Shown here: in pieces, positions 1-64,000 of the stretch
How the letters are laid out: the number at the start of each line of letters is the position of its first letter
Position numbering within the stretch: the stretch's first letter is position 1
NCBI GenBank assembly: GCA_021775315.1
Contig: JAJFIC010000027.1
Span: forward strand, 8,759-72,758
Reading direction: 5' to 3'
DNA length: 64,000 bases
Origin: Paracoccaceae bacterium
GTDB lineage: Bacteria > Pseudomonadota > Alphaproteobacteria > Rhodobacterales > Rhodobacteraceae
Translations under genes and position numbers: made by a program
Notes under the pieces: model-generated
Told to the model about the DNA's origin: nothing
The model's database searches: none
Seen by the model: the letters and a program-made list of their open reading frames with translations, nothing else

Positions 1-3000
1 GCCTGGGATTGATCACTTCCTTAGTAATAAGAAGTTCGGCTTTTTGCTTTGGCTTGATCTCTGAACAAACTGCCGTGTTGTACACGACCACCTGATTGCC
101 CGTGGGGTGAAGGGTTATTTCCTGCCCCTGCGGATCATAAGACACATCCCATTTGCAATTATCTGGAAATCCGGGAACGGTTTGCGCGATTTCCGTCACG
201 GTGCACTGCGTGCCTACATTCAACCCGGTCAGGATCTCGGTGAAACCATTGCCAATGTTCAAATCGACATTGTGATTTGAAGAAGGGCCACAATTAACAT
301 TCACTGTGAACTCGGCTCCTGACAAAGGCAACGGCGGGTTTATTGCGGACATGTCCGGTTTTTTGGTAATAATCAGTGCAGTTTCACCACCTTCCTTTGC
401 TTTGCATATCACTTCGTTGACAACAGACAGCACATTCACACTGTTGCTTAGGATTGAAAGGTTCGCGCCAGCCGCGACAACCGTTCCATTGAAATTGTAG
501 ATCGGTGCAACCCAGACAGGTTCGCCTTTCCTACAAATTTCAGGATCAAGCGGGCCGTTTATTTGCTCGGGCGCAAATTCAGTAACGCGGCAATCGTTGG
601 ATCCCGTGCTGGCACTGGTTGGAACAAGAACCTGCCCCAAACCGCCGACGCCAGAACCCGAAGCCACGGCAGGCGTCACGATACCAACAGAAATCGTGTG
701 AACCGGTCCGCTGCACGCGACTTCGAATTTGAACTCTGCGTCCGCAATGGTGCCATGCGTATTGTTCAGAAATGTTTTTCTGATCAACAGTTCGCTTGGG
801 ATCGGTGCAGGGCAAGACACGCGGTTCACAACGCTCAGATGTGCCGGATCAAGACCGACCGTGGTGCTTTGCCCATTAGGATATTCAGCGGCCCATTTGC
901 ATCCCTTCGGAGGGTCCGGTTGATTTGGCGACGGCAGCACTTCCACGATGTTGCAAACCGCCCCGACCGGCACATTTGTGTGAGAAGCCGAGTAGCCATT
1001 TGCAAAGTTTAATATCAGCGGGTTCGGCGTGCCACCGGATGGGGTACAGGTGACATTGACCCAAAAATCACCAGAGCCGGGCATCTTGCCCTCAAAAGAC
1101 TTTGTAACGGTCAGGGTGCTTATTCTGGGTTCGCACACCAGTTCATTGATCACTTCAACGTTTGCCTGGCCACCTGATGGAACGTTAATTCCGCCGCTCG
1201 TGGCTGCACTTGCAGGAACGTAAACCGGCGCGCGCCATACCGCGAGGTGGGTTTTTTCGCAAAACGCGAATTCCGCATTTGCCTGATCCAGATCGAACGG
1301 ATTCAGAATTCCGGCTTCACTGACCGTGCAATCGCCACCGCCGCTGTGAACCGGGAAGTTCAGATGGGTGTTGCCGCTGGCAGATTGACCACCTTGAACG
1401 CCTGCAACGGTCACGTGCTGATTTGCCGTTGGGTTGTTTGCGTCAAAAGTTGGGGCGGTTGCCTGGCTGCAGGACACATCAAATTGATAATCCAGTGTTG
1501 GGATCGTGCCAAGTGTATGATTCAAAACCGTTTTTGTGATTTCAAGATCGCCATGCTCCAACACTCTGAAGCATTTTGTTTCTGAATCAGCTGGCGGATG
1601 GGTGAACCAGTCTTCATCTGCATTGATACCGGCCATCACCGCCGACGCCGTGTTGCAGAATTTGTCGCCGCGCGTAAAACCATCGACTTGATAGGTCGCT
1701 GTAACGGCTTCACCGCCATCAAAATCACCTAAACCCAAATCGAACGGCAGTAATGGAAACGGGGCCAAACCGTTCGGCCGCCAGACGCAATCCACACTTC
1801 CGGGTGTGCCCGGGATTTGAAAACAAGTGGACCCAAGGACGTTTAGCGAACCGGGGACAACTCCGAAATCAAGTGTCGATGTTGTGTTTGTTAACGGCGA
1901 AATCACGTCTGACAGCAATATGCCGTTCCAGTCGTTATTGTTGCCCCAGCCAACCAAATCGTCGCCAAGATTGCTGACAGATACTTCAAAGACCGGCGAT
2001 GGGCCGCCTTCCCAGGTAAGTCCGTTTTCCACAGTTTTGCTGACCGAGATGTCATAGCACTTCGGCAAAGGCAGCGACAGTGAGCTCCAACTATCCCAAT
2101 CCGTCTGATTGGATGGATTTGGCACTGCCGTCCCCGTGGTTGGGTTGGTTAGGCTATAAATCCCTGACGGGCCCGATGGCGGAAAGGGCAGGTTGTTGTT
2201 GTACGTGCGTGAAATATCCATCAGGGCAATGTTTTCAAGATGGGCAAATTCGTCGCCCTTGCACAAGGATTTGTCAGTTGGTTGTTTGACGTTGATCGTA
2301 ATATCACAGACCAATTCAGCCCCTGCCGCGTATTCCAAAGGACCGAAATCAATAATCCGCGCCCCCTGACTGGGCAGGGTGTTATGGCTGACAAAACCTG
2401 ATAAACCGCTGTTTGCCGGAAAATCTGGCATGGCGCCAACCGGGATCACCGGCTTGGTAATGTCCAAAACCGCGCAGCTGTATTCATAGTCAAACTGCAT
2501 TCCAACGGCATAATCGCTTTGGAAAATCCTAATGGCGTCATAGGTGGTGCCGACTATTCTGGATTGGCTGTCATTGTTGGAAAACAGCACCCGGTATTTG
2601 ACATCCGTGTTAAAAACGATCTTTGGGTTTTGGGTTTTCTTGACGACCTGAAAATTACACTCATCCGCGTTGGCCATTTCCACCACCGCGTCATCGTGCA
2701 TCGCATAGTTTACGTCGTGAAATGTACCATCAAAAAACTCAACATTAACAGGGCCATAGGCTGCCCAAGCGCGGTTTCTAATCCGATTGAGCGCGTTAAT
2801 ATCAAGGCTGTCACAAGTCAGATCATCAAAGGTCATCTGAAACTTGATCACAGCCTTGTCGCCAGCGGCCAAGGTAATATTTTGCGGGTTGAGTTCCCAC
2901 ATCTGATGGTGTGCGCCGTAATAGTTAAAATCCTGAGGCGAGTTTGAACTGACGGTGCTGCACTGGCTGTCAGGACTTGCCTGATTGCCATTGGAGTCTT

Positions 3001-4426
3001 CAAGCGTGCAGTTCCAATTGGTCAGCATCTCGGCCCGAAAGCCCGGCGTGCCCGCGAATTGTAGCAGCGTGTCGCGCAGGCGAATATTGTTAACGGTCTG
3101 GGCCGGAATGCCGGACGCTCCGCTGATGTTTTCAAGGATTATTTTGAAGTCAACCACGCCAGTGGTCCAATCGACAAGACCACCAGTGCCACCAATGGCT
3201 TTTGACACAGTAATAATAGGGTCGGGGGCGGTGGTGGGAGGAGGAGTCGGGCAATCTGGATTCAGAAAGGTTTCACCGGTTTCGATGTTAAACGCCGCAA
3301 CATCCGTATTATTTGCTGCATTGGCTTCAAAAATTGTTCCAACGGTTTGGCCGTTTCCGTTCACATATGTCTGGTTGAAGAAAACAGTGTTGTTAATGCC
3401 GTCTGTGCCAAAACGGGTGCATTCAAGGAATTTGCTGTATTTGACTTTGTAGGTAAGGGTGATTTCGTCCTGCGGACCCAACTCGCCATTTTGGCCCGCC
3501 GGAAATTGCGCCATGAACAAATCGCCGGGGTTTATCGAACCCACAGTGATCGGTGAGACCACCGGCAGCGAAACGTTGCTGGGCAACACAACACAATCCC
3601 CACTTGCGTTGGTGGTCGCACAAGAAAACTCGGTCAGGCTTGCATGAAAGGCTACGCTGTTGGGCATAAGCGCTTGCTGATCGTGTACGCCGAAACCCTG
3701 GCCCAGAAGCACGGTTTGACCGGTGCTGGCAGGGCTTTCGTTCTTGATGACAACTGTATATTCAACCTCGACCGGACCGCCGGACACGTCAATAAATGAC
3801 TCAGACGCAGATTTTGAAATACTGACATCGACCGGGAACTGGAGCGGGATATCCGTGTCATAACCAACATGATCTGAAACGAGGGGGCCCCAATCGCTGA
3901 TGTTTCCCGGCGCATTGATGGGATCAAAAACGCCGATGTTGTTTTCCTCTTCAAAGGTATTTGGATCGCCGGAAAAGAATCCGTTTATGGCGCAGGTCGT
4001 GGTCTGGGCCCCGTTGCTGTTAAAATCTGCGTGCAAAACATCCGGTGGTCCGAAAACCACGCCAAAGGCGCTCACCGGAACATCGGGAGCACCATCTGTT
4101 GAGCAAGACATAGAAACAAAAGTAAAACCCGCTGGCAGATAGTCCTGAATCCGTTGATCCGCATTGGGTGCCGTTGTGTCAAAATCAATTTCCAGGCCAA
4201 AGGTCACGGGGGCGTTCGCATAAAGGCCGGCATATCCGTCCAAAATTGGCGTCTGGGAACAATCGTTCAAAATATCAGAGGCATGTGTATTTGAACCGAT
4301 AGGGCAAAGATATTTCGTGACTGAATAGTCCGCCGGTTGAGCAATCGCATAATGAGCCGGCGCAACAGCCAGTAAAAGCGGTAAAATTAGACTTTTCAGG
4401 AGACTGGTGACATATCTAACTTGCAT
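1..4426 (-). CDS. Giant secreted repeat-domain surface protein (putative adhesin); 3' end cut by the window edge, >=1475 codons
   Basis: Absent from the ORF track because it runs off the left edge. Manual minus-strand translation from ATG 4426-4424 (RBS GAGGGAAAA upstream) stays open to base 2; the last residues ...AELLITKEVINPR were checked base by base at 61-2. N-terminus MQVRYVTSLLKSLILPLLLAVAPAHYAIA|QP looks like a Sec signal. DUF11-like segments (VDVSISKSASE..VEYTVVIKNES; ITVSKAIGG; YDISVSKTVENG) are followed by Cys-paired modules (LEITKTV..GDCTVSE; LTVTKSF..VGAVCNIVE..GCKWAAEY). None of the four listed minus-strand ORFs in 1-4426 is in this frame. Confidence 0.85.
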   Translation of the reverse strand, partial: MQVRYVTSLLKSLILPLLLAVAPAHYAIAQPADYSVTKYLCPIGSNTHASDILNDCSQTPILDGYAGLYANAPVTFGLEIDFDTTAPNADQRIQDYLPAGFTFVSMSCSTDGAPDVPVSAFGVVFGPPDVLHADFNSNGAQTTTCAINGFFSGDPNTFEEENNIGVFDPINAPGNISDWGPLVSDHVGYDTDIPLQFPVDVSISKSASESFIDVSGGPVEVEYTVVIKNESPASTGQTVLLGQGFGVHDQQALMPNSVAFHASLTEFSCATTNASGDCVVLPSNVSLPVVSPITVGSINPGDLFMAQFPAGQNGELGPQDEITLTYKVKYSKFLECTRFGTDGINNTVFFNQTYVNGNGQTVGTIFEANAANNTDVAAFNIETGETFLNPDCPTPPPTTAPDPIITVSKAIGGTGGLVDWTTGVVDFKIILENISGASGIPAQTVNNIRLRDTLLQFAGTPGFRAEMLTNWNCTLEDSNGNQASPDSQCSTVSSNSPQDFNYYGAHHQMWELNPQNITLAAGDKAVIKFQMTFDDLTCDSLDINALNRIRNRAWAAYGPVNVEFFDGTFHDVNYAMHDDAVVEMANADECNFQVVKKTQNPKIVFNTDVKYRVLFSNNDSQSRIVGTTYDAIRIFQSDYAVGMQFDYEYSCAVLDITKPVIPVGAMPDFPANSGLSGFVSHNTLPSQGARIIDFGPLEYAAGAELVCDITINVKQPTDKSLCKGDEFAHLENIALMDISRTYNNNLPFPPSGPSGIYSLTNPTTGTAVPNPSNQTDWDSWSSLSLPLPKCYDISVSKTVENGLTWEGGPSPVFEVSVSNLGDDLVGWGNNNDWNGILLSDVISPLTNTTSTLDFGVVPGSLNVLGSTCFQIPGTPGSVDCVWRPNGLAPFPLLPFDLGLGDFDGGEAVTATYQVDGFTRGDKFCNTASAVMAGINADEDWFTHPPADSETKCFRVLEHGDLEITKTVLNHTLGTIPTLDYQFDVSCSQATAPTFDANNPTANQHVTVAGVQGGQSASGNTHLNFPVHSGGGDCTVSEAGILNPFDLDQANAEFAFCEKTHLAVWRAPVYVPASAATSGGINVPSGGQANVEVINELVCEPRISTLTVTKSFEGKMPGSGDFWVNVTCTPSGGTPNPLILNFANGYSASHTNVPVGAVCNIVEVLPSPNQPDPPKGCKWAAEYPNGQSTTVGLDPAHLSVVNRVSCPAPIPSELLIRKTFLNNTHGTIADAEFKFEVACSGPVHTISVGIVTPAVASGSGVGGLGQVLVPTSASTGSNDCRVTEFAPEQINGPLDPEICRKGEPVWVAPIYNFNGTVVAAGANLSILSNSVNVLSVVNEVICKAKEGGETALIITKKPDMSAINPPLPLSGAEFTVNVNCGPSSNHNVDLNIGNGFTEILTGLNVGTQCTVTEIAQTVPGFPDNCKWDVSYDPQGQEITLHPTGNQVVVYNTAVCSEIKPKQKAELLITKEVINPR
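2..1546 (-). repeat. Tandem 756-nt (252-codon) bipartite coding repeat inside the giant protein gene; two full units plus the start of a third
   Basis: Unit starts LEITK (Leu codon at 1546), LLIRK (790) and LLITK (34) are spaced exactly 756 nt apart. Each unit is module A (..TKTxLNxTxGTI..F.V.CS..DC.V.E..) plus module B (..V.V.C....G..C.V.E....P..CKW...Y....V.N...C). Confidence 0.8.
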
Positions 4427-4552
4427 AATTTTCCCTCGAAATTTTTGAACGAACTGTTTTATCTGCGCCATCTTGTGTGGTTCATTCTGGGCTGATGCCC
4501 GGTTTTTGAAACCCACGAGAGTCTATTGTTTTGGGATTCGGGAAACCTGTCG

Positions 4553-4568
4553 CCTAGCAATTGCTAGG
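4553..4568. promoter_or_regulatory. Perfect 16-bp palindrome CCTAGCAATTGCTAGG in the divergent adhesin/LuxR intergenic region; candidate operator
   Basis: Read directly from the sequence. It lies between the giant protein ATG (4426, minus) and the LuxR-type gene (4695/4863, plus). It is followed by a GGGTTT-N8-AAACCC dyad at 4566-4587. Confidence 0.45.
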
Positions 4569-4631
4569 GTTTGTTTTAAAAAACCCCAATGTGGCGATCA
4601 CCGGCAGACAAAGGCCGAAACACTGTCGTTT

Positions 4632-4649
4632 TTCACCCGAAAGGGTGAA
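4632..4649. promoter_or_regulatory. Inverted repeat TTCACCC-GAAA-GGGTGAA, copy 1 of 2
   Basis: 7-bp arms around GAAA. The identical 16-nt core recurs at 5879-5894. Both copies sit in divergent intergenic regions of the island. Confidence 0.45.
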
Positions 4650-4694
4650 TACCAGTCCTGATTTCAAGACCTATCATTTGGCTGATTTTGCTAA

Positions 4695-5297
4695 ATGTGG
4701 TGTGGCGCGATGAGTGTGGACGTTGGAATATTTATGCAAACTCCGGCGGCAATTGTGTCACGAAGCTATCAACTTCAATCCTACAATTCAGAAATCGGAC
4801 GCCTCGATATTTTTCCAATTCTTCTATTGGGGCAGGACGGACAGGATTGCGGGGACGCATCCATGTCTATTTGCAAAAACCTGCTGGAATTGGGTGTCGC
4901 TACAGATTTCCATGAGCAGATCATCGCAACCAACGCGGCAAAGTTTGAGGCAACTTTGCAATCGTCACGTAAATCCGTCAGACGGACGACGTTAGAGGTG
5001 ATCCCAATGAAGCCCGCTGACGATGATAATTCGCCTCAATCCTTTTTGTGGCTTCTGTTTGAAGATCGAATTCAGGCCAAAGTCAGTGAATTTTCAAAGG
5101 CGAATGGCCTTACGGATTCTGAAGCCAAGATATTGGACCTTCTGTCCAAGGGTGCAACTGCGCGGTCCATTTCGGTGCAAACTGGCCGCACATACGGCAC
5201 TACGCGGTGGCACCTTCAGAACATTCTTTCCAAGACCAGAATGCGTTCGCAAACCCAACTGATTTCCGAACTGTTTGTCGAAACTGATCCCTGCTGA
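4695..5297 (+). CDS. LuxR/FixJ-type HTH transcriptional regulator with a non-receiver N-terminal region
   Basis: C-terminal LTDSEAKILDLLSKGATARSISVQTGRTYGTTRWHLQNILSKTRMRSQTQLISELF matches the LuxR-type HTH pattern. The start is uncertain: in-frame ATGs at 4734 and 4863 are alternatives. Confidence 0.7.
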   Translation: MWCGAMSVDVGIFMQTPAAIVSRSYQLQSYNSEIGRLDIFPILLLGQDGQDCGDASMSICKNLLELGVATDFHEQIIATNAAKFEATLQSSRKSVRRTTLEVIPMKPADDDNSPQSFLWLLFEDRIQAKVSEFSKANGLTDSEAKILDLLSKGATARSISVQTGRTYGTTRWHLQNILSKTRMRSQTQLISELFVETDPC

Positions 5298-5374
5298 TCC
5301 TAGGTTTTGCCAGCCATATAGCAATCGTATCTACGTCCCCAATAGTTCCACGTAGCTTTTTCAACACTCTGCGA

Positions 5375-5417
5375 CAAATAAAATACGCGCCCCGCAATTT
5401 GAAATCTGCGAGGCGCG
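5375..5417 (-). terminator. Rho-independent terminator candidate for the small secreted protein gene
   Basis: CGCGCCCCGCA (5386-5396) pairs with TGCGAGGCGCG (5407-5417): 10 bp, one mismatch, 10-nt loop. On the minus strand it is followed by TATTTTATTTG (5385-5375). It lies about 60 nt below the stop at 5475. Confidence 0.55.
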
Positions 5418-5474
5418 AAATTGAGGTCGGGAGATCAAACAACCGGCCAGATTACCGGTTATGCGGGGTTTGCC

Positions 5475-5819
5475 CTATTGCCACTTATATTTGATTTCAA
5501 TGTTTTTACAGCCACCGGGTTGTTCGCTGTTGACACACCAGCAACCGTGATTGGTCGTGCCGCCTTTATGATATCCCGGCCCTGGTTGACCTTCGGCCAC
5601 AATGATATCGGTGTTTACGATCCTGCACTGGAACTTCAGCAACAGATTGGTCAGCTCATAGTCGCCCTTGCCGCCAGTGTTGTCCCGTTGCAGCCACGGT
5701 GTCTGTCCTGCCGCCAGGGCAACGTCTGTTGCGGCCAAGGGAACCTGCACACCGACAGACAGCGCAAGAACCAGCGTCGCGCCGTTCAGAACCTTCTTTA
5801 GTGAGATATTTCGTGACAT
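5475..5819 (-). CDS. Small secreted protein (114 aa) with four Cys; no recognised family
   Basis: ATG at 5819 is preceded by the AAGGAAA RBS; the track ORF 5475..6023 is over-extended. MSRNISLKKVLNGATLVLALSVGVQVPLAA looks like a signal peptide. The mature part contains FQCRIV...NHGCWCVNSEQPGGCKNIEIKYKWQ. Confidence 0.6.
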   Translation of the reverse strand: MSRNISLKKVLNGATLVLALSVGVQVPLAATDVALAAGQTPWLQRDNTGGKGDYELTNLLLKFQCRIVNTDIIVAEGQPGPGYHKGGTTNHGCWCVNSEQPGGCKNIEIKYKWQ

Positions 5820-5878
5820 TTCATTTCCTTTCAGCTTTGCATGTAAGGAAACTTTAGCAATGCCAAATTTGCAAAAAA

Positions 5879-5894
5879 TCACCCGAAAGGGTGA
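5879..5894. promoter_or_regulatory. Inverted repeat TCACCC-GAAA-GGGTGA, copy 2 of 2
   Basis: Identical core to 4633-4648. It lies between the small secreted protein ATG (5819, minus) and the SGNH gene, ending 6 nt before ATG 5901. Confidence 0.45.
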
Positions 5895-5900
5895 AAAGAT

Positions 5901-6929
5901 ATGTTGATCTTGCGAGCGAAAGGATTGGCCGAAATGGATGCCATTGACCGGTTTGAAAAACTGGTGGCTGAGGGCGCTGATGCGCAAGCTAGAAAAGCGT
6001 TCTCTGAAAGTATTGAGGTTCAAAAAACCGGGGCTTTCCGATTTGAAATAAAGGATCAGGAAAACACCCCTACGGGTCGAACCGAAACATTATTTGTAGC
6101 GCCAGAGTTGGAAGCGACACCCGGGGCCAAGGGCGTTTTGTTCCGCAACTTCGCCGCATTGGACAATAAATGGCGAAACACCGTCTATTTTGATGCCTTT
6201 GTCAACAAAGGCGGGACCAAAGTTATCACGCAAGGCGACAGTTGGTTCGCCTTCCCGCTGGTCGAGCCGGTTGATGTGGCGGAATGGCTTGCCAAACAGA
6301 TGCCCGTTTTCGCGATGGGATGCCCCGGCGACGATGTTACCGACATGGCTAGCGGTCAAAAGATGGCCGATCTGGTGGCGGCGCTGAAAGAAACAAATGC
6401 AGAAATAGTTGCCTTGTCAGGCGGTGGAAACGAACTGATCGGTGATGATTTTCCGACGGTGCTTCGAACGCCGGATCATGCTTTATCAGCGGTCGACTTC
6501 ATCGAGCCCGAGCAGCTTTCTGAAAAGATCGCCAAGGTCATTGATGGCTTTGAAGAAATTATTCAAAGGCTGATTTCAGTGGATCCAAAAGTTCAGATTT
6601 GCGCCCATAGTTATGATTATCCGGTTCCACGCCAGCAAAAAGCGACGTTTTTGGGGCCGGTCCTAAGCGATCTGGAGATACCTGATAAATATTGGATTGG
6701 GATATGTGCCCATATCATAGATCAGTTTGATGACGCGCTTGTTCATCTGGCGAAGCGGTATGCAAAAAACTTCTTTCGGGTGGATTTACGGGGCATTGCA
6801 GGTGATCGCAGTGCCAATTGGGCCGACGAGATACATTTGAACTCTGCCACCGCGGCGCTTGCGGCAAATGAATTCATCGTGCAGTTTAAAAAAAGGTTAG
6901 GAAGTGCCTTGAAGCTGCATGACCCTTAG
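5901..6929 (+). CDS. SGNH/GDSL-family hydrolase (esterase/lipase-like) with a ~100-aa N-terminal extension
   Basis: Block I VITQGDSWFAFP, block III-like LSGGGNELIGDDF, block V NWADEIHLN (DxxH). No signal peptide seen. Alternative start ATG 5934 (MDAIDRF) with an AAAGGA RBS. Confidence 0.65.
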   Translation: MLILRAKGLAEMDAIDRFEKLVAEGADAQARKAFSESIEVQKTGAFRFEIKDQENTPTGRTETLFVAPELEATPGAKGVLFRNFAALDNKWRNTVYFDAFVNKGGTKVITQGDSWFAFPLVEPVDVAEWLAKQMPVFAMGCPGDDVTDMASGQKMADLVAALKETNAEIVALSGGGNELIGDDFPTVLRTPDHALSAVDFIEPEQLSEKIAKVIDGFEEIIQRLISVDPKVQICAHSYDYPVPRQQKATFLGPVLSDLEIPDKYWIGICAHIIDQFDDALVHLAKRYAKNFFRVDLRGIAGDRSANWADEIHLNSATAALAANEFIVQFKKRLGSALKLHDP

Positions 6930-6949
6930 GCACGCAATTCAGTGAGAAA

Positions 6950-8578
6950 ATGACCGACGATATTGGAACGCATCTGACCAGCTTGGAAATGCCAGCAGAG
7001 TTGGCGACAAAATTCCTTTCGCTTTATGAATGTTTGTCTAATCCAGAACACACGGAATTGCTTATCCAAACCATCGGCGACTGGCTGGAGGAAGAGGACA
7101 ATGCGCTCTACATCAGAAGTTTAGAGCGACACGCAGAAACCGTTCGAAACCTCGTTATTGACGTGCTGAACGAGGCACAGAACCAAGAATATTCGACCAG
7201 AAAACCGACATATCAAACGACAAAGCACAAAGTTACTGGTCTTGAGTTGGTGGATGTTGAAGCCCAATTGGGGGTGTCCTTTGTCGCCGATGACGTGCCA
7301 ATTTATGGCAGTTGGATAAACGGACAAGAACAGTCGAAAATCTTTCAGGTCGTCGATGAAAAGGGGCAGGGCCATCTTTGTCTTGCTGCCAAAACGAAAA
7401 TATCTGACAGCGAAACTGCCCTGAAATTCTGGCTGAATGATCCGGCAATCGCTGAAGCAGCAGAGGAATTGTTGGTCCGTGATCTTTCAATATCTCATAG
7501 CGAATGTTTGGTCTTAAGGGAAATCGCTTTGGGTCTTCGCCGCAGTGAAATCGCCGAGAAGTTGGGGAAATCCAACGAAACGATCCGGTCTCAGATCAAA
7601 TCGATTGCGAATAAAATGGGGGTATCTGGCCAAATTGAGATTGCCGCTGAATTGCGAAATCTGGAAACCGTCGGGATTCCAAGCGTATCCGCGGCGGCGG
7701 CTAAATCGGCAATTGAAAACCATATCGTTTTGCCAGATGGACGAACATTAGAGTATTTGGAATATGGCCCAAAAAATGGCCGGCCAATATTGTTTTTCCA
7801 CTGTTTTTTAAGCGGCAAGCATTTGCCTGCATCTATAGATGAAGCCTTGGCAGAAACCAACTTCAGGATTATTTCGGTTTCACGGGCTGGCTATGGCGGC
7901 TCGTCGATGCACACACCCCTTGCCGCAAGCGTTCTGGAAGCAAATTCAGATGACTTCAGGGCGGTTATTGCCACGCTTGGCCTTGGGCCTTGTTATATTC
8001 TGGCGAACGCCACAGGATTTGCCACAGCGTTCTATTTTGCCGCGAAATACCCCGAACTCACCCGCAAAATTCTTGGGCTGGACCCGGTTCCGCCGATAAG
8101 CCGCCTATCAGATATGGGAAAACTGGTAGGTCTTTTTAAGGCGTCCGCTTTGACGATGACCAAAGCACCAGCGACCTTTTCGTTGATGACAAAGTTTGCT
8201 ATGCGCAGGCTTGATACCTTTGACGATGCCACAAAAACCTATCGCCGACACATCCTTTACCCCACCGTTAAACTTGAAAAACTGGAAAGCCCGGAAGGCA
8301 TCGACGCGGGAACCAGGAATGTTCAGGATCTCAGGGTAAACCATCTGAAGCAATGGATGGCCGAGGCGCAGGCCTTTCGAAGTGACTGGTCAGCGCTGGG
8401 CCCTGAATCCAACCGACGCCCAGAGGTGATTTTGTTCCACACCAAAGATAATCCCTTTGTAACCAGCAAAGGCACCCGAGAACTGGCAAAGTTGCTGGAA
8501 TGCGAAATTATCCAATTGGGCGACACATTTCCTTTTTTAGAGCCGCATTTGAAAACAATGTTAAAGAGAATTGCTTAG
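6950..8578 (+). CDS. Three-part protein: unknown N-domain, central LuxR-type HTH, C-terminal alpha/beta-hydrolase fold that looks catalytically degenerate
   Basis: HTH: LSISHSECLVLREIALGLRRSEIAEKLGKSNETIRSQIKSIANKMGVSGQIEIAAEL. Alpha/beta fold: LEYLEYGPKNGRPILFFHCFLSG ... CYILANATGFATAFYFAAKYPE, where the nucleophile elbow reads A-N-A-T-G instead of G-x-S-x-G. ... LGDTFPFLEP stands where G-H-x-x-x-x-E is usual. Confidence 0.7.
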   Translation: MTDDIGTHLTSLEMPAELATKFLSLYECLSNPEHTELLIQTIGDWLEEEDNALYIRSLERHAETVRNLVIDVLNEAQNQEYSTRKPTYQTTKHKVTGLELVDVEAQLGVSFVADDVPIYGSWINGQEQSKIFQVVDEKGQGHLCLAAKTKISDSETALKFWLNDPAIAEAAEELLVRDLSISHSECLVLREIALGLRRSEIAEKLGKSNETIRSQIKSIANKMGVSGQIEIAAELRNLETVGIPSVSAAAAKSAIENHIVLPDGRTLEYLEYGPKNGRPILFFHCFLSGKHLPASIDEALAETNFRIISVSRAGYGGSSMHTPLAASVLEANSDDFRAVIATLGLGPCYILANATGFATAFYFAAKYPELTRKILGLDPVPPISRLSDMGKLVGLFKASALTMTKAPATFSLMTKFAMRRLDTFDDATKTYRRHILYPTVKLEKLESPEGIDAGTRNVQDLRVNHLKQWMAEAQAFRSDWSALGPESNRRPEVILFHTKDNPFVTSKGTRELAKLLECEIIQLGDTFPFLEPHLKTMLKRIA

Positions 8579-8579
8579 T

Positions 8580-9359
8580 ATGACTGAAAACGAAAAACAT
8601 CTTCTGCCGCCCGGATTTACGCAAGAGTGGTACGAAACCGGGCATATCAATACGACCCTGATTATTGCCCGCCTCGCAGGTGTCCAAGATCACCTTGCCC
8701 AGCAAATTGCAATTTATTGCCAGCTGCCGGATTATTTCAAGATGACCTATTCTGCCGGCACACCTTTGTGGGCGTGGATCAGCGGCAAAGGCAAAGATGC
8801 CGAGGTGATTTCCAAAATTCTACACGGTTTCCATGGTGGTGCTCAGGCTGAAGTCGAACGCCGCCAGCGGTTTTTCCGTGATCTGGTGCGAGATCAAATT
8901 ATGCGGCAGGAAGACGTCTGGAAAATCGGTTTCACGGTTCATGCTTTCGGTGATTCCTACGCTCACACCTTTCTGGATGAGGCCGGGCAGCGCTCGGCTT
9001 ACGGCTACCCAATGGGGCACGGTCTTGATTTCCTTTTTTGCGTCAAGCCCGACCACATCTCAAAACATCCCGACTTATACATGGATTATTGCGCCGCGCT
9101 TTTCTGGGCGCTTTGCGGTGAAAAAGCCCAAGACAGCGTCGAATTTGCCGGGTTTGAAGGCGGATTTCGCGCCGTTCGGATGCATCGCAACTATGTCCAA
9201 GGCACAGCCGGTGAAAAAGAAAGCATCGTTTCGGATTTCATAATTCGAGGGTCGTGTGACCGCACCAAACACGCAGACATGAAGGCCGCGATGGCGGCGC
9301 TGGACTATGACGAGGTTATTGGGTTTTTGGAGGGGGTGGGCGCGCAGCTAACTCGTTAA
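8580..9359 (+). CDS. Hypothetical protein with zinc-phospholipase-C/P1-nuclease-like His/Asp motifs (tentative)
   Basis: ATG 8580 lies 1 nt after the upstream stop. Motifs: ETGHINTTLI, ILHGFHGG, FTVHAFGDSYAHTF (compare the H-x3-D-x(n)-H zinc site of Zn-dependent PLC), PMGHGLD, KPDHI. No signal peptide. Confidence 0.4.
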   Translation: MTENEKHLLPPGFTQEWYETGHINTTLIIARLAGVQDHLAQQIAIYCQLPDYFKMTYSAGTPLWAWISGKGKDAEVISKILHGFHGGAQAEVERRQRFFRDLVRDQIMRQEDVWKIGFTVHAFGDSYAHTFLDEAGQRSAYGYPMGHGLDFLFCVKPDHISKHPDLYMDYCAALFWALCGEKAQDSVEFAGFEGGFRAVRMHRNYVQGTAGEKESIVSDFIIRGSCDRTKHADMKAAMAALDYDEVIGFLEGVGAQLTR

Positions 9360-11011
9360 CTGCGGTTCCAGCAATTGGCATAAGGCTGGTTTTCGATGTC
9401 CAGCCAAAATTTCTGTGGGTACTTTAAGTTTCTCAAAAAATGCGGATTTTCCATGCTCATGGAAAGCAACTTGACCATCCTTGTTCGCCAGCCCCAAGGT
9501 TCAGGCGGCTTTTTTGGGTCGTATAAATAGGCGTAAAGTGAATGAGCACTGAACCCATCCCTTATTCCGGCGACCTTATAATTCGCACCAAATGATTCTT
9601 GACAGATTTTGTCAGCGTCAGTGATATGGGCAGGAGGAAGCAAAGGTAGTGTGGCCATAACAACACCGCTTGTCCAAAAGGGCCTTGGGTCCTTCACTCC
9701 AACTATCAAATTATTACCCTCATCGCGTTCGAGCCCCTCTGGCATTGACCAATTTCCCGATTTATCAATGCACAGCAATGGAAGATAACTACGACAGCTG
9801 GTCGCTACCGCATCTAAGTTTGAAGCATTCCTGAATTTTGCATCTGGCCCTAGGTCTGTACGGGATCTGTTGTCCAAATCCACGCTGCCGTAATGATCAC
9901 AGTTTTCTCGCCCGAATATCAGTTTTCGAAGGTATGAGACGCTGGAATTGGCCTGGCACCCGAAAACACCAATTCCAGAATGCGTGCGAGACGGCCCATT
10001 GAAAGTCCAAGCGTAGCCGGACAATTCCGCGTTAGCGATTGCGTAGCCATCCTGGAAAACCTCCTTTGAATCAAAGGTCTGTGTCGGTTGCCTGGGATTA
10101 TAGATCAACAATATCAGAATCAAGCCTAACAAGAATAGAATGACAATTCCGATGACCGTTTTCGTAAGAACTGAGAGTTTTGAATACTTTTTCTGTGCAG
10201 CCGATTGCAGGCTCATCAAATCAGACAGGCCCTGCACAGCTTCCGCATCTGGATTTGGGTTCCGCGAAAATTCAAGATACCCGGCAGAGTTCGTCACATC
10301 CAAATATGGCCTAGTCTCTTTGCCGTCCTTGTTGCGCTGCGAATGAATATACCCGCTAATGTCTATTAGGTTGATTGTTGCCTTGCCTGGAGCAGCCTCA
10401 CCTGATTCAACACCTCGAATGAACGCGTCAGTGAATAGCGAATAAGGTTTCCCGGTCTCATCGACGGTTTCATATGCACTTGCGCCTGATTGCGACGCGC
10501 CCAATACATAGGTGCCGGTCCCTTTGGGATCAAACGCCGCATTCAGCAATCCGCCACTAAAGTCAGCAGAGCGCGCGGTAAAGCTGCCATCATCGCGAAA
10601 CGCACCGGCGTTACAGCAATCCAGCATCACCACTTTCTTTTCGGAAAACGATCGTTCCAGTTTCTCGCGAATGTAGCTGGCGTTAAGGGATACCGCGTCG
10701 TAGTTTTCGTTTGTTGTTCCCTTAAGCGCCAAAAACAACTCGCCTGAATCTCCGCGAATGCCGTGGCCCGCATAGTAAAAGAACAGAAAATCTTCTTTGT
10801 CGGCATTGCCAAAAAACCGCGAGACTTCGTCGCGAAAATCTTCCAAATTCAGGTTTGATTTGACTATGACATTTTTATCATCGAACCCAACATAGTCCTT
10901 CTTTAACAATTCCGTAAGTCGTTGAACATCTTCCGAAGTCGCCAGAAGCGGTTGAAAACTTTTGTCTAGAAACTTGTTATTGTGAATAAGTAAGGCGCGC
11001 TTGACCATCAT
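9356..11011 (-). CDS. Membrane-spanning caspase-like (peptidase C14) protein: cytoplasmic caspase domain, one TM helix, Cys-rich periplasmic domain
   Basis: KRALLIHNNKF...DFLFFYYAGHG (His) ...KKVVMLDCCNAG (Cys) form the caspase His-Cys dyad. K-rich QKKYSKLSVLTK precedes the TM helix VIGIVILFLLGLILILLIY (aa ~284-304). About 247 aa with six Cys follow. RBS GAAGGG; ATG 11011 lies 12 nt after the upstream stop. Confidence 0.8.
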   Translation of the reverse strand: MMVKRALLIHNNKFLDKSFQPLLATSEDVQRLTELLKKDYVGFDDKNVIVKSNLNLEDFRDEVSRFFGNADKEDFLFFYYAGHGIRGDSGELFLALKGTTNENYDAVSLNASYIREKLERSFSEKKVVMLDCCNAGAFRDDGSFTARSADFSGGLLNAAFDPKGTGTYVLGASQSGASAYETVDETGKPYSLFTDAFIRGVESGEAAPGKATINLIDISGYIHSQRNKDGKETRPYLDVTNSAGYLEFSRNPNPDAEAVQGLSDLMSLQSAAQKKYSKLSVLTKTVIGIVILFLLGLILILLIYNPRQPTQTFDSKEVFQDGYAIANAELSGYAWTFNGPSRTHSGIGVFGCQANSSVSYLRKLIFGRENCDHYGSVDLDNRSRTDLGPDAKFRNASNLDAVATSCRSYLPLLCIDKSGNWSMPEGLERDEGNNLIVGVKDPRPFWTSGVVMATLPLLPPAHITDADKICQESFGANYKVAGIRDGFSAHSLYAYLYDPKKPPEPWGWRTRMVKLLSMSMENPHFLRNLKYPQKFWLDIENQPYANCWNRS

Positions 11012-11023
11012 AAATACCCTTCG

Positions 11024-12145
11024 CTAAATATAAGTCAGCCTGTCATTGTCAAACTCGTTTTGCAAGGCAGCCATCGAATGGGCATAGTTGCTGATCCGTT
11101 TCGCGCCTGCGAAGTGGATGCCGATGACGTTGGTCGACCCACTTCCAAGGTCAATCACAGGTGAGCCGGAATTGCCGCCAAGCGTCGTACAATCATGGCC
11201 AAAGACGGTGTCTTTGTGGTCCGCTTCAATATCCGCGAACGAGGCTGAAATCGTGCCGGGGCAATAGCGTTTGATGCCGTATTCGCTTTGAAACAGGTCC
11301 TTTAGCAATGTGAACCTCTCGGTGCCCGCTTGCGGCCGTCCGGGGTATCCAAGCACATAGACCGTGCGGTCAAAGATCACGTTGCTGCGCGTTTCTTCAA
11401 GCGACAAAGCTGCGGGGAGTTTTCGGCGAAACCAGCCGATTTTGAGTGGAATTATGGCGTAGTCGAAGTGATCAAAGCTGGTCCCTGTTTCGGATTTCGC
11501 ATTGCTGGTGCTGGTTCCGTTCGGCTTAAGTTTGATCTCACGACCGCCTTCTCCGGCATCGGCAAAGGATATCGTGGCTCCGTCGCGGATTGTCCAGACA
11601 TCGTTCGTTTCCTGACCGATTACAGTCAGCACATGCCGGTTGGTCATGATCTGATCACCTGTGACCACAAACCCGGTGCCTATCTGCTGACCTTGAAAAT
11701 TAATTCGCCCGACAGACCGGGCCGTCGTTTCAATTTGCGACGCATCTGCGACAGTTTCCCCTTGCCATGGTCCAAGTGCCGCCGTGGTGTAATCAAGCCG
11801 GCCATCCTTGAAATCAATCACGGGTCGAATGCCTTCTGCAATGACGATCGCTTCGAGGGCAATGTTTTCATTGGGCGCCAATTCGGCCCTGGCAGCGTCT
11901 TTTGACAGTTTGCTAACCGCCAAAGTCGCGCTTTCAATCAGTGCTGCCTTTTGTTCGGCGGCCAATAGTTCAATATTCGGGATTTCGGACAACATGGATA
12001 TCAGGCTTTGCGCGCGATCCTCATCCAGTTTCCTGTGCTCGGGTGGCACAATTATCGAAGCGCGTGGAATGTATTTCTGCGGCTGGTCGCCAGTTTCGGC
12101 TCCGCGATTGCCCAGAAGATCGATATATTCAATGGCTGAGCGCAT
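11024..12145 (-). CDS. Cytoplasmic trypsin-like (Trypsin_2 / S1-type) serine protease with a ~150-aa N-terminal domain
   Basis: Triad motifs IMTNRHVL (His), FDYAIIPL (Asp), TTLGGNSGSPVIDL (Ser). No signal peptide. GGAG RBS before ATG 12145. Co-oriented with the caspase-like gene and separated from it by 12 nt. Confidence 0.8.
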   Translation of the reverse strand: MRSAIEYIDLLGNRGAETGDQPQKYIPRASIIVPPEHRKLDEDRAQSLISMLSEIPNIELLAAEQKAALIESATLAVSKLSKDAARAELAPNENIALEAIVIAEGIRPVIDFKDGRLDYTTAALGPWQGETVADASQIETTARSVGRINFQGQQIGTGFVVTGDQIMTNRHVLTVIGQETNDVWTIRDGATISFADAGEGGREIKLKPNGTSTSNAKSETGTSFDHFDYAIIPLKIGWFRRKLPAALSLEETRSNVIFDRTVYVLGYPGRPQAGTERFTLLKDLFQSEYGIKRYCPGTISASFADIEADHKDTVFGHDCTTLGGNSGSPVIDLGSGSTNVIGIHFAGAKRISNYAHSMAALQNEFDNDRLTYI

Positions 12146-12360
12146 CTAACACTCCAAAATGAAATCTGTTTTTAAAACAATAGAAACGGAAATGCATAAT
12201 ATGCAAACAAACAATGATGCCGAATTGCGTGATTTGGTAAGACTTGCGCCCCTTGGTCACGGGAAATTATTTAGTGTCCAAAGTTTTAAGACTTATAGCC
12301 GGGTCTGCTTGACGACAGTTTCCTTTCAGTATCGTATCAGCCGGAACAAGGGGAACGTCC

Positions 12361-13563
12361 ATGCTTTCCATTAATCCTGACCGCTTTCTTTCTGATCTCC
12401 ACACGCTTCGTCAATTTGGAACAAGCGGCATCGGAAAGGGCGTGGTGCGACCTGCCTATTCAGAGGCGGATATCGCGGCGCGGGATTGGTTGGCAGAGCA
12501 GATGAAAGCGTCGGGCCTGACGCCACATTTCGACCCGGTTGGCAATCTTTTTGGTCTGACCGACGTGCCTTCGATACTGTTGGGGTCACATACCGATAGT
12601 CAGCCTGAAGGCGGCTGGCTGGACGGCGCCTTGGGCGTAATCACAGCGCTGGAAATTGCGCGTGCCGCTAAAGAGTCCGGTAGCCCTGCGGTTTCTGTCG
12701 TTTCGTTTCAGGATGAAGAGGGACGGTTTGGTGTGACAACAGGTTCAGCCGTCTGGAGCAAAGAAATAACGCTAAAGGATGCCGATGCCTTGACCGACCG
12801 GGATGGAATTGCCTTTGGCCACGCTCGTCAGGCCATGGGGAAACGTTGCAAAGACTTCGTCGATCCTGCCCAATTCACAGGCTTCATAGAATTGCATATC
12901 GAGCAGGGTCCATCCCTTGATCAGTCCGGTGAAAAGATTGGGGTGGTGACTGACATCGTCGGTATCCGCGACATGAAGATGACCTTTCAGGGCCAGCAAA
13001 ACCACGCAGGCACAACGCCAATGGCAATGCGGCGTGATGCGTTCCAAGCGCTTTCAACGTTCAACCATTTATTGAACGACCGCCTGCGCAATGTGGTTAC
13101 ACCGCGGACAGTCTGGACAATTGGGCATGTATCTTTGCACCCAAATGCATCTTCAATCGTTCCGGGTGCCGTCACATTTTCAATGCAATGGCGCGACAGC
13201 GACGCCAGCAGGCTGACACGGATGGAAGACATTATTCGCGCTACCGCCGCTGAAGTATCCTCGGAAATGGAAATAGGCGTGACCTATGGCCCGTTGCTTG
13301 GGTTGGAGCCGGTACAGATGGATAAGCGCCTACTTTCAGCCCTCAAGCTGGCCGCTGAAATCGAAGCGCCGGGTTTGTGGCGGACCATGCCTTCGGGGGC
13401 CTTGCATGACGCCACCAATGTTGCTGCAATGATGCCCGTTGCGATGTTGTTTGTGCCTTCTATTGGTGGTATCAGCCACGCATTTCAAGAAGATACCAAA
13501 GAAGACGATTTGGTAACCGGGCTTCGGGTGCAAGCGCGCGCCGTGGACGCACTGGCGTCGTGA
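12361..13563 (+). CDS. M20-family amidohydrolase (allantoate amidohydrolase / N-carbamoyl-L-amino-acid hydrolase type)
   Basis: [41 protein letters not shown] motifs. AAGGGGA RBS before the ATG. Confidence 0.8.
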
Positions 13564-13767
13564 AAACCCATTCTGTGCAAATATTAAAAAATTTTCAAAT
13601 TTGCTGAAAAGCTTTTCACGCAAGCAAAGCGACTGCTTTGATCACGTTGCATCGTGGATTTGGGCGCAAGGTCGATATGGCTGAAGTTTCACAACGTGCG
13701 CCAAATTGCGCTGGTATTTCATGGCGGTTTCAACCATCTTTCCATTAGCTTTTAGGAGATATCACAT

Positions 13768-14040
13768 ATGAAAAAGATGGTTTGGTTGTTGGGTTTGGCA
13801 ACGATGTCGCTTGCTGCCTGTGAAACGTATGATGCTGGGGACAGTGACCAGCCAACTCCATTCATCAAGCAATTGCCAAAAGGCGTGCTGGAGATTGCGG
13901 CACCCTATCAGGATCTGGAAGCGGTACGGATTGATCCGTCGACCGGATGCTATGTCTATCAGCATGTCGGCCCGGTCGAGACGACATTTCTGCCGCTGAG
14001 AACAGAAACCGGATCACCGATTTGCACGCGAAAGCTGTAA
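13768..14040 (+). CDS. Small lipoprotein (90 aa)
   Basis: MKKMVWLLGLATMSLAAC has the lipobox L-A-A-C. TAGGAG RBS upstream. Confidence 0.65.
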   Translation: MKKMVWLLGLATMSLAACETYDAGDSDQPTPFIKQLPKGVLEIAAPYQDLEAVRIDPSTGCYVYQHVGPVETTFLPLRTETGSPICTRKL

Positions 14041-14119
14041 CCTGAACGGGCCAACCCGCGCTTGTTTTCGGCCAAGCCAGCAGGTGATCTGACGCCGAAC
14101 TTGCAGCCTGTACGAATGT

Positions 14120-14785
14120 TCAGCTTTCCGCTGTGATCCCATCTTTGGGGGGATACAGGTATGCAGTCGATCCGATTGATACGTGTTGGTAAAGTTCGTT
14201 GATATGCGCCATCACCATCCGAACGCAGCCGGAACTGGCCCGACCCCCGATGGATTCCGGGTGGGGCGAGCCGTGGATGCGCAAATAAGTGTCCCGATTG
14301 CCCACAAACAGATACAGCGCGCGTGAACCGAGGGGGTTTTTGGGCCCGCCGTCCATCCCACCTGCCAGATCGGTGTACGCTTCGGGGTCACGCTTGATCA
14401 TGGCAGCGGTTGGCGTCCATGTCGGCCATTTGGCCTTGCGCCGAACAACGTAAGTCCCGGCTGTGTAAAGGTTTCCACGCGCAATCGCGACGCCATATCG
14501 CATCGCGGTGCCGTCGTTTTGGATGTGATAAAGGTATCTCGCCACCGCATCGACATGTATGTCGCCAGCCCGCAGACCAGAATTTGCCTCAACCCGCCGA
14601 GGCAAAAAGCGTGGGTACAGGCCCCAGGGATTTGACGTGGCAGGATCATAATTTGCGGGTGTTACCAGTTCGTCCCATTCCGTCCACTTTGATCTGTTTG
14701 TTGTCGGTCCAGCCAAAACCGGACCGGAAATTGGGGCTGAAAACATCGCCGCCGCCGAAATAATGAAATGTCGTTTGGTTAACAT
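14120..14785 (-). CDS. L,D-transpeptidase (YkuD domain)
   Basis: N-terminal signal-like MLTKRHFIISAAAMFSAPISGPVLA. Catalytic motif HGSPHPESIGGRASSGCVRM. Confidence 0.85.
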   Translation of the reverse strand: MLTKRHFIISAAAMFSAPISGPVLAGPTTNRSKWTEWDELVTPANYDPATSNPWGLYPRFLPRRVEANSGLRAGDIHVDAVARYLYHIQNDGTAMRYGVAIARGNLYTAGTYVVRRKAKWPTWTPTAAMIKRDPEAYTDLAGGMDGGPKNPLGSRALYLFVGNRDTYLRIHGSPHPESIGGRASSGCVRMVMAHINELYQHVSIGSTAYLYPPKDGITAES

Positions 14786-14968
14786 GGGTCAGCGATCCTC
14801 AAATTGCGGCGGCGTGAATGGCGAATGGGGATTAGAACTACCCATGATCGGGCAAATTGCCAGACACATACCTGTGTTCACACCAAAAAGAGAACGATGC
14901 TGGCAAAAATGCAAGTGCCAAAGCCAGAGCCGTTTTTGGTGCTTTTGATCTATTCACAAGGCCTGAAA

Positions 14969-14995
14969 GGAGCGCCGTTTTTGATACAGCGCTCC
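14969..14995 (-). terminator. Hairpin GGAGCGC-N13-GCGCTCC downstream of the oxidoreductase operon; weak terminator candidate
   Basis: 7-bp GC-rich stem read from the sequence. On the minus strand only a short TTTC tract follows. Confidence 0.3.
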
Positions 14996-15031
14996 CCTGT
15001 TTCAAAGAATTAGACAAACATTGAAACGCCC

Positions 15032-16024
15032 CTAAATCCTCAATGCTGCGTGATCCACTGTCACAATCAGGTTCCCTCGTTTATGGCCTTTTTCGACATA
15101 TGCGTGCGCCAACGCGATCTGCTCCAGTGGGTAGCATCGATCAATCACTGTGGTTAATTCCCCGTTGACGATCATGTTTTTAAGGATGTCCATATCCTTG
15201 ATCTTGTCGGCATCCTTACGCAAACCCGTCGCTGCCATTTTCGCCCTTTTCCCAACGCCGAAGATGTGCGTCAGGGGTGATGCCAAGGTAGATACATCCG
15301 GAACGGTCGTCAGATATATGCCGTTTGGGGTCAGGTTGCCGCGCGCTTTGGTAAAGCTGCTTTTACCAACTGTGTCGAAAATCACATCATAAGTCTGACC
15401 GGAGTTCTGAAAATTTTCGCGACTGTAATCAACGACATGAGCGGCACCGAGTGCGCGAACCATTTCTGTGTTCGCAGTGCTGCACGCGCCCGTGACTTCT
15501 GCCCCAAAGCTGACCGCCAACTGCACAGCGACGGTTCCGATGGACCCTGCTGCGCCGATGATCAGGATCTTCTGGCCAGCTTGAAGCTTGGCATTGTCGC
15601 GCAAAAAAGGCAGCGCCGTCAGGCCGCCGTTGCAAATCGCAGCCGTATCCTCGTATCCCAATTGTTCAGGGATTTGGGAAATTGCGGCGTCTTCAGACAT
15701 CACAATGTACTGTGCGTGTGCACCAAATCCGCCGGGGGCTGCCGCAAATACACGATCACCGCATTTAAAGCGGGTAACGCCAGCGCCAACCGCCTCGATC
15801 ACGCCAGAAAGCTCGGTCCCAAGGATCGTATTCTTGGGTTTGAACAGACCGGTAAACAACCGGGCAAATTTTGGATTTCCGGAACGAAACGTCGTGTCGA
15901 CCGGCGTCACGGTCGTTGCGAAAATTTTGACCAAAACTTCACGGTCTTGCGGGGTCGGGCGGGGGATGTCCTGAAGCTCCAGAACGTCCACTGGCCCGTA
16001 TTCTGTGTAGATGACAGCTTTCAT
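15032..16024 (-). CDS. NAD(P)H-dependent MDR-family oxidoreductase (quinone oxidoreductase / Zn-ADH-like)
   Basis: True start MKAVIYTEYGPVDVLELQDIPRP at ATG 16024; the track start 16291 overlaps the upstream gene. Rossmann motif ILIIGAAGSIGTVAVQLA. The ATGA start/stop overlap with the upstream gene indicates translational coupling. Confidence 0.85.
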   Translation of the reverse strand: MKAVIYTEYGPVDVLELQDIPRPTPQDREVLVKIFATTVTPVDTTFRSGNPKFARLFTGLFKPKNTILGTELSGVIEAVGAGVTRFKCGDRVFAAAPGGFGAHAQYIVMSEDAAISQIPEQLGYEDTAAICNGGLTALPFLRDNAKLQAGQKILIIGAAGSIGTVAVQLAVSFGAEVTGACSTANTEMVRALGAAHVVDYSRENFQNSGQTYDVIFDTVGKSSFTKARGNLTPNGIYLTTVPDVSTLASPLTHIFGVGKRAKMAATGLRKDADKIKDMDILKNMIVNGELTTVIDRCYPLEQIALAHAYVEKGHKRGNLIVTVDHAALRI

Positions 16025-16722
16025 GACATGCCCCTTTCTGCGGATGATTTGATGCCCTTGATCAGCAGCCAGAAAGCGATGGACAGTTCGCCGACGGTCA
16101 CGATGACCAACAGCCCAATGTAGATCGCGGTTATTGCATCGTTTTGGATATGCAAGAGTTTCGCCATTGCCTGAAAGAAGTACCCAAACGACCCAACTAT
16201 TATCAGCCAGCCCAATATGCGCGGCAGCAGGTCCGATTTGATGATCAGGACGCCCAAAGCGACAAGGTGCACTGTGAAGAACAACTGCCAAACGTAAATG
16301 CCAAGGGCATGGGCATCAAAAAACACCAGCGCTGCGGCTTGTAATTGCGGTGTCTCAAACGCGCTCAGGTAATCTGCGCCCCCTAACAAAACCACCGGCA
16401 TTATGTAGAGCATCAGGTTGATTGCCATCACCAGAACCATTGCCAGTCTCGACCAAGCTGCGATCAGCGAAAGCGTTAAGCTGACCGGTTTGAACATGAC
16501 ATAAAGCATGGCCGTTAGGATCACCTCGACCAGGAGGATGACGATGTCACCGAATATGCCCATGTTAAACAGCGTCTTGTTGGACAACAGATTGTTGGCT
16601 GTGGTTGCGGCGTCGCCAGCCACGATGATGACCGAAGGAACATAGCCGATGGCGAAGGCGCCGAAGACCGCGATGATCAGGTATAATAATCCGGCGGTGC
16701 GGGCGTAAGATTGCGTTGTCAT
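16021..16722 (-). CDS. DUF4386-like integral membrane protein
   Basis: MTTQSYARTAGLLYLIIAVFGAFAIGYVPS followed by multiple hydrophobic helices, typical of DUF4386 proteins (recognised from memory). Confidence 0.6.
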   Translation of the reverse strand: MTTQSYARTAGLLYLIIAVFGAFAIGYVPSVIIVAGDAATTANNLLSNKTLFNMGIFGDIVILLVEVILTAMLYVMFKPVSLTLSLIAAWSRLAMVLVMAINLMLYIMPVVLLGGADYLSAFETPQLQAAALVFFDAHALGIYVWQLFFTVHLVALGVLIIKSDLLPRILGWLIIVGSFGYFFQAMAKLLHIQNDAITAIYIGLLVIVTVGELSIAFWLLIKGIKSSAERGMS

Positions 16723-16740
16723 TTGATGTCCTTTCAGGGA

Positions 16741-17418
16741 TCAGGATTTTGCGGAAGGGGTGAAGCCCCTAAAGATCAGCCACAGGCTAAGGGCGATTTC
16801 AAACAGGCCACCGGGGCCGGACAGCATCACACCTATTGGGTAGCCAAACATCTCGGCTGTGGTGCCCGTTATGAAGACGAGGTATCCAAAGGCGCCCCAG
16901 ATCGGGAAAAACCGTGGAACAAGGTTTGATTTGCGCAGGACATAGACGAACAGCAGGCCGCCTAAACCCCAGATGGTCATACTGATTTGGTAAGCGTAAA
17001 AGCCGCCCTTTTGCAGAAGCATTGCGAGGGTTTCCAGCTGTGCAATATCAGCGCCTGGGGTGGCGTATGCATCGCTTAAGGAGACAAGAAGTGCTAAGAA
17101 GATTGCGCCCATTATAGCAACAATTGTTGCTGTGATTGCGGCGGCGAAATATCCGTAGGTGGCGGTTTGGTTGAAAGGCTTTAGGACTGGCAACATCACT
17201 GTGGCCAGGCCGATATTTACGAAAGTATGGACGACCGCCATCAGAAGGATGCCGATGGTAAACATGGTTGCATTTCCGCTGATACCAACAAGGTCGCCAC
17301 CGAAACCGGACGTAATTCCGCTGCCAAAGCCGTAGCTTAGGAATGCCAGCAAAAAGAAAACCCCATAGGCATGCGCTGCGGCTCTATGTGGCGATTTAGT
17401 TGCGATAGCTCGGTTCAT
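16741..17418 (-). CDS. DUF4386-like integral membrane protein (paralog of the downstream gene)
   Basis: Start moved to ATG 17418, which has a GAGAGGA RBS; the track start at 17433 is a TTG. Same length and hydropathy layout as 16021..16722, with shared C-terminal ...LSLWLIFRGF / ...IAFWLLIKGI. Confidence 0.55.
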   Translation of the reverse strand: MNRAIATKSPHRAAAHAYGVFFLLAFLSYGFGSGITSGFGGDLVGISGNATMFTIGILLMAVVHTFVNIGLATVMLPVLKPFNQTATYGYFAAAITATIVAIMGAIFLALLVSLSDAYATPGADIAQLETLAMLLQKGGFYAYQISMTIWGLGGLLFVYVLRKSNLVPRFFPIWGAFGYLVFITGTTAEMFGYPIGVMLSGPGGLFEIALSLWLIFRGFTPSAKS

Positions 17419-17566
17419 TTCTCGTCCTCTCAACAGACATGGCGATACCGGTGTCCGCCCGGTGCTTGCCCAGCAGATGAAGTGTTTGGGTTGTTGGTGT
17501 TAAGTCTTGGGGAAGGTCTATGCGCCCACGCGAAATAAATGAATTGCCCAATTTCGTCAGTTTGAT

Positions 17567-18469
17567 ATGCATAAGTGCATGGATTGGCGATCAGTGAAAT
17601 TTGACTGGAACCGAGCACGGGCGTTCTTAGTGACCGCCGAGGAAGGTTCGTTGTCTGCGGCCGCTCGTGCGCTTGGCATGGCGCAACCTACGCTTGGTCG
17701 GCAGGTTGATGCGCTTGAACAAGAGCTGGATATCGTGCTGTTTGAACGGGTCGGGCGCGGCCTTAGGCTGACCCCAAGCGGGCTGGAATTGCTGGATCAT
17801 GTGCGGGCTATGGGGGACGCTGCGAACAAATTTTCCCTTGCGGCGATGGGGCAGTCACAATCGATCGACGGGTCGATCTGTATTGCCGCAAGCGAGATCT
17901 ATGCCTCTTTAGTCTTGCCGCCAATAATCGCGAAATTGCGTCGGTTAGAGCCGGGAATAACCGTGGAAATCGTGTCCTCGAACGCCCCAAGTGACTTGCG
18001 ACGACGCGAGGCTGACATCGCTATTCGAAACTTTCGCCCCACGGAACCCGACCTGATCGCCAAGAAAATCCGCGACATCCCCGCAAGGCTATATGCGTCG
18101 CCGCAATACCTAGACCGGATCGGGCGGCCCGAACTTCCTTATGATTTGCGCAACGCCGAATTTATCAACCTTGATAATACCGGGGCATTGATGAACGGGC
18201 TGAATATGATGGGGCTGGGCCTGACAAAAGCAAATTTTCCCGTGCTGGCGGAAAACTACACTGTTATGTGGGAATTGGTAAAACAGGGCGTCGCCATCGG
18301 TATTCTGGATGGAAACATCGGCGACGCAGAGCCGTTGGTGGAACGTGTGTTGCCGGATCTGGAGCCATTGATGTTCCCGGTCTGGCTGGTTGCCCACCGC
18401 GAACTGAACACCAGTCGGCGTACAAGAATGGTGTTCGATCTGTTGGCCTCTGAGCTGGCGAAAAACTAG
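17567..18469 (+). CDS. LysR-family transcriptional regulator
   Basis: FDWNRARAFLVTAEEGSLSAAARALGMAQPTLGRQVDALEQEL is a LysR HTH. Divergent from the DUF4386/oxidoreductase operon. Alternative start ATG 17579. Confidence 0.9.
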   Translation: MHKCMDWRSVKFDWNRARAFLVTAEEGSLSAAARALGMAQPTLGRQVDALEQELDIVLFERVGRGLRLTPSGLELLDHVRAMGDAANKFSLAAMGQSQSIDGSICIAASEIYASLVLPPIIAKLRRLEPGITVEIVSSNAPSDLRRREADIAIRNFRPTEPDLIAKKIRDIPARLYASPQYLDRIGRPELPYDLRNAEFINLDNTGALMNGLNMMGLGLTKANFPVLAENYTVMWELVKQGVAIGILDGNIGDAEPLVERVLPDLEPLMFPVWLVAHRELNTSRRTRMVFDLLASELAKN

Positions 18470-18621
18470 CGTATCCCCCGCGTCACCCGATCAAACCATT
18501 ATCCACCTGCAAAATTTGTGGCGAAGATACGCCCAAATTCAACGATGGTTGCCGCAACGCTCATAGACTGAACGAAATGTAGGCGGGTTGTGTATGGCTG
18601 GTTTTCAGCCAGAAAGGCGAT

Positions 18622-18766
18622 ATGTCTGATGTAATTCGATTTGGTGATTTTACGCTCGCTCCCCGGCGCTTTGAGTTGCGGTCTGGCGATGAGGCTATCC
18701 CAATTGAGCCTCAAGTATTCACCGTGATCTTGCATCTTGCCCACATCTGCCGCGATATTCAGGCTC
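18622..18766 (+). pseudogene. Truncated remnant of an OmpR/CadC-type winged-helix (Trans_reg_C) regulator
   Basis: MSDVIRFGDFTLAPRRFELRSGDEAIPIEPQVFTVILHLA matches the characteristic N-terminus of wHTH regulators (F-G-x-F-x-L-D-x-x-x-x-E-L-x-x-x-G-x-x-V-x-L-E-P-K-V-F-D-L-L). The similarity ends where the 3' end of the convergent gene begins (18767). Confidence 0.55.
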
Positions 18767-20086
18767 TTACGAACGTCGTTCAAACGGGGTGCATTTATAG
18801 ACTTCATTTAGAATGATTTCGACCAGTTCGAACTGCGACTGCCCGTTGACGTCCTCAAAATAAATATGGCTGGGCCAAGATTGGGCCACATGGTTGTCTT
18901 CAGGCAGATCGACCGTTTCGCACACCCGTTTGATCGCCGCCACATAACTGCGGGCCATTTTTGCGGCTTCGGTTTTGGCGGCCTTCAGATCTTCGATGCT
19001 GTTTCGGTCAATCTCGGGTGATCCGATGCCGATTGTAAGGGGCATATTGCGCTGGATTGCTTGCGCTTCATAAAATGAGACATCCACCTTGTCGGATTCA
19101 AGGCGCATCATGAACACTGGGTTCACGCTGACCTTGGCTTCGGTCAGTTCCAGCAACTTGCTTCGGCCCTCAGATGCACCATTTCCTGCGTTTATTGCAC
19201 CACGGCGGCGCGTAGCCCGGACTTTTTTCTTAGCCTCAGCCACGAAATCGCCGCGATAGTTGTTGTCAAACACGCGATCGGCATAGGGTTTGTGCCTCAG
19301 CATATGTCGGATCGAACGGATTGACATGTTCTGACAGTTTTCCGGCCCGATGAAGAACGGCGATCCGGAAGCATCCGAAAGCTCGACCCAGCCATCCGGG
19401 AATTGACTAAAAAAATGATCCATCCAAGGGGCCAGCACCGTGTCGCCCAGATGATCAAGCAAGGCGTTTACAGTGTCCGGTTCATTCACAATATCCGCCA
19501 GCAAAGGCTCCTGCCCATAAATATCGGCGGCCAGACTGTAGGGTGCCGAGATCTGCAAAAGCGGCGCCGCGCCTGTCAGTTCTTGGGTCGCGCGCAAGAT
19601 GTCATCAATGGCTTTTGGCACGCCTGTGGTGAAATTTGGCGTCTTTAGCAGGTGCCAGTTTTGTTTGTTAATCAGCGTAATATCCGGATCAGACCCCGGC
19701 GGGAACTTGTCGGGATACATCATTTTTTGACCCAGCGGTTCACAAGTTAAAGCATAAAGCGCCCAGGTCATGTAAAACTTGTTTATCCCCAAAAGGCGGC
19801 TGACGGTCAGATTGGTCCGGACATAACGATGGGGGTCCGTGTTGTAATAGTCCCATGATTGGGTGCCATAAAGATCATTCAGAATGGACAACGTGAGCAT
19901 ATGTACCGAGGCCGTCGAATGCACCTTGTTTGCGGGTGCCAGAACGGCAAAGTTTTCGTCAAACGCCCCGGCGATCGCGGCGTTGAAAACATTGGCCATT
20001 TCCAGTTTCGCATCCGGTTCGCCCGCCTGCCAACGTGTCAACAGGTGTAGCCCGGACGGGTACGCGTAGTTTTCAGTTTTCGTCAT
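18767..20086 (-). CDS. Hypothetical protein, URO-D / MtaA-CmuA-like fold suspected, with a ~140-aa C-terminal extension
   Basis: Start at ATG 20086 (MTKTENYAYPSG). The central ISAPYSLAADIYGQEPLLADIVNEPDTVNALLDHLGDTVLAPWMDHF resembles the uroporphyrinogen-decarboxylase-like methyltransferase family by eye. The C-terminus has a basic patch AEAKKKVRATRRRG. Confidence 0.45.
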   Translation of the reverse strand: MTKTENYAYPSGLHLLTRWQAGEPDAKLEMANVFNAAIAGAFDENFAVLAPANKVHSTASVHMLTLSILNDLYGTQSWDYYNTDPHRYVRTNLTVSRLLGINKFYMTWALYALTCEPLGQKMMYPDKFPPGSDPDITLINKQNWHLLKTPNFTTGVPKAIDDILRATQELTGAAPLLQISAPYSLAADIYGQEPLLADIVNEPDTVNALLDHLGDTVLAPWMDHFFSQFPDGWVELSDASGSPFFIGPENCQNMSIRSIRHMLRHKPYADRVFDNNYRGDFVAEAKKKVRATRRRGAINAGNGASEGRSKLLELTEAKVSVNPVFMMRLESDKVDVSFYEAQAIQRNMPLTIGIGSPEIDRNSIEDLKAAKTEAAKMARSYVAAIKRVCETVDLPEDNHVAQSWPSHIYFEDVNGQSQFELVEIILNEVYKCTPFERRS

Positions 20087-20518
20087 GATCCAAGGTGCTC
20101 TCGGTCTTGTGCAAAATATCAATGCGCCCATGCATGGCTATCGTAAATCAATTTATTCAATATTGGGCAATCTGCGTATACCCATTTTGCGACAAACAGT
20201 AACTCATCAAGAGAATGCAGCGGCTTTGCTAAACGGATTGCAAATTGATTGGGCGATAGTGTTTGTGACCAATGACGATGGCCGGGATGGTAGCGTTCGA
20301 TGGGAACCCCGAACACCGGGTTGAGATCGTTTCGGTTGCCGCAGCTCAGGTTATTCAAGACAACAAAAAACACAAGCCCGCTATTTCGCGTTGGCTAGAC
20401 TCTCGCCCGTATTCCGTGTTCATTGGCTTTAGCATTTCTGCAATCGAGATTTGGATTGTATGTCGGTTTACCGTTTTCAAATCATTCCAAGAAATGGCCC
20501 AACGGGAAAACGTTACCG

Positions 20519-21637
20519 GTGATTAAATTTATTCATTCCTCTGATCTGCATCTTGGAAAAGCCTTTGGTCTTTTTCCAAGAGATGTGCAGGTCCGCCTCA
20601 GGCAGGCGCGCGCCGATGTTTTGCCACGACTGGCAGCCCTCGCAAAAGACCATGCGGCCAGTCATATTTTGCTCGCGGGTGATACGTTTGACCAAACCAC
20701 ACCTGCGCCGTCTGTCATCAGGCAAGCGCTTAACATGATGCGGGTCGCTGATCATGTGACTTGGGTTCTGATGCCGGGAAACCATGATCACGCGAACGCC
20801 ACAGAGCTTTGGCGACAGGCCGCACAGGACGCTCCGCCGAACGTCGTTCTGCAACTGAAGCCCGAACCTTATGTCTTGACCGCAAATGTAACATTGCTGC
20901 CGGCACCTTCGACCGAGCGCAATCCGGGCCGTGATCTGACTGAATGGTTCGACAGCGCCGCAACATCAGAAACACTGCGCGTCGGTCTTGCTCATGGATC
21001 AGTAACGGATTTCAACGCCAGCGAAGACGGCGCCTCTTCCATCATTGCGCCCGATCGGGCCCGGCGTGCAGGGCTAAGCTATCTGGGTTTGGGCGATTGG
21101 CATGGGCAACTTCAAATCGGTCCTGAAACTTGGTATTCCGGCGCACCGGAAGCGGATGGGTTTAAACACGCTCAAACGCCTTCCGTGCTGTTGGTCGAAA
21201 TTGCTGGCAAAACCGCCCCCGCAATAGTGACATCACTGCCAACCGGCACCATAAATTGGCAACGCGCCACGCTGGATCTGACGGGTGTCGCCGATTGCAG
21301 CGCTATGCATAAGGCCATGCTACCACCCTTACCAGATCGCGCAATGACGTTGTTTGATTTGCTTATCACAGGTCGCGTAGGCCCCTTGGCTCGCGTAGCG
21401 CTTGAGCAAGCCATCGCCAAGGTCAAGCCGGATTTTTTGTGGCACAGGACGGATTGGACCGGTCTGGGGTTAGTGCATGACACAGCTGATCTTGACGCAA
21501 TTGATCGCCAAGGTGCGTTGAGGGCAACGGCCGAAGTTCTGGCCAACGAGTCCGCAGATGACACTCTGTCGCCAGAAGCTCGTAAAACTGCCCAAGCGGC
21601 ACTTTCACATCTGTTTTCTTTCGCGTTGGAAGAGTGA
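20519..21637 (+). CDS. SbcD/Mre11-like metallophosphoesterase (YhaO-like)
   Basis: A GTG at 20519 gives MIKFIHSSDLHLGK. Motifs LLAGDTFD, MPGNHD and GLAHGS are calcineurin-like phosphoesterase motifs. The stop abuts the next ATG (TGAATG). Confidence 0.8.
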   Translation: MIKFIHSSDLHLGKAFGLFPRDVQVRLRQARADVLPRLAALAKDHAASHILLAGDTFDQTTPAPSVIRQALNMMRVADHVTWVLMPGNHDHANATELWRQAAQDAPPNVVLQLKPEPYVLTANVTLLPAPSTERNPGRDLTEWFDSAATSETLRVGLAHGSVTDFNASEDGASSIIAPDRARRAGLSYLGLGDWHGQLQIGPETWYSGAPEADGFKHAQTPSVLLVEIAGKTAPAIVTSLPTGTINWQRATLDLTGVADCSAMHKAMLPPLPDRAMTLFDLLITGRVGPLARVALEQAIAKVKPDFLWHRTDWTGLGLVHDTADLDAIDRQGALRATAEVLANESADDTLSPEARKTAQAALSHLFSFALEE

Positions 21638-24256
21638 ATGAAACTCTTAGCTCTTCACCTGACCAATGTACGCAAATTCACTGGCAAGCGCGCCAGCATT
21701 GCCGGGATCAGCGATGGAATAACGGTCGTTTCCGAGGCAAATGAGTTTGGAAAATCGACCTTTTTCGATGCAATCTACGCGCTGTTCTTTGAAAAGTTCA
21801 GTTCATCTGCCAAATCGGTGAAATCGCTCCAGCCCTATGCTGGAGGGGCGGTTGAAGTCGCGGCAGATGTGGAAACGGAAGATGGCAGTTTTCGTGTCGA
21901 AAAGCGGTTTCTATCGCGCAAAGCGGCGAAAATATCAAGATTGCCCGACGGGGCCGTCGTGGCACAGGACGACGAAGCTGAACGCTGGATTTCCAGCCTT
22001 TTGGGCAGCGCCAGCGAAGGGCCTGCCGGGCTTTTGTGGGTGCGTCAGGGGTTGGTTGGGCTGGAACCTGATAGCGCCAAAGAGAAATCGCAACTCATGG
22101 AAACCCGCCGCGATCTTCTGTCATCCGTGGCGGGGGAAATCGACGCCATGACCGGTGGGCGGCGTATGGATCGCGTGATGCGCCGTGTTGCCGATAGCCT
22201 TGGCGAGATCACGACCAAGACAGGCCGTAAAACCGGGGCATGGAAGGCGACCTCCGACGAAGTTGGCGTGCTTGAGGCTGAGTTTAACAGCGTGACCACG
22301 CAGGTTCAGGCACTCGATAAGGCCCTAACTGATCGCAGACAGGCCGAGGCGTCCTTGAAACGCCTTGATAACGCCGACGCCAAGGCGCGACGGGGTGATG
22401 CATTCGCGGCTGCAAAAGACGCAATGGATCAGGCGCACGCATATGCCGGGGCCGTTACAACCGCGCGCCAAGACTGCGATTTGGCGGGCCTGAAAGCCAA
22501 AAGTTCCGAGACGGAACTTGATGCATTTTTGAAAGCAATCGAAACGCTGCAAACAGCAGAAAAACAGGCCAGGGACAGCTCTGATGAGGCAAACGAGGCC
22601 AATCAGTGGGCGAACCGTTTGAAGACTGCTCTGGATAAAGCGCGAAACGTTCACAAAAATGCGATTGACGCCGTTGCTGAGACCCGCAGGCAGCTTAATG
22701 TTTCACGGCACCAAATTGCAGCGCGCAAAGCAAAGGCAGAGGCCACGCATCTGGAAAGCCAGATCACCAAAGCCGAAATCGCATTGGGCGAACGTGATGT
22801 TGCGCGTGCAATAGCCAAAGCGTCTTTGGCAACGCCAGAATGGTTTCGGCAAGCCGAGTTGGCCCAGGGCGAAGTCTCCAAATGCAACGCCGCCGTTGAG
22901 GCGCAGGTCACAACCCTGCGCATGGCCTATGATGGCACGGCCCGCATCACCCAGAACGGCGCGATTGTGCCCGCCGACCAGCATATCACGCTTGACGGCG
23001 AAACCCTTTTTGATCTCCCGGGGATCGGGAGGATGGCCATTCATGCGCAGGCTGTCGGAGAGGAGGGCAGGGCGCGCTTGGCAACGGCAAAAGGTTCGCT
23101 TAAAAACATTTTGTCACAGGCGGGTGCCAGCACTCTTTTAGAAGCCCGCACATTGGCGGCTGCTAGGGCAGAGGCCGAGACAAAAGCACACCTGGCGCAA
23201 GCGGTTTTGGACACACTTGCACCCAACGGCACAGAGGCAATGCGCGCCGCGAAGGCCGATGCAGATTTGGCCGCAACCGGCGCGCATGAAAGCGAGCTGC
23301 CCGCCATCGCCAGTTTGGAAACGCATCTTACGCAAGCGGAACAGGCCGAAGAAAAAGCGCGAGGACTTCTTAGCAGCACCGACGTGGAACATGCCTCGGC
23401 CCGCGAAACATCCATCAAACTCCGAGCTGCCGCAGAAACAGCAGAGCGCGCGCTTGAACAGGCCAAAGCGGATGCAGGCCCGGAAGAAACGCGGGACAGT
23501 CGCCGCGCTGAACGCCTGCGTCTTCAATTGCAAAGTCAACAGGCGCTAACCGAAGCCGAAGCGGAATTGCAGGCTCTGATCACAGCAGCGCCTGATCTGG
23601 ACACCGCCAAAGCCGGATTGAAGCGAGCAGAAGACGCGGTAAATGCGGCGGTTCAGGAGCGCGCTCAGGTAAGCGAACGTCTGGCCGCGTTGTCATCTGA
23701 AATTCGGACATTGGCCGGAAATGGCATTGAAGAACGCCGTGATGAACTGGCGGGACACCTAGAGGCCGCCAATGCAGCCGAGGCCCAGTTTGCCCAGCAG
23801 GTCGCCGCATTGACCCGGTTGCAATCGGCATTGGACGCGGAACGCGACGCTGCACGGGACACCTATTTTGGACCCGTTCAAGAAGAGCTCAAACCGCTGC
23901 TTTCCATCCTGCACCGCGACGCAGCACTAAGTTTTGACAGCGATAGCCTGCTTCCCTCTGGCTTGTTGCGGGATCATGCCGAAGAGACGCTGGACGATCT
24001 GTCGGGCGGCACGAAAGAGCAGATCGCGATCCTGACACGCTTGGCCTTCGCGCGTCTTTTTGCACGCCAAGGGCGGCATATGCCGATCATCCTGGATGAC
24101 GCGCTGGTCTATTCCGACGACGACCGGATCATCAAGATGTTTACCGCACTTACGCGGGTTGCGCAGGGGCAACAGATCATTGTCTTTTCTTGCCGCCAAC
24201 TGGCGTTTCAGGATCTTGGTGGGGCGCGGCCAAAGATTGAGGTTGTTGACGTTTGA
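21638..24256 (+). CDS. SbcC/YhaN-like SMC-type AAA ATPase (872 aa) without a zinc hook
   Basis: Walker A EANEFGKSTFFDAI. Long Ala/Glu/Arg/Gln-rich coiled-coil region. C-terminal LSGGTKEQIAILTRLAFARLF and PIILDDALVYSDDDR (signature plus Walker B). Only three Cys in the protein and no CxxC. Confidence 0.8.
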   Translation: MKLLALHLTNVRKFTGKRASIAGISDGITVVSEANEFGKSTFFDAIYALFFEKFSSSAKSVKSLQPYAGGAVEVAADVETEDGSFRVEKRFLSRKAAKISRLPDGAVVAQDDEAERWISSLLGSASEGPAGLLWVRQGLVGLEPDSAKEKSQLMETRRDLLSSVAGEIDAMTGGRRMDRVMRRVADSLGEITTKTGRKTGAWKATSDEVGVLEAEFNSVTTQVQALDKALTDRRQAEASLKRLDNADAKARRGDAFAAAKDAMDQAHAYAGAVTTARQDCDLAGLKAKSSETELDAFLKAIETLQTAEKQARDSSDEANEANQWANRLKTALDKARNVHKNAIDAVAETRRQLNVSRHQIAARKAKAEATHLESQITKAEIALGERDVARAIAKASLATPEWFRQAELAQGEVSKCNAAVEAQVTTLRMAYDGTARITQNGAIVPADQHITLDGETLFDLPGIGRMAIHAQAVGEEGRARLATAKGSLKNILSQAGASTLLEARTLAAARAEAETKAHLAQAVLDTLAPNGTEAMRAAKADADLAATGAHESELPAIASLETHLTQAEQAEEKARGLLSSTDVEHASARETSIKLRAAAETAERALEQAKADAGPEETRDSRRAERLRLQLQSQQALTEAEAELQALITAAPDLDTAKAGLKRAEDAVNAAVQERAQVSERLAALSSEIRTLAGNGIEERRDELAGHLEAANAAEAQFAQQVAALTRLQSALDAERDAARDTYFGPVQEELKPLLSILHRDAALSFDSDSLLPSGLLRDHAEETLDDLSGGTKEQIAILTRLAFARLFARQGRHMPIILDDALVYSDDDRIIKMFTALTRVAQGQQIIVFSCRQLAFQDLGGARPKIEVVDV

Positions 24257-24568
24257 GAACGTCTAAAAAGCATGGGTTCATTTTCGGATTTGGGGACGCG
24301 ACGCTGGCGCGCGGCTGAGGCCCGGGAAGTCCGCAAAAGACCGTTTCCGCTCTTTCCCCATTCGCCGCCTTGCCGCCTGCAAGCGTGACTAGGGCAACGG
24401 TGAATGGTTCGCCCGGAAGCGCGGGTTCTGCTCAGAACAAAGTGCCGGGTCGTCTGGTCCCATATTGAAAGGACCAGTGCCTAAAGTCCGCACCTATCCT
24501 ACGCAAGCCTTTGAAACCACGCGCAGAAACGTCGTGAAAACTGGTAATACGGGTTTGCAGAAAACGAA

Positions 24569-24643
24569 TGGCAGTCCCTAGGGGAATCGAACCCCTCTTT
24601 CCAGGTTGAAAACCTGGCGTCCTAACCGATAGACGAAGGGACC
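24569..24643 (-). tRNA. tRNA-Glu (anticodon UUC), CCA encoded
   Basis: Minus-strand sequence GGTCCCTTCGTCTATCGGTTAGGACGCCAGGTTTTCAACCTGGAAAGAGGGGTTCGATTCCCCTAGGGACTGCCA. Acceptor GGTCCCT/AGGGACT with one G-U pair. Anticodon stem CCAGG/CCTGG with loop TTTTCAA. T arm AGGGG-TTCGATT-CCCCT. Close to the E. coli tRNA-Glu layout. Confidence 0.9.
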
Positions 24644-24716
24644 GCACGGTTCGTGGAGGGCCTTTTAGTCGCGTTGTGGCCGCCTTGCAAGAGGGATTCG
24701 AGGTCAAATTGCAGAA

Positions 24717-26465
24717 TTACGCCCCAATTTTCGCCACATCCTCTAATCGCAGTTTCGGCTTTTTACGCCCGCCCCATGTGTCCACTTCCAACCGACCGGC
24801 AACATTGAAAATTGCGCCGTCATGATTTTCCAAAAGTGTCCCCATAGGGCCGTCAAATGCTTGAAACGCGATGGCGTCAATGCGCCCGCCTGATGCATCC
24901 TGAAAGGTCAGGCGCAGGTGGTTTTCGCCGGCCCGTTTGGCAAAGGCGACCCTGACCGAAGGCAGGGCAAATCGAGGTGCTGCGGCCCCTGCGCCAAAGG
25001 GCCCTGCGCGTTCTAACTGCTCGATCAAATCGGTTGTGATGGCCGAGGGTGCCAATATACCGGTCAATCTCAGGTCTGCGGGTCCGGCCTTGTCAGCGCC
25101 TTGCGCCGCCAGCAATTCACCCAGACGGGCCATTGCGGGTTCCAGTTTGGATTTATCGATACTCAGGCCCGCGGCCATCTTGTGCCCCCCGCCTTTGGTC
25201 AAAAACCCCTCGTTAACCAGTCGCGCAATCGCGGCCCCCAGATCGACGCCGCTGATTGAGCGGGCCGAGCCTTTGCCGTCTTCGCCGTCAAAACCGATGA
25301 CCAGTGCGGGTCTGTTGGATGCTTCTTTCAGGCGCGACGCGACGATGCCGACCACGCCCGGATGCCAGCCTTCGCCAGCGGCCCAGACCAATGGGACTTC
25401 AAGGCCGCGCACCTCGGCCTGCTCCATCGCTTGCAGGCGCACGTTTTCCTCAACCTCGCGGCGCTCGCGGTTCAATTGGTCCAACTTTTCCGCAAGCGCG
25501 CCGGCCTCGTGCGGATCAGACGCCGCTAATAGCCGCGCGCCAAGGTCGGCTTTGCCGATCCGACCCCCGGCATTGACCCGTGGCCCCAGCAGAAAGCCCA
25601 GATGATAGGCGTTCGGCGCCGAATCCATGCGGGCAACGTCAGCAAGTGCTGTCAAACCGAGCCGATGACGACGCGCCATTACCTTAAGGCCTTGCTGCAC
25701 GAAAGCCCGGTTCAGCCCCTGCAAAGGCGCCACATCCACAACCGTTGCCAGCGCCACAAGGTCAAGCAGCGCCATCAGATCAGGCCCGGCGTGGCCTGAG
25801 GCACGCATCAGGCGATTAACCGCAACCAGCATCATAAAGACCACGCCAGCGGCGCAAAGATAGGTCAGTTCGCTGGCTTCGTCCTGTCGGTTCGGATTGA
25901 CCACCGAATGCGCGAGCGGCAAAGTCTCACCCCCCGTATGGTGATCAAGCACGATCACATCGACCGGCGCGGCGGCGGCAATCGGGCCATGCGCCAGCGT
26001 TCCGCAATCAACGCAGACGATCAAATCGTGATCCTGCGCCAGCTTTTGCATCGCTGCGTCGTTCGGCCCATACCCTTCGGCAATGCGGTCAGGCACGTAA
26101 AGCGTGGCGTCAATTGACATGTCGCGCAACCACGACAGCAGCAGCGCTGCCGAGGCCCCACCGTCCACGTCATAATCAGCAAAAACCGCGATCCGCTGGC
26201 GGGTTTCAACCGCGTGGCTGAACCGCGCGGCGGCCTTGTCCATGTCTTTCAGGGTCGATGGGTCCGGCATCAATTCGCGCAACGAGGGATTAAGGAACTG
26301 ATTGGCCTCGTCGGCTGTCACGCCGCGCTGGGCGAGCACATAGCACAATGCTTCGGGCAAGCCAGTTGATTGGGCCAGACCACCCGCGCGGCGGTCCTGT
26401 TCAGGATCCGGGCCGACCCAGCGCCGACCTGTGGCCGATATTTCGGTTCCTAAAAAGGCACTCAT
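24717..26465 (-). CDS. recJ: Single-stranded-DNA-specific exonuclease RecJ
   Basis: DHH-family motifs IAVFADYDVDGGASAALL, VCVDCG and VLDHH, plus the C-terminal OB region; 582 aa. Confidence 0.92.
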   Translation of the reverse strand: MSAFLGTEISATGRRWVGPDPEQDRRAGGLAQSTGLPEALCYVLAQRGVTADEANQFLNPSLRELMPDPSTLKDMDKAAARFSHAVETRQRIAVFADYDVDGGASAALLLSWLRDMSIDATLYVPDRIAEGYGPNDAAMQKLAQDHDLIVCVDCGTLAHGPIAAAAPVDVIVLDHHTGGETLPLAHSVVNPNRQDEASELTYLCAAGVVFMMLVAVNRLMRASGHAGPDLMALLDLVALATVVDVAPLQGLNRAFVQQGLKVMARRHRLGLTALADVARMDSAPNAYHLGFLLGPRVNAGGRIGKADLGARLLAASDPHEAGALAEKLDQLNRERREVEENVRLQAMEQAEVRGLEVPLVWAAGEGWHPGVVGIVASRLKEASNRPALVIGFDGEDGKGSARSISGVDLGAAIARLVNEGFLTKGGGHKMAAGLSIDKSKLEPAMARLGELLAAQGADKAGPADLRLTGILAPSAITTDLIEQLERAGPFGAGAAAPRFALPSVRVAFAKRAGENHLRLTFQDASGGRIDAIAFQAFDGPMGTLLENHDGAIFNVAGRLEVDTWGGRKKPKLRLEDVAKIGA

Positions 26466-26606
26466 GTCGGCTCCGCCATGTTTCGCGTCAGACCATAGGT
26501 AAGTCGGGGCCGCACAAAGGTCCAGAAAATTGGCGGCCCAATGCTCTGTCGCGGTCCAAGGCGAACAGGGCCACGTGCTAGCCGTCGCGCCGAATGGCGA
26601 CAGAGC

Positions 26607-27896
26607 TCAGACGTCTTCAATCCGAATGGCAACGGGCGATTCCAACGTCACCCCAGTGGCCATAATACCGTCCAGCGCGTGGTCGAGTTCGGCCCTCGTG
26701 GTCTTGTGTGTCACCATCAAAACCGGTGCCGCAGCGTCCTGATGACTGTATTGCCGCATTCGGTCGATCGACACGCCCGCATTGGCCAAGGCCCCGGTGA
26801 TTTTGTGCAAAGCACCCGGCGCGTCCTTAAGCGTCAGGCGCAGATAAAATGCCGCCGGAGCAGAGGCTTGCGCCGCCTGAATGTCCTGCAAACCGGTCGC
26901 TGGTTGGCCAAATGTCGACATGCTAAACCCGCGTGCGATATCCATAACGTCGCCCATCACAGCCGAGGCTGTTGGCCCTTCGCCTGCACCCGCGCCCCGC
27001 AGAACGACCTGGCCGACAGCGTCGCCTTCCAGCACAACCATGTTGGTGGCGTTTTCCAACTGCCCCAAGGGTGAGTTCACTGGCACAAGGCAGGGCTGCA
27101 TGCGCTGTTCCAGCCCACGCCCGGTCAATTGCGAAACGCCCAACAGCTTGATCCGAAAGCCCATGTCGCGGGCCTGTTCGATGTCCGTGGTGGAAATCCG
27201 TTGAATCCCCTCCAACGCCACACCGGCGAAATTGACCTTTGTGCCAAAAGCAATCGACGACAAAAGCGCCAGTTTGTGACCGGCATCAATGCCACCGACG
27301 TCCAGATTTGGATCGGCCTCCAAATAACCAAGTGCCTGCGCATCAGCAAAAACCTGATCGTAAGGCACGCCCTCGTTTTCCATCCGGGTCAGAATGTAGT
27401 TGCAGGTGCCGTTCATCACGCCCATGACCCGGGTGATTTGATTGCCCGCCAGACCTTCCGTCAGGGCCTTGATGACCGGGATGCCCCCGGCGACTGCGGC
27501 TTCAAATTTCAGCGCGGTTTTCCCGGCTTCCGCCTGTTCGGCCAAGGCCTGCCCGTGCATCGCCAGCATGGCCTTGTTGGCCGTCACCACATGTTTTCCG
27601 GCCGCAATCGCGGCCTCGGTCGAAGCTTTCGCAGGGCCGTCTTCGCCCCCCATCAGCTCCACATAAACGTCAACGTCATCGCGGGTTGCCAGCACGACCG
27701 GGTCGTCCTCCCATGCGAAACCTGACAGATCGACACCCCGGTCCCGGCCTTTTGAACGTGCCGAAATTGCCGTGATTTCAATCGGTCGACCCGCGCGCTT
27801 GGCCAACAGGTCGGCGTGGCTTTCCAAAATGCGGACAACCCCGACACCGACAGTTCCAAGACCAGCAATTCCTAGGCGTAATGGGTTTGACATCAA
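26607..27896 (-). CDS. hom: Homoserine dehydrogenase
   Basis: N-terminal LRLGIAGLGTVGVGVVRIL, the central homoserine-dehydrogenase catalytic region, and a C-terminal ACT-like domain (FYLRLTLKDAPGALHKITGALANAGVSI). Confidence 0.92.
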   Translation of the reverse strand: MMSNPLRLGIAGLGTVGVGVVRILESHADLLAKRAGRPIEITAISARSKGRDRGVDLSGFAWEDDPVVLATRDDVDVYVELMGGEDGPAKASTEAAIAAGKHVVTANKAMLAMHGQALAEQAEAGKTALKFEAAVAGGIPVIKALTEGLAGNQITRVMGVMNGTCNYILTRMENEGVPYDQVFADAQALGYLEADPNLDVGGIDAGHKLALLSSIAFGTKVNFAGVALEGIQRISTTDIEQARDMGFRIKLLGVSQLTGRGLEQRMQPCLVPVNSPLGQLENATNMVVLEGDAVGQVVLRGAGAGEGPTASAVMGDVMDIARGFSMSTFGQPATGLQDIQAAQASAPAAFYLRLTLKDAPGALHKITGALANAGVSIDRMRQYSHQDAAAPVLMVTHKTTRAELDHALDGIMATGVTLESPVAIRIEDV

Positions 27897-27961
27897 CGAT
27901 GCTCCGATATGGATGGTTCAGGCTGAACGGTTGTTATCGGGAATCGCCCGGGCGCGCAATG

Positions 27962-28276
27962 TCACGGAAGGCGACGTTTTACCGCCTGTTGCATCCTAAG
28001 CCGTTCCTGAATCGCCAGCACCGGCCCTTTTAGCAGTCGGGCCCGGCGGCGCAGATTGGCAGCACGGATTTCAAGGGTTCGGATTTCGGCCATCGAGCGG
28101 TCAAAATCGACCAAATCATTGCTTATAATGGTGTTCACCGGCAGAAAACCCGGCCAGGGGGCGTTCAGCGTCTCTTCAGAAAAGCTTGACGTTACATCAG
28201 GGAATCGTTGCTGCGTGCAGCCCAATAACAGGACAGCACAAAACCCAAACACAAAAATATGTCGTATCATCGACAT
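27962..28276 (-). CDS. Small lipoprotein (104 aa)
   Basis: Start trimmed to ATG 28276: MSMIRHIFVFGFCAVLLLGC has the lipobox L-L-G-C. Basic helical C-terminus. Confidence 0.55.
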   Translation of the reverse strand: MSMIRHIFVFGFCAVLLLGCTQQRFPDVTSSFSEETLNAPWPGFLPVNTIISNDLVDFDRSMAEIRTLEIRAANLRRRARLLKGPVLAIQERLRMQQAVKRRLP

Positions 28277-28387
28277 TGCAAAAAGTCTTCTGGCAGCGAA
28301 CGGTCGGCAGATGGCCGTGCTTAACAATAGGCGAGGTCGGTCTGAGTCGCCAAGCCTCTGAAAAAAAATACTTATCCACAGGCTGGG

Positions 28388-28407
28388 AATTGAACAGATG
28401 TTCAGTT
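28388..28407. promoter_or_regulatory. Candidate TetR operator AATTGAACA-GA-TGTTCAGTT
   Basis: 9+2+9 inverted repeat with one mismatch (perfect core TGAACA/TGTTCA). It ends 23 nt upstream of the TetR ATG (28431), just before the AGGAGG RBS. Confidence 0.45.
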
Positions 28408-28430
28408 ATATTCCCTGTACAGGAGGGGTT

Positions 28431-29018
28431 ATGGGGCGAAAAACCGGATCACATTCAGAAATTACCGGCCCGAAAATTCGGTTGGCGGCGCTGAAACTGT
28501 TCGCGCGACACGGCTTTGCGGCAGTTTCGATGCGCCAGATCGCCCTGGATGTCGGGGTGCAGGCGGGTGCGCTATATCTTTATACGCCGGACAAACAAAG
28601 CCTGCTGTTTGGCCTGATGCAAGATCACATGACCGGACTGTTGGCCGCTTGGGCAACCCAGCCGCAACCGGCAAACCCTGTCGATCAGCTGCGCCATTTT
28701 ACAGAGTTTCACATTCTTTACCATCTGGACCGGCCCGACGCGGTTTTTGTGTCCTATATGGAACTGCGCAATCTGACGCCGGAAAACTTTGCCATCATCG
28801 AAGGGTTACGACGCAGTTACGAGGACGAGCTGGAGGCCATCCTGAAGCGCGGCCAGACCACCGATGTGTTTTCGCTGCCAGACACCAAGATTGCCACGCT
28901 TGCGCTGATTGCGATGCTGACAGGTGTTAACACCTGGTATCGGCAATCCGGTCGTCTGAGCCGCAACAAGGTTAACGCGATCTATTGGGATATGGTGCGC
29001 AAGGCCGTTGCTGCCTGA
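28431..29018 (+). CDS. TetR/AcrR-family transcriptional regulator
   Basis: ATG 28431 is preceded by AGGAGG. HTH RLAALKLFARHGFAAVSMRQIALDVGVQAGALYLYTPDKQSLL. Confidence 0.88.
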   Translation: MGRKTGSHSEITGPKIRLAALKLFARHGFAAVSMRQIALDVGVQAGALYLYTPDKQSLLFGLMQDHMTGLLAAWATQPQPANPVDQLRHFTEFHILYHLDRPDAVFVSYMELRNLTPENFAIIEGLRRSYEDELEAILKRGQTTDVFSLPDTKIATLALIAMLTGVNTWYRQSGRLSRNKVNAIYWDMVRKAVAA

Positions 29019-29059
29019 GGGATATCGCCAACCTTTCTAAGTTTACAATGACGGATAAA

Positions 29060-29839
29060 TCAGGCCGCGTCAGCCGTCGTTCGAGCTGTGTTGGCATGCA
29101 TGGCGCGCAGATCTTCCAGCGACAAATAGCCAATGCCGGCGGCATCCCCTGCGAAAACCGAAAACGGTGCCGCCGGGTGCCCCAGATCGCTGATGACCAA
29201 GCGCGCGCCAACAAACCGGTCGCCCAAAGTGTAAAGGCTTGGCGTGGCGATCACGCCCATCCCCAAACTGGCGGCGGCAGCGGTGCCCTGACCGCCATCT
29301 TCGATCACTGTGACGCTGTCCGGGCGCTGGCCCAGCCGCTCAAGACAGGTTTTGTATGCCTGCACAGGTGATGCGCCTTGCAGGTCTTCTGCCGCGACTG
29401 AGACTGACAATGCGTCAAGGATTTCCAGCCCGAAACGGTTGAACAACAGCGTTTCAAATTCGGCGCGTGGCCCGGTCGAACACAGACCCAGTTTCACACC
29501 GGATGAAATAACCTCGCCCATCAGGCGGGCGACACCGGGGCGCAGGGGGGCGGCCCCTGCTTCAAGCAGATTGAGGTAAATACTGCTTTGGCGTTTTGGA
29601 ATTTGGTCCAGCAAACCGTTGCGTTCCAACCGGTTAAACATTTCGGGATGGCGAAGCAGGGCGTAAAACTCAACCTCGGCCCCCGGCAAAGCGTTGGCAA
29701 GAATTTGGGCAAAAGCCGCCCGGCCCCAAACCCAATCCAGCCCAACCTCGGCAAAGGCCTGATTGAACGCGGCCCGTTTGACATCGGCCGTTTCAGCGAT
29801 TGTTCCGCCGACATCAAAGATCAGTGCCCTGAGTGTCAT
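29060..29839 (-). CDS. HAD-superfamily hydrolase (CbbY-like) with variant motif I D-V-G-G-T
   Basis: MTLRALIFDVGGTIAETADVKRAAFNQAFAEVGLDW; motif II LCSTG; motif IV VIEDGGQG. Start at ATG 29839. Confidence 0.7.
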   Translation of the reverse strand: MTLRALIFDVGGTIAETADVKRAAFNQAFAEVGLDWVWGRAAFAQILANALPGAEVEFYALLRHPEMFNRLERNGLLDQIPKRQSSIYLNLLEAGAAPLRPGVARLMGEVISSGVKLGLCSTGPRAEFETLLFNRFGLEILDALSVSVAAEDLQGASPVQAYKTCLERLGQRPDSVTVIEDGGQGTAAAASLGMGVIATPSLYTLGDRFVGARLVISDLGHPAAPFSVFAGDAAGIGYLSLEDLRAMHANTARTTADAA

Positions 29840-29910
29840 AATAGCCCCTTTCACGACGTTTCCAGAGGCTCAGCATGTGACAGAATCAGTTAACGAGCGG
29901 TTACCGCGCC

Positions 29911-29946
29911 CACAAAAGCAAAGGGCGGCACATCAGCACCGCCCTT
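29911..29946 (-). terminator. Rho-independent terminator of glyA
   Basis: AAGGGCGG (29921-29928) and CCGCCCTT (29939-29946) form an 8-bp stem. On the minus strand it is followed by TGCTTTTGTG. It starts 24 nt after the glyA stop. Confidence 0.6.
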
Positions 29947-29969
29947 AATGGCTTGAATTCAAATGAAAA

Positions 29970-31265
29970 TTACAGATCGTCGTAGATCGGGAACCGCGCG
30001 CAAAGTTCGCCAACCTTGGCCTTGACCGCAGCCTCGACCGCGCTGTTGCCGTGTTCGCCATTGGCCGCCAGACCATCCACAACTTCGACAATCATCTCGC
30101 CGATCAGGGTAAATTCATCAGCGCCAAACCCTCGTGTCGTCCCCGCAGGCGAGCCCAGACGCACACCGGATGTTACGGTCGGCTTTTCCGGGTCAAACGG
30201 AATGCCGTTCTTGTTGCAGGTGATGTTGGCGCGGCCCAATGCGGCCTCGGTCGCGTTGCCTTTGACGCCTTTGGGGCGCAGATCGACCAACAGCACATGG
30301 GTGTCCGTGCCGCCTGTGATGATATCAATTCCGCCTTTGATCAATGTGTCCGCCAGCACTTGTGCGTTCTTGATCACCTGTTGCTGGTAGGTCTTGAATT
30401 CGGGCCGTAAAGCTTCGCCAAAGGCCACGGCCTTGGCGGCAATCACATGCATTAACGGGCCGCCCTGAATGCCGGGGAAAATGGCGGAATTCACTTTCTT
30501 AGCGATTGCTTCATCATTTGTCAGGATCATGCCACCACGCGGACCTCGCAAGGTTTTGTGAGTCGTCGTCGTTGCCACATGCGCATGCGGAAAGGGCGAC
30601 GGATGCTCACCCGCTGCAACCAAACCGGCGAAATGCGCCATATCAACATGGAGGTATGCACCAACCATATCAGCAATCTGACGCATCCGCGCGAAATCGA
30701 TCTGCCGTGGAATGGCCGATCCACCCGCGATCAGAATCTTTGGCTTATGTTCTTTGGCCAGTTCCTCGATCTGATCGTAATCAATCAGGTTGTCTTGCTT
30801 TCGCACGCCGTATTGGACAGCATTAAACCATTTGCCCGACTGGTTTGGCGCAGCACCGTGTGTCAGGTGACCGCCAGAGGCAAGGTTCATGCCCAAAATG
30901 GTGTCACCGGGCTGGATCAACGCCTGCATCACGCCTTGGTTTGCCTGGCTGCCGGAATTTGGCTGCACATTGACAAAGCCGCAATCAAACAACTCTTTGG
31001 CGCGCGCAATCGCCAGATTTTCAGCGACGTCGACATATTCGCAGCCGCCATAATACCGCCGCCCGGAATATCCTTCGGCGTATTTGTTGGTCATGACGCT
31101 GCCTTGCGCCTGCATCACGGCCTTGGATACGATGTTTTCCGAAGCGATCAGTTCGATCTCGTCGCGCTGGCGGCCAAGCTCGTTGCTGATGGCGTTGGCG
31201 ATGTCGGGGTCGCGGGTTGACAGGTCTTCGCTGAAAAAACCGGAATCGCGGACAGTTGCAGTCAT
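29970..31265 (-). CDS. glyA: Serine hydroxymethyltransferase
   Basis: Start at ATG 31265 with an AAGGAGA RBS; the track start 31436 is an over-extension. [31 protein letters not shown] (PLP lysine). Confidence 0.93.
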
Positions 31266-31519
31266 GGTGTGTCTCCTTGCGGGGCAGGTGTCGAGTTCAC
31301 TGGATGCGCGTTTAGCGGATGCTTTGGCCTGTCGAAACACCAAAACCGACAAGGGCGACGATTTGCGCGCCATTGATGGCTGCCAAACGCAGATGCATGA
31401 TCGATGTGCGTCAACGCCGCCCGATCCGGCTGCCATTGCCCCTTATGCAAGTTTATCCTTGAACCCGGCGGTATCAAAGGCAAGATTGGCAGAACCTTTT
31501 CACCGGAGCCTGATCCGCC

Positions 31520-32287
31520 ATGCAACCGCGCCCCAAAATCTGCTTTCTGGCCAGCGACGCTGACATGGCCGAAGATTCTGCGATCAGCCTGCGGGCGATT
31601 TACGGCAATGTGGAACCGGCGCAAGCCGACATGATCGTGGCGTTGGGGGGCGATGGTTTCATGCTGTCGACGCTTTATTCAACCGAACGGCTGGATACGC
31701 CGGTATACGGAATGAACCGTGGCACCGTTGGATTTTTGATGAATGAATTCAATCACGAAGGCCTGTTTGAGCGGCTGGAGCAAGCGGAAGAGGCGGTTCT
31801 TAATCCGCTCAGGATGCGCGCAATTTGCGTTGATGGAACAACGGTTGAGGCTTTGGCGATTAACGAGGTTTCGCTTTATCGCGGCGGCCCGCAGGCGGCC
31901 AAGCTCAGGATCACGATCGACGGGCGGGTTCGGATGGATGAACTGGTTTGCGATGGCGCGCTGGTGTCCACACCTGCCGGTTCGACCGCCTATAATTATT
32001 CCGCCCATGGCCCGATCCTGCCAATTGGTGCCGATGTCTTGGCCCTGACCCCGGTTGCGGCCTTTCGCCCAAGGCGTTGGCGCGGCGCGCTTTTGCCGAA
32101 AACAGCGACGGTCCGGTTTGATGTTCTAGAGGCCAAGAAACGCCCGGTGTCAGCCGTTGCCGACAGTCGCGAAGCCCATGATATTTTGTCCGTTGAAATC
32201 CACAGCGAGCCGGATATCCGCCACCGTATCCTTTTTGATCCCGGTCATGGGCTGGAAGAGCGGCTGACCCGCGAACAATTCGTCTAA
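31520..32287 (+). CDS. nadK: NAD kinase
   Basis: [38 protein letters not shown]. Confidence 0.9.
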
Positions 32288-32307
32288 CACCAGCGAGGAA
32301 TGGTTCC

Positions 32308-33738
32308 ATGGCAGATTTCACCGGTCCCGAGCTATGTAAGCTTTCAGCGGTCGAGGCCGTTCAAATGCTGCGCCGCAAAGAGGTTTCAGCGGATGAATTG
32401 CTTGACGCCTCACTGACCCGGATCGCTGAGGTTGAACCAAGCGTTAACGCCACGGTCACGGTTTGTGCAGATCGCGCCCGCGCCCAGATCAGAGACCTGC
32501 CGGATGGGTCAGATCAGGTGGGTTGGTTGGCGGGATTGCCGATTGCCATCAAGGACTTGAACAATGTCGCGGGTGTTCGGACTTCGTTTGCCACGCAAGC
32601 ACTGGCCGATTTTGTGCCGGATGTCAGCGAGCCGTTGGTCGAGCGGTTGGAAAATCGCGGTGGCGTGATTGTTGGCAAGACCAACACGCCGGAAATGGGC
32701 GCGGGCGGCAACACGACCAATGCTGTTTTTGGCGCGACGCGCAATCCGTGGGACACACGCAAAAACGCCGGTGGGTCTTCTGGCGGCGCGGCTGTATCAC
32801 TGGCAACGGGCGAGGTTTGGTTGTCGCAAGGCTCCGACCTCGCAGGCTCAATCCGCACCCCGTCAGCCTATTGCGGCGTGGTTGGATTGCGCCCCAGTCC
32901 GGGCCGGGCCGGGGGAGGTCCCGCCGGGATCGCCTTTGAACGCGAAGGTTTGGCCGGGCCGATGGCGCGCAACCTGGCTGACACCGCGCTGTTTCTTGAC
33001 GCAATGACAGGGTTTGATCCGCGTCTGCCCCTGTCAATTGAAGCACCAATGCAGTCGTTTCAGGCGGCCTTGTTGGCGGAACCGGGTGAAATTCGTGTGG
33101 CTTTTGCCCCGACCCTGAAGGGTTTTGGCGAGGTAGAACCGGAAATTAAGGCCATCATGCAAACGGCGCTGGAAGCTGCGCAAGCAGTAGGCGTTACCGT
33201 CGATCACGCCTGTCCGGACCTTTCCGGGTTAGAGGAAACCTATCTGACCCTGCGCGGGGTGCATTATGGTGCGCTGACCGCCAAATTGCCGCCAGAGGTG
33301 CGCCAACATTTCAAACCCACCCTGCAAAGCAATATTGCCTTTGGGCTGGCGCTGACGGCAGATGACATATTCAGGGCGATGGCGCAGCGCACGGTTTTGT
33401 ATCATTCTGTGCGCGCGTTTTTGACCAAGTGGGATGTGCTGGCCTGCGCTGTGGTGGGGCTTGAACCGACGAATGTCGAGGTTGAATATCCCGGTTCCGT
33501 CAACGGCGTGGCCACCAAGGATTACGTGGAATGGCTGAAGTTTTCCTATTTGGGTGTTACTACGACATTGCCAAGCATGTCTTTGCCGTGCGGGTTTACG
33601 GCCTCTGGCATGCCCGTTGGTTTGCAGTTGATCGGACCATCACGGGGTGAGGCGCGGCTTTTGCAAGTGGCTAAACGGCTCGAGTTAATCTGGGGGTTTG
33701 ACAAGGCCGTGCCGATTGACCCAGTCGTCAAAGTGTAG
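32308..33738 (+). CDS. Amidase-signature family amidase
   Basis: GKTNTPEMG and NAGGSSGGAAVSLATG, followed by GSDLAGSIRTPSAYCG. Confidence 0.88.
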   Translation: MADFTGPELCKLSAVEAVQMLRRKEVSADELLDASLTRIAEVEPSVNATVTVCADRARAQIRDLPDGSDQVGWLAGLPIAIKDLNNVAGVRTSFATQALADFVPDVSEPLVERLENRGGVIVGKTNTPEMGAGGNTTNAVFGATRNPWDTRKNAGGSSGGAAVSLATGEVWLSQGSDLAGSIRTPSAYCGVVGLRPSPGRAGGGPAGIAFEREGLAGPMARNLADTALFLDAMTGFDPRLPLSIEAPMQSFQAALLAEPGEIRVAFAPTLKGFGEVEPEIKAIMQTALEAAQAVGVTVDHACPDLSGLEETYLTLRGVHYGALTAKLPPEVRQHFKPTLQSNIAFGLALTADDIFRAMAQRTVLYHSVRAFLTKWDVLACAVVGLEPTNVEVEYPGSVNGVATKDYVEWLKFSYLGVTTTLPSMSLPCGFTASGMPVGLQLIGPSRGEARLLQVAKRLELIWGFDKAVPIDPVVKV

Positions 33739-33756
33739 CCCCCAAAAAGATTCTAT

Positions 33757-33812
33757 GCCTTCGGCGAGGATATTTTAGGAAAAAGAGAAGGCATGATGCA
33801 GGCAGTGCCTTC
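33757..33812 (+). repeat. Dispersed 3'-of-gene element, copy A: conserved box, A-rich tract, hairpin
   Basis: GCCTTCGGCGAGGATATTTT (33757-33776), then AGGAAAAAGA, then hairpin GAAGGCA-N12-TGCCTTC (33787-33812). It starts 19 nt after the amidase stop and has the same orientation as that gene. Confidence 0.6.
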
Positions 33813-33831
33813 GTTCCGTTTGGTCCAGCCT

Positions 33832-35154
33832 TTATGGGTTGATATAGTGGATTTTATCGAAATCCCGGCGGAATCCGCTTACACGCTGGCCGATTAAGGC
33901 CGGATCATTGCTGATTAATGCGTCAGCGATAAAATCCGCGATTTGTTTCGCATGGGTTTCATCCATGCCCCAGCGCACGATTTCCGGTGTGCCGATGCGC
34001 AGACCATTCATGTCATTTGGCAGGGTTTCGATCGGCAGGCCGATACCGCAGGTCAGAATATTGGCAAGGCGCAATTTCTTGGCTGCGGTTTGCCCACCGC
34101 CCAATGCGCGCGCGTCAATGGCAAACTGGTGCGACGTGGTTACGCCTTTTGCTGAGGCAAAAATCTGAATGCCGCGTGCCTCAAGCGCTTTGGCCATGGC
34201 TTGGGCGACCGACACCATTTTTGCGGCGTAATCCGCGCCGTGATCGCGCCAATCCAGCATTGTCATCGCCAGCGCTGCCGATTTCGCCGCGTCGAAATTC
34301 GCGGTCAGCCCCGGAAAAGCGATGGCGTCAAGGCGTTCGGCCAGATCAGCCTCGTTGCTGACGATCAGACCACCAGCAGGACCGCCGAGGCTTTTATACG
34401 TGCTCATTGTCATCAGATGCGCGCCTTGTTCCAGCGGGTTATCCCAAGCGCCGCCTGCGATCATGCCGCACAGATGGGCCGCGTCAAACAGCACGTAGGC
34501 CCCGATTTCGTCGGCAATGGCGCGCACGTCTTTGATCGGGTGGGCGAACAGGTTGAGGCTGCCGCCAGTGGTGATCAGTTTCGGGCGCACCTTTTGGGCC
34601 AGCGCACGCAATCCTTTCAGATCAAGGGTATAGCCGTCGGCGTTGACCGGGGCATGATGGATGTCCAAGCCGTAAAGCCCGGCCGCCCCGTCCTTGTGGT
34701 GGGTCACATGACCGCCGATGCTGCCGGGTGGCACGATGATGGCATCACCCGGTTTGGTGGTCGCCATGAAAGCGTAAAGGTTTGCCAGCGCGCCCGATGC
34801 GACCCGGATTTCGGCATATTTCGCCTTGAAGACCTCGGCGCAAAGCTCAGCCGCGATCACCTCGATCTGTTCGATGCCTTCCAGACCCATTTCGTATTTA
34901 TCGCCGGGATATCCCAGCGATGGCCGCGAACCTAGTCCGCGCGCCAACAACGCCTCGGCCTTAGGGTTCATCACGTTGGTGGCGGGGTTAAGGTTCAGGC
35001 AATCCCGCTCGTGGATTTGCGCGTTCAGAACCGTCAACGCCTCGATCTGATCGGCGATTGTGGCACTTGATTGGCCGGGAATATCACGCGCGACGTTCTG
35101 GATATAGGTTTCGCAATGGGCGGGAACCCAAGGGCGGGCGGCGAGGTTTGGCAT
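33832..35154 (-). CDS. SHMT-family PLP enzyme (second, divergent glyA paralog)
   Basis: SIGGHVTHH and MSTYKSLGGPAGGLI correspond to the GGHLTHG and [11 protein letters not shown] motifs of SHMT. 440 aa. Confidence 0.75.
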   Translation of the reverse strand: MPNLAARPWVPAHCETYIQNVARDIPGQSSATIADQIEALTVLNAQIHERDCLNLNPATNVMNPKAEALLARGLGSRPSLGYPGDKYEMGLEGIEQIEVIAAELCAEVFKAKYAEIRVASGALANLYAFMATTKPGDAIIVPPGSIGGHVTHHKDGAAGLYGLDIHHAPVNADGYTLDLKGLRALAQKVRPKLITTGGSLNLFAHPIKDVRAIADEIGAYVLFDAAHLCGMIAGGAWDNPLEQGAHLMTMSTYKSLGGPAGGLIVSNEADLAERLDAIAFPGLTANFDAAKSAALAMTMLDWRDHGADYAAKMVSVAQAMAKALEARGIQIFASAKGVTTSHQFAIDARALGGGQTAAKKLRLANILTCGIGLPIETLPNDMNGLRIGTPEIVRWGMDETHAKQIADFIADALISNDPALIGQRVSGFRRDFDKIHYINP

Positions 35155-35257
35155 GGGATGCTCCGGATTAAAGTCGTTTGCGGGATGAAAGCCCGGATTG
35201 ACTTTTGGCGCAAATCAGTTTTCCTATTTACTAGGCATAGAAAAACTAAGGCAAGTG

Positions 35258-36148
35258 ATGAGCGTCAAACCCCCGCGACACCGGCTGCCACCACTAAACG
35301 CCATGCGCGCGTTCGAGGCAGCGGCGCGTCTTGGCGGCATTTCGCGCGCCGCAGACGAGTTATGCGTGACCCCCGGCGCGGTCGCACAGCATATCAAAGC
35401 GCTGGAAGACTGGGCCGGGGCGGCCCTGTTTTCGCGCCACGCCCGTGGTGTGACGCTGAGCGATCTTGGGCAAAGATGTCTGGGCGATTTTGAGGCGGCG
35501 TTTGATCAGTTGCATATGGCGACGCAAAACCTGCGCATCCGGGCGGCACCCAATTCGATCCGCATCGCGGCCCTGCCGTCTTTGGCACAGCTTTGGTTGT
35601 CACCGCGAATGCCGGGGCTGCGGGCGCGGTTTCCTGACGCGCGGATTTCGGTCGCGGCACTGGAGCAGCCGCCGAATATGGAGCGCGAAGGGTACGATAT
35701 TTCGGTGTTTCTGGAAACAAATGCCGACGGTTCTGCGTCGCCTGCTGAGGTTCTGGCCGCCGATCATATCCTGCCGGTGTGTGCGCCTGCCTTGGCGGCG
35801 CAATTGCAGCATCCGGCAGATTTGGCCGACGTCTTGTGGTTGAGAGATTCCATCTGGGAACAGGATTGGGCGCTATGGCTGGAAAAGGCGGCGGTCGAAC
35901 TGCCAAACCTGCCGGACTCCGTAAGTTTTTCACTGTATTCTTTGGCCGTTGAAGAGGCGTGCAATGGCGCCGGGGTTCTGATGGGCCACAAGGCGTTGGT
36001 TGAACGGCATCTTAGCGATGGCAGTCTTGTGGCGCCGTTTGCGGATGTGGTGCCGACCGGCAAAGTGATCACTGCACGGCTAAGGTCCGGCGATCAGCGG
36101 GATTTGCCCGCTCAAATATTAGCGGCATTACGCCTTACGCGCGCGTAG
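35258..36148 (+). CDS. LysR-family regulator (GcvA-like N-terminus)
   Basis: Start at ATG 35258: MSVKPPRHRLPPLNAMRAFEAAARLGGISRAADELCVTPGAVAQHIKALE. Divergent from the SHMT paralog. Confidence 0.88.
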   Translation: MSVKPPRHRLPPLNAMRAFEAAARLGGISRAADELCVTPGAVAQHIKALEDWAGAALFSRHARGVTLSDLGQRCLGDFEAAFDQLHMATQNLRIRAAPNSIRIAALPSLAQLWLSPRMPGLRARFPDARISVAALEQPPNMEREGYDISVFLETNADGSASPAEVLAADHILPVCAPALAAQLQHPADLADVLWLRDSIWEQDWALWLEKAAVELPNLPDSVSFSLYSLAVEEACNGAGVLMGHKALVERHLSDGSLVAPFADVVPTGKVITARLRSGDQRDLPAQILAALRLTRA

Positions 36149-36169
36149 CGTCTTGTGACGCAAGACGCT
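36147..36169. terminator. Perfect 9-bp hairpin between convergent stops
   Basis: AGCGTCTTG-TGACG-CAAGACGCT overlaps the LysR stop codon and ends 4 nt before the bicupin stop. No T tract on either side. Confidence 0.35.
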
Positions 36170-36172
36170 GAT

Positions 36173-37264
36173 CTAGTCGCGGATTTCGGTGTTGAACACG
36201 CCGGGCAAACTGGCTTCGAGCAATTCCAGATCATCCGAGCAATTTGCATAGGAAACCGCCATGCCGGGCGGGATGACAAAGGCGTCGCCAGCCTTAAGCT
36301 TGCGATCCTGATGGTCAACAGATTGCAGCGTCATGCTGCCTTCAAGCACAAAGGTGAAATGGATGTCTGTATCATGCGCGGTTTGCAGCGCGATGCCGCC
36401 ATCATAGCGCACAACCTGAATACCGGCGACGCCTTTGGTGCCTTTGGCGATGCCGGTGTCACGACAGACAAAGCCCGGAACGCGAAACGGCTGCCATGTT
36501 GCCTGATCTTTGATGTGGTGAACGAATGTCTGGCCCTGCCATTCGCGTGCCGGATCGCCTTGGCCATTCGGCAGGGCCATTTCGTGGTCGATTGTGGTGA
36601 TATGTTCCGCCGGAACACCAATTTCGATCACCTCGATATCGGGCGAGGCATGGCAGACGCGATGGCGGATTTCGGGTGGTTGGATGACGCAATCGCCGGC
36701 GTGCAGCCGTAGCATTTCGTCGCCCTGATCCTCGTACAGAACGTCAACCCAACCCTTGTAGCAGTAAATAAGCTGAAAACCGACGGTGTGGTAATGCACC
36801 ATGTCAGGCACCGGCCCACCATCGGGAATGCGGATATGGCTGGCAATGATCGACCCGCCCAGCCGGGATGGGATCAGATCGCGGTAATGCATGCCTGCGC
36901 GTCCGATGATCCAGGGAGCCTCATCACGCAGGCGGCGCACCACAAAGGCGTGTTCGGTTGTGGGCATGACGATGGCCGGAGTCAGCGGGGCGATTTCAAC
37001 CTTGGTGCCGTTCGGTGCGGTCAGTTCCGTCGCGCCGTCAGCAAAATCGCCGGGCGTATCGGTTAGGATGCGCAGGGTTCCCGGCGCTTCCGTCGCACCC
37101 TTTTCGATGCGTATGCGCAGGCCATGGCCCGACAGAACCGCCACGGATGGATTGTCCGCCGGAAAGATTGATTCAAGTCGCATGCCCAGCTTTTGGGTGT
37201 AAAACGGCAGATCGTCGCGCAATTCCTGTGTGGGAAGGCGAATTTCGGCTTGGGCTTGTGACAT
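36173..37264 (-). CDS. Bicupin-domain protein
   Basis: Start at ATG 37264 (MSQAQAEIRL). Two cupin-like halves (..HYHTVGFQLIYCYKGWVDVLYEDQG..LHAGDCVIQPP and ..HDTDIHFTFVLEGSMTLQ..LKAGDAFVIPPG). Confidence 0.65.
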   Translation of the reverse strand: MSQAQAEIRLPTQELRDDLPFYTQKLGMRLESIFPADNPSVAVLSGHGLRIRIEKGATEAPGTLRILTDTPGDFADGATELTAPNGTKVEIAPLTPAIVMPTTEHAFVVRRLRDEAPWIIGRAGMHYRDLIPSRLGGSIIASHIRIPDGGPVPDMVHYHTVGFQLIYCYKGWVDVLYEDQGDEMLRLHAGDCVIQPPEIRHRVCHASPDIEVIEIGVPAEHITTIDHEMALPNGQGDPAREWQGQTFVHHIKDQATWQPFRVPGFVCRDTGIAKGTKGVAGIQVVRYDGGIALQTAHDTDIHFTFVLEGSMTLQSVDHQDRKLKAGDAFVIPPGMAVSYANCSDDLELLEASLPGVFNTEIRD

Positions 37265-37407
37265 TGTGCAGGCTCCCTTGATTGACGTGAACCTGCCCGA
37301 AGCCTGATGCAAGCGCAACCCGCCCGGAATGGTTGAGATTTGCCCGTACCAACGCTAGAACAATCCCAGCCGCCGCTTTGGCGTCGATGGAGGGCCGCTT
37401 GATGGTG

Positions 37408-38463
37408 ATGTCAGTCAAAGATCAGATGAAATACTGGGGCGTCGGTCTGGCGATCCTTGCCCTTGTCATGTGGTCGCTCGGCAATGTGATCCTGCCCTTT
37501 GTGGCCGGGGCAGCGATTGCCTATTTTCTTGATCCGGTGGCGGACCGGCTGGAACGGATGGGATGCACCCGCGTTGTCGCCACGGTGATTATCACTCTGG
37601 TTGCGATGTTTGCCTTTGTCGTCATGGCCCTGCTGCTGATCCCGACATTCGTCAACCAATTCGGGGCTTTGATCGCCGAAGCGCCGACTTATTCGGCGCA
37701 GATGCAGGTGTTTTTGCAGGACCAGATACCGTCCCTGATGGAGCCTGAATCAGCCCTTAGAAAATCGCTGGACAGTATTGGTGAAACATTGCGCGCCCGC
37801 AGCGGTGATTTGGCCAACACCCTGATTTCATCGGCTTTTACGGTGATTGATGTGATAATTTTCATCGTCGTTGTTCCGGTTGTGGCGTTCTATTTGCTGC
37901 TGGACTGGGACCGCATGATTGCAGTGATTGACGGCTGGCTGCCGCTGGATCATCTGGACACGTTGCGTGAACTTGCGCGCGAGGTCGATCTGGTTCTGGC
38001 GGGGTTCGTGCGGGGGCAATTAACAGTTTCGGCCATTCTTGGCGCGTTTTACGCGCTGTCCCTGATGCTGGTTGGGCTGCAGTTTGGCTTGGTGGTCGGG
38101 CTGATTGCGGGGCTGATCTCGTTCATTCCTTATGTCGGGGCGGTGTTTGGCGGGGTGTTGGCGATCGGGCTTGCACTGTTTCAGTTTTGGGCCGAACCGT
38201 GGTGGATTGGCGTGGTTGCCGGAATTTTTGTTGTCGGTCAGATTGCCGAAGGGAATTTTCTGACCCCCAAACTGGTCGGACGTTCTGTCGGGCTGCATCC
38301 GGTTTGGCTGATGTTTGCGCTGTCGGTTTTTGGCACCTTGTTTGGTTTCCTCGGCATGTTGGTAGCGGTTCCTGTAGCGGCAACTTTTGGCGTTTTCTCG
38401 CGCTTTGGTATTCGCCAATATCTGGCGGGTCGGCTGTATCAGGGGCTGGAAGGCCCGCAGTGA
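37408..38463 (+). CDS. AI-2E family transporter (PerM/UPF0118)
   Basis: About 8 predicted TM helices. FxxPFxxAxxxAYxLxP-type N-terminus (ILPFVAGAAIAYFLDPVADRLE). Start uncertain: in-frame ATGs at 37387, 37402 and 37408. Confidence 0.8.
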   Translation: MSVKDQMKYWGVGLAILALVMWSLGNVILPFVAGAAIAYFLDPVADRLERMGCTRVVATVIITLVAMFAFVVMALLLIPTFVNQFGALIAEAPTYSAQMQVFLQDQIPSLMEPESALRKSLDSIGETLRARSGDLANTLISSAFTVIDVIIFIVVVPVVAFYLLLDWDRMIAVIDGWLPLDHLDTLRELAREVDLVLAGFVRGQLTVSAILGAFYALSLMLVGLQFGLVVGLIAGLISFIPYVGAVFGGVLAIGLALFQFWAEPWWIGVVAGIFVVGQIAEGNFLTPKLVGRSVGLHPVWLMFALSVFGTLFGFLGMLVAVPVAATFGVFSRFGIRQYLAGRLYQGLEGPQ

Positions 38464-38470
38464 ACCGCCC

Positions 38471-39172
38471 GTGGCACCAACAGACAACACACAAAGCGTG
38501 AGATCAGAATTGCCTGAACAATTGACCTTTGATTTGCCAGCCAAACCGGCCCTTGGGCGGGATGCGTTTTTTGTCGGGCCGTCCAATTCACTGGCTGTGG
38601 CACGGCTTGAGGCATGGCGCGACTGGCCGGGCAGGCGTTTGATGCTTTGCGGGCCTCAGGGGTCGGGCAAAACCCATCTGGCGCATGTCTGGGCGGGTGA
38701 GACCGGGGCCGAAATCGTGTCGATTGACGTGGTGATTGAGGACAATGTCGCGCAGCTGGCGGCGCAGGATTTTCTGGTGGTTGAGAACGCCGATCAGATG
38801 GCCGGTGACGCCGCGCGCGAGGCCGCGATGTTTCATCTATACAATCTGGTTGCGGCTGAGGGTGGGTGTCTGTTGCTGACAGCGATTTCGCCACCGACGC
38901 GCTGGGGGATTGGCTTGCCTGATCTGCTCAGCCGTTTAAGCACCATCGACATTGTTGGGCTTGAGCCGCCGGATGACGCGCTGTTGGCGGCATTGCTGGT
39001 CAAATTGTTCAGGGATCGACAGATCGAAATCAGGCCGGATTTGATTGGCTATCTTGTTGCGCGGATGGACCGCTCGGCCGTGGCGGCGCAGGCTGTGGTT
39101 GAGGCTTTGGACCGCATGGCGCTGGAGCAGAAACGCCCGGTGACCCGGCGGTTGGCGGCAACGCTTTTTTGA
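38471..39172 (+). CDS. hdaA: DnaA-regulatory inactivator HdaA
   Basis: QLTFDLPAKPALGRDAFFVGPSNSLAV, then LCGPQGSGKTHLAHVW (Walker A). Start uncertain: GTG 38471 or GTG 38498; the track start overlaps the upstream gene. Confidence 0.8.
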   Translation: MAPTDNTQSVRSELPEQLTFDLPAKPALGRDAFFVGPSNSLAVARLEAWRDWPGRRLMLCGPQGSGKTHLAHVWAGETGAEIVSIDVVIEDNVAQLAAQDFLVVENADQMAGDAAREAAMFHLYNLVAAEGGCLLLTAISPPTRWGIGLPDLLSRLSTIDIVGLEPPDDALLAALLVKLFRDRQIEIRPDLIGYLVARMDRSAVAAQAVVEALDRMALEQKRPVTRRLAATLF

Positions 39173-39211
39173 TCCCGACAAAAATCGCGGGGTACAGTTG
39201 TTGAAGCCAAG

Positions 39212-39266
39212 CCGGGGGGCTGTCTGCCCCCCGGAACCCCCCGAGGATATTTGCAAAAAGCAGAAG
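39212..39266 (+). repeat. Dispersed 3'-of-gene element, partial copy C (hairpin precedes the box)
   Basis: Hairpin CCGGGGGGC-TGTCT-GCCCCCCGG (39212-39234), then CGAGGATATTTGCAAAAAGCAGAAG (39242-39266). Downstream of hdaA in the same orientation. Confidence 0.45.
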
Positions 39267-39333
39267 CAATAAGGCGTTTGGATGTCTGGACAAAATGTCT
39301 GGATTTAGGGCATAATGAACCTCTGATCCCCCT

Positions 39334-41529
39334 ATGATTGTTGCAGCCATGACCAATGCCGATTTTCTGAACGCGCCGTTTGTTGAACCCGTCGCGATCG
39401 ACTCTCTTGACACTTCCGGGCCGTCGCGGTTTTTCAACCGCGAAATGTCATGGCTGGCGTTCAACTGGCGGGTGCTGGAAGAGGCCTCGAACCCTGCGGT
39501 GCCGCTGTTGGAACGGGTGCGGTTCTTGTCGATTTCAGCGGCCAATCTGGATGAATTTTACACGGTTAGGGTTGCGGGATTGCGTGAATTGCAACGCGCC
39601 GGGGTCACGCATCCGGCTGTCGATGGGCTGACGCCGGGGGAACAGTTGGAATTGATTGACGCCAATGCGCGCGATCTGATGCTGTGCCAGCAAGAGGTTT
39701 GGGCGCAACTGAAGGCGTTGATGAAACAGGCCGGTATTTGCATTCTGACCCGCGACGCGCTTAACAAAGATGATCGCGCCCTTTTGGCCGAGCATTTCTT
39801 AAGCCAGGTCTTTCCGGTTCTTTCACCGCTGGCCATTGATCCGGCGCATCCCTTTCCGTTTATCCCCAACGAAGGCCTGTCGCTGGCGCTGGAACTGGAG
39901 CGTGAAAAGGATGGCCGCAAGCTGTTGTCTTTGCTGCCAATTCCGCCCCAGATCGACCGGTTTGTCGCCCTGCCAAGTGATGCGCAGGGACATATGCGGT
40001 TTCTGCCACTCGAAGAGGTGCTGCTGGAAAATATCGGCGCGTTATTTCCCGGCTACAAGGTCAGGGGCAATTGTTCGTTTCGGGTTTTACGCGACAGCGA
40101 TCTTGAGGTCGAGGACGAGGCCGAGGATCTGGTGCGCGAGTTTGAAACCGCCCTGAAACGTCGCCGCCGGGGCGAAGTGATCCGCCTGAGCGTGTCGGGT
40201 GACGCGCCTGAGAACCTGAAAAAGCTGGTGACGGATGCGCTGCATGTGGCGCGCGATGAGGTTATTGAAATGGGTGGCATGGTCGGGATTTCTGATCTTG
40301 GCAAATTGGTGCTGCCCAGCCGCCCTGATCTTTTGTGGCCGAAATTCACACCGCGTGTGCCAGAGCGGGTGCAGGATCACGAGGGGGATATTTTCGCGGC
40401 GATCCGCAAGAAAGACATGCTGCTGCATCACCCGTATGAAACCTTTGATATGGTGATCCGGTTTTTGAAGCAGGCCGCGGCAGACCCGGATGTGCTGGCG
40501 ATCAAGCAAACGCTTTACCGCACCAGCAATGAATCCCCCATCGTGTCGGCCCTTTGTGAAGCTGCTGAAGAGGGCAAAACCGTCACCGCATTGGTCGAGC
40601 TAAAGGCGCGCTTTGACGAGGCGGCCAATATCCGTCAGTCGCGGCGGCTGGAACGGGCCGGCGCACATGTGGTTTATGGCTTTCTTGATTGGAAAACCCA
40701 CGCCAAAATCTCGACAGTTGTGCGGCGCGAAGGTGGCCGTCTGGTCACATATACCCATTTTGGCACCGGCAATTACCATCCGATTACTGCACGGATTTAC
40801 ACCGACCTGTCGCTGTTTACCTGCGACGATGCGATGGGCCGCGACGCGACCAAAGTGTTCAATTATGTGTCGGGATATGCCAAGCCTTCGGCGCTCGAAA
40901 AACTGTCAATCTCGCCCGATGGTATGAAGCAGACCCTGCTGACGCTGATCGAGGCTGAAATTGACCATGCAACGGCTGGGCGGCCTGCGGAAATCTGGGC
41001 CAAGATGAATTCCGTGGTCGAGGCTGATGTGATCGACGCGCTTTACCGGGCCTCGGGCGCTGGGGTTAAAATCAGCCTTGTTGTGCGCGGGATTTGCGGT
41101 TTGCGGCCTGGGATCAAAGGCCTTTCGGAAAACATCCGGGTGAAATCCATCGTCGGGCGGTTTTTGGAACATTCGCGGATCGTTTGTTTTGGCAATGGTT
41201 CTGGCTTGCCGTCAAAAAAGGCGCGGGTTTTTATGTCATCGGCTGACTGGATGTCACGCAACCTGAACCGCAGGGTGGAAACCCTTGTCGAGATCACCAA
41301 CAAAACCGTGCATGCCCAAGTGATGAGCCAGATCATGACGGCAAATCTGGCGGATCAGGCGCAAAGCTGGGTTTTAGGCCCGGATGGCGTCTATTCGCGG
41401 CATCAGGGGCAAAAGGGTGAGCAATTGTTCAACTGCCACCGTTTTTTCATGGAGAACCCATCGCTGTCCGGGCGTGGTTCAGTTGGTGCAAAGGATGTGC
41501 CGGAACTGACCCACAAGAAAGATAAGTGA
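39334..41529 (+). CDS. ppk1: Polyphosphate kinase 1
   Basis: [21 protein letters not shown]-terminus. Two PLD-like HKD regions ([12 protein letters not shown]; [10 protein letters not shown]). Alternative start ATG 39349. Confidence 0.93.
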
Positions 41530-41629
41530 TCCGACGTCCAGTTTTAGCCGCCTTAGATAAACGGGTCGCTTGTGTGGTTCACTGGCAGGGATTAGGGTCT
41601 TTTGGAATGCGGATAACGGGCGGTTTCAG

Positions 41630-43171
41630 GTGACATCCAGCAAGAATTCCAAAAACCGGCGTTTGTCTGAACTGCCGCATTTTAGTTATACCGCCAAACG
41701 TAAACTCGAACGTCTTGGCGTGGTCGACGTTGGCTCAAACTCGGTTCGACTGGTGGTTTTTGACGGCGCGGCGCGCTCGCCCGCGTATTTCTTCAACGAA
41801 AAAATCCTGTGTGGGTTGGGCGAAGGCGTGGCTGAAACCGGCAAGCTGAACCCAAGGGGGCGCGATCGTGCTTTGGTCGCGTTGAAACGATTTGCCCTGT
41901 TGGCCAAGGGCATGGGGGCCGAACCGTTGTATTCTGTTGCGACCGCTGCCGTGCGTGAAGCCGATGACGGGCCGCAATTTTGCGAAGAGGTCAGAAAAGC
42001 CACGGGCTTGGTGCTGAATGTCGCCAGTGGCAAGGAAGAGGCGCGATTGTCCGCGCAAGGCGTCTTGCTGGGCTGGCCGGGCGCGCGCGGGTTGATGTGT
42101 GATATTGGCGGATCATCCATGGAACTGGCCGAGATCGCCAAAGGCGAGGTGGGCCAATGCGTGACCTCGCCGCTTGGGCCGCTCAAGCTTGCCCCGTTTC
42201 TTGAAAGCGGAACACTTGATGACGAAATTGCCCGGCAGGTGGCGCTGTTGCGCGCCAAGATGGACGGCCAATACAAAACGCTGTTTTTGGTTGGCGGGTC
42301 GTGGCGTGCGATTGCCCGTCTGGATATGGAGCGGCGCAATTACCCGCTGAAAGTGCTGCATGAATACGCGATGCAGCCCGCCGAGTTGATCGAAACGACC
42401 GACTGGATTGCCTCGCAACAGGTCGCCGAATTGCGCGCTATGACCGGATCATCGCCAGAACGGATGCGACTGGTGCCGATTGCGGCGCAGGTTCTCAAAG
42501 AACTGATACGGCAGTTTGAACCTGAGCACATCGCCACCTCCAGCTACGGTATTCGCGAGGGGCTGCTGTATCAGCAGATGCCCAAAAGCCTGCGCAAACG
42601 TGACCCGCTGATCGAGGCGTGTATTCATATGGAACGGGCCTCGGCCCGGATGCCGGGATTTGGCAAGGTTCTGTTTGAATTTCTCGCCCCCCTGTTCAAA
42701 CGCGAAAGCCGCGAACGCAAACGGCTGGTGCGCGCGGCTTGTCTTTTGCATGACGTAACATGGCGGGCCCATCCCGATTACCGCGCCGAAGTCTGCTTTG
42801 ACAATGCCACGCGGGCCAATCTGGGCGGGCTGGATCACCGGGGACGGGTGTTTTTGGGTTCGGCCCTGTTGCATCGCTATAAGAACTCGGCCAGCGGCAG
42901 CAATTTTGACGATGTCATCGCGCTGTTGGACGACAAAGACCGGCAACTGGCCGAAGTTTTGGGCAAAGCTATGCGGTTTGGTGCGATGCTGTCCGGTGCC
43001 ACAGACAATATGTCCTGCACACTTAAGATCGACAGACGGGCGGGCAGTCTTGAACTGATCCTGCAACCAAAGTCGCGCGATCTGTTTGGCGAGGTGGTGC
43101 TGGCGCGATTTGAAAGTCTGGCCAAAGCCTTGGGGTGTCAAACCAAACTGACAGTCGCCCAAGACGCATAA
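41630..43171 (+). CDS. ppx: Exopolyphosphatase (Ppx/GppA family)
   Basis: LGVVDVGSNSVRLVVFDG, DIGGSSMEL, LVGGSWRA (ASKHA fold), then an HD-like C-terminal domain (LLHDVTW). Start uncertain: GTG 41630 chosen; the track TTG is at 41570. Confidence 0.88.
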   Translation: MTSSKNSKNRRLSELPHFSYTAKRKLERLGVVDVGSNSVRLVVFDGAARSPAYFFNEKILCGLGEGVAETGKLNPRGRDRALVALKRFALLAKGMGAEPLYSVATAAVREADDGPQFCEEVRKATGLVLNVASGKEEARLSAQGVLLGWPGARGLMCDIGGSSMELAEIAKGEVGQCVTSPLGPLKLAPFLESGTLDDEIARQVALLRAKMDGQYKTLFLVGGSWRAIARLDMERRNYPLKVLHEYAMQPAELIETTDWIASQQVAELRAMTGSSPERMRLVPIAAQVLKELIRQFEPEHIATSSYGIREGLLYQQMPKSLRKRDPLIEACIHMERASARMPGFGKVLFEFLAPLFKRESRERKRLVRAACLLHDVTWRAHPDYRAEVCFDNATRANLGGLDHRGRVFLGSALLHRYKNSASGSNFDDVIALLDDKDRQLAEVLGKAMRFGAMLSGATDNMSCTLKIDRRAGSLELILQPKSRDLFGEVVLARFESLAKALGCQTKLTVAQDA

Positions 43172-43255
43172 AGGCCAGCGGTTATTGCGCTGGCCCGGTC
43201 AATCGCCTAAAGCAGAACGCGATACGAATTTCCCTTGCCTGCCGAAAGTTGCCCC

Positions 43256-44593
43256 ATGCGCCTTAGCCGATATTTCCTGCCCGTCCTGAAAGAAACCCCA
43301 TCAGAGGCGAGCATCGTCAGCCATCGGCTGATGTTGCGCGCGGGCATGATCCGTCAGGCCAGCGCCGGGATCTATTCCTGGCTGCCGATGGGTTTCAAAG
43401 TGTTGCGCAACCTTGAAAATATCGTCCACGAGGAACAAATCCGCGCTGGCCACAACCCGATGTTGATGCCAACCCTGCAATCCGCTGATCTGTGGCGCGA
43501 AAGTGGGCGTTACGAGGATTACGGCGAAGAAATGCTGCGGATCAAGGACCGGCACGGGCATGACATGCTGTATGGCCCGACGAACGAAGAACTGATTACC
43601 GATATTTTTCGCAGCACAGTCCAGTCCTACAAGCAATTGCCGCTGACGCTGTATCATATCCAGTGGAAATTCCGCGACGAACGCCGCCCTCGCTTTGGCG
43701 TGATGCGTGGTCGTGAATTTTTCATGAAGGACGGCTATAATTTTGACATCGACAAACCATCCGCCTTGCATGCCTATAACCGCCATATGGTCAGCTATCT
43801 GCGGACCTATGAACGCATGGGTCTCAAGGCGATACCGATGCGCGCTGATAGTGGTCCGATTGGTGGCGATGACACGCATGAGTTTTTGGTGCTGGCGGAT
43901 ACCGGCGAAAGCGAAGTGTTCTATGACAGCGCGATCCTTGATCTGAACCTTGGTGCGCGTGCGGTTGATTACGACGATTGGGACCAGTGCGCCGCGATCA
44001 ACACCGAATGGACAACGCCGTACGCCCGGACCGACGAAACCCATGATGAAACGCTGTATGACCAAATTCCTGAGGAACGGCGTATGTCCTCGCGCGGGAT
44101 CGAAGTTGGCCAGATATTCTATTTCGGCACAAATTATTCCGACGCGATGAACGCCAAAGTCGTTAATGCCGAGGGTGAAAACGTACCCGTTCACATGGGC
44201 AGCCACGGCATCGGTGTGTCCCGTCTTGTTGGCGCGATAATTGAGGCCAGCCATGACGACAAAGGCATCATCTGGCCTGAATCCGTGACCCCGTTCAAGG
44301 TCGGTATCGTCAATCTGAAACAGGGTGACGAACAGGCCAACGGCGCTTGCGAGGCGCTCTATAAAGAACTGACGGCACTTGGGCTTGAACCGCTTTATGA
44401 CGACCGCGAAGAACGCGCCGGTGGCAAGTTTGCAACCATGGATCTGATCGGCCTGCCATGGCGGATAACGGTTGGCCCGCGCGGGTTGAAAAACGGTGTG
44501 GTCGAACTGACCAGTCGCAAAACCGGCGTCAGCGAAGAGCTGATCCCGGCCGAGGCTGTGGCGCGATTGGTCGAGATTTACGCAGCCATCTGA
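43256..44593 (+). CDS. proS: Proline--tRNA ligase (short alphaproteobacterial type)
   Basis: [55 protein letters not shown] (class II motif 2). 445 aa from ATG 43256. Confidence 0.93.
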
Positions 44594-44658
44594 CATGCTT
44601 GACCTTAGCGGTGATTGCACCCATCTTTGCCGCAATAAAAGTTAAAAAAGGGCAGGGC

Positions 44659-45945
44659 GTGGCGCAGTCAACTCATCCGTTTGCAGGTTTTGAATGGCTG
44701 ATCGCCTGGCGTTATCTGCGCGCCAAACGCCGCGAAGGTGGTGTATCCGTAATGACATGGATTTCGCTGGTGGGAATCGCACTGGCGGTTTTCGCATTGG
44801 TGGCGACGCTGGCGGTGCGATCAGGCTTTCGCTATGAATTTGTGCAGACCATTCTGGGTGCCAACGCCCATGTCACGGTAACTTCGTCCACATATCGCGA
44901 TGAAAACCAGCGCAAATCACGCGCCATAAAGGATTTCGATGCGATTGCCGATAATATCCGCGCGGTTCCCGGTGTTGTGCGTGCAGCACCGATTATTCGT
45001 GGCCAGCTTATGGCCTCGTTCAACGGGCGAAATGCCGGGGTTGAGGTTTTTGGCGAACGCGAGGTTGATCTGCTGACATTGCCGCTGATCGCCACGCCGG
45101 AAACCCAATATGGTGATCTGACCCGGTTTCAGCACGGCATCGCCATCGGAACCGGGGTCGCGCGTGAACTTGGCGTGGCAACCGGGGACCGTATCAAAAT
45201 CATCTCGCCCGATGGCGTGAAAACCGCCTTTGGCACCGCCCCCCGGATCAAAAGTTTCGAGGTGGTTTATGTCTTTGGCGTCGGTCGCTATGACATTGAC
45301 CGCACCCGGGTCTATATGCCGTTCGCCGAGGCGCAAAGTTACTTTAACCGTGAAGGCACCGCGGACGAGATTGAAATTCTTGTCAGCGATCCGGACAATG
45401 TCGACGATTACGTGATTCCGATCATCAGCGCCGCCGGGCCGCGTGCGCTTGTGTGGACATGGTGGGACAGTTCCGGCGGTTTTCTGCAAGCGCTTCAAAC
45501 CGAAGACAATGTGATGTTTATCATTCTGTCGATCTTGGTTCTGATCGCCTCGATGAATATCGTTTCCGGGCTGATTATGCTGGTCAAGAACAAAGGCGGC
45601 GATGTTGGCATTTTGCGCACAATGGGCCTGACCGAAGGGTCGATCATGCGGATATTCTTTATCGTCGGGGCCTCTATCGGGGTGACCGGGACATTGATCG
45701 GATTGATCGCTGGCTGTCTGTTTGCAATCTATATCGACCCGGTTTTTACCGCCGTGAACTGGGCCATGGGCGGCGGCGTCTGGGACCCTTCGGTTCGGTA
45801 TCTGTCGCAACTTCCTGCCCGGCTGGAAGTCAAAGATGCAGCCGTTGCCGTGTCGCTGTCGCTGGTGCTGTCCTTCGTCGCCACGATCTTTCCGGCAAGG
45901 CGTGCGGCCCGCATGAACCCGGTCGAGGCGCTGCGTTATGAGTGA
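44659..45945 (+). CDS. lolC: Lipoprotein-releasing ABC transporter permease (LolC/LolE family)
   Basis: GTG 44659 gives the start [27 protein letters not shown]. FtsX-type C-terminal helices. The track start at 44458 lies inside proS. Confidence 0.85.
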
Positions 45946-46624
45946 TCCGGTCCTCAGCCTGCGTGGTATCACCAAGACCTATATGCAGGGGCAAGAGGGC
46001 GAAGTGCAGGTTCTGCGCGGCGTTGATCTTGATCTGCAACCCGGCGAAATCGTCGCCCTTGTGGCACCTTCTGGCGCGGGCAAATCGACTTTGCTGCATA
46101 TCGCTGGTCTGCTGGACACATCTGACAGCGGCAGCCTGCTGTTATGCGGCAAAGACCTTGGCGGCCAAAACGACCGGCGTCGCACCGCTGCGCGTCGTCA
46201 GGATGTTGGCTTTATCTACCAGTTTCACCACCTGCTGCCGGAATTTACCGCTGTTGAAAACGTCCTGCTTGCCCAGCTTGCCAACGGCACGCCACGCCCA
46301 AAGGCCGAGGCGCGGTCGCGTGATCTGTTGACCCGCGTTGGTCTGGCGGAACGGATGGACCATCGCCCGGCAGAACTGTCCGGCGGTGAACAACAACGGG
46401 TCGCCTTTTGCCGGGCGCTGGCCAACCAGCCGCAAATCCTGCTGGCGGATGAGCCGACGGGCAACCTTGACCCCGAAACCTCAGCGCAGGTGTTTGACAT
46501 CCTGACCGGGCTTGTGCGCGAAACCGGTCTGGCGGCGCTGATCGCAACCCATAATCTGGACCTAGCGGCGCGCATGGACCGGGTGTTGCGGCTTGAGGCT
46601 GGCAGTCTGGTCGAAACGCCTTAA
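45938..46624 (+). CDS. lolD: Lipoprotein-releasing system ATP-binding protein LolD
   Basis: Walker [13 protein letters not shown], signature [15 protein letters not shown], Walker [13 protein letters not shown]. Overlaps lolC by 8 nt. Confidence 0.9.
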
Positions 46625-47637
46625 CTGCCGCAAATCCCCTGCAATCCGACCCAGTCAGTATCGCTCAGCAACGGCGTGTAGGCTTGCGCGCGGTAAGGAT
46701 CGGCCTCGATCAGGGTCAGGGTGGTTTCGCCAGAAATATCAATGGCATAGGCCAGTGGACTGCTGGCAAATCCAACCGTTTTAAAGCGCGCCAACAGGGC
46801 CTCATTCGCGGGCATCGGGTCGATTTGGGTCAACACAAACTCAGCATAATCGCGCAAGGCGTCAGTGCTGATCTTGCCTGTCGTCAGCAGACGAAAGGCC
46901 TCAAGCCCGCCCGCATGTTGCAACAGTTGCGCCAGCGGATCACTGGCTTTGGCCCGAAGCTGTTCCAGCAAAACATAGCCCGCAGCCACCTCGACTTGTT
47001 CATGATCCTCAACCAGCACTTTGTTCAGCAGGATGTAACCACCCGGCAAATGCGCGCTTTTGGCAATGCCATCGCCCAGAACCAATATCCGGCTGCGAAC
47101 GTCCGCCTGCAATCGGGTTTTCAGTTTGATCAAGGCGCGATTCCCCGAACTGGTCGAACACTGCGCACCTGTCAGCTTTGTGATATGGCCCAGGATTTCG
47201 CCGCCGATTTGTTTGCGGGTTTCAAACGGAACCACACGCACGGTGTGACGTTCCAACGCGCCCGGCAGCCAAAAGAAACCCAATGAGCCGATCACAACGC
47301 TGATGGCCAAAAGTATCCATAACCGCAGGCGACCCGGATGCGGGCGGCGGCGGTTTATCGCAGCGCGAACCTGTTCGATCGCCTCGACCATCGTCTCATC
47401 GCTCAACTCAAGGGTTTCACTGGCGTCAGGGGTCGGGGAATACAGCGCCGGTTCTTTGCCGGGATTAAGCCGCTGAACCGCAGGCAGCGACCAATGCGAC
47501 AGCACCTCGTCCTTTTGATTGCGAATCATCAAAGATGTGTCGCCAAACCCCACGTAAACCTCGCGCCGCTGCATAGCAGGGGATTCCCGCCACAGCCCCG
47601 AGGCCTCTAATTTCTCATATTGTTTGAGCGCAGTCAT
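46621..47637 (-). CDS. Hypothetical single-pass membrane protein
   Basis: 338-aa ORF. Cytoplasmic N-domain ([36 protein letters not shown]), TM helix [22 protein letters not shown]-terminal domain of unknown family. The convergent stop overlaps lolD at TTAA. Confidence 0.5.
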
Positions 47638-47710
47638 GCTGCCCGATGCCCGCCCGATTTTTGTCCCTGCGGCAGGTATACCGGATTAAATCAGCCAAAT
47701 CCACGCCGAT

Positions 47711-47751
47711 AAATGCAAAAGGCCACCCAAACGCCTATGCGTCGGATGGCC
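47711..47751 (-). terminator. Terminator candidate for the RTX gene
   Basis: Imperfect hairpin at 47721-47751 (GGCCA..TGGCC outer stem, ACGC-CTAT-GCGT inner stem). On the minus strand it is followed by TTTTGCATTTAT. Confidence 0.4.
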
Positions 47752-47775
47752 AAAGCTTGATAGGTCTGTCTGGCT

Positions 47776-49794
47776 CTAAAAGAACACGAAGTCAGCAGCA
47801 GTCAACGTGATGCCACCCACACCTTCCAGATAAATCGTGTCGCTCGCGCCGTAATCCACCATGACCCCGGTGCCATGAGCACTGAAGCTCAGATCGCTAA
47901 AGGTCAGGCCGACAAAGGCCATTAGGTCCAGCCCATGCTCATAATTGGCAATCACGTCATTGCCATCGCCAACCTCAAACAAGAACTTGTCGGCATCGGC
48001 CTGACCATCCAGATAATCGTTGCCCTTGCCGCCAACAATCGCATCCTCGCCGCCGCCACCAAATATCCGGTCGTTGCCATCAAGACCAAACAGATGGTTC
48101 TTGTCCTCGTTACCATAAAGACGGTTATTAAGGCTGTTGCCGCCGCCATAAGACACCCCGGCATTGGCATGCAGGCGCAGCGTTTCAAAATTATCCTCTA
48201 GGATATATGAAAAATGCGCGACCACCAGATCCCGCCCTTCATTGGCCACCTCGTTCAAAACATCACCAACGTCGCGCAGAATATAGGTGTCGTTGCCTGT
48301 ACCTCCGGTCATGATGTCATCATCCCCGCCGCCATCCAGATAGTCATTGCCCTGACCACCCAGCAACGTATCGGCGCCGCCGCGACCAAACATACGGTCG
48401 TTGCCATCCAGCCCGTTTAAAGTGTTGGCGCTTGAATTGCCGTAAATCTGGTTGTTGAGGCTGTTGCCCGTGCCATCGGCAACACCAGCGGCATTCGCCA
48501 GCCGCAAGCGTTCGACATTGTTGTCTAGCGTATAGCTTAGAAACGAAATCACCGTGTCGTTGCCTTGGCTATGCCCCTCGTGAACTGTGTCGCCAAGATC
48601 ACGCACAACGAATGTGTCGTTGCCGAGGCCGCCATACATGTCGTCGTCACCCGTGCCGCCGTCCAAATAGTCGTTGCCGTCTTCGCCGATCAATAGGTCA
48701 CCGTCAGCACCACCAAACAGCCAGTCAGCCGAGGTTCCGCCTTCGATCCGGTCACTACCGGCACCGCCGAAAATGCGGTCTCGTCCACCGTCGCCGCGCA
48801 ACGTATCGCCATCCGCACCGCCCGAGATCCGGTCGTTGTCAGCGCCGCCGTTGATCACATCAACGCCGGCATCACCGGTCAGAAAGTCATTGCCAGCATC
48901 GCCGTTGATCACGTCATTACCGCCACCGCCACGGATCGTGTCTGACCCCGCACCGCCGAAAATAATGTCTACGCCGCCCAATCCGGCGATCCTGTCGGAG
49001 CCATCCAAGCCGCTGATAACATTGTCACTTGAATTGCCCGTAATGCGGTTGTTCAAGCCATTGCCGGTGGCAGAAGCCGCCCCTGCGGCATGGTTCAGGC
49101 GCAGGTGTTCAACATTTGCACCAAGTGTATAAGACACAAGGGACACCACGGTATCCGTGCCCTCAGCAGCCAGTTCGGTCACCGTATCACCCGCGTCGCG
49201 CACGACATAAACGTCGTTATCCGCGCCGCCCAGCATTGTGTCGTCGCCGGTGCCGCCGTCCAACCGGTCGTTGCCAGCGCCACCTTCCAGATAGTCGACC
49301 CCGTCGCCGCCGAACAATTGGTCGTTACCGATGCCACCAAACAGGTTATCCGCCCCGTCCCGGCCTAAAATCTTGTCATGGCCTGCATAGCCATAAAGCG
49401 TGTCGGCAAAGTTCGACCCGCCCAGTGTGTCATCGCTGGCAAACACCACTGTCTCAAAATAAGAAAAACCTGCGTTGTAAAGATCAACCAACGACAGCGA
49501 AAACTGATCGAGCGTGAAATCCGCCGCACTGCCGCCCAGAAAATCCACGCTGAGCGAGGTTACAGTACCGCTAAGCGGGATATGATCGCCGCCGACCAGA
49601 TTGGTTGTGAACCCGGTGCCTTCAAACCAGCCATGGCCGGTGCCGCCAAAAAAGGCGCTGAGGAATTGAAAATTGGTTGCATCAAAAACCCCAAGACCGC
49701 TGACATCCGGCCCGGCAACAACAAACTGGCCTCCGCCACCACCGGTTGAATTATCAATTCCGTAGCGCGAGCCTATTGCGTTTAATCGAGCCAT
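47776..49794 (-). CDS. RTX-type calcium-binding repeat protein (probable T1SS substrate)
   Basis: Many GGxGxDxL/I nonapeptides (GGAGNDRLDGGTGDDTMLGGADND...). No signal peptide. Acidic C-terminal tail ending TAADFVFF. Confidence 0.88.
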   Translation of the reverse strand: MARLNAIGSRYGIDNSTGGGGGQFVVAGPDVSGLGVFDATNFQFLSAFFGGTGHGWFEGTGFTTNLVGGDHIPLSGTVTSLSVDFLGGSAADFTLDQFSLSLVDLYNAGFSYFETVVFASDDTLGGSNFADTLYGYAGHDKILGRDGADNLFGGIGNDQLFGGDGVDYLEGGAGNDRLDGGTGDDTMLGGADNDVYVVRDAGDTVTELAAEGTDTVVSLVSYTLGANVEHLRLNHAAGAASATGNGLNNRITGNSSDNVISGLDGSDRIAGLGGVDIIFGGAGSDTIRGGGGNDVINGDAGNDFLTGDAGVDVINGGADNDRISGGADGDTLRGDGGRDRIFGGAGSDRIEGGTSADWLFGGADGDLLIGEDGNDYLDGGTGDDDMYGGLGNDTFVVRDLGDTVHEGHSQGNDTVISFLSYTLDNNVERLRLANAAGVADGTGNSLNNQIYGNSSANTLNGLDGNDRMFGRGGADTLLGGQGNDYLDGGGDDDIMTGGTGNDTYILRDVGDVLNEVANEGRDLVVAHFSYILEDNFETLRLHANAGVSYGGGNSLNNRLYGNEDKNHLFGLDGNDRIFGGGGEDAIVGGKGNDYLDGQADADKFLFEVGDGNDVIANYEHGLDLMAFVGLTFSDLSFSAHGTGVMVDYGASDTIYLEGVGGITLTAADFVFF
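47983..49431 (-). repeat. RTX nonapeptide repeat region including three ~125-aa super-repeats
   Basis: Three copies of Y/F-V/I-V/L-RD-x-GD-x(9-12)-G-x-D-x-V-x-S/H-x2-SY-x-L-x2-N-x-E-x-LRL-x(10-14)-GN-x-LNN-x-I/L-x-GN-x(5-6)-GLDG-x-DR, separated by GGxGxD runs. Coordinates are approximate, taken from residue counting. Confidence 0.7.
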
Positions 49795-50058
49795 TTCCTT
49801 ACCCCTTAATAGGTCTGCAATATCGAATCCGGCCCCTTCGTCACCCGGAATTCCCGCGCATCACGCGGATAATTCAGGCAAAACAGCCGCTGCCATAACG
49901 AAAAAACCGTCCTTGGCTACGTGCTATACTTTCGGGTGGGCGCGACAAAAAAAAGCCACGATTTGACCATATTTCAAGTCAAATCAGTGGCAATTACCCG
50001 TCAAATACAGGGATTGTATCCGCTAACGAAACGTTAACCATTTCAGGTAGATTCGGCG

Positions 50059-51696
50059 TTATGCAGACAAGTCCTTTGCTTGCGCCCGCAGGATGAATTT
50101 CTGGATCTTACCGGTCGAGGTTTTTGGCAGCTCCTGAAAAATCACCGTCTTGGGCGTTTTGAAACCCGCCAATCGTTCGCGACAAAACGCCATCAGCTCT
50201 GGTTCTGTGGCCTCAGTCCCCGGTTTCAACTCAACAAACGCACAGGGCGTTTCGCCCCATTTGTCATCCGGGCGCGCCACGACCGCGCACAGGCTGACAG
50301 ACGGGTGGTGCATAATCGCGCCTTCAACTTCGACCGACGAGACGTTCTCGCCGCCGGAAATGATCACATCCTTCAACCGATCAGTGATTTTTATATAGCC
50401 ATCGGGATGGCGAAACGCGATATCGCCCGAGCGGAAAAACCCGCCCTCAAATGCCTCGGCTGACGCCGCCGGGTTCTTGTAATAGCCTTTCATCACCGAA
50501 TTGCCCTTGATGACAATCTCGCCCAGCGTTTGGCCGTCACGCGGAACTGGCAACCGACTGGTCTGGTCAACCACGTCAATGTCTTCCATCATCGGCATCA
50601 GCACCCCGGTGCGGGCCTTGATGGTGGCGCGCGCGTCCTCGGCCAGATCGCCCCATTTGTCATCATCCCACACGGTTTCGGTGACATGGCCGTAGGTTTC
50701 CGTCAGCCCGTAAACCTGCGTCACCTCAAAGCCGATCTTTTCAATCGCCAGCAAGGTGGCCGCAGGCGGCGGCGCACCTGCAGTATAGACGTTCACCACA
50801 TGGTCAAATTCCCGGCGTTCACTGTCATCCGCATTGACGATGGTGTTCAAAACAATCGGCGCGCCACCGAAATAGGCGGCTTTTTCGTCCGCAATGGCGT
50901 TGTAAATCGGGGCCGCCGCAACGTCGCGACAACAAATAATCGTGCCGCCCAACATCGGCATCATCCAGCTATGGTTCCAGCCATTGCAATGAAACAGGGG
51001 CACAATCGTCAAATACCGCGCATAAAGCGGCATCTGCCAGGCAATCGCTGTGCCGGTTGTCATCAGGTAAGCGCCCCGATGATGATAGACCACGCCCTTG
51101 GGTCGTCCCGTGGTGCCGGATGTATAGTTTAGTGCTAAACTATCCCATTCATCGCTTGGCATAACCCAGGGAAAATCGCGGTCCCCCTGCGCCAAAAAAG
51201 CCTCGTATTCGGTATGTGCGCCACTTGCCGGAAAGCCCGCCTTAGCATCGGCGATTTCGATAAGTTTCGGCCCATTGCTGTCCATCTTTGCAACGGCAGC
51301 CTCGGCCAGTTCAATGAACTGGCTGTCAACCAGCGCAACCTTGGCTTCGCCATGGCCAAAAATATAGGCAACCGTATCTACATCCAACCGGGTGTTGATC
51401 GCATTCAGGACCGCGCCACAGGCCGGAACGCCAAAATGCGCCTCGACAATGGCCGGAATGTTTGGGCAGATCACCGATACAACATCGCCCGACTGCACCC
51501 CGGCCGCGACGAGGGCTGAGGCCAGTTGCGAACAGCGCGCGTGCATTTCACGATAAGAATTCCGCCGATCCTGATAAACCAACGCCTCGCGGTCGGCAAA
51601 AACATCGCGCGCCCGTTGAAGATGCGACAAAGGCGTCAAAGGCACGTGGTTTGCGGCCACCTTGCCGAGGCCGGATTCATCTGCCATTTGTCCCAT
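50059..51696 (-). CDS. AMP-dependent acyl-CoA synthetase/ligase
   Basis: LNYTSGTTGRPKGVVYHHRG (AMP-binding motif), YGLTETYG, FRSGDIA, GKIQKF. Confidence 0.88.
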   Translation of the reverse strand: MGQMADESGLGKVAANHVPLTPLSHLQRARDVFADREALVYQDRRNSYREMHARCSQLASALVAAGVQSGDVVSVICPNIPAIVEAHFGVPACGAVLNAINTRLDVDTVAYIFGHGEAKVALVDSQFIELAEAAVAKMDSNGPKLIEIADAKAGFPASGAHTEYEAFLAQGDRDFPWVMPSDEWDSLALNYTSGTTGRPKGVVYHHRGAYLMTTGTAIAWQMPLYARYLTIVPLFHCNGWNHSWMMPMLGGTIICCRDVAAAPIYNAIADEKAAYFGGAPIVLNTIVNADDSERREFDHVVNVYTAGAPPPAATLLAIEKIGFEVTQVYGLTETYGHVTETVWDDDKWGDLAEDARATIKARTGVLMPMMEDIDVVDQTSRLPVPRDGQTLGEIVIKGNSVMKGYYKNPAASAEAFEGGFFRSGDIAFRHPDGYIKITDRLKDVIISGGENVSSVEVEGAIMHHPSVSLCAVVARPDDKWGETPCAFVELKPGTEATEPELMAFCRERLAGFKTPKTVIFQELPKTSTGKIQKFILRAQAKDLSA

Positions 51697-51805
51697 TGGC
51701 TTTTCTCCCTAAAAAAAGCAGTTCACACGATCTGGCGTCGTATTCTGGACAGATTTTGTCGATGTGCAAGGCGATTGAAGTCAGATTGTTGCGTGAGGGA
51801 GCGTT

Positions 51806-52717
51806 ATGAACAACAGCGTGGAAAACAGGCCTCTTTTGGGGGCCCTTCTGGTGGTTTTGTCGATGTCAGGCCTTGGCTTTATCGACAATTTCATCCGTCT
51901 GATCGCTGAACAGGCCGGACTGTGGCAGTTTCATTTCACCCGCTCGGTCATCATCTGTGCGACGATTCTGTTGCTGGCGCGGGTTTTCAACTGGCGTTTG
52001 CGGCCAAAAAACTGGCGGGCGGTTGCGGTGCGCAGTGGGTTCTTTTCAACCGCGATGGTGCTTTATTTCGGCGCGGCAGGGATGATGCCGATTGCGCAGG
52101 TCGCCGCCGGATTGTTCACCTCGCCAATTTTTGTGCTGGTCATATCTGCGTTGTTTTTAAACGTACGGATTGGCGTGTGGCGCATTTTGGCGGTGGCGCT
52201 TGGATTTGCCGGCGTGGTTCTGATCCTAAGGCCGGATGCCGCCGCGCTGTCTGTCCTAACCACCATACCGGTAATCGCAGGTCTGCTTTATGCGTTAAGC
52301 AGTATAGCAACCCGCCGTTGGTGCGAAGGCGAAACCACCATGACCCTGATAATGGGCCTGTTTTCCGCCCTTGGCCTGTGGGGGCTGGTCGGACTTTTGG
52401 TCTTTAGCACCGTGTCTGTGCCCGCCAGTGTGTCGGCCGAACTGCCGTTTTTCACCGCCGGTTGGGTGGCACCAAGTGGCGTGTTCATGTTCTGGGTGAT
52501 GGTGCAGGCCTTTGGCTCACTGATCGCGGTTGGCCTGCTGACGCGCGGCTATCAACTGGTCGAGGTGTCCTTTGTCGCGGTGTTTGAATATGCGTTTCTG
52601 ATTTCCGCAGCCTTTTGGGCCTACATGCTGTGGGGCCAGACGCTGGATATGCGGTCACTGCTGGGGATCGGTCTGATCATTGTGGCAGGGGTTATCATCG
52701 CGGTCCGCTCGCGTTAG
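51806..52717 (+). CDS. DMT-superfamily (EamA-like) transporter
   Basis: About 10 hydrophobic helices arranged as two EamA-like halves; 303 aa. Confidence 0.75.
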   Translation: MNNSVENRPLLGALLVVLSMSGLGFIDNFIRLIAEQAGLWQFHFTRSVIICATILLLARVFNWRLRPKNWRAVAVRSGFFSTAMVLYFGAAGMMPIAQVAAGLFTSPIFVLVISALFLNVRIGVWRILAVALGFAGVVLILRPDAAALSVLTTIPVIAGLLYALSSIATRRWCEGETTMTLIMGLFSALGLWGLVGLLVFSTVSVPASVSAELPFFTAGWVAPSGVFMFWVMVQAFGSLIAVGLLTRGYQLVEVSFVAVFEYAFLISAAFWAYMLWGQTLDMRSLLGIGLIIVAGVIIAVRSR

Positions 52718-52726
52718 AAATTCGGT

Positions 52727-53377
52727 ATGATTATTTCGCGCGGACGCAAATACATATTTGTCCACATTCCGAAAACCGGTGGGACATCGCTGGCTTTGGC
52801 GTTGGAATCCAAAGCGATGAAAGATGATATTCTGATCGGTGACACGCCCAAAGCGGTGAAGCGGCGAAAACGGTTGAAGGGGGTCGCGACCTCTGGCCGT
52901 TTGTGGAAACACGCGCGCCTGCGGGATGTCTATGGGCTGGTGACGCAGGCGGAAATTGAGGCGTATTTTGTGGTCACCATTGTGCGCAATCCTTGGGATC
53001 GGGCCGTCAGTTATTACCATTGGTTGCAGGATCAATCGTTTGAGAACAAAGCCGTGGCCTTGGCGCAAACGCTTGATTTTTCAGCGTTTCTGAACCATCC
53101 CCATATTGTCGAGGCGTTCCGGCAAAGCCCCTATTCCAGTTATGTCAGGGACGAGGCGGGGGTTGAGCGATGCGATCTGTTTTTGCGTCTGGAAGATCTT
53201 GCCAAGGGGGTTGAGCAGTTGCAAACCGCGCTCGATATCCGCTTGCCGGTGCTTGAGCATGTCAACCAATCCAGCCGCAAACGCGATTGGCGCGGGTATT
53301 ACAACGACGCTGATGCGGGTTTGATTGCCAGAAATTGCGCCATGGATATAGCCCGCTTTGATTACAGGTTTGAATGA
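52727..53377 (+). CDS. Sulfotransferase family 2 protein
   Basis: MIISRGRKYIFVHIPKTGGTSLALALE carries the PAPS 5'-phosphosulfate-binding loop typical of Sulfotransfer_2. ..VRNPWDRAVSYYHW. Confidence 0.7.
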   Translation: MIISRGRKYIFVHIPKTGGTSLALALESKAMKDDILIGDTPKAVKRRKRLKGVATSGRLWKHARLRDVYGLVTQAEIEAYFVVTIVRNPWDRAVSYYHWLQDQSFENKAVALAQTLDFSAFLNHPHIVEAFRQSPYSSYVRDEAGVERCDLFLRLEDLAKGVEQLQTALDIRLPVLEHVNQSSRKRDWRGYYNDADAGLIARNCAMDIARFDYRFE

Positions 53378-53423
53378 ACGGCAAAACAGTGACCTCGCCG
53401 AAATCTGGCACAAGAGTATTTTG

Positions 53424-53477
53424 GCCTTCGGCGAGGATATTTTTAAAAAGAAGAAGCCCCGGCGTGGTGACCGGGGC
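53424..53477 (+). repeat. Dispersed 3'-of-gene element, copy B; its hairpin doubles as a bidirectional terminator
   Basis: GCCTTCGGCGAGGATATTTT (53424-53443), then TAAAAAGAAGAA, then hairpin GCCCCGG-N8-CCGGGGC (53456-53477) followed by TTTTGG. On the minus strand the hairpin is followed by TTCTTCTTTTT and lies 10 nt after the FadB/J-type gene stop. Confidence 0.65.
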
Positions 53478-53486
53478 TTTTGGTGT

Positions 53487-55685
53487 TTAAGCGGCTGCGG
53501 CGTTAGGGGCAAAGCGGCCATAAAAGCTTTCGCCTTTTTCCGCCAGTTCCCGAAGCAGGGCCGGTGTTTCAAACCGTTTGCCATAGGTTTCCGTCAGGCG
53601 ATCACAGATTTTGACGGCTTGTTCGGCCCCCAGGATATCCAGCCAGCTGAACGGGCCGCCCGACCATGGCGCAAAGCCCCAGCCAAGGATGGCGCCAACA
53701 TCGCCTTCGCGAATGTCCTCAAGCACACCACTTTCAAAGGCGCGCACGGCCTCGAGCGTTTGTGACATCATCATTCGCATTTTGACGTCTTCCAACGAGA
53801 TGTCGTTTTCCGGGTCCAGCCAATTGTCGCGCAATCCCTGCCACAGACCTGTGCGTTTGCCGTTTTCGTCGTAGTCGTAAAACCCTGCTTTGGTTTTGCG
53901 GCCATAACGCCCTTCGTCGAACAGTTTGAACACAACCTCGTCGGTAAAGTCGTTGTCATAGGCGTTGCCCATCGCGGCCTTGGTCGCTTTGGCAATTTTG
54001 ACGCCCAGATCAATCGAGGTTTCGTCGTTCAACTGCAAGGGGCCAAGCGGCATGCCCAACAGTTTCGCGGCGTTTTCGATCAGTGCAGGCTCGACACCTT
54101 CCCGCACCATCATCACGCTTTCATTGATGTAGGGGATGATGCAGCGATTGGCGTAAAAGAACCGCTCGTCATTGACGACGATCGGCGTTTTGCGGATTTG
54201 CCGCACGAAATCAAGCGCCTTGGCAACCGCGCGCGGGCCGGTTTGTGCGCCCTTGATGATCTCAACCAGAGCCATTTTGTGCACCGGGCTGAAAAAGTGG
54301 ATGCCGATGAACTGATCTGGCCGCGAACTTGCAGTTGCCAGCGAAGTGATCGGCAGGGTCGACGTGTTTGACGCGTAGATGCAGTCGGCGGGTATCACGG
54401 CCTCGGCCTTTTTGGTGACCTCGGCCTTAACGCCGACATCTTCAAATACTGCCTCAACGATCAAATCACAGCCTGCAAGCGCGGCGTAATCCGTGGTGGC
54501 GGTGATGCGGCCCAAAACCTCGACTTTTTTGTCTTCGGTGACTTTCTTGCGTTTGATACCACCATCAAGGATACCGGCGGAATGGTCCTTGCCTTTGTCG
54601 GCACTTTCCTGGCTCGCGTCGATCAAAACCACATTGATCCCGGCGAGGGCCGAAACATAGGCGATCCCGGCACCCATCATGCCAGCGCCCAGAACACCAA
54701 CCTTTTTCACCGATTGATCAGCCACGTCTTTGGGCCGTACAGCGCCTTTTTCCAGCGCCTGTTTGTTCAGAAAGATCGAGCGGATCATGCCTTGGGTCGA
54801 TGGTGTGGTCATCACTTTGGTGAACCAACGCGCCTCGACCTTAAGGGCGGTGTCAAACGGCACAAGGCTGCCTTCATAGATCGCCGCCAACAGCGCCTTG
54901 GCCGCGGGATAGGCGCCCTGCGTCTTAGCGTGGATCATCACTGAACCGCCAACAAACATCGGCAGACCTGATGGTGTGTAAGGCCCGCCGCCGGGGAATT
55001 TGTAACCCTTAGCGTCCCATGGTTTGACCAGATCGGCATCCTTGGCCGCACCGATCCATGCTTTGGCGGCAGCGATCAACTCGTCTGCAGGCACAACATC
55101 ATCAATCAGGCTGAGGGCCTTCAGCTTGGCAGGGGCTTGCATGCGCCCCTCCATCAGAATGGGGGCAGCCCCCATCAGGCCCAGTTTGCGCGACACACGC
55201 ATCGCGCCACCAGCACCGGGGAACAGGCCGACAAGGATTTCCGGCAGGCCGATTTTGGCCTTTGGATTGTCAGACGAAATAATGCGGTGGCAGGCCAGCG
55301 GCAATTCAAAACCAATACCAGCGGCCGTGCCGGGCAGGGCGGCGACAATCGGCTTGCCACCTTTTTTGGTTTTGAAATCCATCCCGGCCAGTTCGATTTT
55401 GCGCAGTAAGCCATGCATGCGCATGATACCGTTGAAAACCGTTTCCGCCGGGTTGTCGTCGTCAGGATTGGCGGCCAGCACGTTCAGGTCCATGCCACCG
55501 GCAAAATCTTTCTTGCCAGATGTGATGATCACACCTTTGACGGCGTCGTCACCCAACGCCTTGTCAACGCAGGTGTTCAGTTCTTCCAGACCGTTCCATG
55601 TCATGACGTTCATGGATTTGTCCGGGCAATCCCAGCTGATGATCGCAATGCCGTCATCATCCAGTTTATAGTGAAATTCAGCCAT
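53487..55685 (-). CDS. Fatty-acid oxidation multifunctional enzyme (enoyl-CoA hydratase / 3-hydroxyacyl-CoA dehydrogenase, FadB/FadJ type)
   Basis: N-terminal crotonase fold (SGKKDFAGGMDL, GAGGAMR), central Rossmann VGVLGAGMMGAGIA, 732 aa. Confidence 0.9.
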   Translation of the reverse strand: MAEFHYKLDDDGIAIISWDCPDKSMNVMTWNGLEELNTCVDKALGDDAVKGVIITSGKKDFAGGMDLNVLAANPDDDNPAETVFNGIMRMHGLLRKIELAGMDFKTKKGGKPIVAALPGTAAGIGFELPLACHRIISSDNPKAKIGLPEILVGLFPGAGGAMRVSRKLGLMGAAPILMEGRMQAPAKLKALSLIDDVVPADELIAAAKAWIGAAKDADLVKPWDAKGYKFPGGGPYTPSGLPMFVGGSVMIHAKTQGAYPAAKALLAAIYEGSLVPFDTALKVEARWFTKVMTTPSTQGMIRSIFLNKQALEKGAVRPKDVADQSVKKVGVLGAGMMGAGIAYVSALAGINVVLIDASQESADKGKDHSAGILDGGIKRKKVTEDKKVEVLGRITATTDYAALAGCDLIVEAVFEDVGVKAEVTKKAEAVIPADCIYASNTSTLPITSLATASSRPDQFIGIHFFSPVHKMALVEIIKGAQTGPRAVAKALDFVRQIRKTPIVVNDERFFYANRCIIPYINESVMMVREGVEPALIENAAKLLGMPLGPLQLNDETSIDLGVKIAKATKAAMGNAYDNDFTDEVVFKLFDEGRYGRKTKAGFYDYDENGKRTGLWQGLRDNWLDPENDISLEDVKMRMMMSQTLEAVRAFESGVLEDIREGDVGAILGWGFAPWSGGPFSWLDILGAEQAVKICDRLTETYGKRFETPALLRELAEKGESFYGRFAPNAAAA

Positions 55686-55705
55686 TTTATTCGTCCTTTT
55701 CAGGG

Positions 55706-56164
55706 TTATAACTCTGTTCCGTCTTTGCGGGTGAAGCGGTCGTTTTTGCCGTCAATTTCCACCCGCAAGTCCACATCCGAATAGGTGCAGACATCTTTTT
55801 CAACCTTGGTGCCGACTACCAGAAACCGGGCCTCGGTATCTGATTTGTTGATCAGGTGATGGCCATTGGTGTCACCGGCTGGAAAGCCCGCGCAATCACC
55901 CGGACGCACGATGGTTTCGCCCTCGTCAGTGATCAGGGTCAACTCACCCATCGTCACCATCACGAACTCATCTTCCGTCTCGTGCCAATGGCGCAATGAG
56001 GATTTGGAGCCAGGTTGCATGATCATCATCCTGACCCCAAACTGGGTCAGACCAGCAGCATCGCCAAGACGCTGCCAAGCCCGGTTTCCCATCTCTGCCG
56101 CATAGGGTGCGGGATAGGACGACCCGGTTTCCACCGGGATCGCATCAAGGTCAAGCAGGCCCAT
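55706..56164 (-). CDS. Cupin-domain protein embedded in the beta-oxidation operon
   Basis: Start at ATG 56164 overlaps the thiolase stop (TGATG). [22 protein letters not shown]...[15 protein letters not shown] is a cupin motif pair. Confidence 0.7.
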
Positions 56165-57375
56165 CAGACCCGCTCGATTATGGTGGCGGCCCCCATGCCG
56201 GACCCGATGCACAATGTTGCAAGGCCAACTTCTTTGTCGCTGGCTTCCAACTCGTCCAGCAGCGTGGCGATGATTACAGCGCCCGTTGCACCCAAAGGAT
56301 GCCCCATGGCAATCGCGCCGCCATTGACGTTGATCTTGGCGTGATCGGCATCAAACGCCTGCATAAAGCGCAGCACGACCGAGGCAAAAGCCTCGTTCAC
56401 CTCAAACAGGTCAATGTCGCTGATTTTCATGCCAGAAGTCTCAAGGATGCGCCGCGTCGCAGGCACAGGCCCGGTCAACATGATCGTCGGATCGGTGCCG
56501 ATTTTAGAGGTCGCCCTGATCCGCGCCCGTGGCTTGATGCCAAGCCGTTCGCCATATTCCTTGGAGCCAATCAGCACAGCCGCCGCACCATCCGCAATGC
56601 CGGACGAGTTGCCAGCGTGGTGCACATGGTTGATCTTTTCCAAATGTGGATATTTCATCAGGGCGATGGCGTCAAAACCCGGCATAACTTCGCCCATATC
56701 CTTGAAGGATGGTTTCAGCGCACCAAGGGACTGCATGTCGGTCGTCTCGCGCACCATTTCGTCATGGTCCAGAATGGCGATGCCGTTCTGATCGCGCAGG
56801 GTGAAAACCGTTTTGCCAAACTTACCAGCCTTTTGTGCGGCGGCGGCGCGTTTCTGGCTTTCCACAGCAAAAGCGTCGCATTCGTCGCGCGAAAATCCAT
56901 ATTCGGTGGCGATAATGTCAGACGAAATGCCCTGTGGCACGAAATAGGATTTCATCGCCAAGGTCGGATCGGCGGCAATTGCACCACCGTCTGATCCCAT
57001 CGGCACCCGGCTCATGCTTTCAACACCGCCCGCGATATAAGCGTCACCCGCCCCGCCGCGGATTTGGTTGGCGGCCATGTTGACCGCTTCCAGTCCACTG
57101 GCACAAAAACGGTTGATCGACACACCGGGGATGCGTTCATCAAGGTCAGAATACAGCACCGCTGAGCGCGCTAAACACGCGCCTTGTTCGCCGACCTGGG
57201 TGACATTGCCCCAGATCACATCCTCGACCGCGTGGCCTTCCAGATTGTTGCGTCTTTTCAGCTCGTTCAGGGCTTCGGCAGACAGGCGCACGGCAGGCAC
57301 TTCGTGCAGCGTGCCGTCTTTTTTACCCTTGCCGCGTGGGGTGCGCACGGCGTCGTAAATATAAGCTTCGGTCAT
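56164..57375 (-). CDS. fadA: Acetyl-CoA C-acyltransferase (thiolase)
   Basis: [11 protein letters not shown] (active-site Cys), [29 protein letters not shown]. Confidence 0.92.
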
Positions 57376-57392
57376 TTGTCTTTCCTCTTTCT

Positions 57393-58031
57393 TCAGGCGC
57401 GATCGGCGGGGGAGCCGGGCATCAAATCATAGGGGGCTTTCCAGCCGGGTTGGGTGGCAATCCGGTCCATCCAGGCGTTGATATTGGGGTATTCTGTGCG
57501 ATCAAACCCGAACGGTTCGGGGTAATACAGATAACCACAGCAGGAAATATCGGCATTGGTGATGCTGTCACCAACCAGCCAATCCCGACCCTCAAGGGCT
57601 GCGTCCAGCGTTTGATAGGCAGCTTTCAGGCGGCCCTGCATAAAGCCGATAACCTCTTTGGGTTGCTTGTCAGGTGGCAGAAAGTTCATCAAAAACCGGG
57701 TCAGACCGGCGTTCGAGGATAATTTGTGATTGTCCCACAAAACCCACCGCAAAATCTCGCGCCGCTCTGCTGGCGTGCTGCCGCCCAGCTTGCCGGATTT
57801 TTCGCCGACATAATCCTGAATGGCGCCCGATTGGGTCAATTTGTAATCGCCGTCAATCATCACCGGGGCCTCGCCCATGATGTTCAGATCGGATTTATAT
57901 TCGGCAGACCGGGTCTGGCCTTTGAAGAAATCGACAAAAACCGGTTCCCAATCAAGGCCGGATAGTTGCAGGCTCAAAGCCGCCTTATAAGCGTTACCGC
58001 TTTCGCCAAAACAGTGAAGTTGGATCGTCAT
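57393..58031 (-). CDS. Glutathione S-transferase
   Basis: Thioredoxin-like N-domain (LHCFGESGNAYKAALSL...MGEAPVMIDGDYKLTQSGAI) and a helical C-domain. 212 aa. Confidence 0.85.
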   Translation of the reverse strand: MTIQLHCFGESGNAYKAALSLQLSGLDWEPVFVDFFKGQTRSAEYKSDLNIMGEAPVMIDGDYKLTQSGAIQDYVGEKSGKLGGSTPAERREILRWVLWDNHKLSSNAGLTRFLMNFLPPDKQPKEVIGFMQGRLKAAYQTLDAALEGRDWLVGDSITNADISCCGYLYYPEPFGFDRTEYPNINAWMDRIATQPGWKAPYDLMPGSPADRA

Positions 58032-58220
58032 GATTTCAGTCTCCCAAGTATGCGCCCGGTTCAGGCAGTGGAATTGAGTATTTTAAGCAATAAAGAAGCG
58101 TAAGGCTTTGTTAACCTGCTTTGGCTTAGGCTCTGAGCACGGTACAGGCTGGAGAGCCGATGACCGTCAATGAAGAAGCCGCCTCTGTTCTTTGATCGGA
58201 TTTCTGATCCGGGCTTTGCA

Positions 58221-58271
58221 ACAGGGGCGCATCCCCTGTTTCTTTATTGCCCAAATGCTCTCGCCGAAGGC
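58221..58271 (-). repeat. Dispersed 3'-of-gene element, copy D
   Basis: Minus-strand sequence GCCTTCGGCGAGAGCATTTGGGCAATAAAGAA, then hairpin ACAGGGG-ATGCG-CCCCTGT (58239-58221). The box starts 29 nt after the acyl-CoA dehydrogenase stop and has the same orientation as that gene. Confidence 0.55.
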
Positions 58272-58299
58272 GTTCCGCAACAAAAAGCCCAAGCAGGTT

Positions 58300-59454
58300 T
58301 CACAGTTTACGCGATATCAGCTCCTTCATAATCTCGTTGGTGCCACCATATATCCGCTGCACCCGCGCGTCAGTCCACATTTCCGCGATCGCATATTCCT
58401 GCATATAGCCGTATCCGCCATGCAGTTGCAGGCATTCGTCCAGCACTTTGCCCTGCATGTCGCTTAACCAATATTTGCACATGGCGGCAGTTTCGACCGA
58501 CAGTTCGCCTTTCATATGGGCTGAAATGCAACTGTCCAGAAACGCGCGCGCGACCGTAGTGTTGGTTTTACATTCCGCCAGTTTGAAGCGGGTGTTCTGG
58601 AATTGCAGCAGATTGCCGCCAAAGGCCTCGCGTTCGCGGCAATACTCGATGGTCCGTTCAACTGCGCCTTCCATGGCACCAACGGCGCCGCAGCCGATAA
58701 TCAGGCGTTCCTGGGGCAGTTGTTTCATCATGTTGTAAAAGCCCTGGCCCTCGACCCCGCCCAGCAGGTTTTCCGGCGGGATTTCCACATTGTCAAAGAA
58801 CAATTCCGAGGTATCGGCGGCTTTCAGGCCAATTTTGTCAAGGTTGCGACCGCGCGAAAACCCTTCCGCCCCGTCGGTTTCAAGCACCATCAACGAGGTG
58901 CCCTTAGAGCCTTGTGACGGGTCGGTTTTTGCCGCCACGATGATCAGATTGGCATGTTGGCCATTGGTGATGAAGATCTTCGAGCCGGTCATTTTGTAAT
59001 TGTTGCCGTCTTTGATCGCGCGGGTTTTGATCGCCTGCACGTCGGACCCGGCTGAGGGTTCGGTCATGGCCAATGCGCCGACCAGCTCGCCCGATACCAG
59101 TTTCGGCAACCAGCGTTTTTTCTGATCTTCGGTGCCGCAATTCAGGATGTAATGCGAAACGATGCCGGAATGGATGCCTTGTCCCCAACTGGCCAAATTG
59201 TTGCGACTGGCCGCCATCAGGATCACGGCCTCGTGGCCGAAATCGCCGCCGGGGCCGCCGTATTCTTCGGGGATTGACGGGCAAAGCAGGCCAAGTTCAC
59301 CGGCTTCTTGCCAGGTGCTGCGGTCCATTTCGCCCTGTTCGCGCCATTTGTCGAATTTCGGTGCCCATTCGGTTGTGATAAAGCTGTTGGTCATGTCTTC
59401 GAGCATTTTATGCTCGTCGCTCATCCAGTCTGACTGCAGCGCTGAAACGTTCAT
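58300..59454 (-). CDS. Acyl-CoA dehydrogenase (384 aa)
   Basis: Start at ATG 59454 with a GAGGAAGG RBS; the track start 59580 is an over-extension. [43 protein letters not shown]. Confidence 0.9.
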
Positions 59455-59562
59455 CTGGTCACCCTTCCTCAATTCTGGCCCTTTGTCTGGCGCGCGCAAC
59501 TTTCGGTCGCGCGTGCCTTTAGTTTTGTCAGCGCACCTGAAAGGGCGCAAGCCACAAACACG

Positions 59563-59583
59563 GTTTTGCCGCAACGGCAAAAC
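59563..59583 (-). terminator. Perfect 9-bp hairpin between the two acyl-CoA dehydrogenase genes (terminator or attenuator candidate)
   Basis: GTTTTGCCG-CAA-CGGCAAAAC lies 24 nt after the stop at 59607. On the minus strand CGTGTTTGTGG follows. Confidence 0.35.
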
Positions 59584-59606
59584 GCCCGCAGCGCGGCGTT
59601 GGCCGC

Positions 59607-61385
59607 CTAAAAAGACTCAGCCGCCAGCGCCATGACTGTGTCTGCACCCGACTGAATGCGCGCCAGGTGCAGTTTCGTGGCGGGCAAACGACGCGCCATA
59701 TAATAGCGACCGGTTGCCAGTTTGGTTTCATAAAACTCGGTATCGGACGCCCCGGCAGCCAAGGCGGCGGATGCGGCTTTTGCCATGCGGGCCCACATCA
59801 GGCCAAGGCAGACATGGCCGAACAGGTGCATGAAATCGCTGGAACCGGACAAGGCCGCGTTTGGGTTTTTCATGCCTTCTGCCATAAAAAACATGGCCGA
59901 GGTTTGCAGGTCTTTGCTGGCGGATTTTAGCGGCTCAAGGAAATCGGCCTTAAGGGCCTCGTCGCTTTCGTTTTCCTTGATGAAATCCTTGACCATGGCA
60001 AAGAACGCCATCACATGCTTGCCGCCATCGCTGGCCAGTTTGCGGCCCACAAGGTCCAGCGCCTGAACGCCGTTGGCGCCTTCATAGATCATGGCGATGC
60101 GGGCGTCGCGGGTGAACTGACTCATGCCTTGTTCTTCGATATAGCCGTGGCCGCCGTAAACCTGTTGGGCCTGCACGGTCATGTCGTAACCTTCGTCGGT
60201 CAGAAAGCCCTTGATGACCGGGGTCATCAGCGAAATCAGACCCAGTGCATCGGCGTCTTTGCTGCGTTCTGATTTGTCCAGCAGGGTGGCCGACCAATAA
60301 GCAAAAGCACGCGCGCCTTCGACAAAGGATTTCTGGTCCATCAGGCTGCGGCGAATGTCAGGATGCACGATCAATGGGTCCGCCGGGCCATCGGGGTTTT
60401 CAACACCAGTCACAGCGCGCCCCTGCAGGCGGTCTTTGGCATAGATGACAGCGTTCTGATAGGCCGCATCGGCCTGCGCCAGCCCTTGCAGGCCAACCCC
60501 CAGCCGGGCGTGGTTCATCATGGTGAACATGGCCCGCATGCCTTTATGCGCGTCGCCAAGCAGATATCCAGTGGCGTCGTCAAAGTTCATCACACAGGTC
60601 GAATTGCCGTGGATGCCCATCTTTTCTTCGATCGACCCAACCGCCACGCCGTTACGCGCGCCAAGGGAGCCGTCTTTGTTAATCAGGAATTTGGGCACGA
60701 TAAAAAGCGACACACCTTTGATGCCTTCCGGCCCGCCATTGATCTTGGCCAGCACCAGATGAATGATGTTTTCCGACATGTCATGTTCACCGGACGAGAT
60801 GAAAATCTTTTGTCCGGTGATCTTATAGCTGCCGTCGTCCTGCGGCGCGGCTTTGGAACGCATCAGACCCAGATCAGTGCCGCAATGCGACTCGGTCAGG
60901 TTCATTGTGCCTGTCCATTCGCAATTGTTCATCTTTGGCAAATAGGTGGCTTTCTGCGCCTCTGTGCCATGCGCGTGGATCGAGGCATAAGCACCATTGG
61001 TCAGGCCCTGATACATTGCAAACGACTGATTAGATGCATTCAGCATTTCACCGACCGCCGTGCCAATCACGCCGGGCATGCCCTGTCCGCCATATTCCGG
61101 ATCAAGCGCCAGCGACGGCCAGCCAGCCTCGCAAACCATATCAAACGCTTCTTTGAAACCTTTGGGCGTGTAAACCACACCGTTTTCCAGGCGGCAGCCT
61201 TCGATATCACCAACCGCATTCAGCGGTGCCAGAACTTCTGATGTGATCTTTCCAGCTTCTTCCAGAATGGCCGAGGTAAAGTCGGCCTCAAGATCGCTAT
61301 ATCCGGGGATGTCGCTTTGGGTGACTTTCAGCAAATCGTGCAACACAAATTGCATATCTTTGGTCGGGGCGATGTAGGTGGTCAT
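59607..61385 (-). CDS. Large (~590 aa) acyl-CoA dehydrogenase with a C-terminal extension domain
   Basis: [20 protein letters not shown]-terminus, [37 protein letters not shown], then ~150 extra C-terminal residues. This class includes FadE-like and DmdC-like enzymes; substrate not assignable here. Confidence 0.88.
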
Positions 61386-61407
61386 TTGCTTACTCCGTTA
61401 ACTGATC

Positions 61408-61806
61408 TTATTCAGCGGCGTGATTTGATTTTTCCTGAGCCAGTATTTCTTCCCCTTGAGAAATCTGAGATTTCAGATCCTCAATGGCGTTACACAGCTC
61501 GTCGCGACGGTTTTCCATGTCGGCCAGTCGTTCATTGGCGATTTCCATGGTGCGCGATATTTGCAGGTACAATCCGTCGCCGACATAATACAACTCCAGC
61601 AATTGCCGGATATCTTCCAGGGAAAATCCAAAACGCTTGCCGCGCAGGATAAGTTTCATGCGGGCCTGATCGCGTTTGGTGAACAGGCGTTTTTGCCCAA
61701 CCCGATCAGGGCAGAGCAGTTCTTTGGCTTCATAAAAGCGCAGTGTGCGTGGTGTTACATCAAACAAGTCACACATCTGCCGGATGGTCAGGCGTGAGTC
61801 GGTCAT
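61408..61806 (-). CDS. MerR-family transcriptional regulator (LiuR-like context)
   Basis: Start at ATG 61806: MTDSRLTIRQMCDLFDVTPRTLRFYEAKELLCPDRVGQKRLFTKRDQARMKLILRGKRFGFSLEDI. 22 nt upstream of the large acyl-CoA dehydrogenase gene. Confidence 0.88.
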   Translation of the reverse strand: MTDSRLTIRQMCDLFDVTPRTLRFYEAKELLCPDRVGQKRLFTKRDQARMKLILRGKRFGFSLEDIRQLLELYYVGDGLYLQISRTMEIANERLADMENRRDELCNAIEDLKSQISQGEEILAQEKSNHAAE

Positions 61807-61901
61807 TGTGAAATACCTAAGTTTCTTTTCGATCGTTTCTGTCTGTACATGACATGGGTGCCATTCATACTGCTGCCAAGGCATAGCACAAGGTTTACGC
61901 A

Positions 61902-61933
61902 AATCTACGTTACGTCAAATCAATTTACGTCAA
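61902..61933 (-). promoter_or_regulatory. Candidate MerR-type promoter/operator: -35 TTGACG, 20-bp spacer carrying an ACGT-rich dyad, -10 TAGATT
   Basis: Minus-strand sequence TTGACG (61933-61928), 20 nt, TAGATT (61907-61902). The plus strand shows the direct repeat TTACGTCAA at 61910-61918 and 61925-61933, and the imperfect dyad ACGTCAAAT-CA-ATTTACGT at 61912-61930. Confidence 0.35.
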
Positions 61934-61989
61934 GTATTCGTGGGGTTTCGCCACCCCATTTGCCCATTGTCTGCGCTGAATCGCCCTGC

Positions 61990-62373
61990 TTACTCGGCCT
62001 GCTGCTCCAGATTCTCGATGGATATCCGGTGCAGATGCTTTAGCTCTTCTATGGTTTCCTCAAGCTCCAGCTTGCGGTGTTCCAACTCGTCAATCTGGCG
62101 GGCCGACATTTCGATCCAAATCTCGGTCTGTTTGCGATTGTTCGGATCAACATCATAAAGCAGCAACCACTGGCGCACCTCTTCCAACGGAAACCCAAAG
62201 CGGCGGCCGCGCAGGATCAGTTTCAGCCGGGCCATTTCGCGCGACCGATAATACCGGGTGCGACCGATCTTTTCCGGCTGCAACAGCTCGATATATTCAT
62301 AGTGGCGCAGGGTGCGTGCTGTGACACCGAACCGGGCGCACATTTCATTGAGTGTCAGTGTTTCTTCATTCAT
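61990..62373 (-). CDS. MerR-family transcriptional regulator (paralog of 61408..61806)
   Basis: MNEETLTLNEMCARFGVTARTLRHYEYIELLQPEKIGRTRYYRSREMARLKLILRGRRFGFPLEEV aligns residue for residue with the neighbouring MerR protein. Confidence 0.88.
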   Translation of the reverse strand: MNEETLTLNEMCARFGVTARTLRHYEYIELLQPEKIGRTRYYRSREMARLKLILRGRRFGFPLEEVRQWLLLYDVDPNNRKQTEIWIEMSARQIDELEHRKLELEETIEELKHLHRISIENLEQQAE

Positions 62374-62589
62374 TGCGGACCATCAATGCTTGTTCAGCCC
62401 TAGGCTGACGTGTTTGCGCTGATTTTTCAAGGCTTAGAAATAATCAGGCGCAAAGCCATAGAAAGCGACACTGCCATCGCAGCACAAGCGCCACCGAAAC
62501 CACTGTGATACCACTGTGAGACCGGTGTCGCTACGGCTGCCATTTCGGGCACAATACCTGTCCTCGTGATCGGGAGGATCCCGCGTAAA

Positions 62590-62618
62590 TTGCAATTGCA
62601 ATTGCGAATTGTTATCAT
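62590..62618 (+). promoter_or_regulatory. Sigma-70-like promoter candidate embedded in a TTGCAA/TTGCGA triple tandem repeat
   Basis: TTGCAA (62590-62595), 17-nt spacer, TATCAT (62613-62618). The sequence reads TTGCAATTGCAATTGCGAATTGTTATCAT and contains the palindromic unit GCAATTGC twice. About 100 nt upstream of thioesterase ATG 62717. Confidence 0.4.
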
Positions 62619-62716
62619 TCTCAAAAATAGGACTTGCACCGGGAAAGTCAAAATCAAATAACAGAGCAGCAGAAAGCCGCGCAAGACCTGTGCAAAAAGG
62701 CAGCCAAGTGACTGAA

Positions 62717-63178
62717 ATGACCCCTCAAATAAAGGCCAAGATGGCCCGCCAGTTTATGGAGGCGATTCCCCATTCGCGCGAACTGGCGATGGATCTGGTT
62801 TCGATCGACAACGGAATTGCCGAAATAACCATGCCTTATGATGAAAAGTTGGTGGGCGATCCATCAACCGGCGTGATCCACGGTGGCGCGGTTTCCGCCC
62901 TGATGGATTCCTGTTGTGGTGCGGCAGTGATGAGCCACCCTTCCTCGCCAACCGGCACCGCGACGATTGATCTGCGCATTGATTACATGCGCGCCGCCAC
63001 ACCGGGGCAGGCGATCAGCGCCGTCGCTGAATGCTATCATGTCACCCGGTCCGTCGCCTTTGTGCGTGCCACGACATTTGACGATGACCGCGACCGGCCC
63101 GTGGCCACAGCAACCGGCACCTTCACGGTCAGTCAGCCGCGCGAAAAACCTGCCGCCGAAACGGACCCAAAAACATGA
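62717..63178 (+). CDS. PaaI-family (hotdog-fold) thioesterase
   Basis: Start at ATG 62717 (MTPQIKAKMARQFMEAIPHSREL). GVIHGGAVSALMDSCCGAAV is typical of PaaI/uncharacterised-domain-1 thioesterases. Confidence 0.8.
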   Translation: MTPQIKAKMARQFMEAIPHSRELAMDLVSIDNGIAEITMPYDEKLVGDPSTGVIHGGAVSALMDSCCGAAVMSHPSSPTGTATIDLRIDYMRAATPGQAISAVAECYHVTRSVAFVRATTFDDDRDRPVATATGTFTVSQPREKPAAETDPKT

Positions 63179-63684
63179 GCCGCCAACCCGTCGAACCCGT
63201 CCAGATCGTGCGCCAACGCCGCGACGAGGCATTGAACGCCCTTGTCGATGGTGTGCCTTATATTCGGTTCATGGGCATTCGGTTTGACCGGCGCGGGGAT
63301 GAATTAACGGCCGTGATGCCGTTCGACCAAAAGCTGATCGGCAATCCAATCCTGCCCGCACTGCATGGCGGCGTAACTGCGGCGTTTCTTGAGGTCACGG
63401 CGATTGTTGTTCTCAGTTGGAACATTGCTTGGGACCGCATGGAAAACGGCCACCGGGGGGTGGATGAATGGGATGGCAAACATCTGCCAAAAATGCCCAA
63501 GACCATTGATTTTACCACGGACTACCTGCGCTCTGGCTTGCCGCGCGATGCCTATGCACGGGCGCGTGTGAACCGATCCGGGCGGCGCTATGCCTCGGTC
63601 CATGTTGAGGCATGGCAGGACAACCGTGACCGGATGTTTGCCCAAGGCACCGGGCATTTTGTTATGCCCACGCTGGATGAGTAA
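63175..63684 (+). CDS. PaaI-family (hotdog-fold) thioesterase, second copy
   Basis: ILPALHGGVTAAFLEVTAIVVL...ASVHVEAWQ. The start overlaps the previous stop (ATGA). Confidence 0.75.
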   Translation: MSRQPVEPVQIVRQRRDEALNALVDGVPYIRFMGIRFDRRGDELTAVMPFDQKLIGNPILPALHGGVTAAFLEVTAIVVLSWNIAWDRMENGHRGVDEWDGKHLPKMPKTIDFTTDYLRSGLPRDAYARARVNRSGRRYASVHVEAWQDNRDRMFAQGTGHFVMPTLDE

Positions 63685-64000
63685 CATAACCCTCGGCAGC
63701 CTGACCCATAAACGGGTGCTGAAAATTGCCATCCCGATCGTTCTGGCCAATATCACGATCCCGCTGCTGGGCGCCGTCGATACCGGTGTGGTGGGCCAGC
63801 TTGGCACTGCCGCCCCGATTGGCGCGGTTGGCATTGGTGCGATCATTCTGACCGCAATCTACTGGATCTTCGGGTTTCTGCGCATGGGCACCACTGGGCT
63901 GACCTCGCAAGCGCGCGGCGCAGGCGATCAGGCCGAAGTGACGGCGTTGCTGATGCGCGTGATCCTCAGCGGTGCGGCGGCGGGTCTGTTGATCATATTG
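63677..64000 (+). CDS. MATE-family efflux transporter (DinF-like), 3' end cut by the window edge
   Basis: Not in the ORF track because there is no stop in the window. ATG 63677 overlaps the previous stop (ATGA). Manual translation: MSNITLGSLTHKRVLKIAIPIVLANITIPLLGAVDTGVVGQLGTAAPIGAVGIGAIILTAIYWIFGFLRMGTTGLTSQARGAGD..., a typical MATE N-terminus. Confidence 0.8.
   Translation, partial: MSNITLGSLTHKRVLKIAIPIVLANITIPLLGAVDTGVVGQLGTAAPIGAVGIGAIILTAIYWIFGFLRMGTTGLTSQARGAGDQAEVTALLMRVILSGAAAGLLIIL

Follow-up and report, generated by a model that had tools for sequence, protein, structure and literature searches.

Gene content of the locus

In the present study we analysed a 64,000-nucleotide stretch of a Paracoccaceae bacterium contig (JAJFIC010000027.1), hereafter the window, in which a minus-strand gene pair, T-C (11024-12145 and 9356-11011), runs convergently to three plus-strand genes, S-A-P (5934-9359), to form a five-gene unit (Table 1). 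The letters stand for trypsin (T), caspase (C), SGNH hydrolase (S), LuxR-HTH/alpha/beta-hydrolase (A) and DUF6765 protein (P).

Table 1. Genes, domains and sequence elements of the cassette and its flank in the window.
Feature	Position (nt)	Strand	Description
Giant secreted protein	2..4429	-	>1476 aa, DUF5979 repeats, runs past the left window edge
Palindrome, second identical copy	4633..4648	.	Intergenic; giant secreted-protein gene on one side, small LuxR gene on the other
LuxR/GerE-type regulator	4695..5297	+	200 aa; Pfam GerE E=1.7e-5; palindrome 47 nt upstream
Small secreted protein	5475..5819	-	114 aa, signal peptide, divergent from S; peripheral member
Palindrome TCACCCGAAAGGGTGA	5879..5894	.	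Divergent promoter region of S and the small secreted-protein gene
S	5934..6929	+	SGNH/GDSL hydrolase, ~100-aa N-terminal extension
A	6950..8578	+	542 aa, three parts; N-terminal region (aa 1-175) uncharacterised
A, LuxR/GerE HTH	7490-7645	+	aa 181-232; Pfam GerE E=5e-8
A, alpha/beta-hydrolase fold	7724-8509	+	aa 259-520; Abhydrolase_1 E=2e-11
P	8580..9359	+	259-260 aa, all-alpha, DUF6765 family, invariant His/Asp motifs
C	9356..11011	-	551 aa
C, ectodomain "type 1", putative sensor	9359..10102	-	aa 304-551, 6 Cys
C, transmembrane helix	10103..10159	-	aa 285-303, Lys-rich stretch ahead, hydropathy maximum 3.33
C, caspase-like (C14) domain, cytoplasmic	10262..11011	-	aa 1-250, His83 + Cys132/133
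T	11024..12145	-	373 aa, cytoplasmic trypsin-like serine protease; first gene of the T-C operon
T, trypsin domain	~11117-11680	-	His171/Asp228/Ser326

The open reading frames of T and C are as the first-pass annotation had drawn them, and so is their 12-nt junction, in which the T stop codon (TAG, 11026-11024) is followed by the spacer CGAAGGGTATTT, carrying GAAGGG, and the C start codon (ATG, 11011). In T, a Trypsin_2 domain (PF13365) spans aa 156-343 (Pfam, E=7e-15); the predicted triad is complete and each of its residues is invariant in the seven orthologs aligned, and the predicted lack of a signal peptide agrees with the absence of any hydrophobic segment (Kyte-Doolittle maximum over 19 residues, 1.18). 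A defence-associated PADLOC model matches aa 54-364 of T (E=1e-29). The gene just after a gasdermin (NF051890, 234 bits; locus L016), on its downstream side, encodes one relative of T, and another relative lies among TIR_2, CHAT and TPR-S genes (L015). T is 33% identical to the protease encoded directly after gasdermin in Sphingomonas quercus. No gasdermin is present here, no EACC1 gene at the cassette, and PADLOC recognised no complete system.

Peptidase_C14 (PF00656) covers aa 4-203 of C (Pfam, E=6e-18), and the proposed His-Cys dyad, which aligns in real profiles, is invariant among the orthologs. With their catalytic residues kept, T and C both look like active proteases. Against the NCBIfam model "caspase, EACC1-associated type" (NF047832, cutoff 140 bits), C of the window scores 138.5 bits and its Palleronia ortholog 160.6 bits, and by sequence it belongs to the EACC1-associated caspase subfamily. 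Judged from such relationships, the ancestry of T and C is that of conflict systems, in clades tied to death effectors. The architecture had earlier not been recognised as a described system; its parts, however, are known, namely an EACC1-associated caspase and a protease clade found beside gasdermin and TIR/CHAT.

The single membrane helix proposed for C is borne out, as are the 248 aa with six Cys that follow it. The proposed topology, caspase inside and Cys-rich domain outside, also stood up: Lys and Arg number four before the helix versus two after it in the window, with the same bias in 8/8 orthologs, and the type 1 ectodomain (consensus GMTW...LPxLC...GxGYRxAEFHDG...RFWVxINDQxANCW) falls in an unnamed family of large size (630 representatives at E<=1e-3) that is otherwise secreted, which supports its outside location. 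Members of this family are fused to secreted M10/S8 proteases, at their C-termini, and to Ig-repeat proteins, or stand alone with a signal peptide. The ectodomain had no match in Pfam or PDB, and its AlphaFold pLDDT is 33. In L003-L006, C carries a "type 2" ectodomain unrelated to type 1; since the caspase domain remains ~60% identical between cassettes, this swap follows a pattern typical of sensor diversification.

Turning to the plus strand, the S reading frame opens at ATG 5901, although the start in Table 1 (ATG 5934), with AAAGGA just upstream, is likelier. Its catalytic set (Ser114/Gly143/Asn177/Asp309/His312) is complete, the blocks GDSW, PGD, GGNE and DEIH are invariant among eight orthologs, and the orthologs match Lipase_GDSL_2; we regard S as a putative esterase or lipase effector. 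The segment ahead of the SGNH core is conserved (G..G..F[RH]...DN..RN), and its "FR" motifs are kept in part, the first being lost in 3/8 orthologs.

The neighbour previously described as an alpha/beta-fold hydrolase, A, does have that fold but is a LuxR-HTH protein whose nucleophile is missing: three PDB alignments place Ala354 at this position, and the region of the catalytic His falls, in a weak alignment, on an invariant Pro528. Lacking the nucleophile, A is likelier a binder or regulator than an enzyme. The HTH is kept in every ortholog, and the A stop codon lies 1 nt before the P start, or overlaps it, at every locus. A lacks a conserved counterpart of the Arg-Gly in the characterised hydrolase zymogen, and no cleavage site was identified among the cassette proteins. 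We take it as a putative regulator, and maybe a protease substrate or an inhibitor of P.

P, for which a TTG at 8571 is an alternative start and whose stop codon overlaps that of C, is the best-conserved cassette protein (53-74% identity), with 30.5 bits to DUF6765 (cutoff 26.6). The earlier label "PLC-like" finds weak support in a sub-threshold similarity to Zn_dep_PLPC in 5/16 members. Its AlphaFold model (pLDDT 84) gave no significant fold match when compared with PDB by Foldseek, and the protein has almost no extension past the conserved core. Giant RHS and Tc-like proteins carry this domain as their C-terminal cargo, RHS and SpvB-TcdB-RHS proteins doing so in at least six metagenomic loci, and this position is the slot for toxic domains. 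P may be a toxic metallo-phosphoesterase, and we treat it as a putative effector. Signal peptides are absent from S, A, P and T.

Conservation and surroundings of the cassette

S, A and P lie convergent to T-C in 8/8 independent loci with contigs long enough. All five genes are found, with order and orientation unchanged, in the window, L001, L002/L007, L003, L004 and L011, and L005, L006 and L014 match this layout as far as their contigs reach. The junctions S/A, A/P and T/C are overlaps of 4-11 nt or gaps of <=20 nt, and the flanking genes differ at each locus. The adjacency of T and C is kept at every related locus, which is more than chance would give. What had been seen as a two-gene system is thus a tight and conserved operon, but it does not stand alone: S, A and P are its invariant partners at every locus, and the unit is therefore a five-gene cassette. 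The first-pass annotation had set the neighbouring hydrolases aside and taken the effector to be unknown, a view that does not survive the constancy of these same three partners. Among the related loci examined, no close relative of C or P occurs outside the cassette context.

The cassette is very rare (4 of ~186,000 species genomes; 16 P-clade proteins among 5.8 billion), and its hosts are marine Alphaproteobacteria only. No obvious defence island surrounds it in the loci examined. HipBA lies near the cassette in L001 and an IS element in L011; in L013, LolA-like and SlipAM-like genes precede S and P, all in one operon; and several loci have envelope-related genes nearby, among them YkuD, BacA, M15 peptidase and those for PG_binding_1 proteins. 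As for the low-G+C island suggested earlier, the shift exists but is mild, ~0.47-0.53 over 1-21 kb versus 0.55-0.63 beyond.

The palindrome TCACCC-N4-GGGTGA occurs in two exact copies in the window versus 0.16 expected. It is found beside cassette genes in L002, L003, L011, L013 and L014, in a degenerate form in L001, and was not found in L004-L006. With seven occurrences in 187 kb of cassette loci versus none in 726 kb of controls, it is specific to cassette promoters, and it is a candidate operator for a LuxR-type HTH. Several copies lie in divergent promoters shared with secreted-protein genes, i.e., those of the small and giant proteins in the window, a WxxW protein in L002 and a giant protein in L003; the L011 copy lies in one shared with an ectodomain-paralog gene, secreted ectodomain paralogs adjoining the cassette there. 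At the corresponding position L002 has an ORF to which the small secreted protein is 43% identical (E=1e-22); this protein also matches Mucin2_WxxW weakly. The giant secreted protein is possibly a member of the same regulon, and giant DUF5979 or PG_binding_1 proteins flank the L003-L006 cassettes too. The 200-aa LuxR/GerE regulator is window-specific, with no homolog in the other loci, and its membership in the cassette is uncertain.

Proposed function and alternatives

The two proteases come with an esterase, an enzyme of toxin type and a regulator that has a DNA-binding domain, so that the cassette is most likely a variant of known bacterial modules in which proteases trigger cell death or defence, and the signal-triggered proteolysis proposed earlier is judged its most plausible reading. 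C would be a single-pass membrane receptor that uses its variable outside domain to detect a cue, either extracellular or from the envelope; the cue would activate the cytoplasmic caspase domain, probably through clustering, and C, with or through T, would act on the S-A-P proteins, presumably by cleavage. Two cytoplasmic enzymes would thereby be unleashed, the toxin-type metallo-enzyme P (DUF6765) and the esterase or lipase S (SGNH), which might harm the cell's own lipids or nucleic acids, so that the sensing cell dies or stops growing, in the manner of other protease-gated modules for defence or programmed death. A would repress the cassette promoters by binding the palindrome; given its translational coupling to P, it may in addition keep P inactive, antitoxin-like, until A itself is cleaved. 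To this full scheme, a sensing caspase and a protease that unleash P and S under the regulation of A, we give an even chance. Several points count against it: no cleavage site was identified, and the candidate motifs are weak; PADLOC recognises no complete system, and obvious defence islands are lacking around the cassette; P is a putative enzyme at most, in view of the Foldseek and Zn_dep_PLPC results above; such rarity is unusual for a successful defence system; and extracellular sensing is atypical of phage defence. Moreover, the operator, the conservation of the HTH and the linkage to secreted-protein genes would suit a role in gene regulation equally well.

That role leads to the alternative we entertain most seriously, if only tentatively, namely transmembrane proteolytic signalling, in which C perceives a cue by its ectodomain, A is cut by C and/or T, and a palindrome regulon of S-A-P, small secreted proteins, ectodomain paralogs and giant surface proteins is switched. 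S and P would then be regulated enzymes rather than suicide effectors, with no cell death involved, following the logic of BlaR1/BlaI or of CRISPR-linked protease-sigma-factor modules. The HTH in all A orthologs, the non-catalytic hydrolase fold of A, reminiscent of ligand- or protein-binding regulators, and the palindrome in promoters common to secreted-protein genes are all in its favour, as is the precedent, cited in PMC12642450 (Csx30, CalpT), of transcription regulators set free by proteases. It is opposed, however, by the use of the P family as RHS toxin cargo, by the death-effector-tied clades of both T and C, by L004-L006, where the palindrome was not found, and by a complement of two proteases and two intact hydrolases coupled to a regulator, which exceeds the needs of a relay.

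Unlikely, in our view, is direct zymogen activation, with S (via its N-terminal extension) and/or P as pro-enzymes cut by T or C and A as a transcriptional autoregulator only, never a substrate. The parallel would be with the zymogens of the MBL nuclease and alpha/beta-hydrolase kind; double-cleavage zymogens beside caspases and trypsins have published precedent (PMC12642450, PMC12799240), and S does have a conserved pre-domain segment. Yet the motifs of this segment, the first "FR" being lost in some orthologs as noted, are not demonstrably cleavage sites, P is nearly devoid of any extension, and a non-catalytic hydrolase fold fused to an HTH and coupled to P is left unexplained. Far less probable still is housekeeping of the envelope or its lipids, in which the cassette would process lipoproteins or lipids, with S and P lipid-active, T and C acting as maturation proteases, and no conflict or death role: it can appeal to the L013 operon and to the envelope-related genes near several loci, but is at odds with the extremely sporadic distribution, the missing signal peptides, the flanks that vary between all loci and the toxin contexts of the P family. 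Least credible of all is a self-contained two-gene protease cascade with its substrate elsewhere and coincidental hydrolase neighbours, for although T and C have an operon to themselves, convergent to S-A-P, these three genes accompany the pair at every locus despite unrelated flanks and close C and P relatives occur in no other context.

Comparison with known systems

The protease-gated death or defence module that we favour can be set against several known systems. Two of them offer analogy only: BlaR1 is a membrane sensor-protease that cuts a DNA-binding repressor (BlaI), and type II toxin-antitoxin loci have an HTH protein just upstream of a coupled toxin, autoregulation at a palindrome and removal by proteolysis; the cassette has no sequence relationship to either, and its proteases are of caspase and trypsin type instead of an M56 metalloprotease or Lon/Clp. 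To the RHS and Tc polymorphic toxins it is connected by P, homologous to their C-terminal DUF6765 cargo, although P is free-standing and cytoplasmic, without an RHS shell, a secretion signal or a small downstream immunity gene. With the bacterial gasdermin-protease systems it shares the homology of T to the gasdermin-linked protease and the logic, in which a protease frees a membrane-damaging effector, but here the effector candidates are enzymes (P and S) and the second protease is membrane-bound.

The pairing of a caspase with an alpha/beta-hydrolase, and caspases with a TM helix and an extracellular domain, have already been described (PMC7159879, PMC8195603, PMC12642450), and in vitro, alpha/beta-hydrolase effectors are activated through cleavage by the caspases adjacent to them (PMC12642450). 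As in the LcCaspase/LcHydrolase zymogen module (Kaur et al. 2020; Evans et al. 2025, PMC12642450), a caspase lies beside an alpha/beta-hydrolase fold and proteolytic activation is the expected logic. Unlike that zymogen, A has 542 aa versus ~290, with a LuxR HTH and an extra N-terminal region, and lacks both the nucleophile (Ala354) and conserved Arg-Gly sites.

EACC1-type caspases have been proposed as stimulus sensors that activate effectors by proteolysis, some via a TM helix and an extracellular domain (PMC7159879, PMC8195603), and EACC1 is a protease-activated pore former (Evans et al. 2025, PMC12642450). With the two-gene EACC1-caspase conflict system (Kaur et al. 2020, PMC7159879) the cassette shares the caspase subfamily (NF047832, 138.5-160.6 bits), the N-terminal position of the caspase, ahead of a C-terminal region that varies greatly and can consist of a TM helix and an extracellular domain, and the second position of the caspase gene in a tight two-gene operon. 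It differs in that the 5' partner, instead of EACC1, is a 373-aa trypsin-like protease, and in that it adds the conserved S, A and P.

Extent and distribution of the cassette

The two-gene protease operon of the first-pass annotation, encoding a trypsin-like protease (T) and a caspase-like protein (C), is part of a larger unit, and the real unit comprises five genes. At six of the six relatives of C whose genomic context was examined, T-C faces one recurring trio of genes in convergent orientation, namely S (~330 aa, SGNH/GDSL-like), A (~540 aa, a GerE/LuxR HTH with an alpha/beta-hydrolase fold) and P (~260 aa, with a faint DUF6765 match), although the flanking genes are different at each locus. 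The hydrolase neighbours, which had been set aside at first reading, are therefore conserved partners of the protease pair. A search seeded with P added the full set at L011/L012, one locus with S-A-P followed by the contig end (L014) and one with S-P but without A (L013), and in the tblastn table all five genes were found on every contig long enough. In the window the cassette spans ~5.9-12.1 kb, with S-A-P read from the plus and C-T from the minus strand; the stop codons of P and C overlap inside GTTAAC, and within each operon neighbouring genes either overlap by 4-11 nt or stand no more than 20 nt apart.

The cassette is rare. Only 13 relatives of C were detectable among 5.8 billion proteins, the P clade holds 16 proteins, and four cassette loci were found in ~186,000 species genomes, all from Rhodobacterales or other Alphaproteobacteria; a search of plasmids found none. 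The host itself is poorly sampled, as the large housekeeping-size proteins of the window contig have no cluster-mates at 90% identity. Near 22 kb the G+C content rises from ~0.52 to 0.58-0.63, a tRNA-Glu gene lies at 24569-24643, and this region may be the boundary of the variable region containing the cassette. The features are collected in the table below.

Coordinates of the cassette genes and associated features (window positions unless a locus is named)
Feature	Locus	Position	Strand	Remarks
Giant secreted protein	window	2-4429	-	>1476 aa; signal peptide; DUF5979 repeats; runs off left window edge
Palindrome, copy two	window	4633-4648		TCACCC-N4-GGGTGA
Strong terminator-like hairpin	window	5386-5417	-	12-bp stem then T-run; between small secreted gene and small LuxR gene
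Small secreted Cys-containing protein	window	5475-5819	-	weak mucin WxxW-domain match; divergent from S
Counterpart of the small secreted protein	L002	13260-13574		same position; 43% identity
Palindrome, copy one	window	5879-5894		TCACCC-N4-GGGTGA
S	window	5934-6929	+	SGNH hydrolase
A	window	6950-8578	+	LuxR-HTH/alpha/beta-hydrolase-fold protein
P	window	8580-9359	+	DUF6765 protein
C	window	9356-11011	-	caspase-like protein, 551 aa
T	window	11024-12145	-	trypsin-like protease, 373 aa
G+C rise	window	~21000-25000
tRNA-Glu gene	window	24569-24643
Two tandem secreted 189-aa paralogs of the locus's own ectodomain	L011	5812-6381, 6602-7171	-	54% and 44% identical; beside cassette
S-P without A	L013	2756-8409		last genes of apparent operon with SlipAM-like and LolA-like genes; contig stops after P
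Two TIR_2 proteins (one with CHAT), three trypsin-like proteases and a TPR-S protein	L015	934-9842		around a T relative
Gasdermin (NF051890, 234 bits) and trypsin-like protease, two-gene operon	L016	6183-8167		Sphingomonas quercus; protease is a T relative
Giant RHS-repeat / SpvB-TcdB-RHS proteins with C-terminal DUF6765	L040, L058, L062, L064, L046, L039, L077			metagenomic

The protease pair

The description of the pair in the first-pass annotation held up well. Both reading frames are present, and at their 12-nt junction the TAG of T is followed by the spacer CGAAGGGTATTT, carrying GAAGGG, and then by the ATG of C. T matches Trypsin_2 (E=7e-15) with the triad His171, Asp228 and Ser326, and is soluble, with neither signal peptide nor hydrophobic segment (maximum hydropathy 1.18). 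C carries an N-terminal caspase fold (Peptidase_C14, E=6e-18; His83 and Cys132/133), a single TM helix at aa 285-303 and then 248 residues with six Cys, and in a real alignment of seven to eight orthologs the catalytic residues of both proteins are invariant. The proposed topology, with the caspase inside and the Cys-rich domain outside, is supported by the K/R bias around the TM helix and by the secreted-type family to which the ectodomain belongs.

T has several hundred family members, which are proteases 360-390 aa long that stand alone. One relative at 33% identity is encoded directly after a gene matching a gasdermin model (NCBIfam, 234 bits, cutoff 100), another is situated in what is probably a conflict island (L015), and a PADLOC model covers nearly all of T (E=1e-29); its label, 'nacht', was set aside as uninformative, T having no NTPase domain. 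From the gasdermin, TIR_2, CHAT and TPR-S neighbours and the PADLOC match, it follows that the T clade is found in conflict systems, including beside gasdermin, an effector type activated by cleavage. As for C, the caspase domain of the window scores 138.5 bits against NCBIfam NF047832 ('caspase, EACC1-associated type'), 1.5 short of the cutoff of 140; among the cassette orthologs, that of Palleronia (P0007) reaches 160.6, above the cutoff, and P0002 138.6.

Two types of ectodomain

The region of C behind the TM helix exists in two unrelated versions, of which the window, L001, L002 and L011 carry type 1 and L003-L006 carry type 2, while the caspase domain stays ~60% identical across cassettes as the ectodomain type changes. 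Type 1 falls into a large and unnamed family, for which about 630 representatives match at E<=1e-3 (P0151-P0298 among the matches of the representative search), with the consensus GMTWG...C.PY.GDT.C..LP.LC...Y.GW...G.GYR.AEFHDG...RFWV.INDQ.ANCW. Its members often sit C-terminally on secreted matrixin (M10) and subtilase (S8) proteases, and also at the C-termini of Ig-repeat surface proteins or alone behind a signal peptide. Neither a Pfam model nor a solved structure was found for this family, and a 23-member ectodomain profile gave no significant match to PDB sequences or Pfam; a match to mosquito Spaetzle (E=0.03) was treated as noise. An AlphaFold model of the window ectodomain from three sequences reached pLDDT 33 only and gave no fold assignment; a C-type-lectin-like fold, our first impression, was dropped.

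At L011, two tandem secreted paralogs of the ectodomain are encoded beside the cassette, and these could serve as decoys or co-receptors. They share with S a common divergent promoter that carries the palindrome discussed below. The giant neighbour proteins showed no similarity to the ectodomains at E<=1e-3.

The convergent partners S, A and P

S is a complete SGNH hydrolase, with blocks I, II, III and V represented by GDSW (Ser114), PGD (Gly143), GGNE (Asn177) and DEIH (Asp309/His312), all invariant in eight orthologs. The orthologs match Lipase_GDSL_2, and S carries in addition an uncharacterised N-terminal extension of ~100 aa. The second neighbour, which had been read as an alpha/beta-fold hydrolase, has the fold (Abhydrolase_1, E=2e-11) but Ala at the nucleophile, and is fused to a LuxR-type HTH (aa 181-232) situated between the hydrolase fold and an uncharacterised N-terminal region. 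The nucleophile position of A is Ala354 in three independent alignments to solved hydrolases, and Ala, Gly or Ser in relatives (A/A/G/A/S); the region of the catalytic His aligns, with low confidence, to the invariant Pro528. To judge from these residues, an enzymatic activity of A is improbable.

Conservation within the cassette is highest for P (53-74% identity), which is all-alpha and has invariant His/Asp motifs. It matches DUF6765 (PF20551) at 30.5 bits against a cutoff of 26.6, over profile positions 6-41 of 325 only, and 15 of the 16 members of the P clade have a DUF6765 match. PDB sequence searches with P and with S were both empty. The earlier label 'PLC-like' survives as no more than a lead, the similarity to zinc phospholipase C being sub-threshold (Zn_dep_PLPC, best E=0.027, 5/16 members) and Foldseek giving no significant match. 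The order of the invariant His and Asp residues may resemble the ligand order of the zinc-dependent phospholipase C / P1 nuclease superfamily. The AlphaFold model of P (pLDDT 84) found nothing better than E=0.6 in the PDB, and alpha-toxin gave E=2-4 with TM-scores of 0.22-0.26.

In a metagenome scan, the wider DUF6765 family proved unlinked to T, C, A or S. DUF6765 does, however, recur at the C-terminus of RHS-repeat proteins and also forms the end of an SpvB-TcdB-RHS (Tc-toxin-like) protein. In polymorphic toxins the C-terminal slot holds the toxic cargo, and the position of DUF6765 on these giants therefore implies that it is an uncharacterised polymorphic-toxin cargo domain. Stand-alone DUF6765 genes in marine metagenome contigs repeatedly adjoin a gene for a protein of ~750-776 aa (L024, L025, L028, L030, L033, L034), which in the two loci scanned (L024 and L034) is of secreted type with PPC and DUF6055 domains.

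A candidate operator and the flanking secreted-protein genes

Upstream of S, in intergenic DNA otherwise unalignable between loci, lies the palindrome TCACCC-N4-GGGTGA (TCACCCGAAAGGGTGA in the window). The window, L002, L003, L011 and L014 all have it; a degenerate copy stands in L001 and the symmetric variant TCACCA-N4-TGGTGA ahead of the operon with S-P in L013; in L004-L006 it was looked for and not found. The window holds two identical copies against 0.16 expected. The first separates S from the divergent small secreted-protein gene, the second the giant secreted DUF5979 gene from a small LuxR gene. Counted over distinct cassette loci, seven copies occur in 187 kb, all beside cassette genes, versus none in 726 kb of control loci. 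An Rfam scan of the region was empty, which set aside a known RNA, and a terminator-like call at 5879-5894 was rejected, as it depends on a T-run found in the window only. The palindrome is a plausible candidate for the operator of A's HTH.

Giant DUF5979 or PG_binding_1 proteins and an unannotated ~730-aa protein flank the cassette in L003-L006, and the palindrome stands upstream of the giant gene both in the window and in L003.

Proposed mechanism and competing readings

The cassette is built of recognisable conflict-system parts, and from these we infer a mechanism. The best-supported reading, to which we give an even chance, is a protease-gated effector module. A cue from the envelope or from outside the cell would be sensed by the outward-facing domain of C; its caspase domain would then act, jointly with T or by way of it, on the proteins of the S-A-P operon, and P (toxin-type) and S (esterase or lipase) would be unleashed by protease action. 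A would autoregulate the cassette via its HTH and the palindrome, and, because it appears non-catalytic and is translationally coupled to P, it may also be an inhibitor that the proteases remove. Of the marks of such a type II toxin-antitoxin-like logic, the coupling of the HTH protein A upstream of P and the palindrome are both seen.

The main rival, which we hold to be rather unlikely, is pure signalling: the proteases would cleave A and thereby change the expression of a regulon made up of secreted and surface proteins, by a logic like that of BlaR1/BlaI. Less likely still is a bacterial 'death-receptor' pathway, in which a single-pass membrane caspase bound by an extracellular ligand would, with a gasdermin-type trypsin-like protease, destroy an antitoxin-like LuxR protein; an SGNH lipase and a toxin enzyme of the RHS type would thereby be set free, and a secreted/surface regulon that includes soluble copies of the ectodomain would be de-repressed. 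If true, it would mean outside-in control of bacterial programmed cell death, with two protease classes in series. A sub-variant in which S and/or P are zymogens cut directly seems unlikely. No cleavage sites were identified in the cassette proteins.

Among the invariant columns of an eight-member alignment of A there is no Arg-Gly. Two sets of motifs were weighed as cleavage-site candidates, 'FR' dipeptides in S and, directly behind the catalytic Cys of the caspase, 'AFR' and 'AR[DS]'; their conservation is partial and their role speculative. EAD-type adaptor domains common to the linker of C and the N-terminal parts of T, A and S were rejected, all hhalign probabilities being below 1%.

Control of effectors by proteases increasingly looks like a dominant principle in bacterial immunity and programmed death; to our knowledge, nearly all characterised examples respond to a cytoplasmic signal and couple one protease with one effector. 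As a protease-gated module, the cassette would add a receptor-like caspase with a sensor on the outside that is exchanged from lineage to lineage, a further protease from a different class encoded in that operon, so that a true cascade is possible, two different putative enzymatic effectors, one of them from the DUF6765 toxin family, and a built-in putative DNA-binding regulator with an identifiable candidate operator. It would also open the first route to a function for DUF6765 and for the 'GMTW...NCW' secreted domain, both of them uncharacterised families. Moreover, one host bears a strain name, Palleronia caenipelagi JBTF-M29, and is presumably cultured, so that these predictions would be directly testable.

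Comparison with known systems

No cassette gene or cassette neighbour matches a gasdermin model of Pfam or NCBIfam. Among the closest known systems are the EACC1-caspase two-gene systems, with which C shares a variable C-terminal region of the caspase protein (here the two ectodomain types). Unlike those systems, the cassette has no 5' EACC1 gene, and the soluble, 373-aa T stands in its place; a hidden one was dismissed, as window positions 4000-13000 contain no EACC1-like ORF, EACC1 being a small protein whose one TM helix is conserved and Gly-rich. The canonical small 5' gene does accompany relatives of C that are not part of a cassette, namely those of Nocardia and of a Burkholderia plasmid; in Burkholderia it encodes a Gly-rich hydrophobic helix. 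The caspase - alpha/beta-hydrolase zymogen module resembles the cassette in having a hydrolase-fold gene near the caspase gene, A being one gene away on the convergent operon; however, its two conserved Arg|Gly sites are missing from A, which is a 542-aa HTH fusion.

The pairing of caspases with alpha/beta-hydrolases, EACC1-type caspases whose variable C-termini may consist of a TM helix and an extracellular domain, EACC2 caspases with CHASE2 and the proteolytic activation of adjacent effectors have already been described (PMC7159879, PMC8195603, PMC12642450). Our literature searches returned no description of a fixed five-gene set, of a trypsin-like protease replacing EACC1, of DUF6765 and SGNH partners, of an HTH fused to a non-catalytic hydrolase fold, or of the candidate operator; all of these features appear to be new.
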